From an uncultured virus (IMG/VR IMGVR_UViG_3300050134_000033) (lineage: Duplodnaviria; Heunggongvirae; Uroviricota; Caudoviricetes), in the IMG/VR virus record IMGVR_UViG_3300050134_000033: a stretch of DNA of 64,000 nt; one strand, 5' to 3'. Of this stretch, positions 1 to 64,000 are shown piece by piece; positions within the stretch are counted from its first letter, which is position 1, and each line of letters begins with the position of its first letter. The notes beneath the pieces were generated by a model. That model ran no database searches. It was not told the origin of the DNA and saw only the letters and a list, made by a program, of their open reading frames with translations. Made by a program: the position numbers and the translations under genes.

Positions 1-573
1 ATTCTTGCCGTGCAGTTGCTTGTGCGAGGCGTGAGCCCGAGCCAGCATCATGACCGAGTTCCGCACTGCGTCCTGCTGACGCCACACGAAGTAGTTCTCG
101 ACTTCAACGTGGTCTGGAATCGTCCAGACGCGGGCGTCGAACGTGGCGACTGGCAATTTCTTGGTGATAAGGAGTTCGTTCTCGGTCGGGTTCGACCCCT
201 TGAGCTTCATCAATTCTGAGTTGAACGTCATGGTCGCGATGGCGGCGGCGACCGAGCACCATTTCTGCACCAGTCCATCGAACCATGCTTGGGTGCCGAT
301 CTCAAGGAAATCCACGGCAAGTAGGCTGATCTCGTCACTCTGGACGAAAGCGAACTGTGCCCCCGCGATCTCTTCGCACAGAGCGATTGCGGTCTTGTCC
401 ATCAGGTCCATCAAGAACGTATCGTAAGGTTTTGCGAGTCCCCGCGTCCATGTGTGGAATGCTCGCCCGTCAACACGGATGAGGGTGTAGGTGCGTGGGG
501 GAAGTTTGTAGCGGGTGATGTCTTCATACCGCTTCATGCGGTCGCCGAGAGCGTCTCTTCGTTGGATAGTCAT
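1..573 (-). CDS. thg1: tRNA(His) guanylyltransferase Thg1-like protein, 3'-5' polymerase (runs off window start)
   Basis: Absent from the ORF track; manual translation from ATG 573 gives MTIQRRDALGDRMKRYE...IRVDGRAFHTWT...FVQSDEISL...FDARVW...YFVWRQQDAVRNS, the hallmark Thg1/TLP motifs. Confidence 0.92.
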   Translation of the reverse strand, partial: MTIQRRDALGDRMKRYEDITRYKLPPRTYTLIRVDGRAFHTWTRGLAKPYDTFLMDLMDKTAIALCEEIAGAQFAFVQSDEISLLAVDFLEIGTQAWFDGLVQKWCSVAAAIATMTFNSELMKLKGSNPTENELLITKKLPVATFDARVWTIPDHVEVENYFVWRQQDAVRNSVMMLARAHASHKQLHGKN

Positions 574-613
574 AGACTCGGTGTCTATTCTACCAGAGAG
601 ATCGGATTTTTGG

Positions 614-967
614 CTAGGAATTAAACAAATATGCGAGGGTCAGGGTATCTTCGTCTAAAACCTTGAATCCTAACAGGTTAGCGGTAGAGTTCACTATGCC
701 GGCCTCTTGCAGCCGCTCGAAGACTGGGAAGAACGCTTCGAGGATGGAGAAAACCTGCATCCGTGGTAGGAGGACGCAAACGTCTTCGACGAACGGCGGC
801 TTGACGCTGTAGATTTGCTGCAACATCAGGGAGCGGATATGCTTGGGGTCGTCGGTCAGAAAACTCAAACGAATCTTGGCGTACTCATCTTTGAACGGGT
901 AGACTTCGGGCCATTTGACCTGAAGTGGGGAGGGGATAACCGTCAGTGCGACTGATTCGCTAACCAA
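614..967 (-). CDS. hypothetical protein
   Basis: 117 aa ORF overlapping the upstream gene end, operon-like packing. Confidence 0.5.
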   Translation of the reverse strand: MVSESVALTVIPSPLQVKWPEVYPFKDEYAKIRLSFLTDDPKHIRSLMLQQIYSVKPPFVEDVCVLLPRMQVFSILEAFFPVFERLQEAGIVNSTANLLGFKVLDEDTLTLAYLFNS

Positions 968-1616
968 GGATGTCCTCCACCAACCGACTGATGGCGGAAT
1001 CGTTCAACGAGGTCCGTTTTGGAGTCTGGGCTGCTGGTTGAGCGGGCTGGGCTGGTGCCGCTGGTGGAGTTTCCACGGGAACTTGGGGCTCGGCTGGGGT
1101 CGGTACACCCGGTTGAGTTGCTGGTTCCGACCGTTGCACCTTCTTCTTGATCTCGGTGGGGGACACGTTCTTACCGCCCACCTTCTCCAGAAAGTCGTCA
1201 ACCCAAGAGTCCGATGACGCCAGAGCTACGTGCGAGAATGAGTGCATGGTGACTGTGGGGCGATAGCTGGCACTGAAGAAATACCCACGACGAGTACCCT
1301 CGCCGCCCGAACCCGCGTAGGCGAAATATTCATCCTTCAGTCTAATCCCCGATCCTGTTAGAGCGTAGATTGTGTCTGAAGAGATGGGAATGGCGACGGC
1401 TACCTCGCCGATTTGCACGTCCTGCTCGGCGATCTCATCTTCAGAATCCGAAGCGATGGCTTCGCGGGCGGCGTCGAGGATTTGTGGGTCGCTGGATAAT
1501 CCGTAGAGACAAAGGTCAAGCCCCGTGACAGCATCGCGGTCGAGGGTCTCTAAAAGCTCCAACCCTTCGCGGAGCTTGAGTGCCTGATCTTCGGAAATGT
1601 CGAGATAACGTTCCAT
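960..1616 (-). CDS. hypothetical protein with Pro/Ala/Gln-rich C-terminal linker
   Basis: 218 aa ORF with natural composition. Confidence 0.7.
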   Translation of the reverse strand: MERYLDISEDQALKLREGLELLETLDRDAVTGLDLCLYGLSSDPQILDAAREAIASDSEDEIAEQDVQIGEVAVAIPISSDTIYALTGSGIRLKDEYFAYAGSGGEGTRRGYFFSASYRPTVTMHSFSHVALASSDSWVDDFLEKVGGKNVSPTEIKKKVQRSEPATQPGVPTPAEPQVPVETPPAAPAQPAQPAAQTPKRTSLNDSAISRLVEDILG

Positions 1617-1635
1617 GGGACCCCTACTAAAGGGT

Positions 1636-1830
1636 TCAGATACGAAGTTTCCGGAAGAAGTTGCGGAACATGCTATCGATAATCACATCAAACATGTCTT
1701 TTTCGCCATCACGAGTGGAAAGTCGTAATTGGCAAACGTCAGGCGGGATGTTGACAGTGACGGTCTCGCCTCGGTTGAGACGGTCCAACATCTCGGGGGT
1801 GATCTTCGCTTTGGCTACTTTTTTCTTCAT
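1636..1830 (-). CDS. hypothetical protein
   Basis: MKKKVAKAK... start overlaps the dUTPase stop (ATGA). Confidence 0.5.
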   Translation of the reverse strand: MKKKVAKAKITPEMLDRLNRGETVTVNIPPDVCQLRLSTRDGEKDMFDVIIDSMFRNFFRKLRI

Positions 1831-2336
1831 CGCCCTGTACTCCCAAAGCCATCCGCCTTCCGAGAAGACTCGGGAAGCTCGGCTACCTCGATCATACCAC
1901 AGTGAGTCAGCACGGGGATGGGGACCATCTGGGCGATCTTGCTCCCCGCAGGAATGAAAGCAGGGTCGTCCGTGAAGTTGGCGAGCATTACCATGATCTC
2001 CCCACGGTAGCCCGAATCGATGACGCCGCCGATAGTGAATAGGCTCAGGTTCGCCACGCTGGACCGATCCTGAATCAACAGGCCCCACTTCGTGATAGGA
2101 CTCTGGAGAATCCAGCCAAATTCGCCCTGTCCCGTGTTCAGCGGTGGGCCGTCAAACACGGCGGCAATGCCCGTCCCGATCCTGCGGACAGTCCAAGGCT
2201 CGATGCGAGCATCTTCCGCACAGTACAGATCGTAGGCGAGGTCTTCTCCAAGATGACCGACCGTGGGACACTTGGCGTCGTAGTTTAGCTTTTTTACTTT
2301 GAGCATGAGAACCTTTCGGGGCGGCTCGGGTTGCAT
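1827..2336 (-). CDS. dut: dUTPase (trimeric)
   Basis: Motifs AYDL, DRSS, GVIDSGYRGEI, KIAQMV, RKADGFGSTG. Confidence 0.94.
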   Translation of the reverse strand: MQPEPPRKVLMLKVKKLNYDAKCPTVGHLGEDLAYDLYCAEDARIEPWTVRRIGTGIAAVFDGPPLNTGQGEFGWILQSPITKWGLLIQDRSSVANLSLFTIGGVIDSGYRGEIMVMLANFTDDPAFIPAGSKIAQMVPIPVLTHCGMIEVAELPESSRKADGFGSTGR

Positions 2337-2438
2337 TCCCCCCGAAAGGTAGGGTGTCGAATCCCCCCTCGGGAGAGCAGCTAAGCTCTGTTTGGGACTT
2401 TAGGCCGCGATGCCGCCCTTCTGTTTTAATACGGACTT

Positions 2439-2915
2439 TTAACGCTGCTCGTGTTTTCCATTTTGGTTTCCCATCATCGCGACCGCAATATTTGCACGAT
2501 GTTGTTCTGAGTGAGGGCCAAGCTTCTTACCTTTCCGATGACTAGGTTTTCCAGTCATGGCTTTTCTTATTTTCTCTACCGTTTCTGGCGACTGTTTATG
2601 CCCCAACATTCCGCCGCCCTCACCGCCTCGACAAATGTTGTAGCCATACTTGGGGTCTTGAGACCTTAGGAAAGCGATGAAGTCGCGCTCGTAGGCATCA
2701 AGCTCAGGTTTGGTTTGGATGTCAGATAGGAGGGCGTGAATAGACCAATCGCAAGGGAGCGGGTGTTTACGCATGGAGTTGTATAGACGGGAAGACCCAC
2801 AGGCATGACGAGCGGTGGAAAACTTCTTCTGAAAATATCGTTTCAATTCTTTACCCTTGTGTTGACCGACGTAGTATTTCCCCGTGACGCGGTTGATGAT
2901 TAGGTAGATGAACAT
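2439..2915 (-). CDS. GIY-YIG homing endonuclease with NUMOD3-like repeats
   Basis: FIYLIIN..GKYYVGQ, GYNI, GHKQSPETVEKI. Confidence 0.88.
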   Translation of the reverse strand: MFIYLIINRVTGKYYVGQHKGKELKRYFQKKFSTARHACGSSRLYNSMRKHPLPCDWSIHALLSDIQTKPELDAYERDFIAFLRSQDPKYGYNICRGGEGGGMLGHKQSPETVEKIRKAMTGKPSHRKGKKLGPHSEQHRANIAVAMMGNQNGKHEQR

Positions 2916-2983
2916 GAAACCTTCCCAATGAGTTAATACTCAAATGGGGTTAAAAGTTGTTTAATTTCAACTAAATGTCTGGA

Positions 2984-3520
2984 CTACTTACTACTGGATT
3001 TCCGCTTGAACTCGGCTTTGATTGGGGCAACATATTTGTCGAGGTCGATAGCCTTGACGAGGTAGGGGGTGAAACTTTCGGGGATGGTCATCCAGCCCTG
3101 CTTCTTCGATGGGGTGGTAAACGCCGCCATGCTGATCGCATACTGGTGAGCGTACTTTTCGAGGAAGGAAAGATAACGCGGGTTGTGAAGGCCGATGAGG
3201 ACGACGTGACTGCCCTCTGGAATCTCCGTACCCATCATGCGATGCATGTACCACGTGGGCTTGAAGTAAAACTTGCCCCCGACCATGGAATCGATGGGCT
3301 TCATACGGATGACTTTGACATTGTGGCGTTCAAGAGCGGCTGAATAACGTTCGGCCTGCTCGTCCTTCATTGAACCATGAAGGACTACGGTCTGGCTCTC
3401 GGGATCGGTCGCGAAAAATTCGTGCTGTAGGAAGTTAACTACGTCGAGCACGAAGAATTGCGTCTGGAATTTGTCGCCCGCCCGGAAGAGATGACTGGCT
3501 TCAACGATGTAATAGACCAC
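2984..3520 (-). CDS. hypothetical protein, distant NYN/LabA (PIN-like) fold
   Basis: 178 aa; secondary-structure pattern resembles NYN but the catalytic Asp residues are not evident. Confidence 0.45.
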   Translation of the reverse strand: MVYYIVEASHLFRAGDKFQTQFFVLDVVNFLQHEFFATDPESQTVVLHGSMKDEQAERYSAALERHNVKVIRMKPIDSMVGGKFYFKPTWYMHRMMGTEIPEGSHVVLIGLHNPRYLSFLEKYAHQYAISMAAFTTPSKKQGWMTIPESFTPYLVKAIDLDKYVAPIKAEFKRKSSSK

Positions 3521-4010
3521 TTGCGTCCCCTCATAAAAGGGGAGGGGAAGTTCTCATTGTAGTACCACAGGCATTGCGTGTGGTGGGCGCAGGCTTCACC
3601 GTATAATTTGCGGTAATACTGGGAATGTTGAATGGCGGCTTCCATGTCGTGCGTCACGAAAACGCACTCCTCGCACGACCACAATACTCCTATTTGCGGG
3701 GCTAGAGGATTCTCGATGTTGAGTTTCATTTAGTAGTCTTCGACGGGGGTAGAGGACACCGTAGTGTGCTTGATCGTTGTGTCGCAGCCTTCGCACTTGA
3801 GCGTGATTTACCACGGGGCGTACCGCTCGTGCAAGATGGCGATGAAGCGCGGCCAGCCAGACTCACCAGTCGAGCGTCTGTACTGCTCCTGATTGGGACA
3901 ACCCGTGTGACTGATGTGGATTTCCGTGGTCAACTTAACGGACGTAGGTTCCACGGGCGTTGCGACTTGATGACCCGTCGCTTCCATTCCTCGAATCATG
4001 ACTGCTCCTC

Positions 4011-5192
4011 TTAGTGCTTGAACCAGTGGAAATATGCGAGCACCAGACCGACGATGGTCGCGATGGTCGCCAGCGTGATGAGCGGAGCCTTGCTGGAACG
4101 CTCGACGGCCTGCGCTGGATCACGGCGGAAACCGCTGTCGTCGTAGACCGCATCCTGAGGCGGCTTGATTGGACGCCAGATCGACGGAGTATCAGGGCAC
4201 TGAGCGGCTGGCGGATAGATAATAGGAGCCGCCTCGTCCAGATCAACGTTACGCGGAGCAGCTTCGTTGAATTTTTCCGTAGCAACAGTAGCATCGGTGA
4301 CCGCGTTGCCGAACTGTTGCAGAGCGCCAGAGGCACGCTTGATCGACAACTCGGTCTTGTACTTGGTGTCGTAGTAGAACCCGGAGCCCGCATCGGTCGC
4401 CGTGCAACGCCCGTCTCGCAGGTCGATGTACTTCCAACCATGCCAGCGGCAAACTTCAAAGCCGGCCCGCGTGACAACTTCGTCTCCACCATCGAACACC
4501 GCGTCCCCACGCGGTTCGAGCGCCTTGTTGGGGAATGTGTAGGGGGAAGGCTGACCAGCGGCGACATTCGACGTGTCGGCGTCTGGACCCCATTCAGGGA
4601 CAAACACCGTCGCGGGCTGCGGATCGCCGTACTTGTAGTTGCGGTCTGGATTTGGGTCGTTCAAAATCTCGCGAACAGCCTCAACCGCCTTGGGGTCGTT
4701 GAGCGGAACGATGTCGTAGCACTTGTCGGTGCAGACATGATCTGGATGATCCTGCGGCAGCGTGGTCGGATCGACGGCTTCAACAGCAGCCATCACCTTC
4801 TCGACACGCGCTTCGGAAGCCGCCTGCGGCTTGATGCCCAAATCTTCGGGACGAATGACAATCGGCACATGGCGGTTCTCAATCGCCGTCATGACGGCGA
4901 TGGCTTCCTTTGCGGAAAGCAGTTTGTCGATGGCGATGTAAGTTTTGCGGACGGGCTCGGCGGAAAGCGTCTTGTAGAAGCGGTATGCTCGAATGACTGT
5001 GAGTTCACCCGCCGAGAGGGGGAGAATCGAAGCAAGGTCGTCAGTCGCTTGTCCAGCGGTGACCGCACGGATCACCTTCGAACGAACGAGAGCTTTGTCT
5101 TTCAGCATCTCGTTGTGCAGGAAGTAGTCAACCCTATACGGCCTGAGCTTTTGTTCTTTTCTCTGCTTCGTCTTTGATTTGGATTTCGACAT
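4011..5192 (-). CDS. hypothetical protein with C-terminal transmembrane anchor
   Basis: Long ORF, probable start MSKSKS; ends LITLATIATIVGLVLAYFHWFKH. Confidence 0.7.
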   Translation of the reverse strand: MSKSKSKTKQRKEQKLRPYRVDYFLHNEMLKDKALVRSKVIRAVTAGQATDDLASILPLSAGELTVIRAYRFYKTLSAEPVRKTYIAIDKLLSAKEAIAVMTAIENRHVPIVIRPEDLGIKPQAASEARVEKVMAAVEAVDPTTLPQDHPDHVCTDKCYDIVPLNDPKAVEAVREILNDPNPDRNYKYGDPQPATVFVPEWGPDADTSNVAAGQPSPYTFPNKALEPRGDAVFDGGDEVVTRAGFEVCRWHGWKYIDLRDGRCTATDAGSGFYYDTKYKTELSIKRASGALQQFGNAVTDATVATEKFNEAAPRNVDLDEAAPIIYPPAAQCPDTPSIWRPIKPPQDAVYDDSGFRRDPAQAVERSSKAPLITLATIATIVGLVLAYFHWFKH

Positions 5193-5583
5193 ACTTGAAT
5201 ACTTCCCTTCCGTAACGTTGTTTGAACCGCACAGCAACCTTCGTGTCAACCCGATAGCTGCGGAACCATTTCAAATATACCACATTCAGCAGCCAAAACT
5301 CAAATTCATAGTGGTGTTGCCCCATGCCGTGGTAGTCGTACTTCAGCTTGTAAGTAAAGGGAACGGCCACCAAACATCCCGCATGGCGGTCCCTTTGCAT
5401 GGATAACCCCTTCCAAAACTTCCAGTTAATGAAAAGCTGGAAGGCATCCCAAAAGCTATGATTCTTGGAATAATCCTGACGGCAGACATGGAGTTGCTCA
5501 CCGTACTCGGGAGCCAGTCGTGTCCATTCCTTGTAGATGCGACCCGGGCGATAAACGTCCTGCGATCTGGGGAGAGCCTTCAT
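5134..5583 (-). CDS. hypothetical protein
   Basis: About 149 aa aromatic-rich ORF in the operon. Confidence 0.5.
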   Translation of the reverse strand: MKALPRSQDVYRPGRIYKEWTRLAPEYGEQLHVCRQDYSKNHSFWDAFQLFINWKFWKGLSMQRDRHAGCLVAVPFTYKLKYDYHGMGQHHYEFEFWLLNVVYLKWFRSYRVDTKVAVRFKQRYGREVFKYVEIQIKDEAEKRTKAQAV

Positions 5584-5790
5584 TTCGGTTGTTTCCCCGC
5601 TGACGGCCAATACCCGCATTTACCACACGCCTTAGGACGGGTCGCGGAACGAACGAGCACCCATTTATGACGTTTGCAACGTTTCATGCGTTTCCTGTGG
5701 CGATGAGAACAGCCGTGAAGATCAAGAATACCACCGCAAATGCTTGGACGCAATAGACGGTGATTCGATCTTGGCGGCTACAGACGATCA

Positions 5791-6291
5791 TTACCGCTCC
5801 ACGTGGCGCAGGAAGATGCCTGCCTCGGAGAACAACTGGAGGGTGTTCTTGAAATCCTCAGCCCATTTCGGGTTGCCCATGTCGGGTTCGTAGGAAACAA
5901 CCGTCGTGATACCACTCTGGACGATGGCACGGGCGCATTCCATGCAGGGAAAGCCCGCGATGTAGAGTGTACAGTCTCGCATCGGAATGCCTACATTCGC
6001 GGCATTGTAGATGGCGTTACGCTCGGGGTGCTCCGTCCACATGTACTTTGCAGGGACCGCGTGACGCTCTGGAACATCGTCATCCGCACCACGAGGAAGG
6101 CCATTGTAGCCTGCGGAGCGAATCTCACGCATCGGGCCTACAATAATGCAGCCCACCTTGCGATCATGATCCTTGCTCCATTCGCCGATCTGCTTGGCGA
6201 GACCGATGAAACGGTTGTCCCACTTCACTTGCGTAGGGGAGGCTACCTGCACGGTTGTGTCGCCGCCAGTTTGAAGTCCGGGTGTGCCCAT
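5791..6291 (-). CDS. dCMP deaminase (copy 2)
   Basis: WSKD..KVGC, GYNG.P.G, HPERNAI, FPCMECARAIVQSGI zinc motifs. Confidence 0.92.
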   Translation of the reverse strand: MGTPGLQTGGDTTVQVASPTQVKWDNRFIGLAKQIGEWSKDHDRKVGCIIVGPMREIRSAGYNGLPRGADDDVPERHAVPAKYMWTEHPERNAIYNAANVGIPMRDCTLYIAGFPCMECARAIVQSGITTVVSYEPDMGNPKWAEDFKNTLQLFSEAGIFLRHVER

Positions 6292-6292
6292 T

Positions 6293-6775
6293 TTAAGCTC
6301 CAACCTTCAGTCCAACTCCCGTGGGGAAAATTTCCGCCAAAGGAATCTCTTCCCATGTTGCGCCGGATGAAGTGATGTAGTCCTTGGTCTTGATAAATGC
6401 GGCAGCCCAGCGAGTGAGGGCGTCGGCGGATGGTTCGGGGAACACGAAATGCGTGATGCCAGCCTGAAGCATCTGTACGCAGCAACGGTCGCAGGAAGCG
6501 AACGGCCAAGTGTAGAGAGTGTAGCCGTTTACAGGCTCACGCGCAAAGACCACGGCGTTAACTTCGCAGTGGACGACGCGGGAATACTTCTCGTCGCGGT
6601 TCGCGTACCATTCCGGCTTGTCTTCCATGTTCTTCGGGAAGCCATTAAATCCCGTAGAGCACAGAGAGTGGTCGGGTCGCGCTATGACGGCCCCTGTTTG
6701 AGTTGAGGGGTCTTTCGACATAGAAGAGACCAACTGCGCCATCTTGAGGTAATGCACGTCCCATTTGTTAGCCAT
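6293..6775 (-). CDS. dCMP deaminase (copy 1)
   Basis: SKDPSTQTGAVI, GFNGFP, HCEVNA, SCDRC; ATG 6775 follows a GAAGG SD. Confidence 0.9.
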   Translation of the reverse strand: MANKWDVHYLKMAQLVSSMSKDPSTQTGAVIARPDHSLCSTGFNGFPKNMEDKPEWYANRDEKYSRVVHCEVNAVVFAREPVNGYTLYTWPFASCDRCCVQMLQAGITHFVFPEPSADALTRWAAAFIKTKDYITSSGATWEEIPLAEIFPTGVGLKVGA

Positions 6776-6806
6776 AGATGCACCTTCTTCCACTAATACT
6801 GAGGTT

Positions 6807-7844
6807 TTAGCGGTCTCCCCCATCTTCTTGCTCAAATTCTTTTCGGTACTGCTTCCAAGAGCGGAAATTGCCAATGTAATCAGCGGTTTCAACAGGGGTA
6901 GCCACGTGCTCAAACGGGCTCCAATGCCCCGATCCTGAGAGCCTACCGCAGAGTTCGATGTCTCGCTTGGCGTCCGACCGCTCACCATTCTCAGGTAAGA
7001 GGTAGCTCACGCGAGCACAGCGAGCCGTAGAAATTTGCTTGAGTGCCTCCCATACCGCCACACCGATATAGATCGGCGGTGTGGGATCGGAAGAGTAGCT
7101 CGGTATTCCCATTCGTTGCTGCCACTCCCAGTGTTGGTACTGCGCTATAAGACCACCCACCCGCCAGATGTCCTTTTGATCGATGAACGGCAGATGCCAG
7201 TCTTGCTCTCCAGCGCCCCACCAACCGGGCCGAAGCATTTGCACACGGTACACACCCAGTTTGGGATTTACGTTATCCAGTGCACACGCACTGCCGTCTG
7301 GGTTGCGGGAATCGAAGTTGACAGTCTCGAACAACCTCTCCACGTACTCGACCTGCGCTTGCATTTGCTTGGCGATGATCTGGAAGTGCGGCTCGGCGTC
7401 GGGGTGATTGCGGAGCTTGAAGAAGTTCTTCAGGTCCGTACACGTCACGATCTGCTGTGTGTACGTCCACGGCTCGATGATGCGGTTTGCCGCCTGCTTG
7501 TGCGCCCCCATCTTGTCCAGTATCCATGAGGCGAGCACGTTGGGGTAGCGAGTGATTCTCCACGTATTCTCAACGACGAATCGCTTCCAGCCCTTCAGTT
7601 CCTCGCCCGCTTGCATACCCTTCTGGTTCTGCCCCACATAGGATGGCACGAAAGGATCAGCGAGAACCTGCTTACGCTGCTTCTTGGCTGGTATGGCTCT
7701 GGAGGATGCGGCGTTGCGGCTGAGCATACGGTGCGTATTGACCTCCGCGAGAATCATCCTCGGGTAGGTCAATACGAACGTATACAGGTTGACACCAGTC
7801 ACAGAGTTCTTGCTGGTGAGGATCAGCTTACTTTCTATCTTCAT
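6807..7844 (-). CDS. thyX: flavin-dependent thymidylate synthase, phage type
   Basis: EVNTHRMLSRNAASSRAIP, NFFKLR, ARCARVSY, HWSPFEH. Confidence 0.9.
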   Translation of the reverse strand: MKIESKLILTSKNSVTGVNLYTFVLTYPRMILAEVNTHRMLSRNAASSRAIPAKKQRKQVLADPFVPSYVGQNQKGMQAGEELKGWKRFVVENTWRITRYPNVLASWILDKMGAHKQAANRIIEPWTYTQQIVTCTDLKNFFKLRNHPDAEPHFQIIAKQMQAQVEYVERLFETVNFDSRNPDGSACALDNVNPKLGVYRVQMLRPGWWGAGEQDWHLPFIDQKDIWRVGGLIAQYQHWEWQQRMGIPSYSSDPTPPIYIGVAVWEALKQISTARCARVSYLLPENGERSDAKRDIELCGRLSGSGHWSPFEHVATPVETADYIGNFRSWKQYRKEFEQEDGGDR

Positions 7845-8482
7845 TTCATTCCTTCAATCGGAACAACGCCATTTTCATTGATCGGCGTGTGGTGGTGGAT
7901 ATGAACATCGGTGGTGACGACAGCGACAAAAGCATTGCAATCGACTTCGGGCTCCACCGCTGCCCGAGTAGTGGGCATCTCCGGGTCTTTCTTGTCCAGC
8001 CCGTTCATGGAACGCTCGGCTCTACTCAGGCGCTCCTGCGCTAGGAAAGCGGCATGGCGTGCCTCAAAGTATTCCGTTTCCAGAGGCGTCGGTGGTTGGC
8101 TGCACGGCGGGCCGGGAACCACGCGCACCACGGTCTGTTCGACCTTCTCCAACTCGTAGCGGATGATGGCGTCCTTGATAGCACTCCATGTTTCGTAGCA
8201 GAACTTGCCGTCAGGAAGATCGTTGCCGCGTGTCCAGTTCTCGCCGGGGCGATAGAACATTGTGCTGGCAATACAGCCAAGGTATGTCGGCGTGGCCGAG
8301 ATGCTGTAGCTGTGCAGCTTCGTGTAGATGATGTAGTTCACGTGGTTGGCGTGACGATCAGTGTTGTGGGGGTTGGTCTCGATACCCTCGCGGGTTTTAC
8401 GAGCGTATTTGTCGAAATTGGAGTAGGGAACTATTTCCTTCATCCATTCGACGAGTTGAGTGCGAAAGCTTTGCGTGTCCAT
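7841..8482 (-). CDS. hypothetical protein
   Basis: 213 aa ORF whose stop overlaps the thyX start. Confidence 0.7.
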   Translation of the reverse strand: MDTQSFRTQLVEWMKEIVPYSNFDKYARKTREGIETNPHNTDRHANHVNYIIYTKLHSYSISATPTYLGCIASTMFYRPGENWTRGNDLPDGKFCYETWSAIKDAIIRYELEKVEQTVVRVVPGPPCSQPPTPLETEYFEARHAAFLAQERLSRAERSMNGLDKKDPEMPTTRAAVEPEVDCNAFVAVVTTDVHIHHHTPINENGVVPIEGMK

Positions 8483-8545
8483 GTTTCTCTTGGACCTCCT
8501 CGTTGAATTTAGCCCGTTGCGGGCATACTTGCTTAATACTGGAGT

Positions 8546-8995
8546 TTAGGTTTCCTGTGCGAGAAATTTTCCTGTGGTTTCGCCGAACGCAAATGACCGA
8601 GCCATCTGGATCAACCAACGGAGATTGGGGATGGTGTCGCAGCGATCCATGACCTCGTGTACGTTGTAGACGCCGACCGTTTCATCAAGCTCGGTCGTCG
8701 CCTTGTCCACGTTGCCGATGGTGTAAAAACAATACAGCATACCATCGTCTCGCTTAAGCTTCAGGTCGAGGAATCGTTTCCACCCACCGATGGAGACCCC
8801 GGTCTCTTCCCTGAACTCACGAATCACAGCCATTTCGGGGTCTTCACCGGGCTCGACTTTGCCGCCGACGCAGTTAAGCAGGCCTTCTTGCCATTCGGGT
8901 CTGAGTTTGCGGATGAGGACAACACGGGAGAGGAGAGGGTCAAACATCAGACCGTCTACGAAGCTAGGGGGCGTGGGTTTTGGTTTGCGTGCCAT
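8546..8995 (-). CDS. Nudix hydrolase
   Basis: Nudix box GGKVEPGEDPEMAVIREFREETG. Confidence 0.92.
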   Translation of the reverse strand: MARKPKPTPPSFVDGLMFDPLLSRVVLIRKLRPEWQEGLLNCVGGKVEPGEDPEMAVIREFREETGVSIGGWKRFLDLKLKRDDGMLYCFYTIGNVDKATTELDETVGVYNVHEVMDRCDTIPNLRWLIQMARSFAFGETTGKFLAQET

Positions 8996-9013
8996 ACCCC
9001 CTAATACTCGTTT

Positions 9014-9355
9014 TTAGCAGATTATCTTGAAGCTGTCGCGGATGGTGTCACCCGTTGCCGTACCAAACGGTCGAGTGGAATCGAACGTCAGGTCCTTGCT
9101 GGAGTCGTGCTCGTACACGCAGCCGCCAGTCCGCATCTTGTCGAAGGTCGAGCAGGTGATGTTCGATCCAAAGATTCGATAATCCGGGTGAACAGGGCAA
9201 TGAATGTGCTGTCCCGCTGGGATGTAGATCATCATCGGCTTGTTGCAGATGCAGTTCGGGTCGTTGTAGGACGGATCGGGCTCCCACGTGACTTCATCAG
9301 GACAGTGCGGGCAAGTGGATGGGCGTGTTTTCTTGATGGCTCTCATTACATCCAC
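9014..9355 (-). CDS. Cys/His-rich hypothetical protein (paralog of 9346-9732)
   Basis: CPHC...IPAGQHIHCPVH. Confidence 0.6.
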   Translation of the reverse strand: MDVMRAIKKTRPSTCPHCPDEVTWEPDPSYNDPNCICNKPMMIYIPAGQHIHCPVHPDYRIFGSNITCSTFDKMRTGGCVYEHDSSKDLTFDSTRPFGTATGDTIRDSFKIIC

Positions 9356-9732
9356 ACCTTTCCGATCTTGCTGTAGTCTGGGAGATTGTTGTCACGCTCT
9401 GGGAGGTTAGGTTCGTTCAGCTTCCAGAAATCTTCCTCACTCCACGTTACCCGAGGCCGCTTCCACGAAACGGGGCTGCCGCGAAGGATGTGTCCCTCAG
9501 CGTGGACGGGGCATGAAATGTGGATGTGTTCGCCAGCCGGGATGCTGATCCAGATGGGCTCATGGAGAGTGCACTTCTCGAAAGGGAATTCGGGACGGTC
9601 ATTCTCGGGGCAGTTAGGGTGGGGACAACGCTTCTTGGGGAAGTATTTGTCGCAGTAGTCTTGGTAGTCTTTGAGCGTGAGGGGTTTAGACTCCCCCTTG
9701 GGAGTTGTTTGCTTCTTATTTTTGGGGTTCAA
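9346..9732 (-). CDS. Cys/His-rich hypothetical protein (paralog of 9014-9355)
   Basis: CPHPNC...IPAGEHIHISCPVH. Confidence 0.6.
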   Translation of the reverse strand: MNPKNKKQTTPKGESKPLTLKDYQDYCDKYFPKKRCPHPNCPENDRPEFPFEKCTLHEPIWISIPAGEHIHISCPVHAEGHILRGSPVSWKRPRVTWSEEDFWKLNEPNLPERDNNLPDYSKIGKVWM

Positions 9733-9774
9733 GTTATCTCTTTTCCGATAGGCTCAGGGGCCTATCTACAATAG

Positions 9775-10328
9775 AGATACCGTAGTTTGCGGAATTTTAT
9801 GTGTAATTTTTTGCGAGAGCCCTTAACATTCGATCAAGATCGGCATCTGGGAATGCTCCGCGAGCACGATTGTATATCCAGCAAGTTACGCGGACGTTCT
9901 CGGGTGTATAACCTCCCGTTTGAATCTTTCGATCAAGGGATGGACTAAATGCGTTTTCCTTATGCCGTCCTCGTCCGCTACCAACCGAAAGATCAAAAGG
10001 AAGTCCCGTAACCTCGCATACACCCGCATCGAGCTTTTTCTCAATCCACTCGCGTGTGATTGAACACGTCACGTCAAGCTGTTTTGCTCTTTGGTGGGCG
10101 CTATTCAACATGTGAGCAGCACGCCCCCTCGTTGTAACGTAATAGACGGAGAACACGCGAGCCTCTCCATCTGCGCTCCGTTCCCTCACCAACCCTCGGC
10201 AATTGTCACACCTTAATTGATCTTGATGGGGCGGCACCAACCCGCATTTAGTGCAGAGCCCTGCGGTCTTTCTAGCGTAGTATGTCGCCGTTCCTTGTGG
10301 ATGCTCCATACTTATAGATACCGTAGTT
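9775..10328. repeat. 13-bp direct repeat AGATACCGTAGTT flanking the HNH gene
   Basis: Identical copies at 9775-9787 and 10316-10328. Confidence 0.8.
9797..10309 (-). CDS. His-Me finger (HNH-like) endonuclease with N-terminal Zn finger
   Basis: CTKC..CDNC; CEVTGLPF...SPSLDRKIQTGGYTPENVRVTCWIYN. Confidence 0.8.
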   Translation of the reverse strand: MEHPQGTATYYARKTAGLCTKCGLVPPHQDQLRCDNCRGLVRERSADGEARVFSVYYVTTRGRAAHMLNSAHQRAKQLDVTCSITREWIEKKLDAGVCEVTGLPFDLSVGSGRGRHKENAFSPSLDRKIQTGGYTPENVRVTCWIYNRARGAFPDADLDRMLRALAKNYT

Positions 10329-10474
10329 GACTAACTATGGTTTACGTTTTTTCGAATATTTTACTTCCCAAAGGCGGTGGATCAGGAAGATGTTGAAAAC
10401 CCCGAGCGAGGTTAGGGGGTGTTTGTCATGCAGAAGGACGAAGGCTAAGGCAAGCCATAGGACGCTGAGGTACA

Positions 10475-10798
10475 TCAGTACATGCTCTCGGGGATATTGA
10501 TACGGATGGAATCAACCGTGCCGCCGGGAATGTTCCACGCAGGGTATCCCAGTCCGCTACCCGTTTGAAGCTCTTTGGGGACGGGCTGAGGCATGGCGGG
10601 GTGACAATCATAGCCTGTCTCGCGGGTAGCCGAGTATAAACCCGAGCAAACGATCATGTATCTGGCGGGGTTGTAGAACTCGGGGAGAAGAACGAATATC
10701 ACGGCATCGCCGTGACGCTGCACGGTTGCCGTTTTGGTGTCCTTGGCAAACAGGGAAGTCGTAAGCAAGACAAGCAGGATGGTTGAGAGCAGTTTCAT
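10475..10798 (-). CDS. putative secreted protein
   Basis: Signal peptide MKLLSTILLVLLTTSLFA. Confidence 0.6.
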   Translation of the reverse strand: MKLLSTILLVLLTTSLFAKDTKTATVQRHGDAVIFVLLPEFYNPARYMIVCSGLYSATRETGYDCHPAMPQPVPKELQTGSGLGYPAWNIPGGTVDSIRINIPESMY

Positions 10799-10876
10799 TT
10801 CGCGTGCACCGCTATGAAAGTCATAACTCCGACCATCACCAAGATGAGCGACATGCCGATTGTGACGAGCCACACA

Positions 10877-11284
10877 CTACGCTGGGGTTGTGTCATTTGC
10901 CTTCTCCTGCTTCTTTTTCCAGTCGGCGATTGCCGCACGGATGGCGTCCTCGGCGAGGACTGAACAGTGAATCTTCACTGGTGGAAGAGACAACTCACGC
11001 ACAATTTCCATGTTTTTGATGGTGAGTGCTTGGTCGATGGTTTTACCCTTAACCCACTCAGTAGCGAGAGAGCTAGAAGCAATGGCAGACCCACATCCAA
11101 AAGTCTTAAACTTAGCGTCTTCAATGATTCCGGTCTCCTTGTTGACCTTAATTTGGAGCTTCATGACATCCCCACATTCGGGGGCACCCACCAACCCAGT
11201 GCCAACGTCGGAACTGGTTTTATCCATAGACCCCACGTTACGCGGATTGTTGTAATGATCCAAAACTTTTTCGCTATACGCCAT
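10877..11284 (-). CDS. iscU: Fe-S cluster scaffold IscU
   Basis: YSEKVLDHYNNPRNVG, GAPECGDVM, FGCGSAIASSS, LPPVKIHCS. Confidence 0.97.
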   Translation of the reverse strand: MAYSEKVLDHYNNPRNVGSMDKTSSDVGTGLVGAPECGDVMKLQIKVNKETGIIEDAKFKTFGCGSAIASSSLATEWVKGKTIDQALTIKNMEIVRELSLPPVKIHCSVLAEDAIRAAIADWKKKQEKANDTTPA

Positions 11285-11696
11285 TCAACTGCCTCTTCAT
11301 GTACGCGATGACCATCTCGTGTTCTTCAATCGTGCCCCGATTTTTGATCGTGTTAGCGCGATGACTAATGACTGCTACGTTTCCTTTCACGTATCCGCGA
11401 TCTGACTTCAGACGATCTATGCTCGGTGAGTTCGGCATAACATGTTTCTTCCTGCCGTAGTCCAGCATGATTCCAAGTACGGGACAGTGTGTCGGCAAGG
11501 GCAAAAGGTCTTCAATCGTCAAATCGAATTCCCGACCGTTTCGCTTGCACTGGGCTCGTTTATTTGCAAGCATACAGACGGCGGGCTGGGCAACACGATA
11601 TCTTCGAGCAAGCTCTCGCCGCTCCTTCTTGTGCTTCCTTCGATAGGTTCGGTCGTATCTCCGCTGCTGTTCTTTGGTCCTCAAGCCTTTCGCCAA
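11274..11696 (-). CDS. HNH-like endonuclease
   Basis: CPVLGI...SPSIDRLKSDRGYVKGNVAVISHRANTIK. Confidence 0.82.
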   Translation of the reverse strand: MAKGLRTKEQQRRYDRTYRRKHKKERRELARRYRVAQPAVCMLANKRAQCKRNGREFDLTIEDLLPLPTHCPVLGIMLDYGRKKHVMPNSPSIDRLKSDRGYVKGNVAVISHRANTIKNRGTIEEHEMVIAYMKRQLNGV

Positions 11697-11902
11697 TCCC
11701 TCATGCTCTTAATGTACAGTGCCAACAAAACAGCGTTCATGGGCATAAAACCCCACAGCTTGTAATGAGCGTTGATGACCGTCAGGGGGATCAGGTTCGC
11801 TGTGTGAAACAGCCAACCCCACCAAAACTTACGCCCGACGAAGTAGACCCCTACCAAACCGAGCGTGCAAGAAACCCAGTCTAGATGATACGGGATCGCC
11901 AC
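11681..11902 (-). CDS. small 3-TM membrane protein resembling half of a PnuC transporter
   Basis: Three hydrophobic segments, KFWWGWL and Y..S...W pattern. Confidence 0.55.
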   Translation of the reverse strand: MAIPYHLDWVSCTLGLVGVYFVGRKFWWGWLFHTANLIPLTVINAHYKLWGFMPMNAVLLALYIKSMRDWRKA

Positions 11903-12094
11903 TTATGTTCCTTTCTTCATTCGGCCTTCGGCTTCCTTCGCCGCGTCGGCCAACACGTTTCGCTGCGTGTTCTGTCCCTGTTCACCGCAGATCGAACACT
12001 TAGTCGGGCCTTGACGAAATCCGCCCACACTGCACCACTCGATGTTCCACAGATGCCCGTTGGGGCACTTCAGTTCAATGATTCCCCAGCCCAT
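11903..12094 (-). CDS. small zinc-ribbon protein
   Basis: CPNGH...CSIC. Confidence 0.55.
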   Translation of the reverse strand: MGWGIIELKCPNGHLWNIEWCSVGGFRQGPTKCSICGEQGQNTQRNVLADAAKEAEGRMKKGT

Positions 12095-12333
12095 TATGAT
12101 AACCCACTCGGCCCCGGCATTGGCGGGGCATCGTAAATCACACCGATCTTGTTGCCGTCACGGTCGTAAATCGGTCTGTCATAGTTCGGCGGATCGTCCC
12201 GCGTCGATCCTCTTGACGGCTCGGACTTCGGTCTGTTCCTATCGGGCTTTGGCTTACAGTCCATCGCGGGGAATTTGATTACTTCCCGCTTGTAGGTGCC
12301 CGCAACTTCGTCAAACAGTTCGCGGTTATCCAC
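12094..12333 (-). CDS. hypothetical protein
   Basis: 79 aa ORF abutting its neighbours. Confidence 0.45.
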   Translation of the reverse strand: MDNRELFDEVAGTYKREVIKFPAMDCKPKPDRNRPKSEPSRGSTRDDPPNYDRPIYDRDGNKIGVIYDAPPMPGPSGLS

Positions 12334-12449
12334 GGATTTTTCCCAAAGCTACCCGCTTTTTGTAACGAGCGATGGAACGCATATCGTCGCGGTGATCCAG
12401 ATACGCATTGATCTTTTCGAGTTTGCCGAAGAACCACGTCAGGATTTTC

Positions 12450-12773
12450 TTACGCATTGAACGAACTCCCACAACCGCAAGTGCTCTTGACATTCGGATT
12501 GTCGAACTTGAAACCCGCACCTTCGAGCGTCTCCAAGTAGTCAACGGTAACGCCGTCGAGGTACATGAAAGAAGTGCCATCGACCAGCAGCGTCAGGCCG
12601 TCGAACTCGAACGACTTGTCCATCATGCCCTTCTCGTTGTCGAACTGCATGGAGTACGAAAAGCCCGAACAGCCGCCGCCCTTGACGCCCAGCCGTAACG
12701 CTGAGGGCACTGGGTCTTGAGCCGCCATGATCTCTTTCACTTTTAATACTGCCTTGGGAGTTAGGGTAATCAT
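12450..12773 (-). CDS. iscA: A-type Fe-S carrier IscA/ErpA (HesB family)
   Basis: GGGCSGFSY, NPNVKSTCGCGSSF. Confidence 0.96.
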   Translation of the reverse strand: MITLTPKAVLKVKEIMAAQDPVPSALRLGVKGGGCSGFSYSMQFDNEKGMMDKSFEFDGLTLLVDGTSFMYLDGVTVDYLETLEGAGFKFDNPNVKSTCGCGSSFNA

Positions 12774-13453
12774 TTGACCTCTCTTAAACTATGGGGCTTC
12801 CAATTGCCCGAGCCTTCTTCCATCGGGTGCCAATACATCTCCGCATATTGCGCGGGGTCCCAACTCGGGTCAAGGTCGGCACCAGAGATTTCCTCGATTT
12901 GAGGATCGCTTACCGCCAGTATGACCGAATCTTTCAGCGCGTGGTCCCAGCCGCCTTTTGCCGCGTAATCTTCGGCGGTGTCGAGCCCGTTCCAAAGGTA
13001 CACGCCGTAACCCAGATCACCCCAGCCGCCCTCGAACCCGTTCTTCAAGATGCTATCAGCCGATGCACGGTCTGTTACATGGTAATACTCATACGTCGCC
13101 TTCTTCAGGAGGGGATTATCGAACGCACTGTTTTTCTGACCTTGGAGCTTCTTCACTTTCTCTATCAGCATCTCGACCGTCTGCTGAAGTTGTGTGTTCG
13201 CGTCCTTCAGATTCTTTATTGTATCATGACGTGCCTGATCCATCTCAGCTTGTGGGCGGGGAGGCTTAGGTCTGAATGACGTGACCGCTTTGTCCGCCAT
13301 ACCAGTGAGGCTCAGATCATCGACTGCGAAGGGAATCCAATCGTTGACGTTGCCGCTATGAACCCACTGATCGGCTACATGCTCGCTGGTGACTACGGCA
13401 ACCGGACGCTGCTCGCTCCCAACAGTGGTTGTCAGGACAAATACGTCTTCCAT
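12770..13453 (-). CDS. protein with coiled coil and C-terminal ADP-ribosyltransferase-like domain
   Basis: YYHVT..A.SILKNGF...GDLGYGVYL resembles the H and Y strands of PARP-like ARTs. Confidence 0.55.
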   Translation of the reverse strand: MEDVFVLTTTVGSEQRPVAVVTSEHVADQWVHSGNVNDWIPFAVDDLSLTGMADKAVTSFRPKPPRPQAEMDQARHDTIKNLKDANTQLQQTVEMLIEKVKKLQGQKNSAFDNPLLKKATYEYYHVTDRASADSILKNGFEGGWGDLGYGVYLWNGLDTAEDYAAKGGWDHALKDSVILAVSDPQIEEISGADLDPSWDPAQYAEMYWHPMEEGSGNWKPHSLREVK

Positions 13454-13935
13454 TAAGCCTTCTCCTCAAGAGCCGCGTGCAGGTCAGCGATCAACTCGTC
13501 GATGTCGTGGTACATGGGAATCTTGAAATGCTCGGCGTAGATGTCGAGGTTGGCTTGACGATAGAACCCCTCTTCCGCACAAATCATGGCGTCCTTGCGG
13601 GTGCCGAAAGCCCCCAATTCAAAGAACGTGATCGGGGCCTTAGAGTCCTTGGTGAACACGAAGAGGTTCATGTCCGAATCTTCTTGAGCGGTGATCTCCC
13701 ACATCACTTGGCTACGGAAGGGCTCGCAGTCCTTGCACTGCTCCCAAGAGGCATCCCAATCGTCACGGCGGGGGTTTAGAACGAGGATGTCGAGATCATC
13801 GAGGGCACGAGCCACCTTCTTCTGCCAGTCTTCGGCGCTGCCTTGGTCGATAGCCCCGGCTAAGAAAATGGTGTATTTTAGGTGCTTCTGGTATGTACCG
13901 GGTGCTTTAACCTCGGTCGCCGCAACCTTGCCCAT
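13453..13935 (-). CDS. nucleoside 2-deoxyribosyltransferase-like protein
   Basis: IFLAGAI...DWQ, LNPRRDDWD, QVMWE, APITFFELG. Confidence 0.85.
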   Translation of the reverse strand: MGKVAATEVKAPGTYQKHLKYTIFLAGAIDQGSAEDWQKKVARALDDLDILVLNPRRDDWDASWEQCKDCEPFRSQVMWEITAQEDSDMNLFVFTKDSKAPITFFELGAFGTRKDAMICAEEGFYRQANLDIYAEHFKIPMYHDIDELIADLHAALEEKA

Positions 13936-13970
13936 GAAAGTGCCCTCTACTATGGGCTAAAAAGTCAGTT

Positions 13971-14627
13971 TTACTCAGGAAACCGGAGGATGCCGACCTC
14001 TTCCAACGTCTGGATCAGGCGGCCCTTGTCGGCGTTGTCCCGATAGAACTGCTGGTGCTTTTCGTACCCTGTGAGTTCTTTCTTTGCCTTGCCCTTGCCC
14101 TTCTTGCTCTTGTCGTTCTTGCGGTTCATCAGGGCGTCGTAGTAATCCGCCAGAGCCAATAGGCGGGCTGCCCCATCGATGAACTCCTTCTTGGGCTCCA
14201 ACCACTCGGGGAGGGCTGGCAGCTTCGCGGGATACGGCTTGGGACCGAACTGGTGGTGCCGCACAATAATGGCGGCGGTGAAGTCGTGCAGCTTGTCGAG
14301 CATCGTCCAACCGAGGATGACGTGAGGCTCCATCGCCTTCATGTCCTTCTTGGTGAATTTCGCAGTCTTAGCGAGAGTTTCGAGGGGGATGGCAACCTTG
14401 CCAATGTCGTGCAGCGCACCAGCCCAGAGCAGAACCTTGGGGGTGATGCCCGGGATGGCGGCGGTACGGGCGATAGAGCCCGCGAGGACGGCGACACGCA
14501 TCGAATGCTGGCAGGTAGCTGGGTCTTTGTCGTTGAGGACCTTCAAGTAGTCGAAGATGCGCTCCTGATTCGCCTCACTGATGCCGTTCAAATCCATCTG
14601 CTGAATCAACTGTCCTTCAATCGCCAT
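13971..14627 (-). CDS. HD-GYP-like phosphohydrolase
   Basis: HSMRVA, LHDIGK, PHVILG, HHQ, PYP, LADYYDAL. Confidence 0.85.
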   Translation of the reverse strand: MAIEGQLIQQMDLNGISEANQERIFDYLKVLNDKDPATCQHSMRVAVLAGSIARTAAIPGITPKVLLWAGALHDIGKVAIPLETLAKTAKFTKKDMKAMEPHVILGWTMLDKLHDFTAAIIVRHHQFGPKPYPAKLPALPEWLEPKKEFIDGAARLLALADYYDALMNRKNDKSKKGKGKAKKELTGYEKHQQFYRDNADKGRLIQTLEEVGILRFPE

Positions 14628-14639
14628 AAGAGTTTCCCA

Positions 14640-15323
14640 TTAAAACTGAATTTTTCCGTCTTCGAGCCTCGCAACCTCCAATGGGTCGAGAAGCTTCTCA
14701 CAGGTACATTGTATCAAATGTCGGGGTCTGTTGTCTTCAACATCTTGCGTGAGCAAGAATTGCTTCATTGGGCAGTCGTCGTTGGGGTGGGCTCCCGCCG
14801 CACGCTTGAGCATCACCTGCTCGATAACCTCGTGCATGGTGCGCTCGTGCTCGGGCATCTGCCCCATGCTTCCGTCGTAGGGCCAGACTCCCAACATCTG
14901 TTTGGCGCTCACCAGCACCACGGGAGCGGGGCTGGCAATTGGGCGAGCCATACGGATGCGATCCATCGCCGTGTCGAAATCTGTGATGCCGATGTAATCC
15001 ATGAATGACGCCGTGATGGTGACTGAACGAGAGATGCCAGCCGCACAGTGGATCAGGATGACGTGCCCGGTCTCGTACATGAATTTGAGCCAGCCGAGAC
15101 ACTCTGCGAACTGGTGACGAGGAATCTCGTGCCCATCATGGAACGGGATGTGCCGATAGATGATCTGGGGGTTCTTTTCGTAGGGCGGCTCTGTGCTGAC
15201 GTTCAGGACGGCAGTGATTCCCTTAGGGTTCTCGGTCGCCAGCATAGCGGCTTGGATGTACCCACCCACCCAGAGGCGGTGGTCAACCTGCGTCATCGGA
15301 ACTGCATCAAACCAGTTAGCCAT
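14640..15323 (-). CDS. dual-specificity protein phosphatase
   Basis: CX5R loop IHCAAGISRS and upstream acid FHD. Confidence 0.9.
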   Translation of the reverse strand: MANWFDAVPMTQVDHRLWVGGYIQAAMLATENPKGITAVLNVSTEPPYEKNPQIIYRHIPFHDGHEIPRHQFAECLGWLKFMYETGHVILIHCAAGISRSVTITASFMDYIGITDFDTAMDRIRMARPIASPAPVVLVSAKQMLGVWPYDGSMGQMPEHERTMHEVIEQVMLKRAAGAHPNDDCPMKQFLLTQDVEDNRPRHLIQCTCEKLLDPLEVARLEDGKIQF

Positions 15324-15450
15324 TAGTCACCCCACACCCAGCCGCACACGCATACCAAAACCTCGGCAAGGTGGTGTTTCCGTAAATCTCGACCGCACTT
15401 AGCGCACCGTCGCATCCACATACCTATGAAACGCGAATTGTCTTAGTTTA

Positions 15451-15792
15451 CTACGCCCAGACGTGCGGGTCTAGACGTTTCGCAACGCGACGTGCCACAA
15501 GATACTGAATCTGATGAATATAAAGCTGAAGCTCTTCCTTTTCAGAGGGATGAACCTCTTTGAGCTTACCATACGCATTCCACAGCCGAGCGGTCATGCG
15601 AAGGACTTTCTCCTCCTGCTTTGTCAGACCATCCTCGCGATGTGTTGTGGGAAAAACCAGCCCCGCCTTGTAATCGTCCGGTAGCGGGAGTTCAATCTGT
15701 CGAGGGTCTTTCGAGGCGGCTCGACGCCGACGTTCATCCGGCGATAGCTTTTTCAATGGCTCTCGCCTCACGTGCGACTTTCTTTGCCTCAC
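15451..15792 (-). CDS. hypothetical protein
   Basis: 113 aa ORF, start uncertain. Confidence 0.5.
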   Translation of the reverse strand: MRQRKSHVRREPLKKLSPDERRRRAASKDPRQIELPLPDDYKAGLVFPTTHREDGLTKQEEKVLRMTARLWNAYGKLKEVHPSEKEELQLYIHQIQYLVARRVAKRLDPHVWA

Positions 15793-16024
15793 GTTCCCTT
15801 TTCCGTGTGATCTGCGCTTGCAGGTTGCGAATCTGTTGCGGGTGCCGCGCCACGTCGTAAGCCAAATCCTCGAACTCGGCCTGTGTCATCGGCGGCTCGG
15901 GGGCATCGTTGTAGCGGTTCAGGATCGCCATTTGATCCTTCACATATTGCTGCGTGAGTTGCCAAAGATCGTCGTCGATCTTGAGCGTGTGCTTCTTACC
16001 TACGAATGACCAGCGACCTTTCAT
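15734..16024 (-). CDS. hypothetical protein
   Basis: 96 aa ORF, start overlaps upstream stop. Confidence 0.55.
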   Translation of the reverse strand: MKGRWSFVGKKHTLKIDDDLWQLTQQYVKDQMAILNRYNDAPEPPMTQAEFEDLAYDVARHPQQIRNLQAQITRKREREAKKVAREARAIEKAIAG

Positions 16025-16221
16025 GACTTTTTATACCCCTTCTTGACGAGATCAACTGTAACGCCGATGTAGTCCACACCATCGTTGACAGTCCCATTGT
16101 TCAGCACCGCTTGGTAGATGTCGTTGACCATCGTCTGGGGAACGCGAGGACAGTCACAAAAAACTTCCTCGCGGTCGGTCATCCCGTTGAGCTTACCGCA
16201 TTTCCTGCATACTGTGGTCAT
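16021..16221 (-). CDS. small Cys-rich hypothetical protein
   Basis: CRKC..CDC; directly follows a sigma70-like promoter. Confidence 0.55.
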   Translation of the reverse strand: MTTVCRKCGKLNGMTDREEVFCDCPRVPQTMVNDIYQAVLNNGTVNDGVDYIGVTVDLVKKGYKKS

Positions 16222-16227
16222 AGTGCG

Positions 16228-16256
16228 ATTTTACCTCAAATCGTCGCATTTCTCAA
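16228..16256 (-). promoter_or_regulatory. sigma70-like promoter, leaderless
   Basis: TTGAGA-17-TAAAAT, 6 nt before ATG 16221. Confidence 0.6.
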
Positions 16257-16390
16257 CGTAATCTTACACGGCCCCTTGCAGTCCTTGTCCTTGTTCGCCC
16301 CATCCGCCCGCAGGACGTAGCCGCAGGTCTTGCACACCTTGTAAGTCTCGGTGGTGTGGAGCAACTCGTTTACTGGCACCCAGATATGCT

Positions 16391-16669
16391 TCAATTGATC
16401 TTCCCCTGCTTGTGCTTCGCGAAAACCCCCATCGGCACGCAGCCCGTGTCTTCTAGATACGACTCCGCTGCATCGCGATCCATTATCATTATGGGGCCGT
16501 CATCAACGGTGACATCAACCACGTTGGGTATAAACTCTTGGGTCCCCTGAACGAAGTGGGGCTCCACACGAACAAGCTGCGGCAGGCCCGTCATTGGGTC
16601 CATCCGCGCAAACTGCCGCTTGTCCAGCCATTTTCGCGGAAACTCAAAATCCTCTTCTTCTTCAAACAT
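16391..16669 (-). CDS. hypothetical protein
   Basis: 92 aa ORF. Confidence 0.5.
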   Translation of the reverse strand: MFEEEEDFEFPRKWLDKRQFARMDPMTGLPQLVRVEPHFVQGTQEFIPNVVDVTVDDGPIMIMDRDAAESYLEDTGCVPMGVFAKHKQGKIN

Positions 16670-16866
16670 TCAGCAACCGCTCGATTTCCTTGGCGGTCTT
16701 ATCAACAAACTTGGCGTCCGCCTGATCGGAACAATACGCCGAGATGAATATAGTCGGTTGGCTGGACTCGGGCATCTGTTCGAGGTAGAACGTTAACTCC
16801 TGACCCTTGGAGTTGTATGGCATGGGGGCGAGTTGTGCACCCGTAATCTTCCATTGTTTCTTGGCT

Positions 16867-17394
16867 TTAGTCTTCATTGTCGGCCTCTTCCTGCCCGCCG
16901 AATGTCTGCGTTGCGGGCGCGGGGTTGGTGATCTTGGTCTCGCCATAGGCAATATCGGTGCCGTGGTGGTGTCCCCAGTGAACTTCCACATCGATTGGGA
17001 ATTCGATGTCCCAGAAGCCCAGCACCACGTCGTCGCTGACATCCTTCAGGAGTTGCGCGAATGTCCGCTGTTCGGCTTTGACCGCAACACTGCGTTTATT
17101 CCACTCCTCAGTCTCAGCCGCGTGGATCGCCTTAACCTCGGCGACCGTCTTGTCGGGATACTGATCGTATCGTGGGCCGTCCCCCGGAGCGGAGGTTCCA
17201 ACCAGCTTCTTAGCCGCCTCTGCCGCATCGAGATACGTCTTCCGAGCCTTCTCGCACAGGGCTTCAAACTCCTCTGTGGTCATGGTCTTGGGAACCCAAA
17301 CATAGGTCGAAGTGCCCCATTTACCTGCGGGCTGATCGCAGCGATAGTGATTGACACGGGCGAGGGTGTAGTCTTTGAAAATCGTGGTAGTCAT
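16867..17394 (-). CDS. hypothetical protein
   Basis: 175 aa ORF with SD GGAG. Confidence 0.7.
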   Translation of the reverse strand: MTTTIFKDYTLARVNHYRCDQPAGKWGTSTYVWVPKTMTTEEFEALCEKARKTYLDAAEAAKKLVGTSAPGDGPRYDQYPDKTVAEVKAIHAAETEEWNKRSVAVKAEQRTFAQLLKDVSDDVVLGFWDIEFPIDVEVHWGHHHGTDIAYGETKITNPAPATQTFGGQEEADNED

Positions 17395-17402
17395 GAGGAC
17401 TC

Positions 17403-17873
17403 CTACCCTCTTAATACTTTGAGTCGGAGCAAAACATCGGCATCTATCGGATTTATTCCATTTTCAGAGGCAAAATCGCCTACGAGATCGGCGAGAGCAG
17501 ACGGTCTGCCTTTTCGAAGGGCGTCGGCGCTCATCTTCGTGAGGATGCTGCGGGTGAGGGAGACGGGCTTACCCGTGAGGAAGTTACGCCAGTCGTATGT
17601 CTTGCGTGTGTTCAGGGCGAGCTTGGCGGTAAGGATGATCGCCTGATCCAGTTGGATGTCGTCTCCGAGGGACGTGGCGGCACGTTCTTGGGCAGCAGCG
17701 TCGGGAACGAACAAGCGAAAATTGCAGTCAGACAGGCGTTCTAGCTGTGTCAGTTCGGACTTGGTGTTTCCCCAACACACTTCGACAAATTCATCTTCGA
17801 CGTGGCGGGAAGCGGTTCCCCAATCGAGAATTGTCGGGCCTTTGTACTGCGGATCAATGACAATTTGGATCAT
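17403..17873 (-). CDS. hypothetical protein
   Basis: Probable start MIQIVIDPQY. Confidence 0.6.
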   Translation of the reverse strand: MIQIVIDPQYKGPTILDWGTASRHVEDEFVEVCWGNTKSELTQLERLSDCNFRLFVPDAAAQERAATSLGDDIQLDQAIILTAKLALNTRKTYDWRNFLTGKPVSLTRSILTKMSADALRKGRPSALADLVGDFASENGINPIDADVLLRLKVLRG

Positions 17874-18046
17874 AACTCTACTGATAGCTTCGGTAGCGGA
17901 GTTTGGATTCATCATCAAGAAGAAATTCTTCAGGCTCAGAATCCCCAGTGTTTATGCGGCTGCTAAGAGGCTTTTCTTTCGCCGCCTGCGCTGCCAATTT
18001 GCCAAGAACAACGTGAAAATTGCCGAGTTGCAGGTTCAGATACATG

Positions 18047-18808
18047 TTAATCGCGTCTCCACGAATGTTCCTTACCCCAATCGTACCACAGCCGTGCGCT
18101 CAGGATGTCGCAACAATGACAGAACGCTGCAAGCTCACCCATGATGCGTTCTCCGGGCTGATACTCTTTATCGGGAATGCCTTCCACGTACTTGAGGGCG
18201 TTCTTCTGATCGTCGCTAAGCAGGATGCCGTACTCTTCGATCAAGCCGTCGCGGAAAGCACGTCGATCTTCCTTTGTCTTCAGTGTCAAATGGCGGTACA
18301 TGTTGCAATTACGGGGCAAGCCCGTGCAATAACGGCAAGCGACATCCGACCAAGCATTGATCCTGTTATGGTCGGCAAGGAGATGACCGCACAAACACTC
18401 GTGAAGCTCTTCCCGTCCATGCAAGTGTTTCCACGGCTTCTCAAGGTCGTGCAGAAACATGACCACCAATGAATCGGATATCAGGAAGGGGAGGCCGCGC
18501 AGATGCTCGAAGGTCCAGTATAACTGGCAAGCAATGTTCATGGTTTCCATCACGTGATCGAGGTAGCCGCCTTGCCACGCTTGATGGTTCTTACTGGAAC
18601 CCGGGGCGTTTGTCATACGCTCGGAGTTTTCAACGATGAGACGTTGTAGCGGCTCGGAGTTGGGAATCATCGCGAGCAGTTCATCGATCCTGAGGTAGAT
18701 GCCGTCCTGAGAAATGAGTTCCATCTCTTTACGCCGCAGGTACGTCATGTACTGCGGACTGCCGAAGTTCGTGGTTTCCCACTCTGGCTTTCCACTCATT
18801 AGAAGCAT
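18047..18808 (-). CDS. HD-domain phosphohydrolase with Cys/His-rich insertion
   Basis: NHQAWQGGYLDHV, FLHDLEKP, HCCDILSAR; insert CLCGH...CRYC. Confidence 0.75.
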   Translation of the reverse strand: MLLMSGKPEWETTNFGSPQYMTYLRRKEMELISQDGIYLRIDELLAMIPNSEPLQRLIVENSERMTNAPGSSKNHQAWQGGYLDHVMETMNIACQLYWTFEHLRGLPFLISDSLVVMFLHDLEKPWKHLHGREELHECLCGHLLADHNRINAWSDVACRYCTGLPRNCNMYRHLTLKTKEDRRAFRDGLIEEYGILLSDDQKNALKYVEGIPDKEYQPGERIMGELAAFCHCCDILSARLWYDWGKEHSWRRD

Positions 18809-19302
18809 CCTCTGCGATAGCTGTTGTGCCGTCCCAGAGCCACACTGTTCAGTCTGGATAGGAACTTGATGGCGGGCTCGTAGTCCTTCAATGGTTCGCC
18901 TTGCGCTACCTGATCCAGTATATCAACTTCCTTCTCGAACTCCAAGTCGTTTTTGAAGCCCTTGATGAAGCCGTACCAGAACTCGTAGAATTCGTAGTCG
19001 CAGTATTCCAGATTGCGGGTCTCATCGAGGAAACTCCACGGGTCTTTTCGCTTTGGTAGGGTCTTGAGTCTCTCTCGTCGATATGAGTCGAGAAAATAAC
19101 GCAGAGTCTTCACGAGAGCCGCGTACTCTTTCCGCTGCTTGGAATCCAGCGGGAACATCTCAAGCTGCCCCGCCTTCTTGCTCTTAGACTCATACCGCTC
19201 GTCCATGATTTTGAGAAGAGGATCGTAGAGCACAACACAATGCAGGGCAAGGGTCAGGAACCCGCCGCCGCGATTATGTTCGAGTGTGCCGCAGAAGCTC
19301 AT
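18799..19302 (-). CDS. hypothetical protein
   Basis: About 167 aa ORF. Confidence 0.6.
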   Translation of the reverse strand: MSFCGTLEHNRGGGFLTLALHCVVLYDPLLKIMDERYESKSKKAGQLEMFPLDSKQRKEYAALVKTLRYFLDSYRRERLKTLPKRKDPWSFLDETRNLEYCDYEFYEFWYGFIKGFKNDLEFEKEVDILDQVAQGEPLKDYEPAIKFLSRLNSVALGRHNSYRRGCF

Positions 19303-19514
19303 GATACGGGATGCCTGTGCCCACAGTTTGGATAGCCACAGCATGGGCAATTCTTTGTAAGAAGGTCGAGAGCGGCGTCATACAGGTCCCAGCCCAAGTA
19401 TTCGCCGTGCGCCATAAGGTACTCGCGGAGATGCTCCGCTTTCCGAAGCTGTTTCATTGCGGACTCTTTCCAGTCTCGCAATTCTTCGATTTCTTGCTCT
19501 AGCGTGGTCGGCAT
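19299..19514 (-). CDS. hypothetical protein
   Basis: 71 aa, C-terminal CPCC..CGH. Confidence 0.55.
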   Translation of the reverse strand: MPTTLEQEIEELRDWKESAMKQLRKAEHLREYLMAHGEYLGWDLYDAALDLLTKNCPCCGYPNCGHRHPVS

Positions 19515-20575
19515 TACATCAACTCCTCATCTTCCGTCAGGATCAGCCGTTTGCGAGATTTCAACGTTGAAGCACCAGCCGCCATTACAGCGGCTTGCTT
19601 AGGGGCGTCATCTTCATTGAGGAAATCCGCGACTTGCTCAGGCGTGGCAAGGGGAAGCGTGACTGGTCCCGTGATCTTCACGGTATCCTTGATGGCTTCC
19701 AACGTGGGAGCTACGTTGTCTTGGAACCGAAGTACGACGGTATCTCCGGGCTCCGCTTCATCTAGTAGGTCTTGATTTGAGGTCACGACCTTGGTGGGTA
19801 GGAAACCCGGCTCGCCGACTTCAGCAAGGCCGTGGCTTGTGTCAACCAGAGACCCCACTTGCGGGCTACGGCTAACGAACGCTGGAACCTCGTCGTCAAC
19901 CTCTTCCTCTTCGATTTCCTGTGCCATGTCATCCGCACGATTGGGAGCGATACCATTGGGATTCCCCAGATGGCTTGTCCAGCTTGCGTTGGCTTGGTCC
20001 TTGCCAAGGCCGTGCTTTTCGGACTGAATCTTTTTGTGCTGGCGAGCTTCCTCGGTCAGGTGCTCCACGGAACTAATCAAGTTGTCCACCTGCACGTCCA
20101 CGTTTTCAAGCAGGCGGGAGAATTCTGACTCAGCAAGCTGCTTGACTTGGGACGGGGGGAACTTAACTTTGTGCTGCATGACCAAATAGGACGCGGCGAG
20201 GATGTACCACGCCATAAAGTCGGACCTGTACTTCTTGATCGCTCGTTCGGCGTTCTTGAGTTTGGATTGGTACTCCAGAATACGCCGCAGGATGCGGTCG
20301 CAGTCATCCAGAACCTTTTCCTGAGAAGTGGACAGACGGATGAGGTATTCGTTCTCCGTACCGGGCGGAACATCCATGTCCAGCGTGAGGACAGGAAGTG
20401 AATCAACTTCATTCTGTAACTGCATGAAGGCTTCGTCCAGTGAGATTTCATTCCCTTGGGACGAATACCGCAGATCGTGCAGAAGGTCGGTGACTTCCTT
20501 GATGACATGAGCGTCGGACCCTAGCAAGGTCTCCGCTGAGAATCCGCTGAGAATGTCGTTACTGTTGCTGCTCAT
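19514..20575 (-). CDS. coiled-coil hypothetical protein
   Basis: 353 aa, helical N-terminal half and acidic disordered C-terminal half. Confidence 0.75.
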   Translation of the reverse strand: MSSNSNDILSGFSAETLLGSDAHVIKEVTDLLHDLRYSSQGNEISLDEAFMQLQNEVDSLPVLTLDMDVPPGTENEYLIRLSTSQEKVLDDCDRILRRILEYQSKLKNAERAIKKYRSDFMAWYILAASYLVMQHKVKFPPSQVKQLAESEFSRLLENVDVQVDNLISSVEHLTEEARQHKKIQSEKHGLGKDQANASWTSHLGNPNGIAPNRADDMAQEIEEEEVDDEVPAFVSRSPQVGSLVDTSHGLAEVGEPGFLPTKVVTSNQDLLDEAEPGDTVVLRFQDNVAPTLEAIKDTVKITGPVTLPLATPEQVADFLNEDDAPKQAAVMAAGASTLKSRKRLILTEDEELM

Positions 20576-20864
20576 TTGCCTTCCTTCTCAAAAACTTACG
20601 AGCCTTTTCGATTCTTTCGGTCGTGGCGGCAAGTTGGGTTTTGAAGGTCTCCGCATCAATAACCCCTGTCGTCCAGCGGCCTGCGAGCAAGGTTTTCCAA
20701 GCGGCAAAATACAGATCGAGTCCTTGATCGACTACATCGTTTAGGTCTTCTGTGGGCTCTGGAAACTTGGCTTGCAGGTTGGTGAAGCATTTCGAGCCTG
20801 CCCCGTAGCTCGTATCGCCGAATTCTACCGAGACCGTCACACCCGTTACGCCAGCTTTGCTCAT
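20559..20864 (-). CDS. hypothetical protein
   Basis: 101 aa, SD AAGGA, preceded by an AGTATTA box. Confidence 0.65.
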   Translation of the reverse strand: MSKAGVTGVTVSVEFGDTSYGAGSKCFTNLQAKFPEPTEDLNDVVDQGLDLYFAAWKTLLAGRWTTGVIDAETFKTQLAATTERIEKARKFLRRKANEQQQ

Positions 20865-20883
20865 AATCCTTTAATACTCCAAA

Positions 20884-21027
20884 AATAGCCGAGAGGGGTC
20901 GGAACGACGCTACCAGAACAGACACGTCTGACCGAAGCTCAGGTCTTGGTGAGCAACCCCTCCTCTCGGCTCCTGCCTCGTGGCTGCGGGAACCGCCTAG
21001 CTCTCCCCTTGACAGGGCACAGGCATC
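20884..21027 (-). ncRNA. candidate structured non-coding RNA
   Basis: Intergenic; perfect 10-bp inverted repeat at 20887-20896/20962-20971 enclosing a C(UUCG)G hairpin; U-run after it; AGTATTA box at 21034-21040. Confidence 0.5.
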
Positions 21028-21721
21028 ACTCACTAATACTGGTTTTTACTTCCTGCGGCTCGAACCTTACGTCAAAGTTGAACAGGATGTCCGGGAACTT
21101 GTCCCGAAGCTTTCCCTCTCGCTCAAAAACCTTGTTCAGGGCGTCGTGATCGCGGGAGCCTACCGAGGTTGTCACCTGTACGACAATGCTGACACTGGTG
21201 TCCACATGCGTGACATTGGGGTCATATTGCTCCCCGTCACGATGCATATCGTGAGTTGCATGATGGCGTGCACGAGCCAGAAGTTGCATAAAATTGTGCA
21301 AGTCGTCTTTTGTCCAGAATTTGGGACAATCCTCGCAGCCTGCGTTCAAACAGCCCACTGGGTCAACCACCAAATCGCCAGCCTTCACCGTCTTGGGGCA
21401 ATCCTCATCGCGATTGGCTTCGGTCTGATCGACATAGCACCGCGCACAGCCCGCGTTCCCGTCTGGCTTCCCTTCCCAACTATGCTTAGTTAACTCGGGT
21501 TTCACGTATAACACTTTGTTCGCCGAGCCGTCGCTGTGTTCAAGCTGATAATGACCGCAGCCCGGGAACATGCAGTCCTGATAGCCCCACCACTCATCAC
21601 AGTCAACGAGCCGACCGTCCGGGTTCTTGAAGTAGCCGCAACACGCGGCCTCATGACCGAAAACCTGTCGGACACGGATAACGGCATTGTGCAGCGTGAT
21701 CTTAATTTTTTCTAACGTCAT
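21026..21721 (-). CDS. Cys-rich hypothetical protein
   Basis: Multiple CxxC/CxH motifs; start MTLEKIK. Confidence 0.65.
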   Translation of the reverse strand: MTLEKIKITLHNAVIRVRQVFGHEAACCGYFKNPDGRLVDCDEWWGYQDCMFPGCGHYQLEHSDGSANKVLYVKPELTKHSWEGKPDGNAGCARCYVDQTEANRDEDCPKTVKAGDLVVDPVGCLNAGCEDCPKFWTKDDLHNFMQLLARARHHATHDMHRDGEQYDPNVTHVDTSVSIVVQVTTSVGSRDHDALNKVFEREGKLRDKFPDILFNFDVRFEPQEVKTSISE

Positions 21722-21980
21722 GCTTCTCCTCGGTGAAGTGGTAATCGATTTGCTCCTGTGTGGGGTTGTCGATGGTCGTTTGACACGCACCGCAGGAAAT
21801 TTGAATGGGCAAGCCCCTTGGATGGGGCGGAATGTGCTCATCCGTGTTGAAATCAAACGCGGCAATCTGCGCGGGCGAGAGCAGATGAACGCAATACATG
21901 CAGTGCGGGCCGTCTTGCTGATTGCCGCATCCGCAGGGCTCCCAGTCTGGACAAGTACAGAATTCTTCTACATCAGCCAT
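21702..21980 (-). CDS. small Cys-rich protein
   Basis: CTC..CGC..CMYC..CGAC. Confidence 0.55.
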   Translation of the reverse strand: MADVEEFCTCPDWEPCGCGNQQDGPHCMYCVHLLSPAQIAAFDFNTDEHIPPHPRGLPIQISCGACQTTIDNPTQEQIDYHFTEEKHDVRKN

Positions 21981-23950
21981 CGTGACTCCAGTGCCTCGTC
22001 GCTCTTGGTGGTGTCTTTCTTCGTGCGGCGGTGCTTCTTGCTGCCCTTCTTCTCGAACGACATCTTGTAGTCGGTGTTTCCCTTGGCGTCGGTAATCAGA
22101 TCGCCGATAAGGAACGAACGCATCGAAGAAGTCTTGACGTGAGCCCTGAGGAGTTCCTTGAACTCTTCCTCGGTGCCGCAGTGCTCCATACCCGACTCCA
22201 TGTCGAGGAAGTCCTTGTCATCCAGAATACCTGCGGAGTGGGACTCACCCAGAATCTTCTCGAAAACACCCTTCTTACCCTTGAGAGTGTCGATGGTGTA
22301 CTCATCAATTGTACCACGGGCGACCATGACGTGCAAAGTACAAGCCGAGTGCGGGCTCGCCATCCTGACCATGCGGCCTACAAGCTGGATCAGGTCACCC
22401 CACGACCACGGAGCGTCGAGCAGGATCATGTGGGCTGCCTGCTGTAAGTTAATACCCTCCATCCCAGCAGCATTGATGACAATCAGGTCGTAGCCACTAT
22501 TGGGGTCTTGGAACAGCTTCTTGTTCTCATTGCGCTGCTTTTCGTTCTCATTGCCCGTAATGCGGAGGAACTTCCGCGATGTGAAGTGGTTATCCTTCGT
22601 CAGCCACTCAAGGCGGTCAATCCACGTCTTATATTTGGTGTAGACGATCACCTTCTCCCCACGGTAATCGCCGTCCAGCATGTCCAGCAATGCCTCTTCC
22701 TTGGGGCTCAGGGTCTTGGTGTGGTAGTCCTTCTCGTTCATCTTATCCAGCAGACACCAGTGGTTCGTGACCAATTGCTGGACGCTCAATTGGGTCATGA
22801 TATTGTCGGGATTGCGCTCCTTCTCGTAAATCTCCCCGGCGACCTTGATAATAGTTGGAGGCAATTGGATCGTCCCATTGGGCAGATCGTCGGTCAGGAT
22901 TTTGGTCTGGCGGGCGTCCAGTTCAATCGGGTGGTAAATAGTCGTCAGTTCGGGCAACGGTTCGCCGACCTGTTTCTGGGAGCGGCCAAGGAAGAAGGGG
23001 CGCATCTGCTTCTTGAAATGGGCAACATTCTTGTAGCCGTCGAGAATCTTCTTATTGCCGCCCCGCCCAGTCCATTGCTCGTGGTAGATGCAGAATTCCT
23101 CCCTGAAGTCCCCTATGAGGCCCACAGGCTCAATCCTGATGCCCGTGGCGATGTTATAGAACTCCTCCAGCCCATTCTTGATGACCGTGGCGGTCAGAGC
23201 CCAGACGCGGCCTGCGTACTTGCTCAGGTTGAAGACTAGGTTCCGGGTCGAAGAGTGCATGGTCTTGAACTTGTGGCATTCGTCGAAGACCAAGATGATG
23301 TTCTCGCGGTGCTCACGGAAGATTCTGGAGAAGTTGCGTATCTCTTCGGAAAGATGTTCTTTCTTATCCCCCATCGTGGGGAGCCCATCAGCATCGAATT
23401 CCCCCTCGATCTCTTTGCGGGTGCCGATCATCGACGAATACTTGGCGATGAGGACATCTTTCTTCTTGCCCTCAAGGAACTGCATCATCTGGGAATAACG
23501 GGCGTCGGACGAGGTAAGCCCTCGGTAGTCATCCCGCATTACATACGGGCGCAGGCGGCTGTACCGCATGACCTCTTCTTCCCATTGATAGGTGGTGGAT
23601 TTGGTGGTGACAACTACGACTTTGGCATTGTCGAATCGCTCTTTAAGCCAGCAGGCGGCGGCGATGGCGTCGAGGGTTTTGCCCAGCCCCACCGCATCCC
23701 CGCAGATGAAGCGGGGCATACGGCAGAGATGGTGTGTCATGACTTTCTGGTACTCGCGGAGTATCAGAGGCTCGGAATCCGCCTGACGGCTCAGGTCGAA
23801 TATGTTTTGACGCAGGAGATCAGGCCATTTGAACGGCACAGGTCCCTGTACTTCGACATCCCAGTGGCGAAGGAGAAAGAGCTTTTCCAGCATGGCGGGA
23901 GACAACCCCGTACTGGTGGTGTACGGTGTAATGAGGGGACATTCATCCAT
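21968..23950 (-). CDS. SNF2-family helicase/ATPase
   Basis: LREYQ, DAVGLGKT, DECH, LTAT, EGINLQQA, QLVGRMVR. Confidence 0.93.
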   Translation of the reverse strand: MDECPLITPYTTSTGLSPAMLEKLFLLRHWDVEVQGPVPFKWPDLLRQNIFDLSRQADSEPLILREYQKVMTHHLCRMPRFICGDAVGLGKTLDAIAAACWLKERFDNAKVVVVTTKSTTYQWEEEVMRYSRLRPYVMRDDYRGLTSSDARYSQMMQFLEGKKKDVLIAKYSSMIGTRKEIEGEFDADGLPTMGDKKEHLSEEIRNFSRIFREHRENIILVFDECHKFKTMHSSTRNLVFNLSKYAGRVWALTATVIKNGLEEFYNIATGIRIEPVGLIGDFREEFCIYHEQWTGRGGNKKILDGYKNVAHFKKQMRPFFLGRSQKQVGEPLPELTTIYHPIELDARQTKILTDDLPNGTIQLPPTIIKVAGEIYEKERNPDNIMTQLSVQQLVTNHWCLLDKMNEKDYHTKTLSPKEEALLDMLDGDYRGEKVIVYTKYKTWIDRLEWLTKDNHFTSRKFLRITGNENEKQRNENKKLFQDPNSGYDLIVINAAGMEGINLQQAAHMILLDAPWSWGDLIQLVGRMVRMASPHSACTLHVMVARGTIDEYTIDTLKGKKGVFEKILGESHSAGILDDKDFLDMESGMEHCGTEEEFKELLRAHVKTSSMRSFLIGDLITDAKGNTDYKMSFEKKGSKKHRRTKKDTTKSDEALESRWLM

Positions 23951-24377
23951 CGTATTTCCTCAAATAGGCGATAGCTTTTTCTAGCCAACCCATAAGTTCC
24001 AAAAAGTATAATCCCCAGTTACACCGATCACACAGTAACCCCCGCCTCTTTCCAGAAATGTGATTATGATCGACCGCCAATTTTTTCGGCCCCGATTTGT
24101 CACGTCTCAAACCATTGGGGTTGCCGCAAATGGCACAAACATGTCCCTGCTCTTGTGCGAGAGCGTTGTACTCATCGAGGGTCATGTCATGCACCTTCTT
24201 CAGGTTGTAGCCACGGTCTCGTTCTCGAAATTTCTCGGGATTCTCCTTCCTCTTTTGCTTTGCTTTTAGGTATTCCCGCTGATTGATGACTTCAGTCGGA
24301 ACCTTAGCGGGGCGGGGCTCCGTAAAGGGTCGCCCCAAACGGGCGGCGACCCCTTTACGTGTTACCCACTGACGCAT
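23943..24377 (-). CDS. endonuclease VII-like HNH endonuclease
   Basis: CAICG...LAVDHNHISGKRRGLLCDRCN. Confidence 0.88.
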   Translation of the reverse strand: MRQWVTRKGVAARLGRPFTEPRPAKVPTEVINQREYLKAKQKRKENPEKFRERDRGYNLKKVHDMTLDEYNALAQEQGHVCAICGNPNGLRRDKSGPKKLAVDHNHISGKRRGLLCDRCNWGLYFLELMGWLEKAIAYLRKYDG

Positions 24378-24614
24378 CTCTATACTGAGAAAATCGCTCA
24401 AAAGTATCGGACCCCTATAGTCTAATACTACGCACGAATCGAAATTCCTACGATGCGGTCGCTGCATTGATACGAGCAGCGGGGCCTCTTTAGCTTGATA
24501 GTCGCACCGTAGTCAGTGGTTAAGGTTGCAGAACGGGCTTTGGAATGTTCATCGAAAAGGATGTCCATGGTGCCGTCCTCGTTGCGAACAAGCTGGACGA
24601 TCTCGCTGATCCTA

Positions 24615-25466
24615 TTAGTTTTCATCAGACACCACCCCATTCGTCCCGCCGAACTTATCCATCTCGCGGCGGAATTCCTTGTTGATGAGAGTCTTGACGG
24701 CAGCACGCTGCTCCTTATCGGAAAAGGAAGCGTCCACAATGCCCAGTATCCGACCTTGCAGAGATTTGAGTGCCACAATGACAGGCCCGGATAGGTCCCC
24801 ACGTTTCCGTAGATGTCCAGCGATTGAATCGGCAATCTGCTTGCAACCCTCCTTGGACACACCCGTGTCGTGAAGCTTGATCCCGATTTGTTGCTTAGCC
24901 GAGGCGAGTTTGTTTGAGATACGCGAGAACGGATCGTCTTCGCGTTCCATCTCGTTTTCGAGGGCTCCTGCAATCTCTTCAGATTCCAAAGAAACCTCAA
25001 TAGGATCGACGAGAGCCGGGGCGTTGGGGATGTGGATATCCTCGTTCAGATCATCGGCGGTTACCGCGTCGTTGCCACTCGTGATGTCATCCAGAGCTTC
25101 GCTCAGGACGGCGCTCATGGAGGCTTCGCCTGTCAATTGCTCGGCTTGTGCCTTGGCGATTACGGCCTTGACGTGCTTGAGATTGCCGAATAGGGTGGTT
25201 GCATCTTTTCCATTACCAATGGGAAATTTGCGTAGTCCCTTGCGGACTTCGACGAGTTCGGGGGTGACCCAAATGGAGAGCTTCTTGTTCTTGTCGGACT
25301 CGAACTTGAAGGCATTGTCGCGGTCGAGATATTCCCATTCGCTCATGCGAACGGTGCCATGCAAGATGGCGACGAGGTTGTTGACGGATTGCTTTTTGCG
25401 GTTGACTTTGAGATTGCCCGAGAGTTTAGGGGCGAGTTTGGATAGTTCAACAGAAACGGTTGACAT
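24615..25466 (-). CDS. hypothetical protein
   Basis: 283 aa ORF. Confidence 0.7.
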   Translation of the reverse strand: MSTVSVELSKLAPKLSGNLKVNRKKQSVNNLVAILHGTVRMSEWEYLDRDNAFKFESDKNKKLSIWVTPELVEVRKGLRKFPIGNGKDATTLFGNLKHVKAVIAKAQAEQLTGEASMSAVLSEALDDITSGNDAVTADDLNEDIHIPNAPALVDPIEVSLESEEIAGALENEMEREDDPFSRISNKLASAKQQIGIKLHDTGVSKEGCKQIADSIAGHLRKRGDLSGPVIVALKSLQGRILGIVDASFSDKEQRAAVKTLINKEFRREMDKFGGTNGVVSDEN

Positions 25467-25557
25467 GCTGACCTCACTGTACTGGTACTTCGTTTGAATT
25501 TAACTGCACTAGGGGCATTGCCCCACTATAGAGTAATACTGGTAGTTGAGAAATTTC

Positions 25558-25863
25558 TTAGCGGGACAGGGAATCGAAAAGATCGGGCTGGGTGCGAAGC
25601 TCGTTTACCAACCAGTGAGGCATGGGGATATCGGTCAGGGCCATGGACAGATTGTAGCAGTAATGCACCACGCGATTGCCGCCGTCCGTGGTCTCCAGCG
25701 CCCAGCGGAGGAACAACCCGCGCTGTATATCGAGATGGAAGTCCATGCAGATATGCGGAGGGTCTACCACGTCGCAGAGTTCCGCCAGCGGGAAATTGTG
25801 GCGAACCAATTCTCGGGTGCCCTGATGTTCGATCTCGGTCGGGAACATGAAGAGTTCGTACAA
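25558..25863 (-). CDS. hypothetical protein
   Basis: 101 aa, SD GAGGGA. Confidence 0.5.
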   Translation of the reverse strand: MYELFMFPTEIEHQGTRELVRHNFPLAELCDVVDPPHICMDFHLDIQRGLFLRWALETTDGGNRVVHYCYNLSMALTDIPMPHWLVNELRTQPDLFDSLSR

Positions 25864-25945
25864 TGGAAGTCCCTCTAGTTAAGCAACAGGAATTTCATTT
25901 AGAAAAATTTCCAAACAACGTTAGCAATCTTCCGTATTACTAATC

Positions 25946-26449
25946 ATGGGAAAGATTTGTCCGCAATGTGAAAAAGAGGGTGAGTTCTACAAAGACTCTC
26001 ACAGTAAAGACGGGCTGAGCACCTACTGTAAGACCTGTCATCGCTCAAAAATGAACGCTCGCTACGCCGAGATCGCGGGTCAACCCGATGTTGTGGCTCG
26101 AATGAAACGAAACACCGCTAAGTGGAACGCGGAAAACAAAGAATACAAAGCAGCAACCAACGCGAAAAGAAACCGCGAAAATCGGGAACGTTGTCTGGCT
26201 CATTATGGTGGGAAATGCGAATGCTGCGGGGAGAGTAGGTACGAATTTTTAGCCATAGACCACGCTGACGGGAATGGGGCTAAACATCGAAAGAAAGACA
26301 ACTCCGCAGTTCGCATTGCAGTCTGGCTAATCAAGAACAATTTCCCAGATGGATTTCGAGTTTTGTGCCACAACTGCAATTGTGCTATAGGGTTTTATGG
26401 GTACTGCCCTCATCAATTAAACCCAGAAACTTCTCAACAATCTCATTGA
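25946..26449 (+). CDS. HNH endonuclease with N-terminal Zn finger (lone plus-strand gene in the left arm)
   Basis: CPQC..CKTC; YGGKCECCGE..LAIDH...LCHNCN; CGTATTA box 6 nt upstream. Confidence 0.88.
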   Translation: MGKICPQCEKEGEFYKDSHSKDGLSTYCKTCHRSKMNARYAEIAGQPDVVARMKRNTAKWNAENKEYKAATNAKRNRENRERCLAHYGGKCECCGESRYEFLAIDHADGNGAKHRKKDNSAVRIAVWLIKNNFPDGFRVLCHNCNCAIGFYGYCPHQLNPETSQQSH

Positions 26450-26663
26450 TGCTGTCGGCAATTTTGCGGTCGAGAGCCCCATGTTTGTCCATGAAAGCTT
26501 TGGTCGCTGGAGCGGCCTTTAGCTTGGTGGGGAAGTTCGACATGTCGCAGGTCTCCGAACAGGAGATGCAGGCGACACGGACGGGGTTGATCTTCACGCT
26601 GAGTAGGTGCCCAGCCACGTCCGACAGGTAGATGCCGACCTGCTCTTCAAGGAGGGCCTTCAC
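26385..26663 (-). CDS. hypothetical protein
   Basis: 92 aa with CISC. Confidence 0.5.
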   Translation of the reverse strand: MKALLEEQVGIYLSDVAGHLLSVKINPVRVACISCSETCDMSNFPTKLKAAPATKAFMDKHGALDRKIADSINEIVEKFLGLIDEGSTHKTL

Positions 26664-27082
26664 CAGCTTACATCCAAGACGGTCTCGTAGGTAAACCAGT
26701 TGTCGCGAGGGCTCAGGTCGGAGAGGTCAACGTTCTCTCTCTTCTTAACCCTGAACTTGAGGTCGTAGTCCAAATCTTTGAAATGAGCGATGACCTTCTT
26801 CAGTTCTGGCTTGTAAGCGAATCGTTCCCAGAAGGCTTTCTCTTCCGCCAGTTCGGGTTTGTCCTCCGACGCCAACCAAACCTCGATTGCGGACTTCCCT
26901 TTATCCACAGCCTCAGCGATGTCTTCTTCGATGCCTGAGATTTCGTTCTTGAGCCAGTTAGCCCGCCGTTCGCGCCACTCTTTGGCTTGCTTTTCAGCGC
27001 GGGCGTTGTCGGCTTCTTCGCGTTGCTGCTTGATTTCTTCGGCCCTTTTCTGGGCGGCAAGTTTTGCTTCTTTGGCTCTCAT
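26660..27082 (-). CDS. hypothetical protein (paralog of 27087-27608)
   Basis: Shared AV..G, ENV..D and T.L..W C-terminus. Confidence 0.7.
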   Translation of the reverse strand: MRAKEAKLAAQKRAEEIKQQREEADNARAEKQAKEWRERRANWLKNEISGIEEDIAEAVDKGKSAIEVWLASEDKPELAEEKAFWERFAYKPELKKVIAHFKDLDYDLKFRVKKRENVDLSDLSPRDNWFTYETVLDVSW

Positions 27083-27086
27083 GTTT

Positions 27087-27608
27087 TCACCACTTGATCG
27101 TCAGAATTGTGTCACGTGTGTAGTACGTATCCTCGGAGCCGCACTCACCGCCACTATTCAGGTAGGCGGCGGAATCATCGTGCTCCACATTCTCGCCCGT
27201 CACCACACACTTGTACCCGTCACGACGGAGCCTCGTCAACACCAGCTTGACATACTTGCCCCACGCGGCGTACTTGAGATAGCCCTCACCCCATGCATGG
27301 TAATAGCTGCGTTCAGTTTCTCCGTGATAATTCCTGCCAGAGACTTTCATGGGAAGATACTTATACCGCCCACGTAGAATATCCCTACTGTTTGAGGACA
27401 GTATGATCTGGGTACTCTTCTGTCCATCCTCGACTGCGTACCCGATATGTTCGCGGAAGTTGGCTTCAATTCCCTTGATGCGTTCAGCGCGAAGACGTGG
27501 GACGGACTCCTTGAGAGCCGCACGACGCTTCTGGAGTGCAGCAGATTTCTCGGCTGCTTCTTTCTGTGCGATGGATACTGCTTTGGATCGTGCTTGAGCA
27601 GCTTTCAT
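27087..27608 (-). CDS. hypothetical protein (paralog of 26660-27082)
   Basis: SD GGAGG; shared motifs. Confidence 0.7.
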   Translation of the reverse strand: MKAAQARSKAVSIAQKEAAEKSAALQKRRAALKESVPRLRAERIKGIEANFREHIGYAVEDGQKSTQIILSSNSRDILRGRYKYLPMKVSGRNYHGETERSYYHAWGEGYLKYAAWGKYVKLVLTRLRRDGYKCVVTGENVEHDDSAAYLNSGGECGSEDTYYTRDTILTIKW

Positions 27609-27610
27609 GA

Positions 27611-28075
27611 TTACCTCCGATGCCGATCTCGTTCGACTTCTTCGTCAATTTCCTTGATGCACGCGATGACACGTTCTTTAATCGGGCCGCAGTGATACCC
27701 CCACCTACCATCGCGATCTGGGAAGAAATTCGCCCAATCGTTAGCAAGACGGGCTTCTTTGCCCCTGCCGTACAGATACCACGCCGTGCTATAACCAGCG
27801 GGCATACCACTCTCGTTGTCACCTTCCAACCAAAAGCGGGAGACTTCGACCTTGTACGCTTCGCCACGGAAGGTAAACTTGAGTCCCTGATCGAAAGTGT
27901 ATTCAGCACCAGCCCATTCAACCAGAGGCGCGGTGACTTCGCGGAATTTGTTGCGGCAATAAAGGCGATTGCTCTCGGCGTCCGCCGCGTCCTTCTTTTC
28001 CTTGGCCGCAGCTTTCTTCTGTGCGTCCAATTCCTGCTGTTCGATTTCCAGTTCGAGTTGAGTTTTGTGGCTCAT
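27611..28075 (-). CDS. hypothetical protein
   Basis: MSHKTQ after a GGAGG SD. Confidence 0.7.
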   Translation of the reverse strand: MSHKTQLELEIEQQELDAQKKAAAKEKKDAADAESNRLYCRNKFREVTAPLVEWAGAEYTFDQGLKFTFRGEAYKVEVSRFWLEGDNESGMPAGYSTAWYLYGRGKEARLANDWANFFPDRDGRWGYHCGPIKERVIACIKEIDEEVERDRHRR

Positions 28076-28113
28076 ATCCGCCTCCAACTAACCTAACAGA
28101 TATAATACCACGT

Positions 28114-28428
28114 TTAGCGGAGTTTGAGTGCTTCTTCGACGAGAAAAACGTAGATGTCGTCCAAGTTGCTGACACCGAAGTAGGCGGCGTCATACCCCTT
28201 GCGACGAAGTTGATTGCGGACGGCGAGACCGAAATGGAAGTGTCCCTGCTTCCACCAGTTGATGGGGTCCTTGGCATAGTCTGCGCGTATCTCGGGCGAC
28301 ACGGGCTCTAGCAATGAGGTCAGGAGGGCGAGGGCGGCGTCCTTGATTGAACCGGGGATCGTATCGTAGACTTCGCGGCTTTCCAGTATGGCTACACTCA
28401 TATCCTGATGACCTTCCGTAACTGGCAT
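28114..28428 (-). CDS. hypothetical protein
   Basis: 104 aa ORF. Confidence 0.55.
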   Translation of the reverse strand: MPVTEGHQDMSVAILESREVYDTIPGSIKDAALALLTSLLEPVSPEIRADYAKDPINWWKQGHFHFGLAVRNQLRRKGYDAAYFGVSNLDDIYVFLVEEALKLR

Positions 28429-28760
28429 GGGTCAGCGGTGCCGATGCACGTGGCGTCATCCTGTGGCGGCTGAGGCGGTCGTGGATGGGGCATGGCACGA
28501 GTCGGACTCTGGGTGAATGGATCGAAGAACGGAGGATCGGTGTTTGCAGGCGGACCAAACGTGAACGGCGACGAGTGCCGCCCACCTATGTAAATGTCAG
28601 GATTTTGAAATGTGGGGGAGGGTTTAGCGGCCTGAGCCTTTTCCACCATGATGCCGTGAACAGACAGACCAAGGTAGCCGAGCGAGAACCCAATCACGAT
28701 GCAGAGTAGCGCGACTTTAATCGCTTGCCTCATAGTTTGGACTATTCGTCTTCGTTCCAA
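28398..28760 (-). CDS. membrane-anchored Pro-rich protein
   Basis: N-terminal hydrophobic helix. Confidence 0.5.
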   Translation of the reverse strand: MERRRIVQTMRQAIKVALLCIVIGFSLGYLGLSVHGIMVEKAQAAKPSPTFQNPDIYIGGRHSSPFTFGPPANTDPPFFDPFTQSPTRAMPHPRPPQPPQDDATCIGTADPCQLRKVIRI

Positions 28761-29020
28761 AAATCGGGGTCAATCTCGTCCCGGCTCGAACGACGCATCC
28801 TGCCGTGGTCATCGATCTCAAGTTCTTGGATCGTGTCTTCGTCCTCTTCGGACTCCTCGTCTGGTTCCTCGTCACGAGGAACTTCGTACTGCCCGGGTTC
28901 GTCGATGCCTTCGCCAAGGTCTCGCCAATCGAGCCTGTCGTCGGCAGCGTCGTCGGCGTTCGCACGTCGAGACTTACGGCGTGGACGCTCTTCCTCGTTG
29001 TAGTCGTCGAAAAATCCCAT
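28742..29020 (-). CDS. highly acidic small protein
   Basis: D/E-rich 92 aa. Confidence 0.6.
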   Translation of the reverse strand: MGFFDDYNEEERPRRKSRRANADDAADDRLDWRDLGEGIDEPGQYEVPRDEEPDEESEEDEDTIQELEIDDHGRMRRSSRDEIDPDFWNEDE

Positions 29021-29026
29021 GATGCC

Positions 29027-29362
29027 CTAGCGGGTCTCCCTAACTAAGACCCCTGTAGACTCTAAAAGTTCAAGCAGTTGAGCGACAGATACCTGCCGCC
29101 AGCCGAGAACTGGCAATTCGTTGCCGTCCCGCATGTCCATAACAGAGACCCATGGGTTGGCACGGACCTCCAGTACGAACTTCGGTAGATCATTATCCCA
29201 CAGGTTGTCGTTGTCGTCTATGGTCATCCAGCCGAGAACGGGGTCTTCGATGGCGATCTGCCACTCGCCGCACGGTACGCCGTCTACGAGCGCGTGCCGC
29301 ACATCAATGTGGTTGATAATCAAACCGTTTATGCGAATCTGATGGCGATTGGTGGATTCCAT
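29027..29362 (-). CDS. hypothetical protein
   Basis: Probable start MESTNRH. Confidence 0.55.
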   Translation of the reverse strand: MESTNRHQIRINGLIINHIDVRHALVDGVPCGEWQIAIEDPVLGWMTIDDNDNLWDNDLPKFVLEVRANPWVSVMDMRDGNELPVLGWRQVSVAQLLELLESTGVLVRETR

Positions 29363-29689
29363 AGTGTTGCCCCTCTCTAAAGTGCTTGTTAGTTGTAAAA
29401 ACGGACCAGCAGGTAGAAGATCGAACCCACCGAAACGTAGGACCACATGCGCCACATACGTTGTAATCGTGGCACCGACTCAAGTGATTTTGCCGTACCC
29501 CAACATGCGCTCATTGTCCCCTCCGTTCGTTGATGAACCGCGTAGCCAGAATCCATGCGGTGTTCGCGTCCATTTTGAACCTGCGGATCATATTGTTCGC
29601 CAGAAACTCTGCTTTTGCCCCCGGGGTGTTTATCAGCCAGTAGCTAAGCATCTGGCGGTGATCGGCGGCCATAATCGTGGGTTGATCCA

Positions 29690-30001
29690 TTAGAACGCCC
29701 TCCGCGTGTGCGAGGCGTCCGAACGCTTTTCATACAGGTTGGTCGCGTTGCAGGTGTGGACGGTGCCGACCGCGTAGTAGTCCTTGCCAGCGTCGTCGCC
29801 GAGCGGCTCCAGAACCACCACCTTGACCGTCGAAGGCCAGCCAGCGGTGTTCTTCTCGGTGGACTTCGAGTGCACTCGCACCATGCAGCCGTCTTTGTCG
29901 TAGAAGCTGGACAGGAAGTAGGTGTTACCGACCACGATCTGAGCGGTACGGGCTTTGCTGCGTGCCGCCATCGCTTTGACGTTCAGTCTCAGTCTGCTCA
30001 T
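29690..30001 (-). CDS. hypothetical protein, leaderless
   Basis: ATG 6 nt after a class I promoter. Confidence 0.65.
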   Translation of the reverse strand: MSRLRLNVKAMAARSKARTAQIVVGNTYFLSSFYDKDGCMVRVHSKSTEKNTAGWPSTVKVVVLEPLGDDAGKDYYAVGTVHTCNATNLYEKRSDASHTRRAF

Positions 30002-30007
30002 GGGTCT

Positions 30008-30039
30008 ATTATACCCAAAAAGTGAGTGGAATCGCTAGG
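30008..30039 (-). promoter_or_regulatory. class I promoter CCTAGCGATT-N16-TATAAT
   Basis: One of six copies with identical spacing. Confidence 0.8.
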
Positions 30040-30612
30040 ATTTTATAGCTATATTTGTCTTGTTTTCAGTCACTTACGAGTTCTTCGGGTTGCATTTCAG
30101 CCAGTTTCTTGCGGTCGATCTCGTCCATCCGCTGGTCAGCCATGCTGCATTCCGACATCTGGCGAAGGTAGTCGTCCGGTCTCATGCGGCGAAGCCTAGC
30201 TTCGACGATGACATCCTCGGGGTACTCGATAGCAGGTCTCTTCTTTGGCATAGTCTCCTCAGTGAATTGATGATAGTCCGCAGGTAGCGAACGAACCTAA
30301 TAGGCACAGCAGGCCGATCAGCTTTGCGTATCTCATCGCCCTGTTCGCTGGCGTGTCGATCAGCATTGCCATGCCAAGAATGAATAGAAAAACTGACAGG
30401 ATGAACATAGGGCTCCTATAGTAGCTTCGCTTCCGCCAGCAACCACGCCTGATACGCTTGGGTCGCCGACGCGATAGTCTTTCCGTTCAGGGAGACGACA
30501 TAGCCAGCCCGCCGACCGTTCCAATAGACGGCGGTGCAGATGATGCTCGGATGAACCTGCCGCACCCGATCACGCGGGCTATCATCCAGCCGCATAGTGC
30601 GGTCGTCAAAAC

Positions 30613-30987
30613 TCATTCCGAGACCCTGATCTTGTTTGCGGACCTGTGGCACCGGGCGATGAACTCCTCGGTGTAGAGATAAACGTCTTTCGTGTAGCCG
30701 ATGAAAGCCGTCCCCTCAAAGCCGATGGTGCCCGCCTTCTGGAGGACGATGAAGCCCTTGTCGATCAGCTTGTTGAAACCGAACTCACGTAACCTGCCGC
30801 TCTTCGAGTAGAACGCCTCGATGTCGGCGTAGGTGAACGGCTTCCAACCCTCACCCCGCTGTTGGGCGAAGCGGACAAGCCAGTCAGCGGAAATTTCGGT
30901 CTCATAGTGACCGAACGCATCCCAAAGGTGATCGGTGATCTTGATGTCTTCGGGTGTGATTGTCAGAACTCCGTCAGCTATTGGCAT
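30613..30987 (-). CDS. hypothetical protein
   Basis: 124 aa, SD GGAGG. Confidence 0.65.
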   Translation of the reverse strand: MPIADGVLTITPEDIKITDHLWDAFGHYETEISADWLVRFAQQRGEGWKPFTYADIEAFYSKSGRLREFGFNKLIDKGFIVLQKAGTIGFEGTAFIGYTKDVYLYTEEFIARCHRSANKIRVSE

Positions 30988-30988
30988 A

Positions 30989-31393
30989 CTATCCTCCCCA
31001 ATTCCCGTTGGTGCGCTCGTATTCCGCCAGCTTGCGTTCGTGCTCGGCGAACAGAGGCTCGTCGCGCTTCTCGTCGGCGCGAATGACTTGCAGCATGTGG
31101 ATCAAATCGTCCGCCACTTTCTGTTTGTCGATGTCGCCGCGTTCATACGCCGCGACCGTTAACGCGAGTTGCTTACGCACAAAGCTGTAGCGGTGCTTCA
31201 CGTTCAGGGCGTCCGCGATATGCTGGTACAGATCGAAGCGGTCGTGCCCTGAATGATCTTTAATCATCGGAGGCCATGGAGCCTTGCCCATGATGCAGAC
31301 TGCGTTATAGTAGGCGTAGAAGCGCAGCGGCTTATCTTCCTTCGGCTCCTCGGGCTTCACTGGCTTGCTCTTGCCCTTCCCAAATCCAAACAT
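30989..31393 (-). CDS. hypothetical protein
   Basis: 134 aa, SD AGGAG. Confidence 0.65.
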   Translation of the reverse strand: MFGFGKGKSKPVKPEEPKEDKPLRFYAYYNAVCIMGKAPWPPMIKDHSGHDRFDLYQHIADALNVKHRYSFVRKQLALTVAAYERGDIDKQKVADDLIHMLQVIRADEKRDEPLFAEHERKLAEYERTNGNWGG

Positions 31394-31755
31394 GGCTTAT
31401 GCTCCTATGTATGCGATGCCCTCATTCTGCATCGTTTCCTTCATCTGCCCCATCAAAACTTCCATGCGCTCCTGATACGCGCTCAGGCCCCGTCTGAATG
31501 TTGAGGAGCAGTCCCTCGACATCCACCACATAGACCTGATCCCGCAACTGAAAGCTGGTCAGGACTGGGACTTGGAGCGGGGTCTCAGCGGGGCAGAAGT
31601 CGATCACTTGGCCTCATTGACGGGGATGCTAAACACAAACGCCAGTAGGAAGCCCCCGATGATGCCTGTAGCGATGAAGCCCGTGGAGAAGCCTATGACG
31701 AAGCCCCCGACGATGCTTGCCACTGTCAACAGTGAGAAAAGTTTGCTCATATTAC

Positions 31756-31787
31756 ATTATACCCAAACGCTCCGTGGAATCGATAGG
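31756..31787 (-). promoter_or_regulatory. class I promoter CCTATCGATT-N16-TATAAT
   Basis: 5 nt before ATG 31750 of a small hydrophobic ORF. Confidence 0.8.
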
Positions 31788-32011
31788 AATGCTGCGATTT
31801 CTTTGGTAACGTTACTCTGGGACTTCAACCACAGCCCCATCCAGCCCCATAGCTTTGTTCTCTGCGGCGATTACTTCTTCCATAGACGGCGTGTCAGCGA
31901 CTACGGACTCAATCACCAGATTAACTTTGCCGTTCAGCACCAGCACCCGTGTGCCGGGGTTAGCGAGTGCGTGCTCGGCGGCTTCAATTAGCATTCGTTC
32001 ACTTCGTGCTT

Positions 32012-32287
32012 TCATTGCTTCTCTCCTATTGTGGTCGGCACACGACCGAAATGGTCATTGATGCGGTCAGCAAGTTCAACCAGATTGACTGCATACTCTG
32101 GATGTGCCGTTCCATCAAGTGCGTAATCGTCTGCGCCCAGAAGCTCACCTACTTGTTCGGGTGTGATCCCCTCGCCGATACGCATGTTGTCCAAGCCGCA
32201 CATGCAGTGGTTCTCTCCGTGGACGGTACATGACACTGACCATGTGACCCGGTGATTGCCGTACTGAACTGGAATAGGTTCTCTCAC
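32012..32287 (-). CDS. hypothetical protein
   Basis: 91 aa, SD AGGAG, GTG start. Confidence 0.55.
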   Translation of the reverse strand: MREPIPVQYGNHRVTWSVSCTVHGENHCMCGLDNMRIGEGITPEQVGELLGADDYALDGTAHPEYAVNLVELADRINDHFGRVPTTIGEKQ

Positions 32288-32389
32288 TGTTTCTCCTCTG
32301 GGGCTTCAAACGACTGACTCGATCCCTCTTTGTCTAATACTGCCAAATTTGGTTGATCTTCTCCCGCAATCCCGCGCCTTCCATGGGCC

Positions 32390-33463
32390 TCAAGAACAAT
32401 CATACCTTTGGTCAAAGGAAGGGTCTTCATCCCTTGTAATACTGGGAATTCGACCGATTCCTATCGCCGCGACGTACTTATCTTGGGCAGCGATTTTGCT
32501 GTCATTCCTGCCCTGTGTGTAGAGATCGAGCGTGGTTTGGATTTTGGAGTGACGGAGCATGGTGGAGACAGTTTTCACATCCACGTTTTGGTTAACAAGC
32601 CAATGTGAAAGTGAAGACCTGAGATTGTGGAGACCAAAGCGATAGCCATCGGGAATCACCACACCCGCCGCGATTGCAGCCTTGCGTAGATAATTCCTGA
32701 CGAACACGCTCGTGCAGACTGGCACCTTCCCCATCATCGTGAGTGACGGAAAAACAAAATCGGTGCCAGCGGTGTACGGGCTGGCTTCTCTCCATGATCG
32801 AAGGGCCTGAGCCAAAGCACTGCCGAGGGCAACAGTTGAATTGCTTGCCTCAGTCTTTGGCTTGCCATCCGCACCTAATCTCCAACGCTTATTCACCCGA
32901 ATGCGATTCTCATCCCAGAGAATGTCCGCCCATCGCAACGCCACAACTTCGGATGCCCGAAGAGCGGTAGCTGCGACGGTGAACACCAACGCAAAGTACA
33001 GAGGATCGGTGAAGGATCGCAGGATGCTGAGCGTCTGCTCTGGCGTGACCATCAGAGGCTTGTAGTCAGAGCCGACATTCTTTAGACGCCAACCAGAGCA
33101 CGGATTGGTCGAGCAACTTTCCTCGAATATCCCGTACTCAAACACAGCGTGCATAATCCCTTTGATTTTCTGGATTGTTGGCCCAGAGTAATCGAGACCC
33201 ATCAACCAGTCCCTCACGTCCTTCCGCCTGATGTCGTCAATGGGCGTCATGCCCCACTTCGGAACCATCACCTTCTTGACGTAATGAACAACCGCATGGT
33301 CTCGATCTGGCGTCAGATACCTGAGGGCAAGCACACCGAACGTCACGATTTCAACGGCGTCCTTGTTTGCCTCAACCCGCAAAACCATCTCATCGACCTT
33401 CTTCCATGCGGCGGATTCAGTCGGCAATGCGCTGACCAACCCGATGCACTTGGTATTCTCCAC
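32390..33463 (-). CDS. tyrosine recombinase/integrase, apparently N-terminally truncated or fused
   Basis: Catalytic set TALRASE (R), KPKT (K), HNLR, LRHS, LYT (Y). Confidence 0.9.
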   Translation of the reverse strand: MENTKCIGLVSALPTESAAWKKVDEMVLRVEANKDAVEIVTFGVLALRYLTPDRDHAVVHYVKKVMVPKWGMTPIDDIRRKDVRDWLMGLDYSGPTIQKIKGIMHAVFEYGIFEESCSTNPCSGWRLKNVGSDYKPLMVTPEQTLSILRSFTDPLYFALVFTVAATALRASEVVALRWADILWDENRIRVNKRWRLGADGKPKTEASNSTVALGSALAQALRSWREASPYTAGTDFVFPSLTMMGKVPVCTSVFVRNYLRKAAIAAGVVIPDGYRFGLHNLRSSLSHWLVNQNVDVKTVSTMLRHSKIQTTLDLYTQGRNDSKIAAQDKYVAAIGIGRIPSITRDEDPSFDQRYDCS

Positions 33464-33489
33464 TCGTTTGCCGTTCTTGGTGATCTGAA

Positions 33490-33612
33490 AGCGGGGAGAC
33501 GGAAGGAGAGGCTGTTATCGGAACCGATAAAATTCTTCGCACCAGTCATGACGATGAACTTACGACCGCCAAGCTGTTCGAGGATTGTTTTGGCTACCGT
33601 CTGATCGCTCAT
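33490..33612 (-). pseudogene. 5' fragment of a small phage gene interrupted by the integrase sequence
   Basis: MSDQTVAKTILEQLGGRKFIVMTGAKNF...LSFRLP, then continues out of frame over the integrase. Confidence 0.55.
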
Positions 33613-33618
33613 GTGCCT

Positions 33619-33650
33619 ATTATACCCAAAAACAGGCGAGAATCGATAGG
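33619..33650 (-). promoter_or_regulatory. class I promoter CCTATCGATT-N16-TATAAT
   Basis: 6 nt before ATG 33612. Confidence 0.8.
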
Positions 33651-33937
33651 AAATTCAGACTATATTTGGCTTGTTTTCAAGGGGTTACAGCAGGTCTTCG
33701 GTCTCAGGCTTGAAGGTGATCTTTGTATCGCGAATCTCGCCCAGATAAAGATAATCGCCAGCCTGCCAGTTCCAACACGAATCGTTGCGGACGTGAGGCT
33801 TCTCGTTGTCCTCGTGTCCGGGCTTGCCGCAAATCGTGCCGCACGTTCCAAGCATTGAGCGAAAGAACGCCTGACCGTTGCCGAGGCGCATGACCGTGCT
33901 TACCTTGGCTTTACCGTCAGGTGTGATGGTGATCTCT

Positions 33938-34216
33938 TTACTCACCGATGGAGCCTTTCCCGTTGCAGGCTTTGCACAGGTGGTCTTCGGGGAACTCCCC
34001 GGTGCCGTCGCACTTCGTACAAACGGTGTCGGCTTCGGCCTCTTCGATCTGTTCGTCTTCCTCGTACCCCTCGTAAGGGTCGTAGTAGTACGCCTCATCG
34101 TCGTACACATCAATCTCGGGCAACTCATCGTCCAAGTCGTCCACGACTTCGGACTCTTCCACGTCCTCGAAATCATCCTGTGGATAATCTTCGAACTCAT
34201 CCAATTCGTAGCTCAC
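33938..34216 (-). CDS. acidic protein with DnaJ-type CxxCxGxG zinc finger
   Basis: D/E/Y-rich tract followed by CTKCDGTG...CKACNGKG. Confidence 0.6.
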   Translation of the reverse strand: MSYELDEFEDYPQDDFEDVEESEVVDDLDDELPEIDVYDDEAYYYDPYEGYEEDEQIEEAEADTVCTKCDGTGEFPEDHLCKACNGKGSIGE

Positions 34217-34575
34217 TACAGTTTCTCCTCCATGATATCCTGCACCATTTCCCGAAGCATCGGGTAGGCGTAGGTTTGTAAAAACTGAATCGTCTGGCGA
34301 CCAAGCCTTGTCAGAAGGACGCCCTTGCCTTCGCAGGCGGGACATTGGATGGGAATGCCCTCTTCCCTGACAACCTCGGCAATCACGCCCGCCTTTTCAC
34401 CTTCTAGGTCCATGCTATGGTCTGGGTGGACATACTTGAAGAGATGTCCTTCAACGCAGTGGTAGCCGCCATGCGAGTAGTAATGGCAAGGAACGACGAG
34501 GCTGATGTCGGTGGTGTCTAGCATAGGTATTTTTTGATTCTGATGGTCATTTGGTCGGCGAATTCCTGAGCCCAA
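34216..34575 (-). CDS. hypothetical Zn-finger protein
   Basis: CPACEGKG; start uncertain. Confidence 0.5.
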   Translation of the reverse strand: MGSGIRRPNDHQNQKIPMLDTTDISLVVPCHYYSHGGYHCVEGHLFKYVHPDHSMDLEGEKAGVIAEVVREEGIPIQCPACEGKGVLLTRLGRQTIQFLQTYAYPMLREMVQDIMEEKL

Positions 34576-34808
34576 TTGTCGCTGGGGATAGCCTCGCCGC
34601 CCGTCAGTACGCCCTCATCCGATATGTAGGCGATGCGGAGGATTTCGGGTTCAAGCTCGAATTCGGCCTTGCGGATGTTCTCGTGTAATGCATTCAGGAT
34701 GTCGAGAGCCTTGATCGCCGCTTCTACGATGTCCGAAGCGAACAGACTAAAGGTTTCGTCGATGCCGAACGCCCCCGCGTCGTCGATTTTAACTGCAAAG
34801 CTATGCAT
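34518..34808 (-). CDS. hypothetical protein
   Basis: 96 aa ORF. Confidence 0.5.
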   Translation of the reverse strand: MHSFAVKIDDAGAFGIDETFSLFASDIVEAAIKALDILNALHENIRKAEFELEPEILRIAYISDEGVLTGGEAIPSDNWAQEFADQMTIRIKKYLC

Positions 34809-35120
34809 GAGTGACCCTCAGATGAAACGGTGCTCGTCTGGGTAGAGTTCCTCGAATGTTTTGGGGTGATCCTTGGGTTTGCTGGCACGTACCGCGTAGA
34901 CGAGTGCGACAACAGGGAGGCAAGCTAACCCGAAGAGGAAAGCCGCAGCCAGAAGCGAGTCTTTGTCCATCGAAGACATTAGAAGCCCCTCTACAGGACA
35001 TTCTACCTAAGAGATTCGAATTTTGGTTAGTTTTCATTAACAAATTTTGGGTCGAATGACCATGTGATGATCTCCGCACATACGCCTACGGGGAGGAAGT
35101 CCAAAATGAAATCGTTCAGT

Positions 35121-35744
35121 TCAGGCCCGTCTACATGGTAGAAACGACTCGTACTCTCCGTCCCCAAGGACCCGGGAACATGATTCCCTTATGTCTGGCT
35201 GCATGAGGTACGCGGTGACGAATGCCAACACCGAATACTTGCAAAGATTTGCACCGCTCTCCGAGAGAATACCATGCTGGAGCCAGTCCACGTCAAATGA
35301 AATTTCGGCCATCCACGACCAATTCTGGGTGTAGCCTTTGATTGGTGTGTAACTGCTGGAAAAGAGAGCCACTCGATTATCACACCGACGCTCGACCGTA
35401 AAGTCTGGCTCCTCGGTCATAGCATTGACCGCCATGACTGACAGGTTTAGATCGGGGAAATGCTCTTGTAGCCAACAAGCCGCCGTACCCGCACGTCCTA
35501 TACCGACCAGCAGCGTGTTCGGCATCAGAAGTGGGAGCAGGTTAGACGCCCAGAGTTCTACCTGTTTCTCGTAGACCCGGTATGGCGGCAGGTACAATTC
35601 CAGAAATCTGACGTGGGGGAAAGACGATCTGACTAGCTGCTCCAGCTTGTTAGTTTCCTTGTAGCTGGTCGGGTCGAGCAGGAAGTAGACCATCCTGAAA
35701 CGGGAAGGAGGGGTGCCCGTAACGAAGATGGGGGCGGTACTCAC
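35121..35744 (-). CDS. alpha/beta-hydrolase-like protein, possibly inactive
   Basis: LLVGIGRAG occupies the nucleophile-elbow position (GxSxG) but has no Ser. Confidence 0.5.
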   Translation of the reverse strand: MSTAPIFVTGTPPSRFRMVYFLLDPTSYKETNKLEQLVRSSFPHVRFLELYLPPYRVYEKQVELWASNLLPLLMPNTLLVGIGRAGTAACWLQEHFPDLNLSVMAVNAMTEEPDFTVERRCDNRVALFSSSYTPIKGYTQNWSWMAEISFDVDWLQHGILSESGANLCKYSVLAFVTAYLMQPDIRESCSRVLGDGEYESFLPCRRA

Positions 35745-37060
35745 GCCCCACCATCGAATACGTATTCGCCAGATACTCCAGCCATGAGTACGAATGCCCG
35801 CTGGAGAGCCTGTTCATGAGTAGTCAGCTTGCCGTCCAACTGTTCCGTCTCGACAGCGTACAAAACGTCGCGGAAAGTAGGACCCGGGGTATAGCCAGCG
35901 GCGATCAGGTCATTTCCCGTCACTAACGGAGCGGGGTAAATTTCCTCAGCCGTCAAGCCCCTGTAGTCGTTAACAATCGACATCAGAGCCTCGGTGCCGA
36001 CACTGGTGACGCCGATCAGTTCGTTCTGGACAGCGATCTCCAGAGCCAACTCGATCCCCGCCACTCGCATCGTTCGCTTGAAGTGAGAAGGCTTAGAATC
36101 GTATTCCCGCGCCTTCGGAATCGCACTGACGTACAACAATGCAGTCACGATCCGCGCCTTCTCGTCGTTCGACAACTTCAAATTCTGAGCCATCGTCATC
36201 GGCGTCTTAGGGTTCGACGTATCGGCGAGAAACATCGCCATCGCCAACACGGGGTCCGTTGTGTGGAACTCCTCGAATCGGCGCAGCGTTCGACCGAGCA
36301 GAAGGTTGTCCATGAACTCGCGTGGGAACACGTGTGCCGCCAACCCAGAAGAGAACAGGGGGACGAGCCCATCAAGCGGAAATGGGGCCGTCAGCAACTT
36401 GAACATTTCCATAGCTACCCGCTCGCGACTGACATTCACTATCTTCGATGCGTTGGCGGTGATCGCCTCGAACGTGCGCGGCTCGATCTTGAAGCCAAGC
36501 TTAGCGGCAAAGCGCATCGCCCGCATCATCCGCAGGGCGTCCTCGGTGAATCGCTTGTTGGGGTCGCCGATACAGCGGATAAGCCGAGCCTTGATGTCTT
36601 CCCGTCCACCAACAAAGTCAACAATGCCGTAACCGTCGAACATGTCATGGTCTTCGGCGGTCACACCCTTGACAGGGAAATCCATCGGCGTAGTCAGGAG
36701 CAAGCCGTTCATCGTGAAGTCGCGGCGTTCCACGTCCTCGCGTGCAGTCTTGCCGTACTCAACGGTGTCGGGACGCCGACCATCGGAGTACAGACCGTCT
36801 GTGCGGTAGGTAGCAACTTCGATCTGCTCGTCCTTGCCGTCAACATCGACCACAACGATGACCACACCAAAGCTGACGCCAACTGGCAGGGTCTTGGTGA
36901 AGATCGCCTGCACTTGTTCAGGGAGAGCATTCGTGGTCACGTCGAAATCCTTCGGTTCATTGCCGAGGATCATGTCGCGCACACAGCCGCCTACGAGGAA
37001 AGCTTCAAAGCCGTTCCTCTGCAATTCTCGGATGACTGTGGTTGCGGCGAATCTGTTCAC
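35741..37060 (-). CDS. cca: CCA-adding tRNA nucleotidyltransferase (class II)
   Basis: FLVGGCVRD..KDFDV, EVATYR, RRDFTMN, EDALRMMRAMRF, SRER; GTG 37060 after an AGGAG SD. Confidence 0.92.
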   Translation of the reverse strand: MNRFAATTVIRELQRNGFEAFLVGGCVRDMILGNEPKDFDVTTNALPEQVQAIFTKTLPVGVSFGVVIVVVDVDGKDEQIEVATYRTDGLYSDGRRPDTVEYGKTAREDVERRDFTMNGLLLTTPMDFPVKGVTAEDHDMFDGYGIVDFVGGREDIKARLIRCIGDPNKRFTEDALRMMRAMRFAAKLGFKIEPRTFEAITANASKIVNVSRERVAMEMFKLLTAPFPLDGLVPLFSSGLAAHVFPREFMDNLLLGRTLRRFEEFHTTDPVLAMAMFLADTSNPKTPMTMAQNLKLSNDEKARIVTALLYVSAIPKAREYDSKPSHFKRTMRVAGIELALEIAVQNELIGVTSVGTEALMSIVNDYRGLTAEEIYPAPLVTGNDLIAAGYTPGPTFRDVLYAVETEQLDGKLTTHEQALQRAFVLMAGVSGEYVFDGGA

Positions 37061-37314
37061 TTTTGTTCTCCTATGAGATACGTTCCCGTCTTCTCGATCA
37101 CGATGACTCTCGGTGCCGTCATCTTGGGGGGTTTGATTTCTTCCTCCGCGCCCAATCCTGCCCAATCATACGGCAGCGTCTTGCCGCAGTCCAAGCAGGA
37201 GACCGTGGTCTTGCCCTTATCCTTGCCCGCCTTGATCGTCTGAGGAAACGAATAGCGGTCGTGGGTACACCGACCCACAAACGACAGTAATGAATCCACC
37301 AAAGTTCGTCTCAT
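37057..37314 (-). CDS. small Zn-ribbon protein
   Basis: CTH...CLDCG; downstream of a class I promoter. Confidence 0.6.
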   Translation of the reverse strand: MRRTLVDSLLSFVGRCTHDRYSFPQTIKAGKDKGKTTVSCLDCGKTLPYDWAGLGAEEEIKPPKMTAPRVIVIEKTGTYLIGEQK

Positions 37315-37322
37315 ATACCCCT

Positions 37323-37354
37323 ATTATACCAAGAAAACTCCCGAAAACTTTAGG
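37323..37354 (-). promoter_or_regulatory. class I promoter variant CCTAAAGTTT-N16-TATAAT
   Basis: Same spacing, degenerate upstream box. Confidence 0.7.
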
Positions 37355-37370
37355 AATAACCCCTTTGGTT

Positions 37371-37988
37371 TCAAGTATTTGAAACTAACCCCGCATCTAC
37401 TAACCGCTGAAACCAGTCGGGGAGCCAGCTTTGCAACTCCGCGAGAGTCAGATTACTCTTAACGGTATTGGCTTTAAGGGTGCAGAGCACCACATTATTT
37501 TTGGTGTAGCCTTTGTTCGATCTAATCCGATCTACCGACGTAGCTGCTTGATTTTTTCCTCGGCCCGCTAAACAAACCATATCGACATCGGTATAAAAAC
37601 ATTTACCCCCTTGTTTTGTGAACAGTCCCATCAAAAACTCAGGGGTGATACCAACCTTCGTCTTCGCCCGCTTACGAATTGCAACGCATCGTTCTCGAAA
37701 AAACCATACGGGATCGGAGTTGAGCCGATCAATCCTATACTGTTTGAGGCATTTTCGGCATCGTTTATAACCTGATCTTGCATAGAATGCTTTCGCCAGT
37801 TTCGGTTTATGGCATGTCCCGCATACAATCAGGCTTCCTTTACGTTCAACTTTGTAATTTTTAGGATTAGGCTGTAGCCCAGCACGAGACAGTATGTATT
37901 GTACTCCCCCGTAAGACACACCTGTACGACGGGCAATCTCATGAGACCAAAGACCCCCTGCGTGAAATTCTAGAACCTCACTCTCCAT
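37371..37988 (-). CDS. HNH-like endonuclease with N-terminal HTH and Zn finger
   Basis: SHEIARRTGVS; QGGKCFYT...SVDRIRSNKGYTKNNVVLC...N. Confidence 0.82.
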   Translation of the reverse strand: MESEVLEFHAGGLWSHEIARRTGVSYGGVQYILSRAGLQPNPKNYKVERKGSLIVCGTCHKPKLAKAFYARSGYKRCRKCLKQYRIDRLNSDPVWFFRERCVAIRKRAKTKVGITPEFLMGLFTKQGGKCFYTDVDMVCLAGRGKNQAATSVDRIRSNKGYTKNNVVLCTLKANTVKSNLTLAELQSWLPDWFQRLVDAGLVSNT

Positions 37989-39117
37989 CTTTTTTGAAAG
38001 TTGCATCGGCACGTGGTTTGATCTTACCCCATATAATGCTTCCGTAGTCTTTTTTATCCAGCATCGCGAACAGGATCGAGCACAATTCGGGCGTCTTCTG
38101 GAAGTACAAAGCGACCGACTTGCGGTACAAGGCGGGACCCAAGTCGCCGAGATCGTTCTTCGGGCGGCGGTCGAACACATACATGGCCTTCCGCTCCATC
38201 TCCCGATACCGAGCACGAAACTGCTCCACCCATCCTGAAAACCACGCGATGAACGGCGCGGGCATCGTCGGGTCGGCGATGATGGTGTCGATTGCCTCGT
38301 TCTGCCCAACCTCCAGCATTTCCCAGATCGCCTTGGGATTCAAGCCAGTCAAGATGCGGTGCAAGCGCACGTAATCCGCGAACTTCACCTTGATCTTCAA
38401 GGGCGCTACATCACGGCCCTTGTCGTAAGTCAAGACGTAGCCCTCTTCGTTCAAGTTGTTCTCGGCAGCGCATTCCGCCAGCGTCTTCTCGAACTTCTTG
38501 ACGATGGGAAACTTCTTGGCGAAAGCCCAATCCTCGCAGAACAGCCGACCGAGTTCGTAACCAGTTGCCAAGTCCACGAAGCCGAGCAACACGAGACCCT
38601 CAAAGTCGTAGTCAACGACGATGCGGTTCTCTTTGTAGATCACTTCGCACACGGGCGTAGAAAACACACCATCGCTGAAAAGCGGATAGTTGTGACGGAG
38701 CCACTCGGTCGCCCACTTTGCCTGATCCGAAGCAAACGAACCACGAGTCGCAACCCACCACTTGCCATCCCAATAGTACGGGAGCCCCATCGACCCATCC
38801 AACTTCTGGGTCGCCAGCGGTGTGATGTTCGGCAAGTTCGCGTCCATCGTCTCAGGCAGGTACTCCGTGTTGTAGTTGTGGAACTTGTTGAAGCCGCGAG
38901 CGATCACAACATCGCCATCAGGCGTGACAGCACAAATCAACCCACGGCACACGTTGGTTGCCGCATCCCAGATGCGACCGAACTGAGCCTGCTCCGAGTA
39001 GTTCAGGATGTAAAGCTGATCCGGGTAATCGGGGTGAACCTGCTTACGGATTACGCCGTCCTCGATATGCTTGAGCAGCAGATCGACAGGCAAAACGTCC
39101 TTGAGGAAAACCTTCAT
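37978..39117 (-). CDS. rnlA: RNA ligase 1 (T4 Rnl1-like)
   Basis: CRGLI, KFHN, motif I KLDGS, ATRGSF, NRIVVDY, EEGYV, KIKVK. Confidence 0.92.
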   Translation of the reverse strand: MKVFLKDVLPVDLLLKHIEDGVIRKQVHPDYPDQLYILNYSEQAQFGRIWDAATNVCRGLICAVTPDGDVVIARGFNKFHNYNTEYLPETMDANLPNITPLATQKLDGSMGLPYYWDGKWWVATRGSFASDQAKWATEWLRHNYPLFSDGVFSTPVCEVIYKENRIVVDYDFEGLVLLGFVDLATGYELGRLFCEDWAFAKKFPIVKKFEKTLAECAAENNLNEEGYVLTYDKGRDVAPLKIKVKFADYVRLHRILTGLNPKAIWEMLEVGQNEAIDTIIADPTMPAPFIAWFSGWVEQFRARYREMERKAMYVFDRRPKNDLGDLGPALYRKSVALYFQKTPELCSILFAMLDKKDYGSIIWGKIKPRADATFKKDGE

Positions 39118-39259
39118 AGTTTGATTCCAAAGCCATCCACCAGAACCACAATCAAGATCGCGACGAGCGTCAGGCCCATACCCCAGCCGCGTTTACCGTC
39201 GAACAATGCCGCGTTCGCAAACATGAGCAGGGTGAGCACAGTGTACCAGTCGTGCCGCG

Positions 39260-39568
39260 TCATCTTCGCTTTAGTTTTTCTAACAGTCGGTTCCACACGT
39301 CCTCCAGATTGTTGACCGCGCCCCAGAACTTCCACTGCACTTCATTCCCGAACTTCGTGGCGTAATGCGTGAGATAATCCCACCAGCCTGCGGGAGCGAT
39401 GAGGTACTGAGTACCCTTCGCACGCCTTACCACAAACAGCCCGTTCGGGCTCGGAGCATTCACCATCCGCACCAGCCCGGTGATTTGAATTCTGTCACCC
39501 CGTCTAAACAGATCGGGCTGCATCGTGGTGGTGATCGTTGTTTCCTCGTCTCTACCCCAACACAACAT
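39260..39568 (-). CDS. hypothetical protein
   Basis: 102 aa ORF. Confidence 0.5.
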   Translation of the reverse strand: MLCWGRDEETTITTTMQPDLFRRGDRIQITGLVRMVNAPSPNGLFVVRRAKGTQYLIAPAGWWDYLTHYATKFGNEVQWKFWGAVNNLEDVWNRLLEKLKRR

Positions 39569-39921
39569 TAGTTTACCTCTTGCTCCAGCCTCGTGAGAAG
39601 ATCATTGATTTTGACGACTGGCTTTGCGTGGTCGCACATACATTCCCGCTTGGTACAAAAGCCGTCGCCTTCGAGCACTTCGACCAACTCATCGAACTCT
39701 TTTCTGAAATCAGCTACGAGTTGCTTGTCCACGGTCGGCCTCCTGCGCCTTCTGAATTTCCCTGCTCCGCATGTTCCCCAAGGTCGTGTCAATCGTGTAC
39801 GAAATCCAACGCATTGTGTCGGGGTACGTCTCGGTCAGCCACTTGATGATGCGACCATCTTGGTCGGCTCGCATCCGAAAGCAAGCCCGCTCGACGTACC
39901 TCGGCACATAATGCACTCCCA

Positions 39922-41031
39922 TTAGAAGTTCTCCAACGCACCGCACTCGCCGCAGTAGCCGCCAACCACCCAGCCTTCCTTCGGCTTCGCGTGTGCCTGA
40001 GAACATCCGGGCGTGTGGATCGGTTCACCGCGTACAGGGTAAACCTTGATCCCATTTGCCCTCCACATTTTCACGACCTGAGGGCGGTCATCGAGAACGA
40101 ATGCGATGTTCTCCTTCCCGATGACGGCGATCAACTCGTTGAGGATTTCCTGCTTGACCACTACGTCGGGGCGGTTGTCCCCATTGTAGCGCATCAGGAT
40201 GTGGTCGAACGGGATACCATACCCCTCCAACCACTCGCAGGTGTCATCCCCGCAGAAATCGTGACGACCCGATACCGCACAAAGATTGTGCGACGGAGCC
40301 AAAGCCCGAATCCAGTCTGCCACAACCTCGTAGCAGCCATCCAAGAGGACCTTGTGCTCCTCGTAGGGATTCCGCTTCCCACGATGGTCCGCTGTGGTGC
40401 CGTCCATATCGAACAACACCCACGGGCGTCCAACCAGACGAGGCACGAACCCGCCCTTCAAGAGGGCCTGCCGCTCCATCCAAGCTCGGGTTGGCGACGT
40501 TGGCGTCATGTCTCGGTTGCTCATATTGAAACTCGTCAAATCCTTGTACTGGCGGCGGATGATCTCCTCACCAACCATGACGCCCTTTGGCGTCCCACAG
40601 GTCGGACAAGGAACTCCGCGTGCAATGTCCCGCTCAACACACTCCTTCAACGGAACATCCATGACCAAGAAGCAGAGCTTAACCTTCTGCTCGACCGCAA
40701 ACTCTTCCCACTTCTGCCGCGTGTTGCGGATGCAGTTCGTATCGTCGATGACTACGTTCTTGCCGGACTGGAGAGCGATACGAGCCCCCTCCATCTGCCA
40801 AGTGCGAACAAAGTTCTCGTTGTGCTTGTTCCAGTCCGCCCCGCAGAACAACATCTCGCGCATCTTGTCGCGGTTCAGGCGAACGGTCTTGCCCTGCGAC
40901 CGTTTCACCCGCTGCATGACCTCGGTACTCTTCCCAGAGCCAGAGATACCGACGCAGACGGTCAACTCGGGAGCGTGGTCACGCCCCGCTGAGTAGTCGT
41001 ATCGAGTCTCCGTGAATCCCTTATTCGCCAT
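39922..41031 (-). CDS. pseT: polynucleotide 5'-kinase/3'-phosphatase (T4 PseT-like)
   Basis: P-loop GISGSGKST, NRD, DDTN; HAD motifs DMDGT, SGR, DDR. Confidence 0.93.
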   Translation of the reverse strand: MANKGFTETRYDYSAGRDHAPELTVCVGISGSGKSTEVMQRVKRSQGKTVRLNRDKMREMLFCGADWNKHNENFVRTWQMEGARIALQSGKNVVIDDTNCIRNTRQKWEEFAVEQKVKLCFLVMDVPLKECVERDIARGVPCPTCGTPKGVMVGEEIIRRQYKDLTSFNMSNRDMTPTSPTRAWMERQALLKGGFVPRLVGRPWVLFDMDGTTADHRGKRNPYEEHKVLLDGCYEVVADWIRALAPSHNLCAVSGRHDFCGDDTCEWLEGYGIPFDHILMRYNGDNRPDVVVKQEILNELIAVIGKENIAFVLDDRPQVVKMWRANGIKVYPVRGEPIHTPGCSQAHAKPKEGWVVGGYCGECGALENF

Positions 41032-41808
41032 TCTGATTCCTTAACGCCCGCAATTTGGGCAGGTACTTTCTCAAAAGCTGAACTTTCCCGTCTTCCATGG
41101 CTTCCTCGCCTCGGCTGCTCATGCTGTTAGGGAAGCTTTCGCTGTACTCCAAATCCGCTTCCATATCAGCGATAATCATTTCAAGCGTGATCGCCATTTT
41201 TCCCCTCTTTTTTGTCTCTTTCGATATGGTGCTTCCAGTGTTTCTGGATACGCGGCCACACGAACATGCCGATGAGGACACCAGTCACGAGTTCCTCTAT
41301 GCCGCCCACGAACAACTCAAACTTCCAGTGGGCGGCGTCATGAAACAGCGTCCAGAACGTCTCTGGGGCTGGCGGCGGACATCCACAAGGCAGTATCACG
41401 TTGTCTCCTAGAGCTTGGCGATCACAACTTCGTCAGTCTCACCCGGCTCAACGCCAGCCAACTTGACGAACCAACGATCCCCATCCTGTGTCAGGGTGCC
41501 GCGATACGTTTTGTTGCCGACGATTACCGTTACGCCATCACCTACGTTCAGGGTGAGTGAGGGCAGCGTTTCTGTTGAATTGCTATCCATGTTAGAACCT
41601 CAGTTGAGTGATATCCATGCCGAGCAGCTTAGCGAGTTTTTCAAACTCCGCTTTGAATCGCTCTTCATAGTCGCAGAGCCCGTGACCGATGCCCGGTTTT
41701 ACTAAGGCATTGTCGCGAACTGAATTCGTGTAGCAACGGAACATCGCCCGAAGGTTGTCCATCGCCATGAACGTCTGCTCTTTCTTCGTGTACTTCTCCC
41801 GCACCACT

Positions 41809-42402
41809 TTAGATGCCACGTTTCGACCTTTCCTTCTCCCAATCCCGCAGGACTTGCTTGCTCACCTGCTTGGACATCCGTGCCCCGTACTGCGGGCGCT
41901 TGTCCGTGTAATTGAAGAACATGATGCCGTTCAAATGGTCGAACTCATGCTGCGCGACTCGGGCATTGATGTCCGTCAGCACGATCTCTTTCGCTACGCC
42001 ATCCGTCTGCCGATACTGCATTGTCACTTTCTCGGCTCGGGAGACCTGTTCGTGAATCCCGGGCAGCGACAGGCAACCCTCACGAGCATACACCGTTTTG
42101 CCCTCAAATACCAGTGTCGGGTTACACACGACGATTGGCTTCCTGACTTCAAGGGGCGGTGCACCAGCGCCGGCCCACCTACGATTAACTTCCTCGTCGT
42201 CGGGGAAGCACATAGCAAAAATCCGCTTGCTGATGCCAACCTGCGGAGCCGCGAGCCCCACACCGTTCCTGTCGTGCATTGCCAGCCCGAGGGACACCGC
42301 AAAGTCATCCAACTTCGGGCCGAACTCATTGTCCTCCACCGCATCGCAAATAGTAGACAGGACTGGATCATCCCAATACCGCACGATCAATTTATCTGCC
42401 AT
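41809..42402 (-). CDS. def: peptide deformylase
   Basis: GVGLAAPQVG, EGCLS, QHEFDHLNG. Confidence 0.96.
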   Translation of the reverse strand: MADKLIVRYWDDPVLSTICDAVEDNEFGPKLDDFAVSLGLAMHDRNGVGLAAPQVGISKRIFAMCFPDDEEVNRRWAGAGAPPLEVRKPIVVCNPTLVFEGKTVYAREGCLSLPGIHEQVSRAEKVTMQYRQTDGVAKEIVLTDINARVAQHEFDHLNGIMFFNYTDKRPQYGARMSKQVSKQVLRDWEKERSKRGI

Positions 42403-42793
42403 ACTTTTCCTCGCAATTAACCCCGAACAACTCGAAAGCGAAATTTAAGTCGCCATCCACGACTGCCCGAATATGAGTGTCCCTCCGAAACATTGCCGCC
42501 GACAACCGATGATACCCGTCCGTCAGTGCTGGACCCTGAAAACCCATTCCCGGCACCCCCACATCAATCCCGATTGGATCACGCCAGCCCTTCACTACGA
42601 AGTAGGCGATCCGCTCGATGTTTTCCTTCCGCGAGTACACGCCATGCCAACCATCCGTTACCTCGCGGCGAAGTCTTTTCTCCGCTATCGCCTTCCGTAT
42701 ATCACATGGGCGAATCTCGGAATGCGGCCACGGACAATCGGAGTACGGATTCCGCAACGCCACTACTTTCGCTAATGGCAATCTGACGGGCAT
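42392..42793 (-). CDS. ParB/Srx-like domain protein
   Basis: DPIGID...TDGYHRLSAA. Confidence 0.7.
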   Translation of the reverse strand: MPVRLPLAKVVALRNPYSDCPWPHSEIRPCDIRKAIAEKRLRREVTDGWHGVYSRKENIERIAYFVVKGWRDPIGIDVGVPGMGFQGPALTDGYHRLSAAMFRRDTHIRAVVDGDLNFAFELFGVNCEEKYGR

Positions 42794-43137
42794 TACGACG
42801 TTTTCATCCGCTCCACGTCGATCTCGCTGATGGCGCTCTCGACCTGTTCATCAGTCAGAACGAAGTCGCTGTCCATCGGCAGTCGGGCGATGACCTTGAA
42901 CTTGAAGTCTTGGTACAGCGCCAGAGCGCGTTCGCGGTCGCCGTGGAAATGGTCGAGCAGGATCGCAAGAGCAAGCTGCGCGGGTCCGCTGCCGCCGTAG
43001 CCCCAACAGAATCCCGTGGGGGAATGGTTCACCACGCGGAGGCTGGCTTCCAAATTGAGCTTTTTGCCCTTGCCGTTGGTGACGATGCGGTCGATGTCTT
43101 GAATGTCGCCGTCGTGGAGAATTTTCCCGGTGTACAT
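42793..43137 (-). CDS. conserved hypothetical protein (DUF6166-like)
   Basis: NHSPTGFCWGYGGSGPAQLALAIL; SD GGAGG. Confidence 0.75.
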   Translation of the reverse strand: MYTGKILHDGDIQDIDRIVTNGKGKKLNLEASLRVVNHSPTGFCWGYGGSGPAQLALAILLDHFHGDRERALALYQDFKFKVIARLPMDSDFVLTDEQVESAISEIDVERMKTS

Positions 43138-43153
43138 GGTTCCCTCCAGCCCT

Positions 43154-43185
43154 ATTATACCAAGAAAAATGGGAAAATCGCTAGG
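43154..43185 (-). promoter_or_regulatory. class I promoter CCTAGCGATT-N16-TATAAT
   Basis: Followed by an SD and ATG 43137. Confidence 0.8.
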
Positions 43186-43441
43186 AAGGTGGTGCACCTT
43201 TCCACCAATAATGGGGAGGGTCGATATGTTGTTGAATAACAGGGGGATACTGGGGCATGTACAGCCCTGAAATCATCGCCCCCCATATCCAAAGAGTGAC
43301 GGCGATGCCGCCGACAGTGCGTTTCACTTTGAGGAGTTTCGGAGTGGGGGCTTCAGCAAAAAGCCAGATGATGCCAAGCATGAAAAGCCATACGAGGGCG
43401 GCGATTCCCCACGGATTGAGAAATTGAAGCAATTGTTTCAT
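43181..43441 (-). CDS. small membrane protein
   Basis: Two hydrophobic helices. Confidence 0.55.
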   Translation of the reverse strand: MKQLLQFLNPWGIAALVWLFMLGIIWLFAEAPTPKLLKVKRTVGGIAVTLWIWGAMISGLYMPQYPPVIQQHIDPPHYWWKGAPPS

Positions 43442-43710
43442 TCGATTAACCCGTCGATGAGTTTTTGAAACACGGTGTCCGTTTGCCAGCCGCCGTCAAC
43501 ATAGAAATTGCAGCGGGCCTTGAAGTCTACCATCGCCTCGATCAGGGTGGGGACGTTCTTACCATTCGGTTTGATGGTGACCTGAGGATCGGTCTCATTG
43601 ATCTGGATGACGCCCATCAGTATGTCGTAATGATCGCCCACGTTGCGAAGCGCGATCCATGCTTTGTGCCCATTCTGCTTGTAGCAGCGGCACGCTAAAA
43701 TCGTTTTCAT
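43438..43710 (-). CDS. hypothetical protein
   Basis: 90 aa, coupled start/stop overlaps. Confidence 0.55.
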   Translation of the reverse strand: MKTILACRCYKQNGHKAWIALRNVGDHYDILMGVIQINETDPQVTIKPNGKNVPTLIEAMVDFKARCNFYVDGGWQTDTVFQKLIDGLIE

Positions 43711-44207
43711 TCCTTTACCTCGAATCGAGCCGACACCCGTCGCCCGCCAGCCACGAGATGCTCGGTCATCTGCTTTTCGTAGGGAGCGAAAAACTCCCGA
43801 TCCTTGTCCGTCATCGGCGGGAATGCTTCTCTGGCTGCGGCTACCTTCCGAAGTGCGGGAGACGTGTAGTGCTGCTGAAAGAAATTGGCTGGGCGACGTA
43901 CTGGTTCCGAGGGCAGGGTCGTGCTGTTAGTCCAGCTAGGCAATGGCGGCATGTTGCGGGCGAAGCTGCGCTTCCATACGTAGGAAGAATCCTTCTGGCG
44001 AACTGTAAATTCCCCAACGAACCCCGCTTGCGACTCCGAGCGAAAACCATCGGGGATATCGACCAAGACTTCATCCTCACGAATGACATGATGATACCGC
44101 ATGAGTTCGCCCATCATCGTGATAGCCGTCTCGCGTTGAATCTTCCCGAGGTAGTATTCACGTTGCAGCTTTTGTGCATCGTCAATGAATCTCGTCGCGT
44201 ATCTCAT
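43707..44207 (-). CDS. hypothetical protein
   Basis: Probable start MRYATRF. Confidence 0.6.
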   Translation of the reverse strand: MRYATRFIDDAQKLQREYYLGKIQRETAITMMGELMRYHHVIREDEVLVDIPDGFRSESQAGFVGEFTVRQKDSSYVWKRSFARNMPPLPSWTNSTTLPSEPVRRPANFFQQHYTSPALRKVAAAREAFPPMTDKDREFFAPYEKQMTEHLVAGGRRVSARFEVKE

Positions 44208-44509
44208 TTCTTCTTCCCCTCTTTCTTGGCAGCCTCGTGGTACGCCGTAATCTCTGCACGGTCGGCGGCACAATGGTCAACCACGATCTGACTCGGGTCT
44301 TCCACCATTCCGCGTAACGCCTTGCCCATCCGCTCAGCCGCGAGATCGGCATCATGGCTGTGCTTCGCCGCACCCACCAAAAACGTAGCGTCGGTATCGG
44401 TATCGATAAGAAAAACCCCCCATCGGTCATCCTTCGTCGGGTAGACTTTTACGATCAAGATATCAACGCTCCTTGTTGCGATATGTTCCGCCCATGCTCT
44501 CGAAGCCAT
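44204..44509 (-). CDS. hypothetical protein
   Basis: 101 aa ORF. Confidence 0.5.
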   Translation of the reverse strand: MASRAWAEHIATRSVDILIVKVYPTKDDRWGVFLIDTDTDATFLVGAAKHSHDADLAAERMGKALRGMVEDPSQIVVDHCAADRAEITAYHEAAKKEGKKK

Positions 44510-44772
44510 TTCGATGCGATGGTGTGGGCCTTCGGTATCGTAAGATCGGGAAACGTGGCTCTCAATCTATCACGCAACACGGGCAGTTCCAGCCCTTCGC
44601 CCGCAAACCGATTGAGATACATTTGCTGTTCCTGTCGCTCCCGCTCCACATTGAAAACCAACAAAGCGGCGTCCACCTGCGACCTGAGCCAGTCGGCGGC
44701 GTCGTGCAATCCGTGCTTGTTGCCAAGAAGGATCAGGTCTTCCAACTGTTTATCCAGCGGTTTGTCTTTCAA
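44455..44772 (-). CDS. hypothetical protein
   Basis: 105 aa; NKHGLHDAAD resembles NKLGLYDAAD in 54515-54868. Confidence 0.55.
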   Translation of the reverse strand: MKDKPLDKQLEDLILLGNKHGLHDAADWLRSQVDAALLVFNVERERQEQQMYLNRFAGEGLELPVLRDRLRATFPDLTIPKAHTIASKWLREHGRNISQQGALIS

Positions 44773-45485
44773 TCAAGTCTCCCCATGATGCGAGCCCAGC
44801 GAAGCTCGGCAACGTTCTTCTCGCCGCCTGTAATCTCCACAAGCTCATGAGCCTTCTGCTCAAGAAACCCGACCACTTCCTCACTCGCCCCGCCGCGTAC
44901 ACCCGTCAGGCGGCTGATACCGTCGTCCAAGTCCCAGAACGCTGTCACAGGCACGCCTGCGGCAACACCGCTGTGATACTGGGCACATCGCCAAACGAAA
45001 GCGAGGATGCCATCCAGCGGCTTCTTGCGGGCCAACGATTTACCGTCGTCCGTAGCCCCGACCTGAACAAGTCGGTCCCGGGTGACGTGTCCTATAAGGG
45101 CTTCCAATAGCGAGCCCCCACCACATTCTACCTTACGGCGGCGGAATTCGGCTAGAGAAATGCCGTTTGGAATGAAATACTTGGCAGCAGGCGGCACTGG
45201 GGCTAGGGCGATCTCGGGGGTTTTCTGGTAATAGTCGGCGGCGATCTTCTGGTTGGGGTACGGGAATCCCGTACTCGGGTCGATGATCTCGTATGCTTGA
45301 ACGCCGGAAACTTCACGGAAGATACGGCGGCACTCCTGAATCTCACGCTGTCGCCAGCCCGGGAGATCGTTGAACATCTCGATGTCAAGTTCGGGATGCG
45401 GAGCCCAGCCCGCGTAGTTCGCGTACCACTGCCGAGGACCGCTCTTCTTGCCTCGGGGGACCTTCTCCTGAAATAGAACATCCAT
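44769..45485 (-). CDS. hypothetical protein
   Basis: Probable start MDVLFQ. Confidence 0.65.
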   Translation of the reverse strand: MDVLFQEKVPRGKKSGPRQWYANYAGWAPHPELDIEMFNDLPGWRQREIQECRRIFREVSGVQAYEIIDPSTGFPYPNQKIAADYYQKTPEIALAPVPPAAKYFIPNGISLAEFRRRKVECGGGSLLEALIGHVTRDRLVQVGATDDGKSLARKKPLDGILAFVWRCAQYHSGVAAGVPVTAFWDLDDGISRLTGVRGGASEEVVGFLEQKAHELVEITGGEKNVAELRWARIMGRLD

Positions 45486-45715
45486 TAGGCGGAATCCACC
45501 TTGATTCCCAGTGCCTTGCACAAATCGATGACGAGATGCGGAGCGTAACCCTCGCTGTCGTAGTCTGCTCCCTCAGCGAGAACGCACGCATCGTGCTCTT
45601 CCTCACCCATGTAAGTGTCCTTCGGCGGCTTCTCCTTGTAGAGAATCCACTGTTGGTTGTCGTGGTAGTACAGGTACATCTTCGGATATTTAGCGATCAG
45701 CTTTTTGAAATCCAT
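45485..45715 (-). CDS. hypothetical protein
   Basis: 76 aa, SD GAGG. Confidence 0.55.
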   Translation of the reverse strand: MDFKKLIAKYPKMYLYYHDNQQWILYKEKPPKDTYMGEEEHDACVLAEGADYDSEGYAPHLVIDLCKALGIKVDSA

Positions 45716-46000
45716 TGCCCCTCTTGTAGTTCATCGAGAAACGAGGATGAATCCCGCTCGGCGTATTGCAGAGCATGGAAACCGTGCCCGTGGGTTTGGC
45801 GTAAGTGTGGATGCCAAAGAACACCCTGAGAAACCAACGGCGAAGGCGACGATACCAAGGTTGCTGCGTGAAGCGGGAGACTATCGCCTTGTACGTGTCC
45901 GCTTTGAGTCGCCAATAAACGATCTCTTTATTCGCCAACACGACAGGCACCACCGTGCGCTTGTCCACAGGAACTCCAGCGTCACACAGACAGCAATTCA

Positions 46001-46276
46001 TCATTCCTCCCAATTCCTGACATCCAAAATTTTCTTGATGTGTAACTTGTAGTCTGTCGCGCTCAGAGCGATCTTGTCAATCAACACCGTAACCTCGGGA
46101 GCCGTCTTCGACATGCCATTTATCATGCGGAGTTCAAATGGGAGAGAGATTGCATGTCCGTGGACACCGAATCGTTTTTCCCAATAAGGCTTACGTTCCC
46201 GATACTCGGTCTTTTTTGTGCCTACGACAATGGCCGCGAGGAACTCACGTTTAATGGTGGTTGTTATGCGCTTCAT
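46001..46276 (-). CDS. ASCH domain protein
   Basis: FLAAIVVGTKKTEYRERKPYW. Confidence 0.8.
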   Translation of the reverse strand: MKRITTTIKREFLAAIVVGTKKTEYRERKPYWEKRFGVHGHAISLPFELRMINGMSKTAPEVTVLIDKIALSATDYKLHIKKILDVRNWEE

Positions 46277-46833
46277 CGTATGCCTCTCTGTCGATGAGTC
46301 GGCCCATACAGGTTGCTCTCGCCAGCGACCGCATTCGTCTTGACGGGCATGGCGTGCGGATCAAACTTGATCGTCTTCTTAGGATTCAAGACGGTAACCT
46401 TCCTGTCCTGTTTGCGAGCATACCGCACCGTCGTCCATGTGCCCGAACGAACCTCTTCGTCCTCGGTCACGGGCGTGGCGATCATTTCCTCGGTCTCGTC
46501 TACTATATCATGGTCGCGGGCGATGAAAGGTTTTGGATCGCGGACCTCATCGTTGAAATCGGTGAACGCTCGGAACTTCGTTTCGCTAGGGTGATTCGGC
46601 GGGAAGCCCGGATGACAGACGATTCGTACACGGCAGCGGACTGAGTAATGACTGTTCCGCAGATCGTTGAGGATTGTAGCGGCTTGGGCATCGGCACCGA
46701 TGCAGTCGCCATGATGGAATTCGATGTACCCGTACTCTCGGAGGAGTTGGGTGAACAGGAGGGCGATGGACTCTTTCTGGAACTCGTCCATGCCATGGTG
46801 GGTGCCCGTGAATCCCAACTTGAGTGCTCTCAT
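46273..46833 (-). CDS. SLOG superfamily (Smf/DprA/YspA-like) protein
   Basis: GFTGT, HHGDCIGAD, ARDHDIVD, RSGTWTTVRYA. Confidence 0.8.
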   Translation of the reverse strand: MRALKLGFTGTHHGMDEFQKESIALLFTQLLREYGYIEFHHGDCIGADAQAATILNDLRNSHYSVRCRVRIVCHPGFPPNHPSETKFRAFTDFNDEVRDPKPFIARDHDIVDETEEMIATPVTEDEEVRSGTWTTVRYARKQDRKVTVLNPKKTIKFDPHAMPVKTNAVAGESNLYGPTHRQRGIR

Positions 46834-47066
46834 TTCTTTTTGAGCCTCTTGCGGACGGCGAGATCGTGCGGGCAGAGGGAGTTGATGGGCGTGTGTTTGA
46901 TGTAGCCGATACGGAGACGCTTCAGGATAGCCTTCAGGCGGATGCGACCGATGGAATTGATGACCAATTCGGCACTGCTGTCGGTGTCGGTACAACCCGG
47001 CTCGCTCATGTCAAACAAGGCGGACTCGATCTGGTCGATAGCGGCGTCAATACCCAATGGCTTCAT
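46830..47066 (-). CDS. hypothetical protein
   Basis: 78 aa, directly downstream of the Y-RNA-like elements. Confidence 0.5.
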   Translation of the reverse strand: MKPLGIDAAIDQIESALFDMSEPGCTDTDSSAELVINSIGRIRLKAILKRLRIGYIKHTPINSLCPHDLAVRKRLKKK

Positions 47067-47084
47067 CGAAGCTCCAGAAAATAG

Positions 47085-47218
47085 GCCGAGGGAACAAGCG
47101 GAACGGCTAGTTGAGGTTGGAGTCGAACCAACGACCTCCTGATTTCAAGTCAGGCGCTCTACCGCTGAGCTACTCTCCCTAAGGCGAGAGAAGTACCCGT
47201 TTCCAATCACCACTCGGC
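47085..47218 (-). ncRNA. Y-RNA (YrlA)-like RNA containing a tRNA-like domain
   Basis: Closing stem GCCGAG/CUCGGC; GUGAUUGGAAACGGGUACUUC...CCGUUCCGCUUGUUCC; internal cloverleaf. Confidence 0.7.
47108..47179 (-). tRNA. tRNA-like domain, anticodon UGA (nominally Ser), probably non-translational
   Basis: D arm GCUC/GAGC, anticodon arm CCUGA-CUUGAAA-UCAGG, T arm GUUGG-UUCGACU-CCAAC; two acceptor-stem mismatches, short variable loop, no CCA. Confidence 0.7.
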
Positions 47219-47227
47219 GAAAATATG

Positions 47228-47307
47228 GTGGGGGAACAAGCGGGACGGGGTAGCCTTTCGGCATCTCTCGTTAAAGGAAGAAGTACCCGTTTCCAATCAC
47301 CACCCAC
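47228..47307 (-). ncRNA. second, short Y-RNA-like RNA
   Basis: Shares identical 25-nt and 12-nt blocks with 47085-47218; closing stem GUGGG/CCCAC; internal GCC-GAAA-GGC hairpin. Confidence 0.65.
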
Positions 47308-47313
47308 ACAAGC

Positions 47314-47496
47314 TTACTTGGGACAATGGTTCGTATGGTCGTTGCGCTGCTGGCGGGATCGAAAGTGAACCTCGTTGCAGAACCCGCAGCTAAACGGCAA
47401 CCTTACACCCGTGCCATCCGCACCGTCCCTGAAAATTTTGATGGTACTGACTTTCCCGTCTTTCTTGATCTTCCGTTTTATGGCTTTGAATGGCAT
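47314..47496 (-). CDS. small C2H2-like zinc-finger protein
   Basis: CGFC...HTNHC; leaderless after TTGCAC-18-TAGGAT. Confidence 0.6.
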   Translation of the reverse strand: MPFKAIKRKIKKDGKVSTIKIFRDGADGTGVRLPFSCGFCNEVHFRSRQQRNDHTNHCPK

Positions 47497-47518
47497 GAGT
47501 TAATCCTACCACGACCTA

Positions 47519-47977
47519 TTAAATCCGTGCAACAGAATTCCTGTTGCCACAAGGTATTCTATACCGTGAAACAGCGTCGAGCATCTGTTCGTGCGTCAAG
47601 ATGTTCGACTTGAACTGGTTATGGTTATTGCAACAAGACTGACTGTTTTCCAGCGTGTAGCCCAGCGTGTTGTCCCTGCGATCTACACCCGGCCTAATGG
47701 TCAAATCCGCCGTTATCGCATACACACACGGTTGTGTGACGATGCGTTCGTATTGCTCCAGCGTCAACGCAAATTCCATTCCCCGCCGCTTGGCACTTCC
47801 CCGTGCAAAAGCGTACCGCGATTTCGTGCTCGGAAACTTATTCAACGCACGATTATAGGCTCGGTTACAGTCCAAGCACCGCCGCGAATCCGTTACCGTC
47901 CCTTGCGAGCCCGGATGAACTGGACAAGGCCGCAAGTGCCGCTTTGGAAAATCTAGTCCCTTAAACGACCGACGCAT
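47519..47977 (-). CDS. HNH-like endonuclease
   Basis: GVDRRDNTLGYTLENSQSCC..N..K. Confidence 0.78.
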   Translation of the reverse strand: MRRSFKGLDFPKRHLRPCPVHPGSQGTVTDSRRCLDCNRAYNRALNKFPSTKSRYAFARGSAKRRGMEFALTLEQYERIVTQPCVYAITADLTIRPGVDRRDNTLGYTLENSQSCCNNHNQFKSNILTHEQMLDAVSRYRIPCGNRNSVARI

Positions 47978-48007
47978 GTACTAAATAATACCACGCTTAC
48001 GGGGAAT

Positions 48008-48940
48008 TTAGGAAGCCCCTACCGCCGTTCCGTCTTCGAGTTTCCAGCCTTCCTCCTGTATCGATTGGAGATCGAAATTGAAAGCCGCAAGCATGTCGGC
48101 CTCAGTCCCGGTCCTCACAACGACCATGTTCTCTAGATCAAAGTATCGCTTTTCGTTGATGTGGACGCGGAATCGAAATTCTCCTGTTGGCGGTTGATCT
48201 ACGACAACGTATCGCCACTTTGCCCCCTTCGATAAAAACGCAGCCCTTACCAGCTTGACGGGAGGCACGGGGTTCTTTGCTTGCTCGCGGGCGATTTCCT
48301 GCCACTCTTCAACGGAACGGTGCAGGTTAATGATAGCCTGTTTGATGTCGGTCAGCTTCCGACCATCTCGGAAGAGCCCCTCGATGTGATTCAGGTACTC
48401 AACGTATTTCTGCCAGTGCTCCACATGCTTCTTGATCTGCGGCTGCCACTCTTCGGGCTTAGCCCGAACGATGCCGATTGTCGTCAACATCGTCGAGAAC
48501 GAGTTGTGGGCGTTTTGATTCAGGGTGCCCATTGCGGTGAACGTCTTACCACTCAGGTCAATCTGCTCTTTGTAGAGAATCCCCTTCCCCCCGAAGATTG
48601 CGTCGTTCACGGCTTTCCACATCGCCCCGAAGCCGTTAGGCATGTCTCCCGAGAAAATGTGCGGGAGATGGTCGGGAGGCGCGACAAACAGCGCGTATAG
48701 TGCTCTAATGTAAAGCTCTTCAGGGTCACGCCAACGGGTCAGATAAGCGAAAATTCGCCCCTTGTTCACGTCATCGATTACTGACTGGATAAGCTCGACG
48801 ATACACCTTTTAGTCCAGTTAAGAATCTCGGCTGGGCTTTGGCGGACGCAAGCCTGCACCGTCAAGTTATCTGTGTGAGGAGTCTTCGTCCCACAACGCG
48901 GGACAGGACAATGTGGATTGATTTCTTTCTTTTTGCTCAT
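48008..48940 (-). CDS. hypothetical protein, tandem paralog A
   Basis: Aligns end to end with 49057-49977. Confidence 0.8.
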   Translation of the reverse strand: MSKKKEINPHCPVPRCGTKTPHTDNLTVQACVRQSPAEILNWTKRCIVELIQSVIDDVNKGRIFAYLTRWRDPEELYIRALYALFVAPPDHLPHIFSGDMPNGFGAMWKAVNDAIFGGKGILYKEQIDLSGKTFTAMGTLNQNAHNSFSTMLTTIGIVRAKPEEWQPQIKKHVEHWQKYVEYLNHIEGLFRDGRKLTDIKQAIINLHRSVEEWQEIAREQAKNPVPPVKLVRAAFLSKGAKWRYVVVDQPPTGEFRFRVHINEKRYFDLENMVVVRTGTEADMLAAFNFDLQSIQEEGWKLEDGTAVGAS

Positions 48941-49056
48941 TTTCTCTCTCCTGAAAAATGCAAAAGCTTAATCGAAGCGTTATCACTCCGTTCCACGCTG
49001 CTTCGGCTTCGTTCATCGGGTGCGTGCTCATGGGAGCGCCCGACCTTAAGCTTAAA

Positions 49057-49977
49057 TTACGATCCCTCGACCGCCCAGCCCTCTTTCACGGCTGACTGAA
49101 TGTCAAAATCGAGAGCCGCCAACATATCGGCCTCAGGTCCCCTCCGTAGGACAGCCATGTTCTTCTCGTCAGAACAGCGGTTTTTGCTGATGTGAACGCG
49201 GAATCGAACTTCCTCGCCTGACGGCTGATCCACGAAGAGAGCACGCCAGTGTTCACCCTTCGACAAGAACACTGTCTTCAAGAGCTTAACTGGGGGAGGA
49301 CCAGCTTTCACTGGCTTACCGGCTTGCTCAATCCAGTAACTCTTAGGACGACTCATCGAGATGAGCGCCGACAAGACAGTTGCCTTGTCTCGCTCATCGT
49401 GAAACAGGTTCGCCAAGTGGTTTAGAAATGTGCAGTAGATCGAAAAGTGCTGCTCATAACGACCACTTTTGTACACCTCAAGATACTCCGGATTACGCAC
49501 CAAACCAATCACCAGCAACAACGCCGAAAACGACACGTGCGCCCCCTGATGCAGTGTCTCCATTGGAGTAAACTCTCCTTGAGTCAGCCCCGGTTGCACT
49601 GTGTCCAGCGTTCCGCGACCTTCAAAGATTACCTCGTTCACTTTGCGATACCGTGCTGTGAGACCGTTAGGCTGATCATCAGACATGATGTGAGCGATCT
49701 CGTCTGGTGAGGCGATGAAAACCGTGTACAACGTGCGAATGTACAACTCCTCGATTTGGCGACTGCGCGAAAACACCGCCAGCCAACGTTCGGCGTCCAT
49801 GTCAGCACGAATAGACTTACCAAGTTCTGCGATGGCGTAAAGCGTCCAGCGACACGCTTTCTCTGGGTCACCGAACTCGCGAACAAGACTTTGGATATTT
49901 GGATCGTTGAGGTGGGGCACCGTGGTTTGGCAACCCGGCACAGGACAGTTGAGATTCAACTTCTTTGATTTAGGCAT
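49057..49977 (-). CDS. hypothetical protein, tandem paralog B
   Basis: Shared CPVP.C.T..PH, EELYIR.LY, PPVKL..FLSKG, RFRVHI, EADMLAA, EGW. Confidence 0.8.
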   Translation of the reverse strand: MPKSKKLNLNCPVPGCQTTVPHLNDPNIQSLVREFGDPEKACRWTLYAIAELGKSIRADMDAERWLAVFSRSRQIEELYIRTLYTVFIASPDEIAHIMSDDQPNGLTARYRKVNEVIFEGRGTLDTVQPGLTQGEFTPMETLHQGAHVSFSALLLVIGLVRNPEYLEVYKSGRYEQHFSIYCTFLNHLANLFHDERDKATVLSALISMSRPKSYWIEQAGKPVKAGPPPVKLLKTVFLSKGEHWRALFVDQPSGEEVRFRVHISKNRCSDEKNMAVLRRGPEADMLAALDFDIQSAVKEGWAVEGS

Positions 49978-49998
49978 TTAGCCCTCCGTATTTTAAGA

Positions 49999-50055
49999 AG
50001 ATGGGTTTAACCCATCTCTTGGTTTATTGACGGACAGGCTTAACCTGTCCATCAA
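49999..50055 (-). promoter_or_regulatory. two adjacent hairpins/palindromes in the leader of 49977
   Basis: AGATGGGTT-T-AACCCATCT at 49999-50017; 12-bp stem with one G-U on the minus strand at 50027-50055. Confidence 0.6.
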
Positions 50056-50108
50056 GCTTGTAATTTTCGTAAAGCTTCTCTAAATACAATACTCGTATTC
50101 AGGAAATT

Positions 50109-50741
50109 TTAGCAACCACTTTTTCTGGCTCTCTCGTTTGTAATCTGCCTGTGGCAGGGCTTGCATAACGTCTGCCCATTAGAAACCTCAAATCGAAGCT
50201 CTGGGTATTCCGCGAACCCCTTAATGTGATCGGCTTCTAAATGCCCGCCACGTTGACCGCACTTAACGCAAGTCCAATTGTCCCGTTGAAAGACTGCCTT
50301 CCGCCAAAACTTATACTCTGAAGATGCTCGAATTCTATTCTTATCGCCTGAGATGCCACCTTTCCAGTTCCAGTGTAATTCGCCGCTCACCCCATAAGTA
50401 ATCTGGTCTGGGTGTGTCACTCGACTTAAGCCCTTATTCCAAGCGGGCGTGTTCTCGGATTTTCTGCTAGCCGAAATTGCAATCTTGGTTGCCTCGCTCA
50501 GAACCTTACCTCGGTTGGCTTCGGCAATCTTCTCTGCCCACACTATTTCCCTGCCCTGCAAGGATTCCGCTACGCTTCGACGAGGAATGCCAAATTCCTT
50601 CATTCGGTTAAGTACCGTAGCTTTATCAGCACCAACAGCCTTCGCTGTCTCAGCCAAGGATTTGTTTTGACCCCAATACAGGTCTTTTATGGTTTCGGGG
50701 AGAATATCACATTTCATTCTGTATGTCTCACGTATAGGCAC
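50109..50741 (-). CDS. HNH endonuclease with HTH/NUMOD3-like N-terminus
   Basis: VFQRDNWTCVKCG..LEADHIK...NGQTLCKPCH. Confidence 0.88.
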   Translation of the reverse strand: MPIRETYRMKCDILPETIKDLYWGQNKSLAETAKAVGADKATVLNRMKEFGIPRRSVAESLQGREIVWAEKIAEANRGKVLSEATKIAISASRKSENTPAWNKGLSRVTHPDQITYGVSGELHWNWKGGISGDKNRIRASSEYKFWRKAVFQRDNWTCVKCGQRGGHLEADHIKGFAEYPELRFEVSNGQTLCKPCHRQITNERARKSGC

Positions 50742-50794
50742 ACGGAAGTCAAAACTTAGCTAGTTGGTATTCGTAGAATTTGGTGCGGGCGGCG

Positions 50795-51196
50795 TTATTT
50801 CGTCAGTGGCTTAGGGGGAAATGCTTCTGACAAAGCTTTGGTCACCGATGTGAATGCTGGCTCACCCCACAACTGAGGATGACTATCAATGTACTGCTTC
50901 ACTACAGCGACGAGTTGATGCTGTGTGACACCGCCGATACCAGCGGAGGGGTTCCAGTGGTCAATAGTGAGGTTGTCGGCAAACCCAACAATGTACCCCT
51001 GACAAAAGCCGTTTGCAATAGTGATCTTAAGTGCTTCTTCGTGCGAAAATTTCTGATCGCTGTTATCCCAGTGCTGGCAGGACGTAGACAACTCTCCCGC
51101 CGTGATGTAAACTACGACTAAATCCTTTGATGATTGTGCCGCAGCCGACACGCACAGTACCAGAGCGATCAGGATTGTTGCGAATGTGGTTTTCAT
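50795..51196 (-). CDS. secreted Rap1a/Tai-like immunity family protein
   Basis: Signal peptide; TAGEL...C, CQGYIVG..D, VKQYIDSHP, ALSEAFP. Confidence 0.7.
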   Translation of the reverse strand: MKTTFATILIALVLCVSAAAQSSKDLVVVYITAGELSTSCQHWDNSDQKFSHEEALKITIANGFCQGYIVGFADNLTIDHWNPSAGIGGVTQHQLVAVVKQYIDSHPQLWGEPAFTSVTKALSEAFPPKPLTK

Positions 51197-51313
51197 TTGG
51201 ACTCCTCAAATTTTTATAGCCGTAAAGTCGAGCTATTTACTCCGTATTTGAACGGATACGGAGAAATACCACTTAAAAAGCTAAAAGCAACAAAACAAAC
51301 GAAATTACCCTCG

Positions 51314-51607
51314 TTAACTTCCGTATTCCTTCCGTATAGACGACTTTCTCTTGGTGGACTTGACGGGCTTCGGGCTGTACTCGCGGGGAACATTTTCCTC
51401 CCCCATGGCGACCCGAATAGCGGTACGGTAAGCTCGGCGGGCGGTCGTCAGAGACAGTTCCTCTCCTAGAACCCGTTGGAAGGTCCGCACCTGCACGTCG
51501 AGCGGCAGGCGGGTCATGACCTCGGTCAGAACCGTGTTGTAATCATCGTATGGCCTCTCCGTAAGTGCGAGAAGTTCGGAAACTAGCGGGATTTGTTTGG
51601 CTGGCAT
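51314..51607 (-). CDS. hypothetical protein
   Basis: Probable start MPAKQI. Confidence 0.5.
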   Translation of the reverse strand: MPAKQIPLVSELLALTERPYDDYNTVLTEVMTRLPLDVQVRTFQRVLGEELSLTTARRAYRTAIRVAMGEENVPREYSPKPVKSTKRKSSIRKEYGS

Positions 51608-51779
51608 TTGACCCCTTTGATCCATGTGAATTCAATATGTTCTAGTTGGAGAAAGTCGTAGAGCGTCCGCGTAACGGTCGCCTCTCCACGACGGACATGC
51701 CCCATCATGTGGTTGTACCATGGCAGTCCTGCGGCACTGATTTTCTTACCGCAGCGGCACGTTCGCTGGCTGTAAGTTC

Positions 51780-52202
51780 TCATTGGGCTCCGTACTTGGC
51801 TTGAAGCGTAGCCAACTGCTGGCGCTCGCGCTCCTCGGTGTCCCGTTTCTGCTTGGCTGCGGTTCGATTCTCGGACTCGAACTTCTGACGCTGGAAATCA
51901 TTTTCTTTGATAACGTAAAGCGCCGTAGCTTCCAGCGTTAGCTCTTTCTTGAGGGCATCCATCTCCCAAGCGATTTGATCGACATCGTTGTATTCTTCGC
52001 CGTTGAAAAGGAAAGTGATTTCGTATCCGCTCTCGCCCGTGTCAAGGTGCTTGTTGTCGAACATGAGCCCCGCGAGGAACTCTTCGATCTCTCCTCGGTC
52101 CATGGACGATTTCCATTTGAAGTCCGAGGAATAGTGGGCCATGGTACAGCCTCGACAAACGTCCGTGGAGTCTGACTTGTACGCCAAAATGGTGATTATC
52201 AC
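51780..52202 (-). CDS. hypothetical protein
   Basis: 140 aa ORF. Confidence 0.65.
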   Translation of the reverse strand: MIITILAYKSDSTDVCRGCTMAHYSSDFKWKSSMDRGEIEEFLAGLMFDNKHLDTGESGYEITFLFNGEEYNDVDQIAWEMDALKKELTLEATALYVIKENDFQRQKFESENRTAAKQKRDTEERERQQLATLQAKYGAQ

Positions 52203-53110
52203 TGGATAGCCTTCACTTTCTTGCCCGACATCCGTTCATGGTAATCGATCACCTGAGCAGGCGACATCGGAATCGGACCCCTGTCATCCGCCCATTCGCG
52301 GAGTTGATCCAGCGTGAAGTAGCCGTAGTTGACCTTGTGCTGGTCGTAGGGATTCAGCCAGAACTTGATCGAGCCGTCCTCCCAACGCTTCGGAGACAGG
52401 GCGAAATACCCCTTGCCCTTCGCTTTGAGCAGTTCACGAATCCCGCTCTTCACCACGAATTTCTCGATCTCGTGGGTTTCCTTATCGGCCTTCGCGAGCA
52501 TGTCGGCGACTTCCTTCGGCATCCGATTCGCGATGGCGATGATGAGACCCGGATTCTCAAAAGCGGGGAGGGCGTTCGAGAACGTGAAGATGATGTTTTT
52601 CTTCTGGAACTGGTCGAAAATCTCGCGAAGATATTTGATGTCGGTGGGATCAGAAGACATGCAGGCGAAATCGTCATCGCTCCACGCACAGCACAACTGG
52701 ACGGGGTTGGCCTTCATCTTGCGCTTCTCGCGGTCGAATATCTCATACGATTTGAGATCACTGTCGTCAATGAGACTTACTTCCGCCGACTTAAACCAAT
52801 AGCTTCGGTACGCGAAGCCCTGCCGCCCGTCAATCAGTTTCACCCAAACGAGGGACTTGGGCACCTTGCTGATCTTGCGTTTCTTGATACCGTAGGTGCC
52901 GACCTCGAATTTGACGCCGAAAGCCTCATACAGCTTCTTGATGCCCCACTCGTGCTCCGCACAGTAGTCGGCACCCAGATTGACGGCAAGGGTGCGGGTG
53001 GTTGGGTCGAGGTCGAGGACGGCGCTCTGCTCGCGGTTTCGTTTATCGGGGGCGAGGATCAGTCCATCGGCGGCTACATGGATAAATACGGGATTGCTGC
53101 CTCTTCGCAT
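52199..53110 (-). CDS. hypothetical protein
   Basis: 303 aa, SD GAGGAG, upstream TTGAGG-17-TAGGAT. Confidence 0.8.
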   Translation of the reverse strand: MRRGSNPVFIHVAADGLILAPDKRNREQSAVLDLDPTTRTLAVNLGADYCAEHEWGIKKLYEAFGVKFEVGTYGIKKRKISKVPKSLVWVKLIDGRQGFAYRSYWFKSAEVSLIDDSDLKSYEIFDREKRKMKANPVQLCCAWSDDDFACMSSDPTDIKYLREIFDQFQKKNIIFTFSNALPAFENPGLIIAIANRMPKEVADMLAKADKETHEIEKFVVKSGIRELLKAKGKGYFALSPKRWEDGSIKFWLNPYDQHKVNYGYFTLDQLREWADDRGPIPMSPAQVIDYHERMSGKKVKAIQ

Positions 53111-53136
53111 ATTGTCTCCTCAATATCCTACCACGA

Positions 53137-53508
53137 TTACAGGCTGTCCTCAAGTCTCAACTTGCGGTGGTCAATGCGGACGAAACCGAACTTGCGGAGC
53201 GCATTACGAACCGCAGGCACGTTCGCCTTCTTCTCTTCGGGCGTCCAACCGCCGAACAAACCCGAGCCGCTCTTCACGAAAGTCTGCTCGGTAATCAAGG
53301 TCTTGTCCCCCTTGGCGTAGCCAGCCGCATAGCAGAACTCAGCGGGGATCGGCGGTGCTGGCGGAACTTCATCCGCCGTGAAGCCCACTTTCTCCAGAGC
53401 CGCGTACATCTCGGTCGGCTCGTTGTTGGCGTCGGCCCACACTTTCAGGAACAGGGTGTTGTGCGGGTTCTGCGATTGGAATTGAATGCGAACGCTGTCT
53501 AGGTTCAT
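53137..53508 (-). CDS. hypothetical protein
   Basis: Probable start MNLDSV. Confidence 0.6.
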   Translation of the reverse strand: MNLDSVRIQFQSQNPHNTLFLKVWADANNEPTEMYAALEKVGFTADEVPPAPPIPAEFCYAAGYAKGDKTLITEQTFVKSGSGLFGGWTPEEKKANVPAVRNALRKFGFVRIDHRKLRLEDSL

Positions 53509-53510
53509 GA

Positions 53511-53747
53511 TTAGTTGTCCTTTTCCCCGAGTTGCCGCCTGCAAGTGGTGCACCCGTAGTCGGTGTCCTCGTAAGGTGGGTGGTCAGAGTTGTAGTCGAA
53601 ACAGTTGCCTCGCCCGTCAGGACCGTCGCCTGTCTTAACGGTGTTGGCATAGCGTGCCTCGGCGGTCTTCTCGCCGGGGAAGCAACGCTTGCAGAAATCG
53701 AGTGGGTCGCTGGCTGAATCGTAGATTCTCGGCATATTATTTCGCAC
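53511..53747 (-). CDS. small Zn-finger protein
   Basis: CKRC...CTTC. Confidence 0.55.
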   Translation of the reverse strand: MRNNMPRIYDSASDPLDFCKRCFPGEKTAEARYANTVKTGDGPDGRGNCFDYNSDHPPYEDTDYGCTTCRRQLGEKDN

Positions 53748-54145
53748 GCTCCCTGAGTGCCCAAACTACTTGGTTTGCTTCGTTGGCGTTGTAGCCGTAC
53801 CATTGCAACCGTTCGTGCACCTTCTCGACGCAAACAGCATCGTAAGGATGCTCGGTGATCCCCAGATCGCTCAGGCTGCGGATGATGTCCAACACCGACT
53901 CGGGGCGGAACGTCTTTCCCAGAAGAGCCGCCAGCATGATCTCGGACGGCGTGAAGATGGTTATGGTTTCGGTCGCCATTATTCCCTCCCGCAATCTGTG
54001 CAAACTATCGCCTTCGGGTCGTCCACTTGCTCCGGTCCTATGTGGTCTGGGCAAATGTCCTTGCCGCATATCTGGCAGCAATCGGTAGCCTCTTGAGAGC
54101 AGCTTCGACCGTTGCCGCCTTTGCATTCTGGGTAATCTGTTGCCA

Positions 54146-54499
54146 TTATTGCCCCTTTGAGGCGAACATCGCCTTGAGCGCCTTACCACGGCGGACTTCT
54201 TCCTTGATGTCCTTGACCGTCAGGCGATTCGCGTACTGGAAGTGCCACGCATCGTAGACGGGCAGGTGAATGAGTTGCAGCGGCTTGGACGAGAATACCA
54301 CGTACTGAGCGTAGCCGTCAGCCACGTGGAAGCGAACGATCTCGCCTGCGAGTTCACCCGAGCCATTCTTCTTGGCGTGGTCAACGACCGTCTTGATCCA
54401 CTTGTCGGTCGCGGTGGTGTACTTTTTGAAGTCGCCATCGCAATCGTGAAATTTGGGTTGAGGACCAACTTCTGCCGGAACTGAACAAATTCGTGCCAT
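54146..54499 (-). CDS. hypothetical protein
   Basis: VADGYAQY...DAW motif, 117 aa. Confidence 0.65.
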   Translation of the reverse strand: MARICSVPAEVGPQPKFHDCDGDFKKYTTATDKWIKTVVDHAKKNGSGELAGEIVRFHVADGYAQYVVFSSKPLQLIHLPVYDAWHFQYANRLTVKDIKEEVRRGKALKAMFASKGQ

Positions 54500-54514
54500 G
54501 ATATCCCCCTTGAA

Positions 54515-54868
54515 TTAGTCTCTCTGAAAATCTCGTGCTGCCCTACGGTCCCGCCAATCCTCGCGAAGCTTGGCTTCGGCTTTCACGGTCGGCCAATCTT
54601 TCTTCGGCTGAGTCGCGTGCAACTCCATGCTGTATTCGGGGTCTTTCTCGCAACACGGCTCACAAGGGTAGGTGCACACATGCCCTGCGTGCCTCGCCGC
54701 GTTCGCCAGTTCGTCATCCCCCGCCAGACGGCGGATCACGTCGGCGGCGTCGTACAGACCAAGCTTGTTGGCAGCCGCCATCGCTAGGCGAAGCTGATCG
54801 TCGGTGCCGTACTGCCGCTGAGCCTGCTGAGGAATCGCTCGAATGACATCTAAGAGGACGTTATCCAT
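54515..54868 (-). CDS. hypothetical protein
   Basis: 117 aa ORF. Confidence 0.6.
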   Translation of the reverse strand: MDNVLLDVIRAIPQQAQRQYGTDDQLRLAMAAANKLGLYDAADVIRRLAGDDELANAARHAGHVCTYPCEPCCEKDPEYSMELHATQPKKDWPTVKAEAKLREDWRDRRAARDFQRD

Positions 54869-55203
54869 TACTCGGGCCTCCCAAAACGGTGGACGGACGC
54901 CATTTCAGCTTTGATCTCACGACGCATTTCGCGGTCGCGAACGTGATCGCGGAAGGTCATCACGCGGTATTTGCCGTTGTCGAGGATGATTTTGTCGCCG
55001 CAGATGGCGTTGAGGTTGGTAACGAAGAAATCTTCTGGTGTGCCGTGAAACCATTTTCTGATTTGGCTGTAAGTCACGGGGTTCTCACGACGGCCACGGA
55101 TGCCGAGGACGAACAGGTAGATGGCGTTCTGGAGTTTTTTCGAGCCGTCAACGACGGCTGAGTAATCGACCATGCGGCTGTGATGTGCGCGTGAGCAATT
55201 CAT
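54868..55203 (-). CDS. hypothetical protein, first gene of the leftward arm, leaderless
   Basis: ATG 55203 is 6 nt after a class I promoter. Confidence 0.6.
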   Translation of the reverse strand: MNCSRAHHSRMVDYSAVVDGSKKLQNAIYLFVLGIRGRRENPVTYSQIRKWFHGTPEDFFVTNLNAICGDKIILDNGKYRVMTFRDHVRDREMRREIKAEMASVHRFGRPE

Positions 55204-55209
55204 GTCGCT

Positions 55210-55241
55210 ATTATACCAATAAAAATGGGAAAATCGATAGG
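55210..55241 (-). promoter_or_regulatory. class I promoter CCTATCGATT-N16-TATAAT at the strand switch
   Basis: Conserved motif and spacing. Confidence 0.8.
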
Positions 55242-55466
55242 TTTTTCCGGGTATTTTGAGTCTTGTTTTCAACGACTTGCAGATATGGCGGCTTCGGTCC
55301 TACCCTCGATTTTCGCAATTTTGTCCGCGAAATGAAAACCTATTTCCAGACACATAGATAGGAGTTGACCCCAACCACAAGGCAACTTCTGAGCATGAAC
55401 AGTAGTCGTAGTACGTCTGCGCCTTTGCGTCGGCGTGCGTCTGCGTTCAGCTAAACTCGGAGCAAA

Positions 55467-56456
55467 ATGGCGCATAAGTACGGGTTCCAGCTAAATACGA
55501 CTATCCACGCCGCATTCTGGATTTACAAACCAGACCGTACACTGGAGCCAACTGGACGCGAGACCATAGTCGAGGTCAACAGCCTCCAGTACATCGAATC
55601 CAATCTCCCCGTATATCTCGTCGAAGATGTAACAGGCGTCACCATCGCTGGCGGCGTGCTTACGCTCAGCGGTGGGAACAGCTTCGGTGTCCTCAAACCC
55701 GGCATGATCGTAATCCTCGACGGATTCGACAACGCCTTTTTCCTCAACGGAGAGGTTTTTAGGGTAGGAACCGTAACTCCCACCAGCGTCACCTTCACCA
55801 ATTACAAGCTTACAGCCGCCATCACTGCGTCGTCGATTGTGAACAACGTTGTGACCATCGTAGGGGACAACGCTTTCGCTACTGGCGCGACCGTGACTCT
55901 TAGCGGGATGAATGAACCGTTTCTAAACGGTCAGACCGTCACCGTACTGTCGGCTACCGATGAACAGTTCACCACAACGTCCCCCTTCAACTTTACCCTG
56001 ACGATGGTTAATGCCTCCACGGGCAGCCCGCCGTCTTCGACCGTCTACATTGGCACAATCGCGGGTGGGGCGGGGAACGCTTACGCGGGATACTATTTCA
56101 CGATTACTGGTTTTGCAAGCCCAACAAACAATGGCACTTTCTTGGCTATTGCGAGTACAGCCACAACCCTGACTCTCGTCAATGCTATGGGCGTGAACGA
56201 GACCAACACGGGGAACGCGAGCGGAAGCTACCCGAACCCAACCTACGCCTGCGAAACGTCGCCCGACACGGGCACGGCAACCCTTGTAGCCTACAGCACC
56301 ACCGAACTCCACGGCAAGATTATTGACCCCAGCACCCGTAAGGTCTGGCTATTTTACGCTGAATCGAACATCTCCCCCTCACAAGCTCCTCGAAATTTAG
56401 AGGGAGTTGGTGCGTCGAAGTTCATGCTGGATATGGAGGCCCTGTTCGAGAAGTAA
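55467..56456 (+). CDS. putative virion protein with repeated beta-rich domains
   Basis: Thr/Gly/Asn-rich; repeated ...FLNG..F/V.V... units. Confidence 0.75.
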   Translation: MAHKYGFQLNTTIHAAFWIYKPDRTLEPTGRETIVEVNSLQYIESNLPVYLVEDVTGVTIAGGVLTLSGGNSFGVLKPGMIVILDGFDNAFFLNGEVFRVGTVTPTSVTFTNYKLTAAITASSIVNNVVTIVGDNAFATGATVTLSGMNEPFLNGQTVTVLSATDEQFTTTSPFNFTLTMVNASTGSPPSSTVYIGTIAGGAGNAYAGYYFTITGFASPTNNGTFLAIASTATTLTLVNAMGVNETNTGNASGSYPNPTYACETSPDTGTATLVAYSTTELHGKIIDPSTRKVWLFYAESNISPSQAPRNLEGVGASKFMLDMEALFEK

Positions 56457-56468
56457 CGGGATGATTGA

Positions 56469-58100
56469 ATGGCGACTCAATGGTCAGTAATAGCAAATCG
56501 AAAAGATAAGCGCGGGCAGGTTGCTCGGACAGAATACCGCATTGATGCCGTAACTGCGGGCGGCTGTCCAGCGCAGGCTGGCGCTCTCGTTTTGCTCGAT
56601 TCTTGTGGGAAAATTGACTCGTCGCTCCTACCTCCTATCCCATCATCTTCATGCTGCATCGAGCTTGAAGTCAACGGCGTCAAAGTACCCGACCAGAACA
56701 CCGCCAATTTCATAGCCCAGAACAACATCGAAATCACCTACGACAACGCAGGTGGGATTTACTTCAATGTCACGGGCACACCATCGTCTTGTGCGGAGTA
56801 CCTCTGTACGCCAAGCGGCTGCCCCATCGACGTTGGTCTCAGTGCTCCAACTCACCCGGGCATGATGCTGATTTCACAGCCCGGTAACTGCTCGGCGATC
56901 TGGGCCGATCCACAGGTACAAGGTCTCTATCCCGCTGGCAGCCCGATCTGCCCTGCGCCCGCGTATGTCGCCCCAACTTGCATCCAGCCTATCGGTATCG
57001 GCATACAGGACGCGAACGGCGACCTTCAATGGTTGCAAGGAAGCTTCGCAGGCAGCCCCGCCGTATTCGCGCTCGACGTAAACGTCGTCAACCCCCTGAC
57101 GGTGACGTTCTCCGAGTCTTCGATCTGCGTCACTCAATGCACCACACCATGGGTTGTGAGTGGGGCGGTCTCCGTAACCGGAACCGTCGTCGTCACCAAC
57201 ACAGGGACATTTGCCGTACAGGATGCGGCAGCCGAGGCTTCCCTCGCCACGCTTGCCGCCGACCTCGCCTCTGTCATCGGCTTGTACGGTTCCCCTGCGG
57301 TTCCTGTGCTTCAAGTCGAGGTGGTCAATCAGACCAGCGGCACCTCTTGTGTAACACAGTGCACGTCGCCTTGGGTCGTAAACGATCCGATTGCCAACGC
57401 TTATTTGGCGGAACTCGTAGCCGCTCTTACCTTTGTGGGCTCACCAGCCGTACCCGCCATCAACGTCAACGTTGCGAGCGGCGATGTTACAGTCTCAGAA
57501 ACCTACAACGCTATTCCGCCCTCACCGCCGAACGGTTCCACTCTTCCGCTGCAATCCGACAGCGCGGGCAGCCTGTACGTAGACCCCACGGGGCGTATCC
57601 CGACCTACCATGGGACTGAGAGCGCCTTCGCACCGCTTGCCAATGCCACTACTCCTTTCTTCACGATTCAGGGAAGTGCGACAAAAGTTATAAGGGTTCG
57701 CCGAGTCCAGATCACTTGGGCTTGCACAACGGGCAACTCGGCACTCAACTTAATTCGCTTCCGCCGCTTTTCAGCTATTAGTGGAGGGGCGTTTAACGCT
57801 ATAACGCCAGTACCCGACGATACTCTCAACCCCGCTGCAACCGTTGCTATCAGTCAGTACACGACGTTGCCCACGGTTGCCACAGCTTTCAACCTCGGCT
57901 CCATCGAGTCGCAATACATGCAGTGGACGACAAACACTTCGTCCTTAGTTGGGCCTCCTGCCATTGTGTGGGAGTTCGGCACCGATGGCGGGCAAGCGGC
58001 AACGCTGCGTGGCGTTAACGACTGGTTTGGAATTGAAATCTCGGCTGTCGCGGCTGCTGGTGCGCTGATGACAATCAAAGTTATGTGGACAGAGGAATAA
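56469..58100 (+). CDS. putative virion fibre protein, Cys-rich
   Basis: CVTQCT(T/S)PWVV repeats, four GSP motifs, C-terminal W.EE. Confidence 0.8.
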   Translation: MATQWSVIANRKDKRGQVARTEYRIDAVTAGGCPAQAGALVLLDSCGKIDSSLLPPIPSSSCCIELEVNGVKVPDQNTANFIAQNNIEITYDNAGGIYFNVTGTPSSCAEYLCTPSGCPIDVGLSAPTHPGMMLISQPGNCSAIWADPQVQGLYPAGSPICPAPAYVAPTCIQPIGIGIQDANGDLQWLQGSFAGSPAVFALDVNVVNPLTVTFSESSICVTQCTTPWVVSGAVSVTGTVVVTNTGTFAVQDAAAEASLATLAADLASVIGLYGSPAVPVLQVEVVNQTSGTSCVTQCTSPWVVNDPIANAYLAELVAALTFVGSPAVPAINVNVASGDVTVSETYNAIPPSPPNGSTLPLQSDSAGSLYVDPTGRIPTYHGTESAFAPLANATTPFFTIQGSATKVIRVRRVQITWACTTGNSALNLIRFRRFSAISGGAFNAITPVPDDTLNPAATVAISQYTTLPTVATAFNLGSIESQYMQWTTNTSSLVGPPAIVWEFGTDGGQAATLRGVNDWFGIEISAVAAAGALMTIKVMWTEE

Positions 58101-58101
58101 C

Positions 58102-58845
58102 ATGCTACGTCAAGTAGTCCCCATTTCGATTTCGTTGCAGGGTGATGGGAATTCCTCCGTCTTCACGTTCCCGGTAGAGTACCTGTTCCAGAGCACGACT
58201 GGCTCCACGCTGGTGATGTCGCCAGTGGGATTGATCCCCACATCCGCGTTCATCACGAGCATCGACCCGCCAGCCACAGCAGCAATCGACCAATTTGGTA
58301 ACCTCGTCATCACACTGTTCTCGCCACTCCCTGCGGGTCAGATTTCTGCCTTTGACGTTCTGTTAACGTTCGACAGCGGGACGCCCAATCCTGAGGATTT
58401 GGAGCCCATCTCACGCTTTGCGGCGACTACAGGGTTGACGCTGGTGCAGAATTCGACGGGCGGGCTCGTGCCCATGCTGAGCATTACTCCTCAGATCGAC
58501 GCTGATGGGGCTATCGTCTTCACTTTCAGAGGTTTGGACATTTCCAGTGCTGGGCAGATATGTCATTTCCAGCTTCTCCTCAATGCGACATTGACGGGAG
58601 CTAACTTCGTGAGCGTAGACCCTGCGTCTAGTATGACTTACGACGTTTCAGCCACTTCGTACTCTGGCGGAACGCTGCTCGACGCCGGGTTTATCGGCAT
58701 GAATCCATACAAAAATGATTACAAGTTCAAATTTGGGTTTACGGGGTCCCCCGCTCAGCCGTCCGTAATAACTATCGTCTTTGCGCCCACCACGGGAGGC
58801 AGGTGTGCTTCCGCTGGGGCCTCGTTCGCTTGGGACGAACAATAA
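58102..58845 (+). CDS. putative virion protein
   Basis: C-terminal domain similar to the end of 58937-61213 (L.GA.F...DVSA...GGT...W.EQ). Confidence 0.75.
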   Translation: MLRQVVPISISLQGDGNSSVFTFPVEYLFQSTTGSTLVMSPVGLIPTSAFITSIDPPATAAIDQFGNLVITLFSPLPAGQISAFDVLLTFDSGTPNPEDLEPISRFAATTGLTLVQNSTGGLVPMLSITPQIDADGAIVFTFRGLDISSAGQICHFQLLLNATLTGANFVSVDPASSMTYDVSATSYSGGTLLDAGFIGMNPYKNDYKFKFGFTGSPAQPSVITIVFAPTTGGRCASAGASFAWDEQ

Positions 58846-58936
58846 GGGAGATTTCTCAACTTCCCCTATCTAAGGGTAGAGGGCTCTTTGGGGTGGTGCG
58901 TCCACCAATTTATCTTCGGATTCACTAGGAAACCAC

Positions 58937-61213
58937 ATGCCAGAAAATTGCCAATCATGCGCGGGCGGGCAGTACACGGGAATCTCCGTCTTCGGTATCT
59001 ACGACGATACTACGGGTTGTCCCCTCATAACAGTCTCGGGTAGCCCTGCTGTTGCCTCGATCAATGTCGGCGTCATCAACATCCCCGAAGTCACCATCAG
59101 TGGCGTCGGAACAACCTGCACGGGTGGAGTCTCTCCAACTCTCGCTCAGCTTGGCTCTGCGGCAGCCTATGCCCTCCTCGGCTACAGCGGCGTAACGAAC
59201 TCTGGTTCCTCGGTCATCTCGGGCGGTAACGTCGGTTCGTACCCGACAAATTCAATCACGGGATTCCCTCCCGGCGTAATCGTTCCGCCTGCATCTGAAG
59301 TCACGGCCTCCGCTGGAGACCAGACCGCAGTCGCGGCAGCCATCACTTACTACCAAGGTCTGGGACCGGGAACGGCACTCACGACAGTGGACATGGGCAC
59401 CCAGAACTCTATCGGTGCTCCAGTCGGCACGTACTACCCGGGTGTTTACTCAAGTGCCTCAAGTCTGGCTATCGACACGCCGATCACCCTTGATGCACAG
59501 GGCAACCCTGACGCAACCTTCGTATTCCTCGCTGGCAGCACCATCACCCAGCAAATCGCTGGAACGATCCTATTGGCTAACGGAGCACAGGCGTGCAACA
59601 TCGTCTGGGTCGCTGGTAGCTCTTGGACATCCATCGGGCCGGGTGCAGTCACAGTCGGCACCATCCTTGCTGTCGCAAGCGTCACGCTCGGCGGCGGAAC
59701 TCTTACTGGTCGCGCACTTGCCAACACTGGTGCGGTCACCATCTCGACTGCGGAAATCGTCAACACCCCAGACTGCGCTACCGTTCAGGTATGCGGTCTC
59801 AACACCTTCGTCACTGGCGGCGAGATTTGCGTAACGCAGTGCACATCACCGTGGGTTGTTAACCTCACGGAAGTTGGCGGCGTTCCAATCGGAACGACCA
59901 TCTCTGGCAGCCCTGCTGAGGCATCACTCAATGTCTTCGTCACGGGCGGCGACGTTACCCTCACCTCGAACACCCCATCGACCCCGATTTACGTCGATGT
60001 TACCAACTTCTCAGCTTGCGTCGAAGTGTGCGGAGCATCCTTCACGTCCGCAGGCAGCCCAGCAGAGAATGGGCTCAACATCTTCAGCTTGGGCGGCACG
60101 GTATGTGCCACGCAGTGCGGTACTTGGACAGTTGAGTCCGTACAGTCGGGCGCTTGGACCGTATCGGTCAGCGGCACCGTAGCTGTCACCCAGAGCGGCA
60201 CTTGGACAGTCGGCATCACGGGTGCGACCTTCACATCCGCTGGAAGCCCTGCGGAATCCTCGCTCAACGTTTTCGTTACGGGCGGCGATGTCACTCTCAC
60301 TTCGAACACTCCGACCACGCCGATCTACGTTGACGTTACAAACGCTTGCATCAGCGTATGCGGATTTAGCTTCACGTCCTCTGGTAGCCCAGCGGAGAAT
60401 TCGCTCAACACCTTCATTACCAACGACTTCTCGTCCCCGGTAGTTGTCGAGGTGGCTGGTGGCACGGTAAGCGTCACGGGTACGGTGAGCGTCACTGGCA
60501 CCGTAACGGTCACGAACACCCCTTCAACACCGATCTACGTCTGCCCCGGCGATTGCTCTACGCCGTTCAACATCAACCTCACGGATATCGCAGGCACCCC
60601 AGTTGGCTTCACGATCAGTGGCAGCCCAGCAACGGCGGCTCTGGACGTTTACGTCACCAACGGCCTCACCGTCGATATCGCAACGGTCACCTGCGGACCC
60701 GAGACTTTCTCGCTTGGCACGTCGCAGGTACTCCAGCTTGCTCCATCGGGCGCACTCATCACCATCCCTGCGGACGAGCAGTTTGCTTGCTCCATCCAAT
60801 ACTACACCTACGACAGCGGTGCAGCATTCGACCAGCAGATCATGACGACTGCGTTCGTCCCACTGTGGTCGATTCAAGGCAACGGCGTCGGAACCATCGT
60901 ACAGCTTCTCCGCGAGATTCAGGTCCTCACGGACGGCTCGACCGTTCTGTTCCAGCTTATCGAGGGCGGTGCGCTCACGGGCGCTGCGTTCGCGGCTGGT
61001 CCGGGCAACGTCAATGTGGATACCTCGGCGTCGGCTGTCACTGGCGGCACAGTGGTTTGGAGCGGCTACGCTGCGGCCTTCCCACGCAACTTCGACGGTC
61101 TCATGGACTGCTTGAACGGCAAGACTTACACGATTGCTGGCAAGAGCTTCAAGGGATGCGCCAAGGCTGTTGCACAGATTCGCTGGTCCGAACAGACGAG
61201 CATCTGCGGCTAA
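58937..61213 (+). CDS. putative fibre protein containing a DUF3494 ice-binding-like domain and internal repeats
   Basis: LGSAAAYALLG.SGVTN, PGVYS..S, ITLDAQGNPDATFVF, LANGAQACNIVW..GSS, GTILA, GRALA. Confidence 0.88.
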   Translation: MPENCQSCAGGQYTGISVFGIYDDTTGCPLITVSGSPAVASINVGVINIPEVTISGVGTTCTGGVSPTLAQLGSAAAYALLGYSGVTNSGSSVISGGNVGSYPTNSITGFPPGVIVPPASEVTASAGDQTAVAAAITYYQGLGPGTALTTVDMGTQNSIGAPVGTYYPGVYSSASSLAIDTPITLDAQGNPDATFVFLAGSTITQQIAGTILLANGAQACNIVWVAGSSWTSIGPGAVTVGTILAVASVTLGGGTLTGRALANTGAVTISTAEIVNTPDCATVQVCGLNTFVTGGEICVTQCTSPWVVNLTEVGGVPIGTTISGSPAEASLNVFVTGGDVTLTSNTPSTPIYVDVTNFSACVEVCGASFTSAGSPAENGLNIFSLGGTVCATQCGTWTVESVQSGAWTVSVSGTVAVTQSGTWTVGITGATFTSAGSPAESSLNVFVTGGDVTLTSNTPTTPIYVDVTNACISVCGFSFTSSGSPAENSLNTFITNDFSSPVVVEVAGGTVSVTGTVSVTGTVTVTNTPSTPIYVCPGDCSTPFNINLTDIAGTPVGFTISGSPATAALDVYVTNGLTVDIATVTCGPETFSLGTSQVLQLAPSGALITIPADEQFACSIQYYTYDSGAAFDQQIMTTAFVPLWSIQGNGVGTIVQLLREIQVLTDGSTVLFQLIEGGALTGAAFAAGPGNVNVDTSASAVTGGTVVWSGYAAAFPRNFDGLMDCLNGKTYTIAGKSFKGCAKAVAQIRWSEQTSICG
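59900..60420 (+). repeat. internal duplication GSPAE.SLNVFVTGGDVTLTSNTP.TPIYVDVTN
   Basis: Two near-identical peptide units in the 758 aa ORF; boundaries approximate. Confidence 0.75.
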
Positions 61214-61233
61214 CCTTAACAGTTGAAACAAAT

Positions 61234-61268
61234 GGGGCGCAGGATTCACTCCTGCGCCCTTTCTTTTT
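61234..61268 (+). terminator. intrinsic terminator
   Basis: GGGCGCAGGA-TTCAC-TCCTGCGCCC followed by TTTCTTTTT. Confidence 0.85.
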
Positions 61269-61282
61269 GAGTATTATCCAAT

Positions 61283-61576
61283 ATGAATCTCGCGCTTTTA
61301 GCCGAACTCGGCGTTGCCTGTGGAGCGATCAGTTTGGTCGTCGCCGAGGGGAAGATTTTCGCCAAACCCCACGACTGGTTGGCACCGAAATTCCCATTTT
61401 TAGACCAATTATTGTCCTGCTCATGGTGCGTCAGCCATTGGGTATCGGCGATGCTCGTGCTGGCGTACTACAAGGCAATCGGCGGGGGTTTCATCGATCA
61501 CATCGTGCAAGGCTTTATCGTTATTGCGATCTCTCAAGTCGTAGCGGGCATCATGAGAAAGTGCATCGAACACTAA
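61283..61576 (+). CDS. small membrane protein, DUF1360-like (CxWC)
   Basis: LLSCSWCVSHWVS and three hydrophobic segments; AGTATTA box 6 nt upstream. Confidence 0.7.
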   Translation: MNLALLAELGVACGAISLVVAEGKIFAKPHDWLAPKFPFLDQLLSCSWCVSHWVSAMLVLAYYKAIGGGFIDHIVQGFIVIAISQVVAGIMRKCIEH

Positions 61577-62223
61577 TGCCCCCCCTCGTAAGTGCGCTGA
61601 CACCGACCTTTAACCGCCGAGCTTTCTTCCCTCGGGCTATCCAGTGCTTCCTCGCACAAGATTACCCGAATCTGGAGTGGATCATACTGGACGATGGTGC
61701 GGACCCAATCGGCAGTCTTTTGCCGACCGATCCGAGGATCAAATATTACCATGAAAAGCCCAAAAAACACCATGGGGCGAAGATGAACCGCTGCTTTGAG
61801 TTATCGAGTGGCGAGTTCGGGATTGTCTTCGATGATGATGATTGGTATCCGGCGAATCGAATCACCCGCCAGATCACGCCGCTCATCGAGAGGCCCGCGT
61901 TAGACCTCTCGGGAACGAGCACTCTTTACTACTATCAGCACGGCACCCAAACAGCCTATCAGTACACGACTCCGAAAGGAATCGGTTGGCTCGCGTCCAT
62001 AGCGGTACGCAAATCCGCTTGGGAGAAATTAAAGTTCGACAACATGGCGGGAGGAGCGGACTACAATTTTCAAAAGAAGACGCCTGTTTCAGCTAGGCTT
62101 GATCTGAACGACCCCGCCTTGGTTGTGGCGGCGATCCATCCGGCTAATGCGTGCAGAAAACATCTGAGCAAGGATTACAAACCTGAATCGTGGGAGACAA
62201 TTCAAAGACTATGGCAAAAGTAA
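61576..62223 (+). CDS. glycosyltransferase family 2
   Basis: VSALTPTFNR, QDYPNLEWIILDDG, FDDDDWY; ATG overlaps the previous stop. Confidence 0.92.
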   Translation: MPPLVSALTPTFNRRAFFPRAIQCFLAQDYPNLEWIILDDGADPIGSLLPTDPRIKYYHEKPKKHHGAKMNRCFELSSGEFGIVFDDDDWYPANRITRQITPLIERPALDLSGTSTLYYYQHGTQTAYQYTTPKGIGWLASIAVRKSAWEKLKFDNMAGGADYNFQKKTPVSARLDLNDPALVVAAIHPANACRKHLSKDYKPESWETIQRLWQK

Positions 62224-62360
62224 TGTGTGCGTGCGGTCAACAAGCTCAATGGCGTGTCTACAACCACGATGGCAGTGTCACCTACCACTGCGCTGCATGT
62301 GCGAATGCCCGTGCAGCGACCACCACTCGCAAAGAAAAATTGTGCAACTGCATGAGGTAA
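62223..62360 (+). CDS. 45 aa Cys-rich microprotein
   Basis: MCACG...HCAAC...CNC, start coupled to the GT2 stop (manual translation). Confidence 0.5.
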   Translation: MCACGQQAQWRVYNHDGSVTYHCAACANARAATTTRKEKLCNCMR

Positions 62361-62445
62361 CCTCTCATTTCCCCAATAAAACTAGAGTTTTTGATAGTCA
62401 GCAGGTTTTTTAGCTTTGCCACTCGTTTATAGGGGATCAGATTGA

Positions 62446-63234
62446 ATGAGTCAGCACACTGAGTCACAATACACCATCAACGCAGTCCTGAGCGTTGGGG
62501 AAAACACCCAATGCGGTGCGACATTTTCCCCGTGGGACTGTGGCACCCCCGTCCTCACGACAGCCACAATAGTCAACAACGACTACTCGTACAACACCCT
62601 GATCGTCACCCTAGACCAAGGCTGCGTCACAGGCGGGGCGGTCCAGTTTCAAGGCAGCACCGATGGCGTGAATTGGTTCCCGCTCACTGGCTACGTGCCG
62701 GGAATGGGTGGGGTGGTGGGCCCGACCTACACGCTGGAAGCTGACACGTTCCTCGCGGCAGAATTCAACCTCACCGCTATACCGTACTTTCAAGTCGTAC
62801 TCGTCAGCCCGATCACTGGGACGGCTTGCGGGAGCCCCGCTGTTTGCGGCTCCGTGGTCTTTGGGTACTCGGCGGACTCATTCGTCACTACGCCGCCGCC
62901 CTGTTGCCCGCAGACCGCCTCTGTCGCCAATGCGCCCGAGTCCATCTGCGTAGCGACGACTTCATCGGTTGTGCTGGCATCGAACCCTTCGCGAAAGGGT
63001 CTCAATCTGACGAACATGTCCTATGTCACGATGAGCATCTCCTTCGGCAGCAACCCAGCCATCCTCTTCGCTGGAATCACACTAGCACCCGGGGGTAGCT
63101 TTTGGATGGACAGCAGCGATTTCACGACCTCAGCGGTGAACGCCATAGCCGATGCTGGTCTTTCGTACACCGATTCTTGCTGCGGGAGCCCGCCCACTTT
63201 TTGTGCGCTGATGAGCATTCAGGAATTCCAGTAA
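62446..63234 (+). CDS. putative virion protein, Cys-rich
   Basis: FQGSTDGVNW, LASNPSRKGL.L.N; two GSP motifs. Confidence 0.75.
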   Translation: MSQHTESQYTINAVLSVGENTQCGATFSPWDCGTPVLTTATIVNNDYSYNTLIVTLDQGCVTGGAVQFQGSTDGVNWFPLTGYVPGMGGVVGPTYTLEADTFLAAEFNLTAIPYFQVVLVSPITGTACGSPAVCGSVVFGYSADSFVTTPPPCCPQTASVANAPESICVATTSSVVLASNPSRKGLNLTNMSYVTMSISFGSNPAILFAGITLAPGGSFWMDSSDFTTSAVNAIADAGLSYTDSCCGSPPTFCALMSIQEFQ

Positions 63235-63267
63235 AGGACTATGTAACTCCTAAACAGAGAGATAACA

Positions 63268-64000
63268 ATGCCAGTTCAAAACCCGTTCGGTCTATCATTT
63301 TCGGGCAATATAACACAGTGGGATAACACTCCGCTTAGCCCGCCATCCGCGTTCGGCACCTGCCCCGGTCTCGGCTGCTGCTCTACTGTCACCGCTGCAA
63401 TTCCAGTCAATGCTTCGCTCTTCGTTGGAACCTGCACATCCCTCACCGCAACGCTTGCTGGAAGCCCGCCAGTTGAAGCACTGAACGTCAATGTGGTCAA
63501 CCCGCTGACTGTCACGTTTACGGAATCTTCGCTCCCCGTCACGCAAGGTACATCCCCTTGGGTTGTGAGCGGCACCGTCGCCATCAGCAACGCCTCGATC
63601 TGCGTCACCCAGTGCACATCCCCGTGGGTCGTAAGCGGGACGGTCGCTTTCAGCAACACAACCATCGCCGTCACAAACACGGGCACGTTCGCCGTACAAG
63701 CCACGATCCCGACGCCCACGGACTGGGGCACTGCACCAGCCACGAGCGTATTGGTTCCCGCCGTCAATGCGGAAATGTTCGTTGGACAGAATGCGGTCAG
63801 TGGAACAAACCCAGTTCCCGTTTCCGCCACGACTGCGGCTAACAATGCTGGCAACCCCATTTACGTTGATGTCACAAACACCGTCCCGGTCACTCTGGCT
63901 TCAACCACGATCACTGGAACCGTAGCAGTCACCCAGAGCACGTCTCCTTGGGTGGTGAGCGGTACTGTCACCGTTTCTGGCACATCCACAGTGCAGGGAA
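63268..64000 (+). CDS. putative fibre protein (runs off window end)
   Basis: Manual translation MPVQNPFG...VTQ(G/C/S)TSPWVVSG repeats, open to the end. Confidence 0.8.
   Translation, partial: MPVQNPFGLSFSGNITQWDNTPLSPPSAFGTCPGLGCCSTVTAAIPVNASLFVGTCTSLTATLAGSPPVEALNVNVVNPLTVTFTESSLPVTQGTSPWVVSGTVAISNASICVTQCTSPWVVSGTVAFSNTTIAVTNTGTFAVQATIPTPTDWGTAPATSVLVPAVNAEMFVGQNAVSGTNPVPVSATTAANNAGNPIYVDVTNTVPVTLASTTITGTVAVTQSTSPWVVSGTVTVSGTSTVQG

Follow-up and report, generated by a model that had tools for sequence, protein, structure and literature searches.

Two tandem units on the minus strand of a peat phage genome share a frame that belongs to an RNA family tightly linked to phage genes for the Ro60 protein. 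These units, called A and B below, are probably phage Y RNA genes, and unit B, which encloses a tRNA body with its arms in normal order, is probably a non-decoding tRNA mimic carried on a Ro60-binding scaffold. The window (the whole stretch of 64,000 nucleotides that was analysed) comes from a large phage genome that occurs in peat metagenomes; a 133-kb metagenome contig runs on for about 84 kb past it. Both units lie in an intergenic gap of 247 nt (47067-47313) flanked by two small ORFs. Their features are listed below, with scores from the covariance model R1 described in the next section.

47225-47310, minus strand: unit A, probable short Y RNA (YrlB-like), R1 48.6 bits, E 1.8e-11
47303-47307 with 47228-47232, minus strand: closing stem P1 of unit A, GUGGG/CCCAC
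Within unit A, minus strand: conserved internal loop, GUGGUGAUUGG ... CCGCUUGUUCC, then inner stem P2
47254-47263, minus strand: GCC-GAAA-GGC hairpin of unit A (GNRA cap)
47083-47220, minus strand: unit B, probable Y RNA frame enclosing a tRNA body, R1 39.3 bits, E 8.2e-9
47213-47218 with 47085-47090, minus strand: closing stem P1 of unit B, GCCGAG/CUCGGC
47197-47204 with 47100-47106, minus strand: inner stem P2 of unit B, with a bulged A
47279-47303, minus strand: 25-nt 5′ block, copy 1 (unit A), exact repeat
47189-47213, minus strand: 25-nt 5′ block, copy 2 (unit B), exact repeat
47232-47243, minus strand: 12-nt 3′ block CCGCUUGUUCCC, copy 1 (unit A), exact repeat
47090-47101, minus strand: 12-nt 3′ block CCGCUUGUUCCC, copy 2 (unit B), exact repeat
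47075-47082, minus strand: U-rich tail AUUUUCUG after unit B, read from the sequence
About 47220-47224, minus strand: like U-rich tail after unit A

A preceding sequence-only reading had described two units with identical 25-nt and 12-nt blocks, self-complementary closing stems and UAUUUU tails, one of them holding a GNRA hairpin alone. All of these can be read directly: the lone hairpin is GCC-GAAA-GGC of unit A, and UAUUUUC directly follows each unit. The 25-nt 5′ block is a candidate for the Ro60-binding strand joined to the 5′ strand of P2 and UACUUC, and the 12-nt block CCGCUUGUUCCC is the counterpart of CGYUUGUUCCC in the family consensus. Within the 64 kb the 5′ block's 21-nt core was found in two copies, against 0.00 expected from 100 shuffles. 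Compared with shuffled sequences, the whole-unit folds were not unusually stable (z -0.77 and -0.64); it is sequence comparison, and no argument from folding energy, that carries the case for the units. Scans of 46700-48100 for sigma-70 promoters and simple terminators found nothing.

Linkage of the frame to phage Ro60 genes

We fetched 47 viral loci encoding Ro60 relatives (644,526 bases) with the Ro60 protein of one phage record (G002), and built the covariance model R1 from 24 short Ro60-adjacent units, the window units being excluded. On the 64-kb window at E<=10, R1 gave exactly two matches, units A and B, and its alignment of unit B carries a 76-nt insert. Over the 47 loci the model matched 143 times at E<=0.01, without exception on the Ro60 strand (143/143). 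They were present in 46 of the loci, the remaining one beginning at the Ro60 gene, with 135 matches upstream of this gene and 7 downstream, at a median distance of 211 nt and with 124 within 1 kb. The frame of units A and B belongs to an RNA family tightly linked to phage Ro60 genes. The resemblance to the Ro60-binding frame of Y RNAs, first noticed by eye, is thus upheld by the R1 matches, by this linkage and by a relative of the window phage whose units lie beside a TROVE gene (see below). Being tied to Ro60, the frame family is recognised in the way bacterial Y RNAs are in the account of Chen et al. (2014, PMC4201824), where the criterion is a position within 4 kb of a Ro60 gene.

The structure of the family was examined on the same 24 units. 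P2, which played no part in unit selection, was paired in 89.9% of cases and showed both-sided changes in 7 of its 8 pairs. Across the complete structure 93.8% of cells were paired, against 33-45% with partners slid by 1-3 columns, and the covariation score of 0.975 (0.242 in shuffles) was reached by none of 500 shuffles. P1 was 100% paired, but its complementarity was a selection rule of the script and this value is circular. Covariation, suggested beforehand as a check on the stems, is accordingly found in the inner stem, while for the outer stem the pairing carries no weight of its own.

Other family traits are shared by the window to different degrees. TTTT follows within 15 nt after 39% of 145 units, versus 4.7% of random positions. 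The subtype of unit A, with a C-GAAA-G hairpin, adjoins Ro60 in three loci (L111 7889-7974, L142 7841-7927 and L100 7064-7150). In many members the 5′ strand carries GGCGAAG or GGUGAAG; the literal motif GNCGAAN0-1G is not in the 5′ strand of the window, which reads GGUGAUUGG, and GCCGAAAG is confined to the unit A hairpin. Similarity to a YrlA covariance model, which had been put forward as a check, was not obtained for the window itself: neither Rfam YrlA nor any of the remaining Y RNA models of Rfam matched 46950-47450 at E<=10. The YrlA model did pick up sister units in related loci, at 40.9 (E 2.3e-6), 38.3, 34.0 and 29.4 bits, all lower than the gathering score of 69.

The record G002, which is 111.8 kb long and estimated to be complete, has a series of units designed like A and B on one strand, with the TROVE gene directly downstream. 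Each unit comprises a closing stem, GUGGCG, a variable stem, UUACUUC, a variable insert, a stem, CGYUUGUUCCC and the closing stem again. All 12 R1 matches of this record lie at 40.95-45.0 kb and its TROVE matches at 39.2-40.1 kb, within an ORF of 483 aa (L099:2653-4104, about 38.65-40.10 kb of the record); one of the units is the sister with the 40.9-bit YrlA match (E 2.3e-6). In G002 and in a second complete record, G005, no R1 unit is further than about 5 kb from the TROVE gene. In the record nearest to the window (G001, 51 kb, 16% complete), the region was unmatched and neither TROVE nor an R1 match at E<=0.001 was found.

Several short-pattern searches yielded leads that were set aside. 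A 15-mer of the 5′ block hit 43 loci in viral contigs, none of which extended the motif (0/43), and these hits are attributed to chance. The 3′-block pattern hit at least 45 loci; among the matches listed two were real, both in G002, and the others lay in coding sequence. A second pattern scan hit at least 80 loci, at least 63 of them in one phage group, the other 16 with matches being due to chance.

A tRNA body in normal order within unit B

The insert of unit B and the sequence leading into it contain the following features.

47108-47179, minus strand: tRNA-like domain, 72 nt, anticodon UGA (ARAGORN tga; Rfam RF00005 66.6 bits)
47143-47149, minus strand: anticodon loop CUUGAAA, with the anticodon UGA at 47145-47147
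47173-47192, minus strand: predicted leader hairpin, with UUCUCUC at 47186-47192, loop GCCUUA at 47180-47185 and GGGAGAG at 47173-47179

The cloverleaf scored 66.6 bits against an RF00005 gathering score of 29, and runs from the acceptor through the D and anticodon arms, a variable loop of 5 nt and the T arm to the discriminator A. The Rfam score and the ARAGORN call agree with what had been seen by eye, namely D, anticodon and T arms in normal order and UGA on a body with a short variable arm. The proposal that unit B is a permuted Y RNA is abandoned, its arms not being permuted in sequence order. In the acceptor, 5 of 7 pairs are standard and two (G3.A70 and A4.A69) are non-standard. CCA is absent from the encoded sequence, and the trailer is paired into P2 one base past the discriminator. 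In a cultured-phage collection, matches were obtained to the tRNA part alone, at 79-88% identity.

The loop CUUGAAA is also that of three of the four genuine long-arm tRNA-Ser(tga) genes in the Ro60 loci. All four of these genes measure 92-94 nt, versus 72 nt for the tRNA of unit B, which with its 5-nt variable loop lacks the class II long variable arm of tRNA-Ser. Seryl-tRNA synthetase requires this long arm, a serine identity element. Unit B thus presents a Ser anticodon arm on a body that seryl-tRNA synthetase should reject. An isotype ranking of the tRNA by global identity to 109 ARAGORN calls was discarded, as long tRNAs score trivially high in it.

The leader UUCUCUC is complementary to all seven bases of the acceptor 5′ strand (GGGAGAG). 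The minimum-free-energy fold of unit B uses the leader hairpin, at -48.1 kcal/mol versus -39.8 kcal/mol with the cloverleaf forced, so that this hairpin is favoured by 8.3 kcal/mol in the thermodynamic prediction. In the predicted ensemble, the normal acceptor pairs have a probability of 0.0. The sequence-only reading had stated that the acceptor 5′ strand pairs better with upstream sequence than with its own 3′ strand, which holds in the predicted fold; the CUCUC-G-CC register named for this pairing has a probability of 0.08-0.24 in the ensemble, and the minimum-energy fold uses UUCUCUC. With all six metagenome copies of the locus identical (see below), the leader hairpin has no support from covariation. 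As predicted by folding, then, the tRNA body of unit B keeps the normal order but has its acceptor 5′ strand taken up by the leader.

The region was found in 23 peat DNA runs and partly in one metatranscriptome run. In the latter RNA library a single 157-nt contig covers 47082-47224 and spans both junctions between frame and tRNA; it may derive from DNA, represents either a continuous molecule or overlapping reads, and is silent on RNA ends, as contigs are. It differs from the window at three positions; one of them, 47154, lies in the anticodon stem, where a C-G pair becomes U-G. Short high-depth contigs over 47139-47173 from the DNA runs, with 4-5 differences, are probably tRNA genes of other organisms.

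We then asked how rare the normal order is in this family. The 145 R1 matches were sorted by length and by simple T-loop and D-arm sequence motifs:

Up to 112 nt, no motif: 94
Up to 112 nt, T only: 6
Up to 112 nt, D only: 1
Over 112 nt, T before D (YrlA order): 28
Over 112 nt, T only: 7
Over 112 nt, neither motif: 6
Over 112 nt, D only: 2
Over 112 nt, D before T: 1 (unit B)

Similarly, ARAGORN made 111 tRNA calls over the 47 loci and the window, two of which had the 5′ block at most 70 nt upstream. The window tRNA lies inside the frame; the other call is false and is itself a Y unit. Inserts of the same kind were nevertheless seen in other phages. A Ro60-adjacent unit of G005 (L128) has a normal-order tRNA-like body of 41.3 bits, whose acceptor is 2 bp long and whose loop has 6 nt. 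By pattern scan, a phage group represented by L172 has a three-unit array followed by Ro60, in which unit 1 is of YrlA type (34.0 bits) and units 2 and 3 are normal-order and tRNA-like (40.9 and 53.3 bits). Unit 3 has the loop CUUUUAA, which 12 of 13 distinct variants share, as do 61 of the 63 loci among the matches listed, and the stem below it covaries (AUACU/AGUAU versus AUAUC/GAUAU). This is the loop of both genuine tRNA-Lys(ttt) genes in the Ro60 loci (2/2). Normal-order tRNA inserts in Y frames therefore recur, and the design of unit B is not unique.

Three of these features speak against decoding by unit B: in the predicted fold the leader sequesters the acceptor 5′ strand, the 3′ end enters the Ro60 stem with no CCA, and the long arm is absent. 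The main alternative, which we hold to be unlikely, is that unit B is a tRNA precursor, matured by RNase P, 3′ trimming and a CCA enzyme, which decodes UCN or is charged otherwise, the Y frame serving processing, quality control or termination only. Its score of 66.6 bits is as high as those of real tRNAs, with all arms and a canonical 7-nt loop, and tRNA genes do occur among Y units (His and Trp in G002, long arrays in L108, L114 and L146). Cutting by RNase P and the addition of CCA have a precedent in the YrlA of M. smegmatis (Chen et al. 2014, PMC4201824), and the phage encodes enzymes suited to such a pathway, located 6-11 kb from the units on the same strand:

35741-37165: CCA-adding enzyme
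37978-39117: Rnl1-type RNA ligase
39922-41031: polynucleotide kinase/phosphatase

Against a precursor stand the Ser anticodon on a short-arm body, the mismatch of two central acceptor pairs with G1-G7 masked by the leader, and the pairing of the trailer into P2 one base past the discriminator. The RNA-library contig, moreover, spans both junctions, and the only one of the 111 ARAGORN calls from the 47 loci and the window to lie inside a frame is this very tRNA. The nearby repair genes fit a Ro60 setting and are no proof of one; the window also encodes a peptide deformylase, an integrase and HNH endonucleases.

Conservation of the units and the missing Ro60 gene

We looked for a TROVE/Ro60 gene, whose presence had been suggested as a check. 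None of the 117 window ORFs matched TROVE by Pfam, and the best tblastn match of the G002 Ro60 on the window had an E of 1.8. Such a gene was found instead in a relative. A metagenome scan with the 21-mer gave six contigs carrying both units unchanged: four come from the same phage (99.98-100% identity), and two, L275 and L277, from a diverged relative, with an identity of 97.5% over the aligned flank beside the units and of 92.5% over the downstream gene block. L277 has two further R1 units and, after these, a TROVE ORF of 509 aa (L277 1682-3211; 41.2 bits, cut-off 23), with units A and B following about 310 nt beyond it; one of the further units has a partial YrlA match (29.4 bits, E 0.002). 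A Ro60 gene within 4 kb of the units is thus absent from the 64-kb window and present in the relative.

Between the window and L277, no position of the units differs (0/228), versus 11 of 212 positions in the aligned flank (Fisher p 2.8e-4); the gene block downstream differs at 60 of 800. Units A and B are under strong constraint. The Y-Y-Ro60 segment of L277 is replaced in the window by an ORF of 306 aa (49057-49977) with no likeness to Ro60, and an HNH gene and a 44%-identical paralogue of this ORF are inserted beside the replacement. The window phage keeps two strictly conserved Y RNAs without a neighbouring Ro60 gene. Atlas leads for the 306-aa protein (DUF6988, WGR and ligase C-terminal) were all sub-threshold and were not retained. 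For the neighbouring proteins at 46273-46995 and 48008-48940, no relatives were found in viral contigs.

The loss of the segment that L277 has at the same place might suggest that units A and B are non-functional remnants, not yet decayed, of a Ro60 cassette swap, all the more as the R1 units of the complete records G002 and G005 all lie within about 5 kb of TROVE. We consider this improbable: the units show 0 differences in 228 positions next to sequence that differs by 5-7.5%, the locus is identical in six metagenome contigs, unit B is covered by the RNA-library contig, and a Ro60 gene could lie beyond the 64-kb window or in the host. Finally, it is very hard to maintain that the shared blocks are termination or RNase-processing signals around a tRNA and unrelated to Ro60, for which the U-rich tails and the failure of the Rfam Y RNA models on the window might speak, given that 143 of 143 R1 matches lie on the Ro60 strand and cluster at the Ro60 gene, that R1 has no match in G001 (51 kb, E<=0.001) nor elsewhere in the window, and that sister units match YrlA.

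Possible role and comparison with known Y RNAs

If units A and B are Y RNAs, their paired 5′ and 3′ ends would form a docking site for the ring protein Ro60 (Rsr, TROVE), to which the conserved internal loop, GUGGYGWAG opposite CGYUUGUUCC, may dock. Unit B would stay whole, its acceptor end being masked by the leader and P2, and the exposed tRNA elbow and anticodon arm could recruit or distract factors that recognise tRNA. Ro60-Y RNA particles tether the exonuclease PNPase (PMC4201824, and the phiLo study PMC12135203, as described there), and Ro60 is often encoded with RNA-repair genes according to a jumbo-phage survey (PMC7824862) and PMC7790460. In this way unit B might connect tRNA-handling factors with Ro60, encoded by a phage gene of the type seen in the relative or supplied by the host, and with the exonuclease that partners Ro60; alternatively, it might soak up factors that recognise its anticodon arm.

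A bolder and rather doubtful idea is that phages display tRNA anticodon arms on Y scaffolds as baits for anticodon nucleases or tRNA-targeting defences. If so, the window phage would have Ser-UGA as its bait, and a large group of phage contigs of 76-152 kb would have Lys-UUU. Such baits could absorb the attack and might, in addition, pass the attacker or damaged RNA to Ro60 and an exonuclease or to phage repair enzymes, and the window phage would have retained its baits despite the loss of its own Ro60 gene. The purpose of the tRNA-like module in bacterial Y RNAs has been a standing question since 2014. A whole tRNA body with an exact anticodon loop points to readers of the anticodon arm, such as modification and repair enzymes or anticodon nucleases, and the Ser-UGA loop here and the Lys-UUU loop of the other phage group are testable candidates. 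Phage Y RNA genes are also more numerous and more modular than reported, with 12 units beside a single Ro60 gene, and can persist unchanged where the neighbouring Ro60 gene was swapped out.

Phage Y RNAs and their tRNA mimicry are already in print. The statement closest to the present case is in the PhageMaP preprint (PMC11482910), which guesses that some of the tRNAs annotated close to a Ro60-like gene of a phage could be Y RNAs. Among the papers searched we found no Y RNA enclosing a complete unpermuted tRNA with an authentic anticodon loop; the supplementary lists of Chen et al. (2014) and the 2018 and 2020 reviews may mention normal-order variants.

The closest known relatives are the YrlA RNAs (RF02553), which Chen et al. 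(2014, PMC4201824) report from Salmonella, mycobacteria and 22 phages, with the same end-paired stem, a position adjacent to Ro60 and a tRNA-like module. Their purine-rich 5′ strand is published as GNCGAAN0-1G, versus GGCGAAG/GGUGAWNG in the present family. In YrlA as described there, the order is T arm, acceptor-like hairpin and D arm, and the Ro60 stem replaces the anticodon arm. Unit B, in contrast, has D, anticodon and T arms, a true 7-nt loop and a variable loop, and its Ro60 stem comes off the acceptor end.

Unit A resembles YrlB and other short Y RNAs in its succession of stem, internal loop and stem, in lacking a tRNA module and in lying in tandem with a longer Y RNA. Yrl1 and Yrl2 of the Thermus phage phiLo (PMC12135203) are comparable short Y RNAs; as far as these RNAs and YrlB are presented in their sources, unit A differs from them by its divergent sequence and by a 5′ strand with no literal CGAA.

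For unit B, the Yrn1 RNA of D. radiodurans (Chen et al. 2014) offers a parallel, with an anticodon-like arm between its D-like and T arms. By its published description, however, the loop of Yrn1 has 6 nt, a variable arm is missing and the D arm is uncertain, whereas unit B, in which the loop is canonical and both a variable loop and a D arm are present, scores as a full tRNA. With its 66.6-bit cloverleaf and tRNA-Ser(UGA) loop, unit B is also like phage tRNAs (RF00005). It is set apart from these by its nesting in a Y frame, its short arm, its acceptor mismatches, its complementary leader and a 3′ end that is not free.

Genes in and around the Ro60 segment

We compared the segment next to the tandem Y RNA units of the window with L277, a metagenome contig of a diverged relative that carries a TROVE (Ro60) ORF. 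Four ORFs of the window lie in this region:

46273-46995, minus strand: long ORF, start probably internal
47519-47977, minus strand: HNH/endonuclease VII-like gene, adjoining the 310-aa ORF
48008-48940, minus strand: 310-aa ORF, paralogue of the 306-aa ORF
49057-49977, minus strand: 306-aa ORF, paralogue of the 310-aa ORF

The 306-aa ORF occupies exactly the position held in L277 by two Y RNAs and the Ro60 gene. It is 44% identical to the 310-aa ORF; neither was assigned to a family by Pfam or PHROG, and an Atlas look-up of the 306-aa protein returned sub-threshold leads only. L277 lacks the 310-aa ORF as well as the HNH/endonuclease VII-like gene beside it, and their flanks are directly joined there; together the two look like a mobile endonuclease insertion. 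For ORF 46273-46995, an internal Met (MRALKLGFTGTHHG...) is the probable translation start. The ORF had no Pfam match, and its motifs presumably resemble those of a SLOG/DUF2493-type Rossmann protein.

RNA repair and other enzyme genes

Genes for tRNA/RNA repair are clustered at 35741-41031 of the window (minus strand), and the phage also encodes iron-sulphur cluster assembly proteins, one IscU-like (NifU_N, E 1.9e-55) and a second IscA-like (Fe-S_biosyn):

10877-11284, minus strand: IscU-like gene
12450-12773, minus strand: IscA-like gene
35741-37165, minus strand: CCA-adding enzyme, repair cluster
37978-39117, minus strand: Rnl1-type RNA ligase, repair cluster
39922-41031, minus strand: polynucleotide kinase/phosphatase, repair cluster
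41809-42402: peptide deformylase

A 96-nt tRNA-Phe (aaa) called by ARAGORN at 61551-61646 (minus strand) lacks Rfam support at the gathering threshold and overlaps ORFs; it is probably false.

Y RNA arrays and tRNA-like modules in other phages

Y units also accompany Ro60 genes in the following viral sequences:

G002:C1:36000-47000 (L099), about 4960-9010, minus strand: Y unit array of ~4 kb, R1 matches
L172, 2203-2626, plus strand: three tandem Y units, then Ro60
L112, 7783-7911, plus strand: Y unit adjoining Ro60, tRNA-like part apparently rearranged

The array of G002, a complete 111.8-kb phage record, is unusually large: upstream of a single TROVE gene stand 12 Y-RNA-like units positive with R1, our covariance model of the Y RNA frame, against 13 counted by eye, and small ORFs, tRNA-His and tRNA-Trp are found between them. 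L172 represents at least 63 similar viral contigs (76-152 kb), the majority from one metagenome; two of the three Y units in this group contain normal-order tRNA-like bodies, one with a Lys-type loop, CUUUUAA. The tRNA-like part of the L112 unit runs from the D 3′ half through a 6-bp hairpin, variable loop, T arm and acceptor hairpin to the D 5′ half, the 6-bp hairpin being GAAA-capped and replacing the anticodon arm. This part appears permuted within the D loop, which would make this unit a third arrangement of the tRNA-like module.
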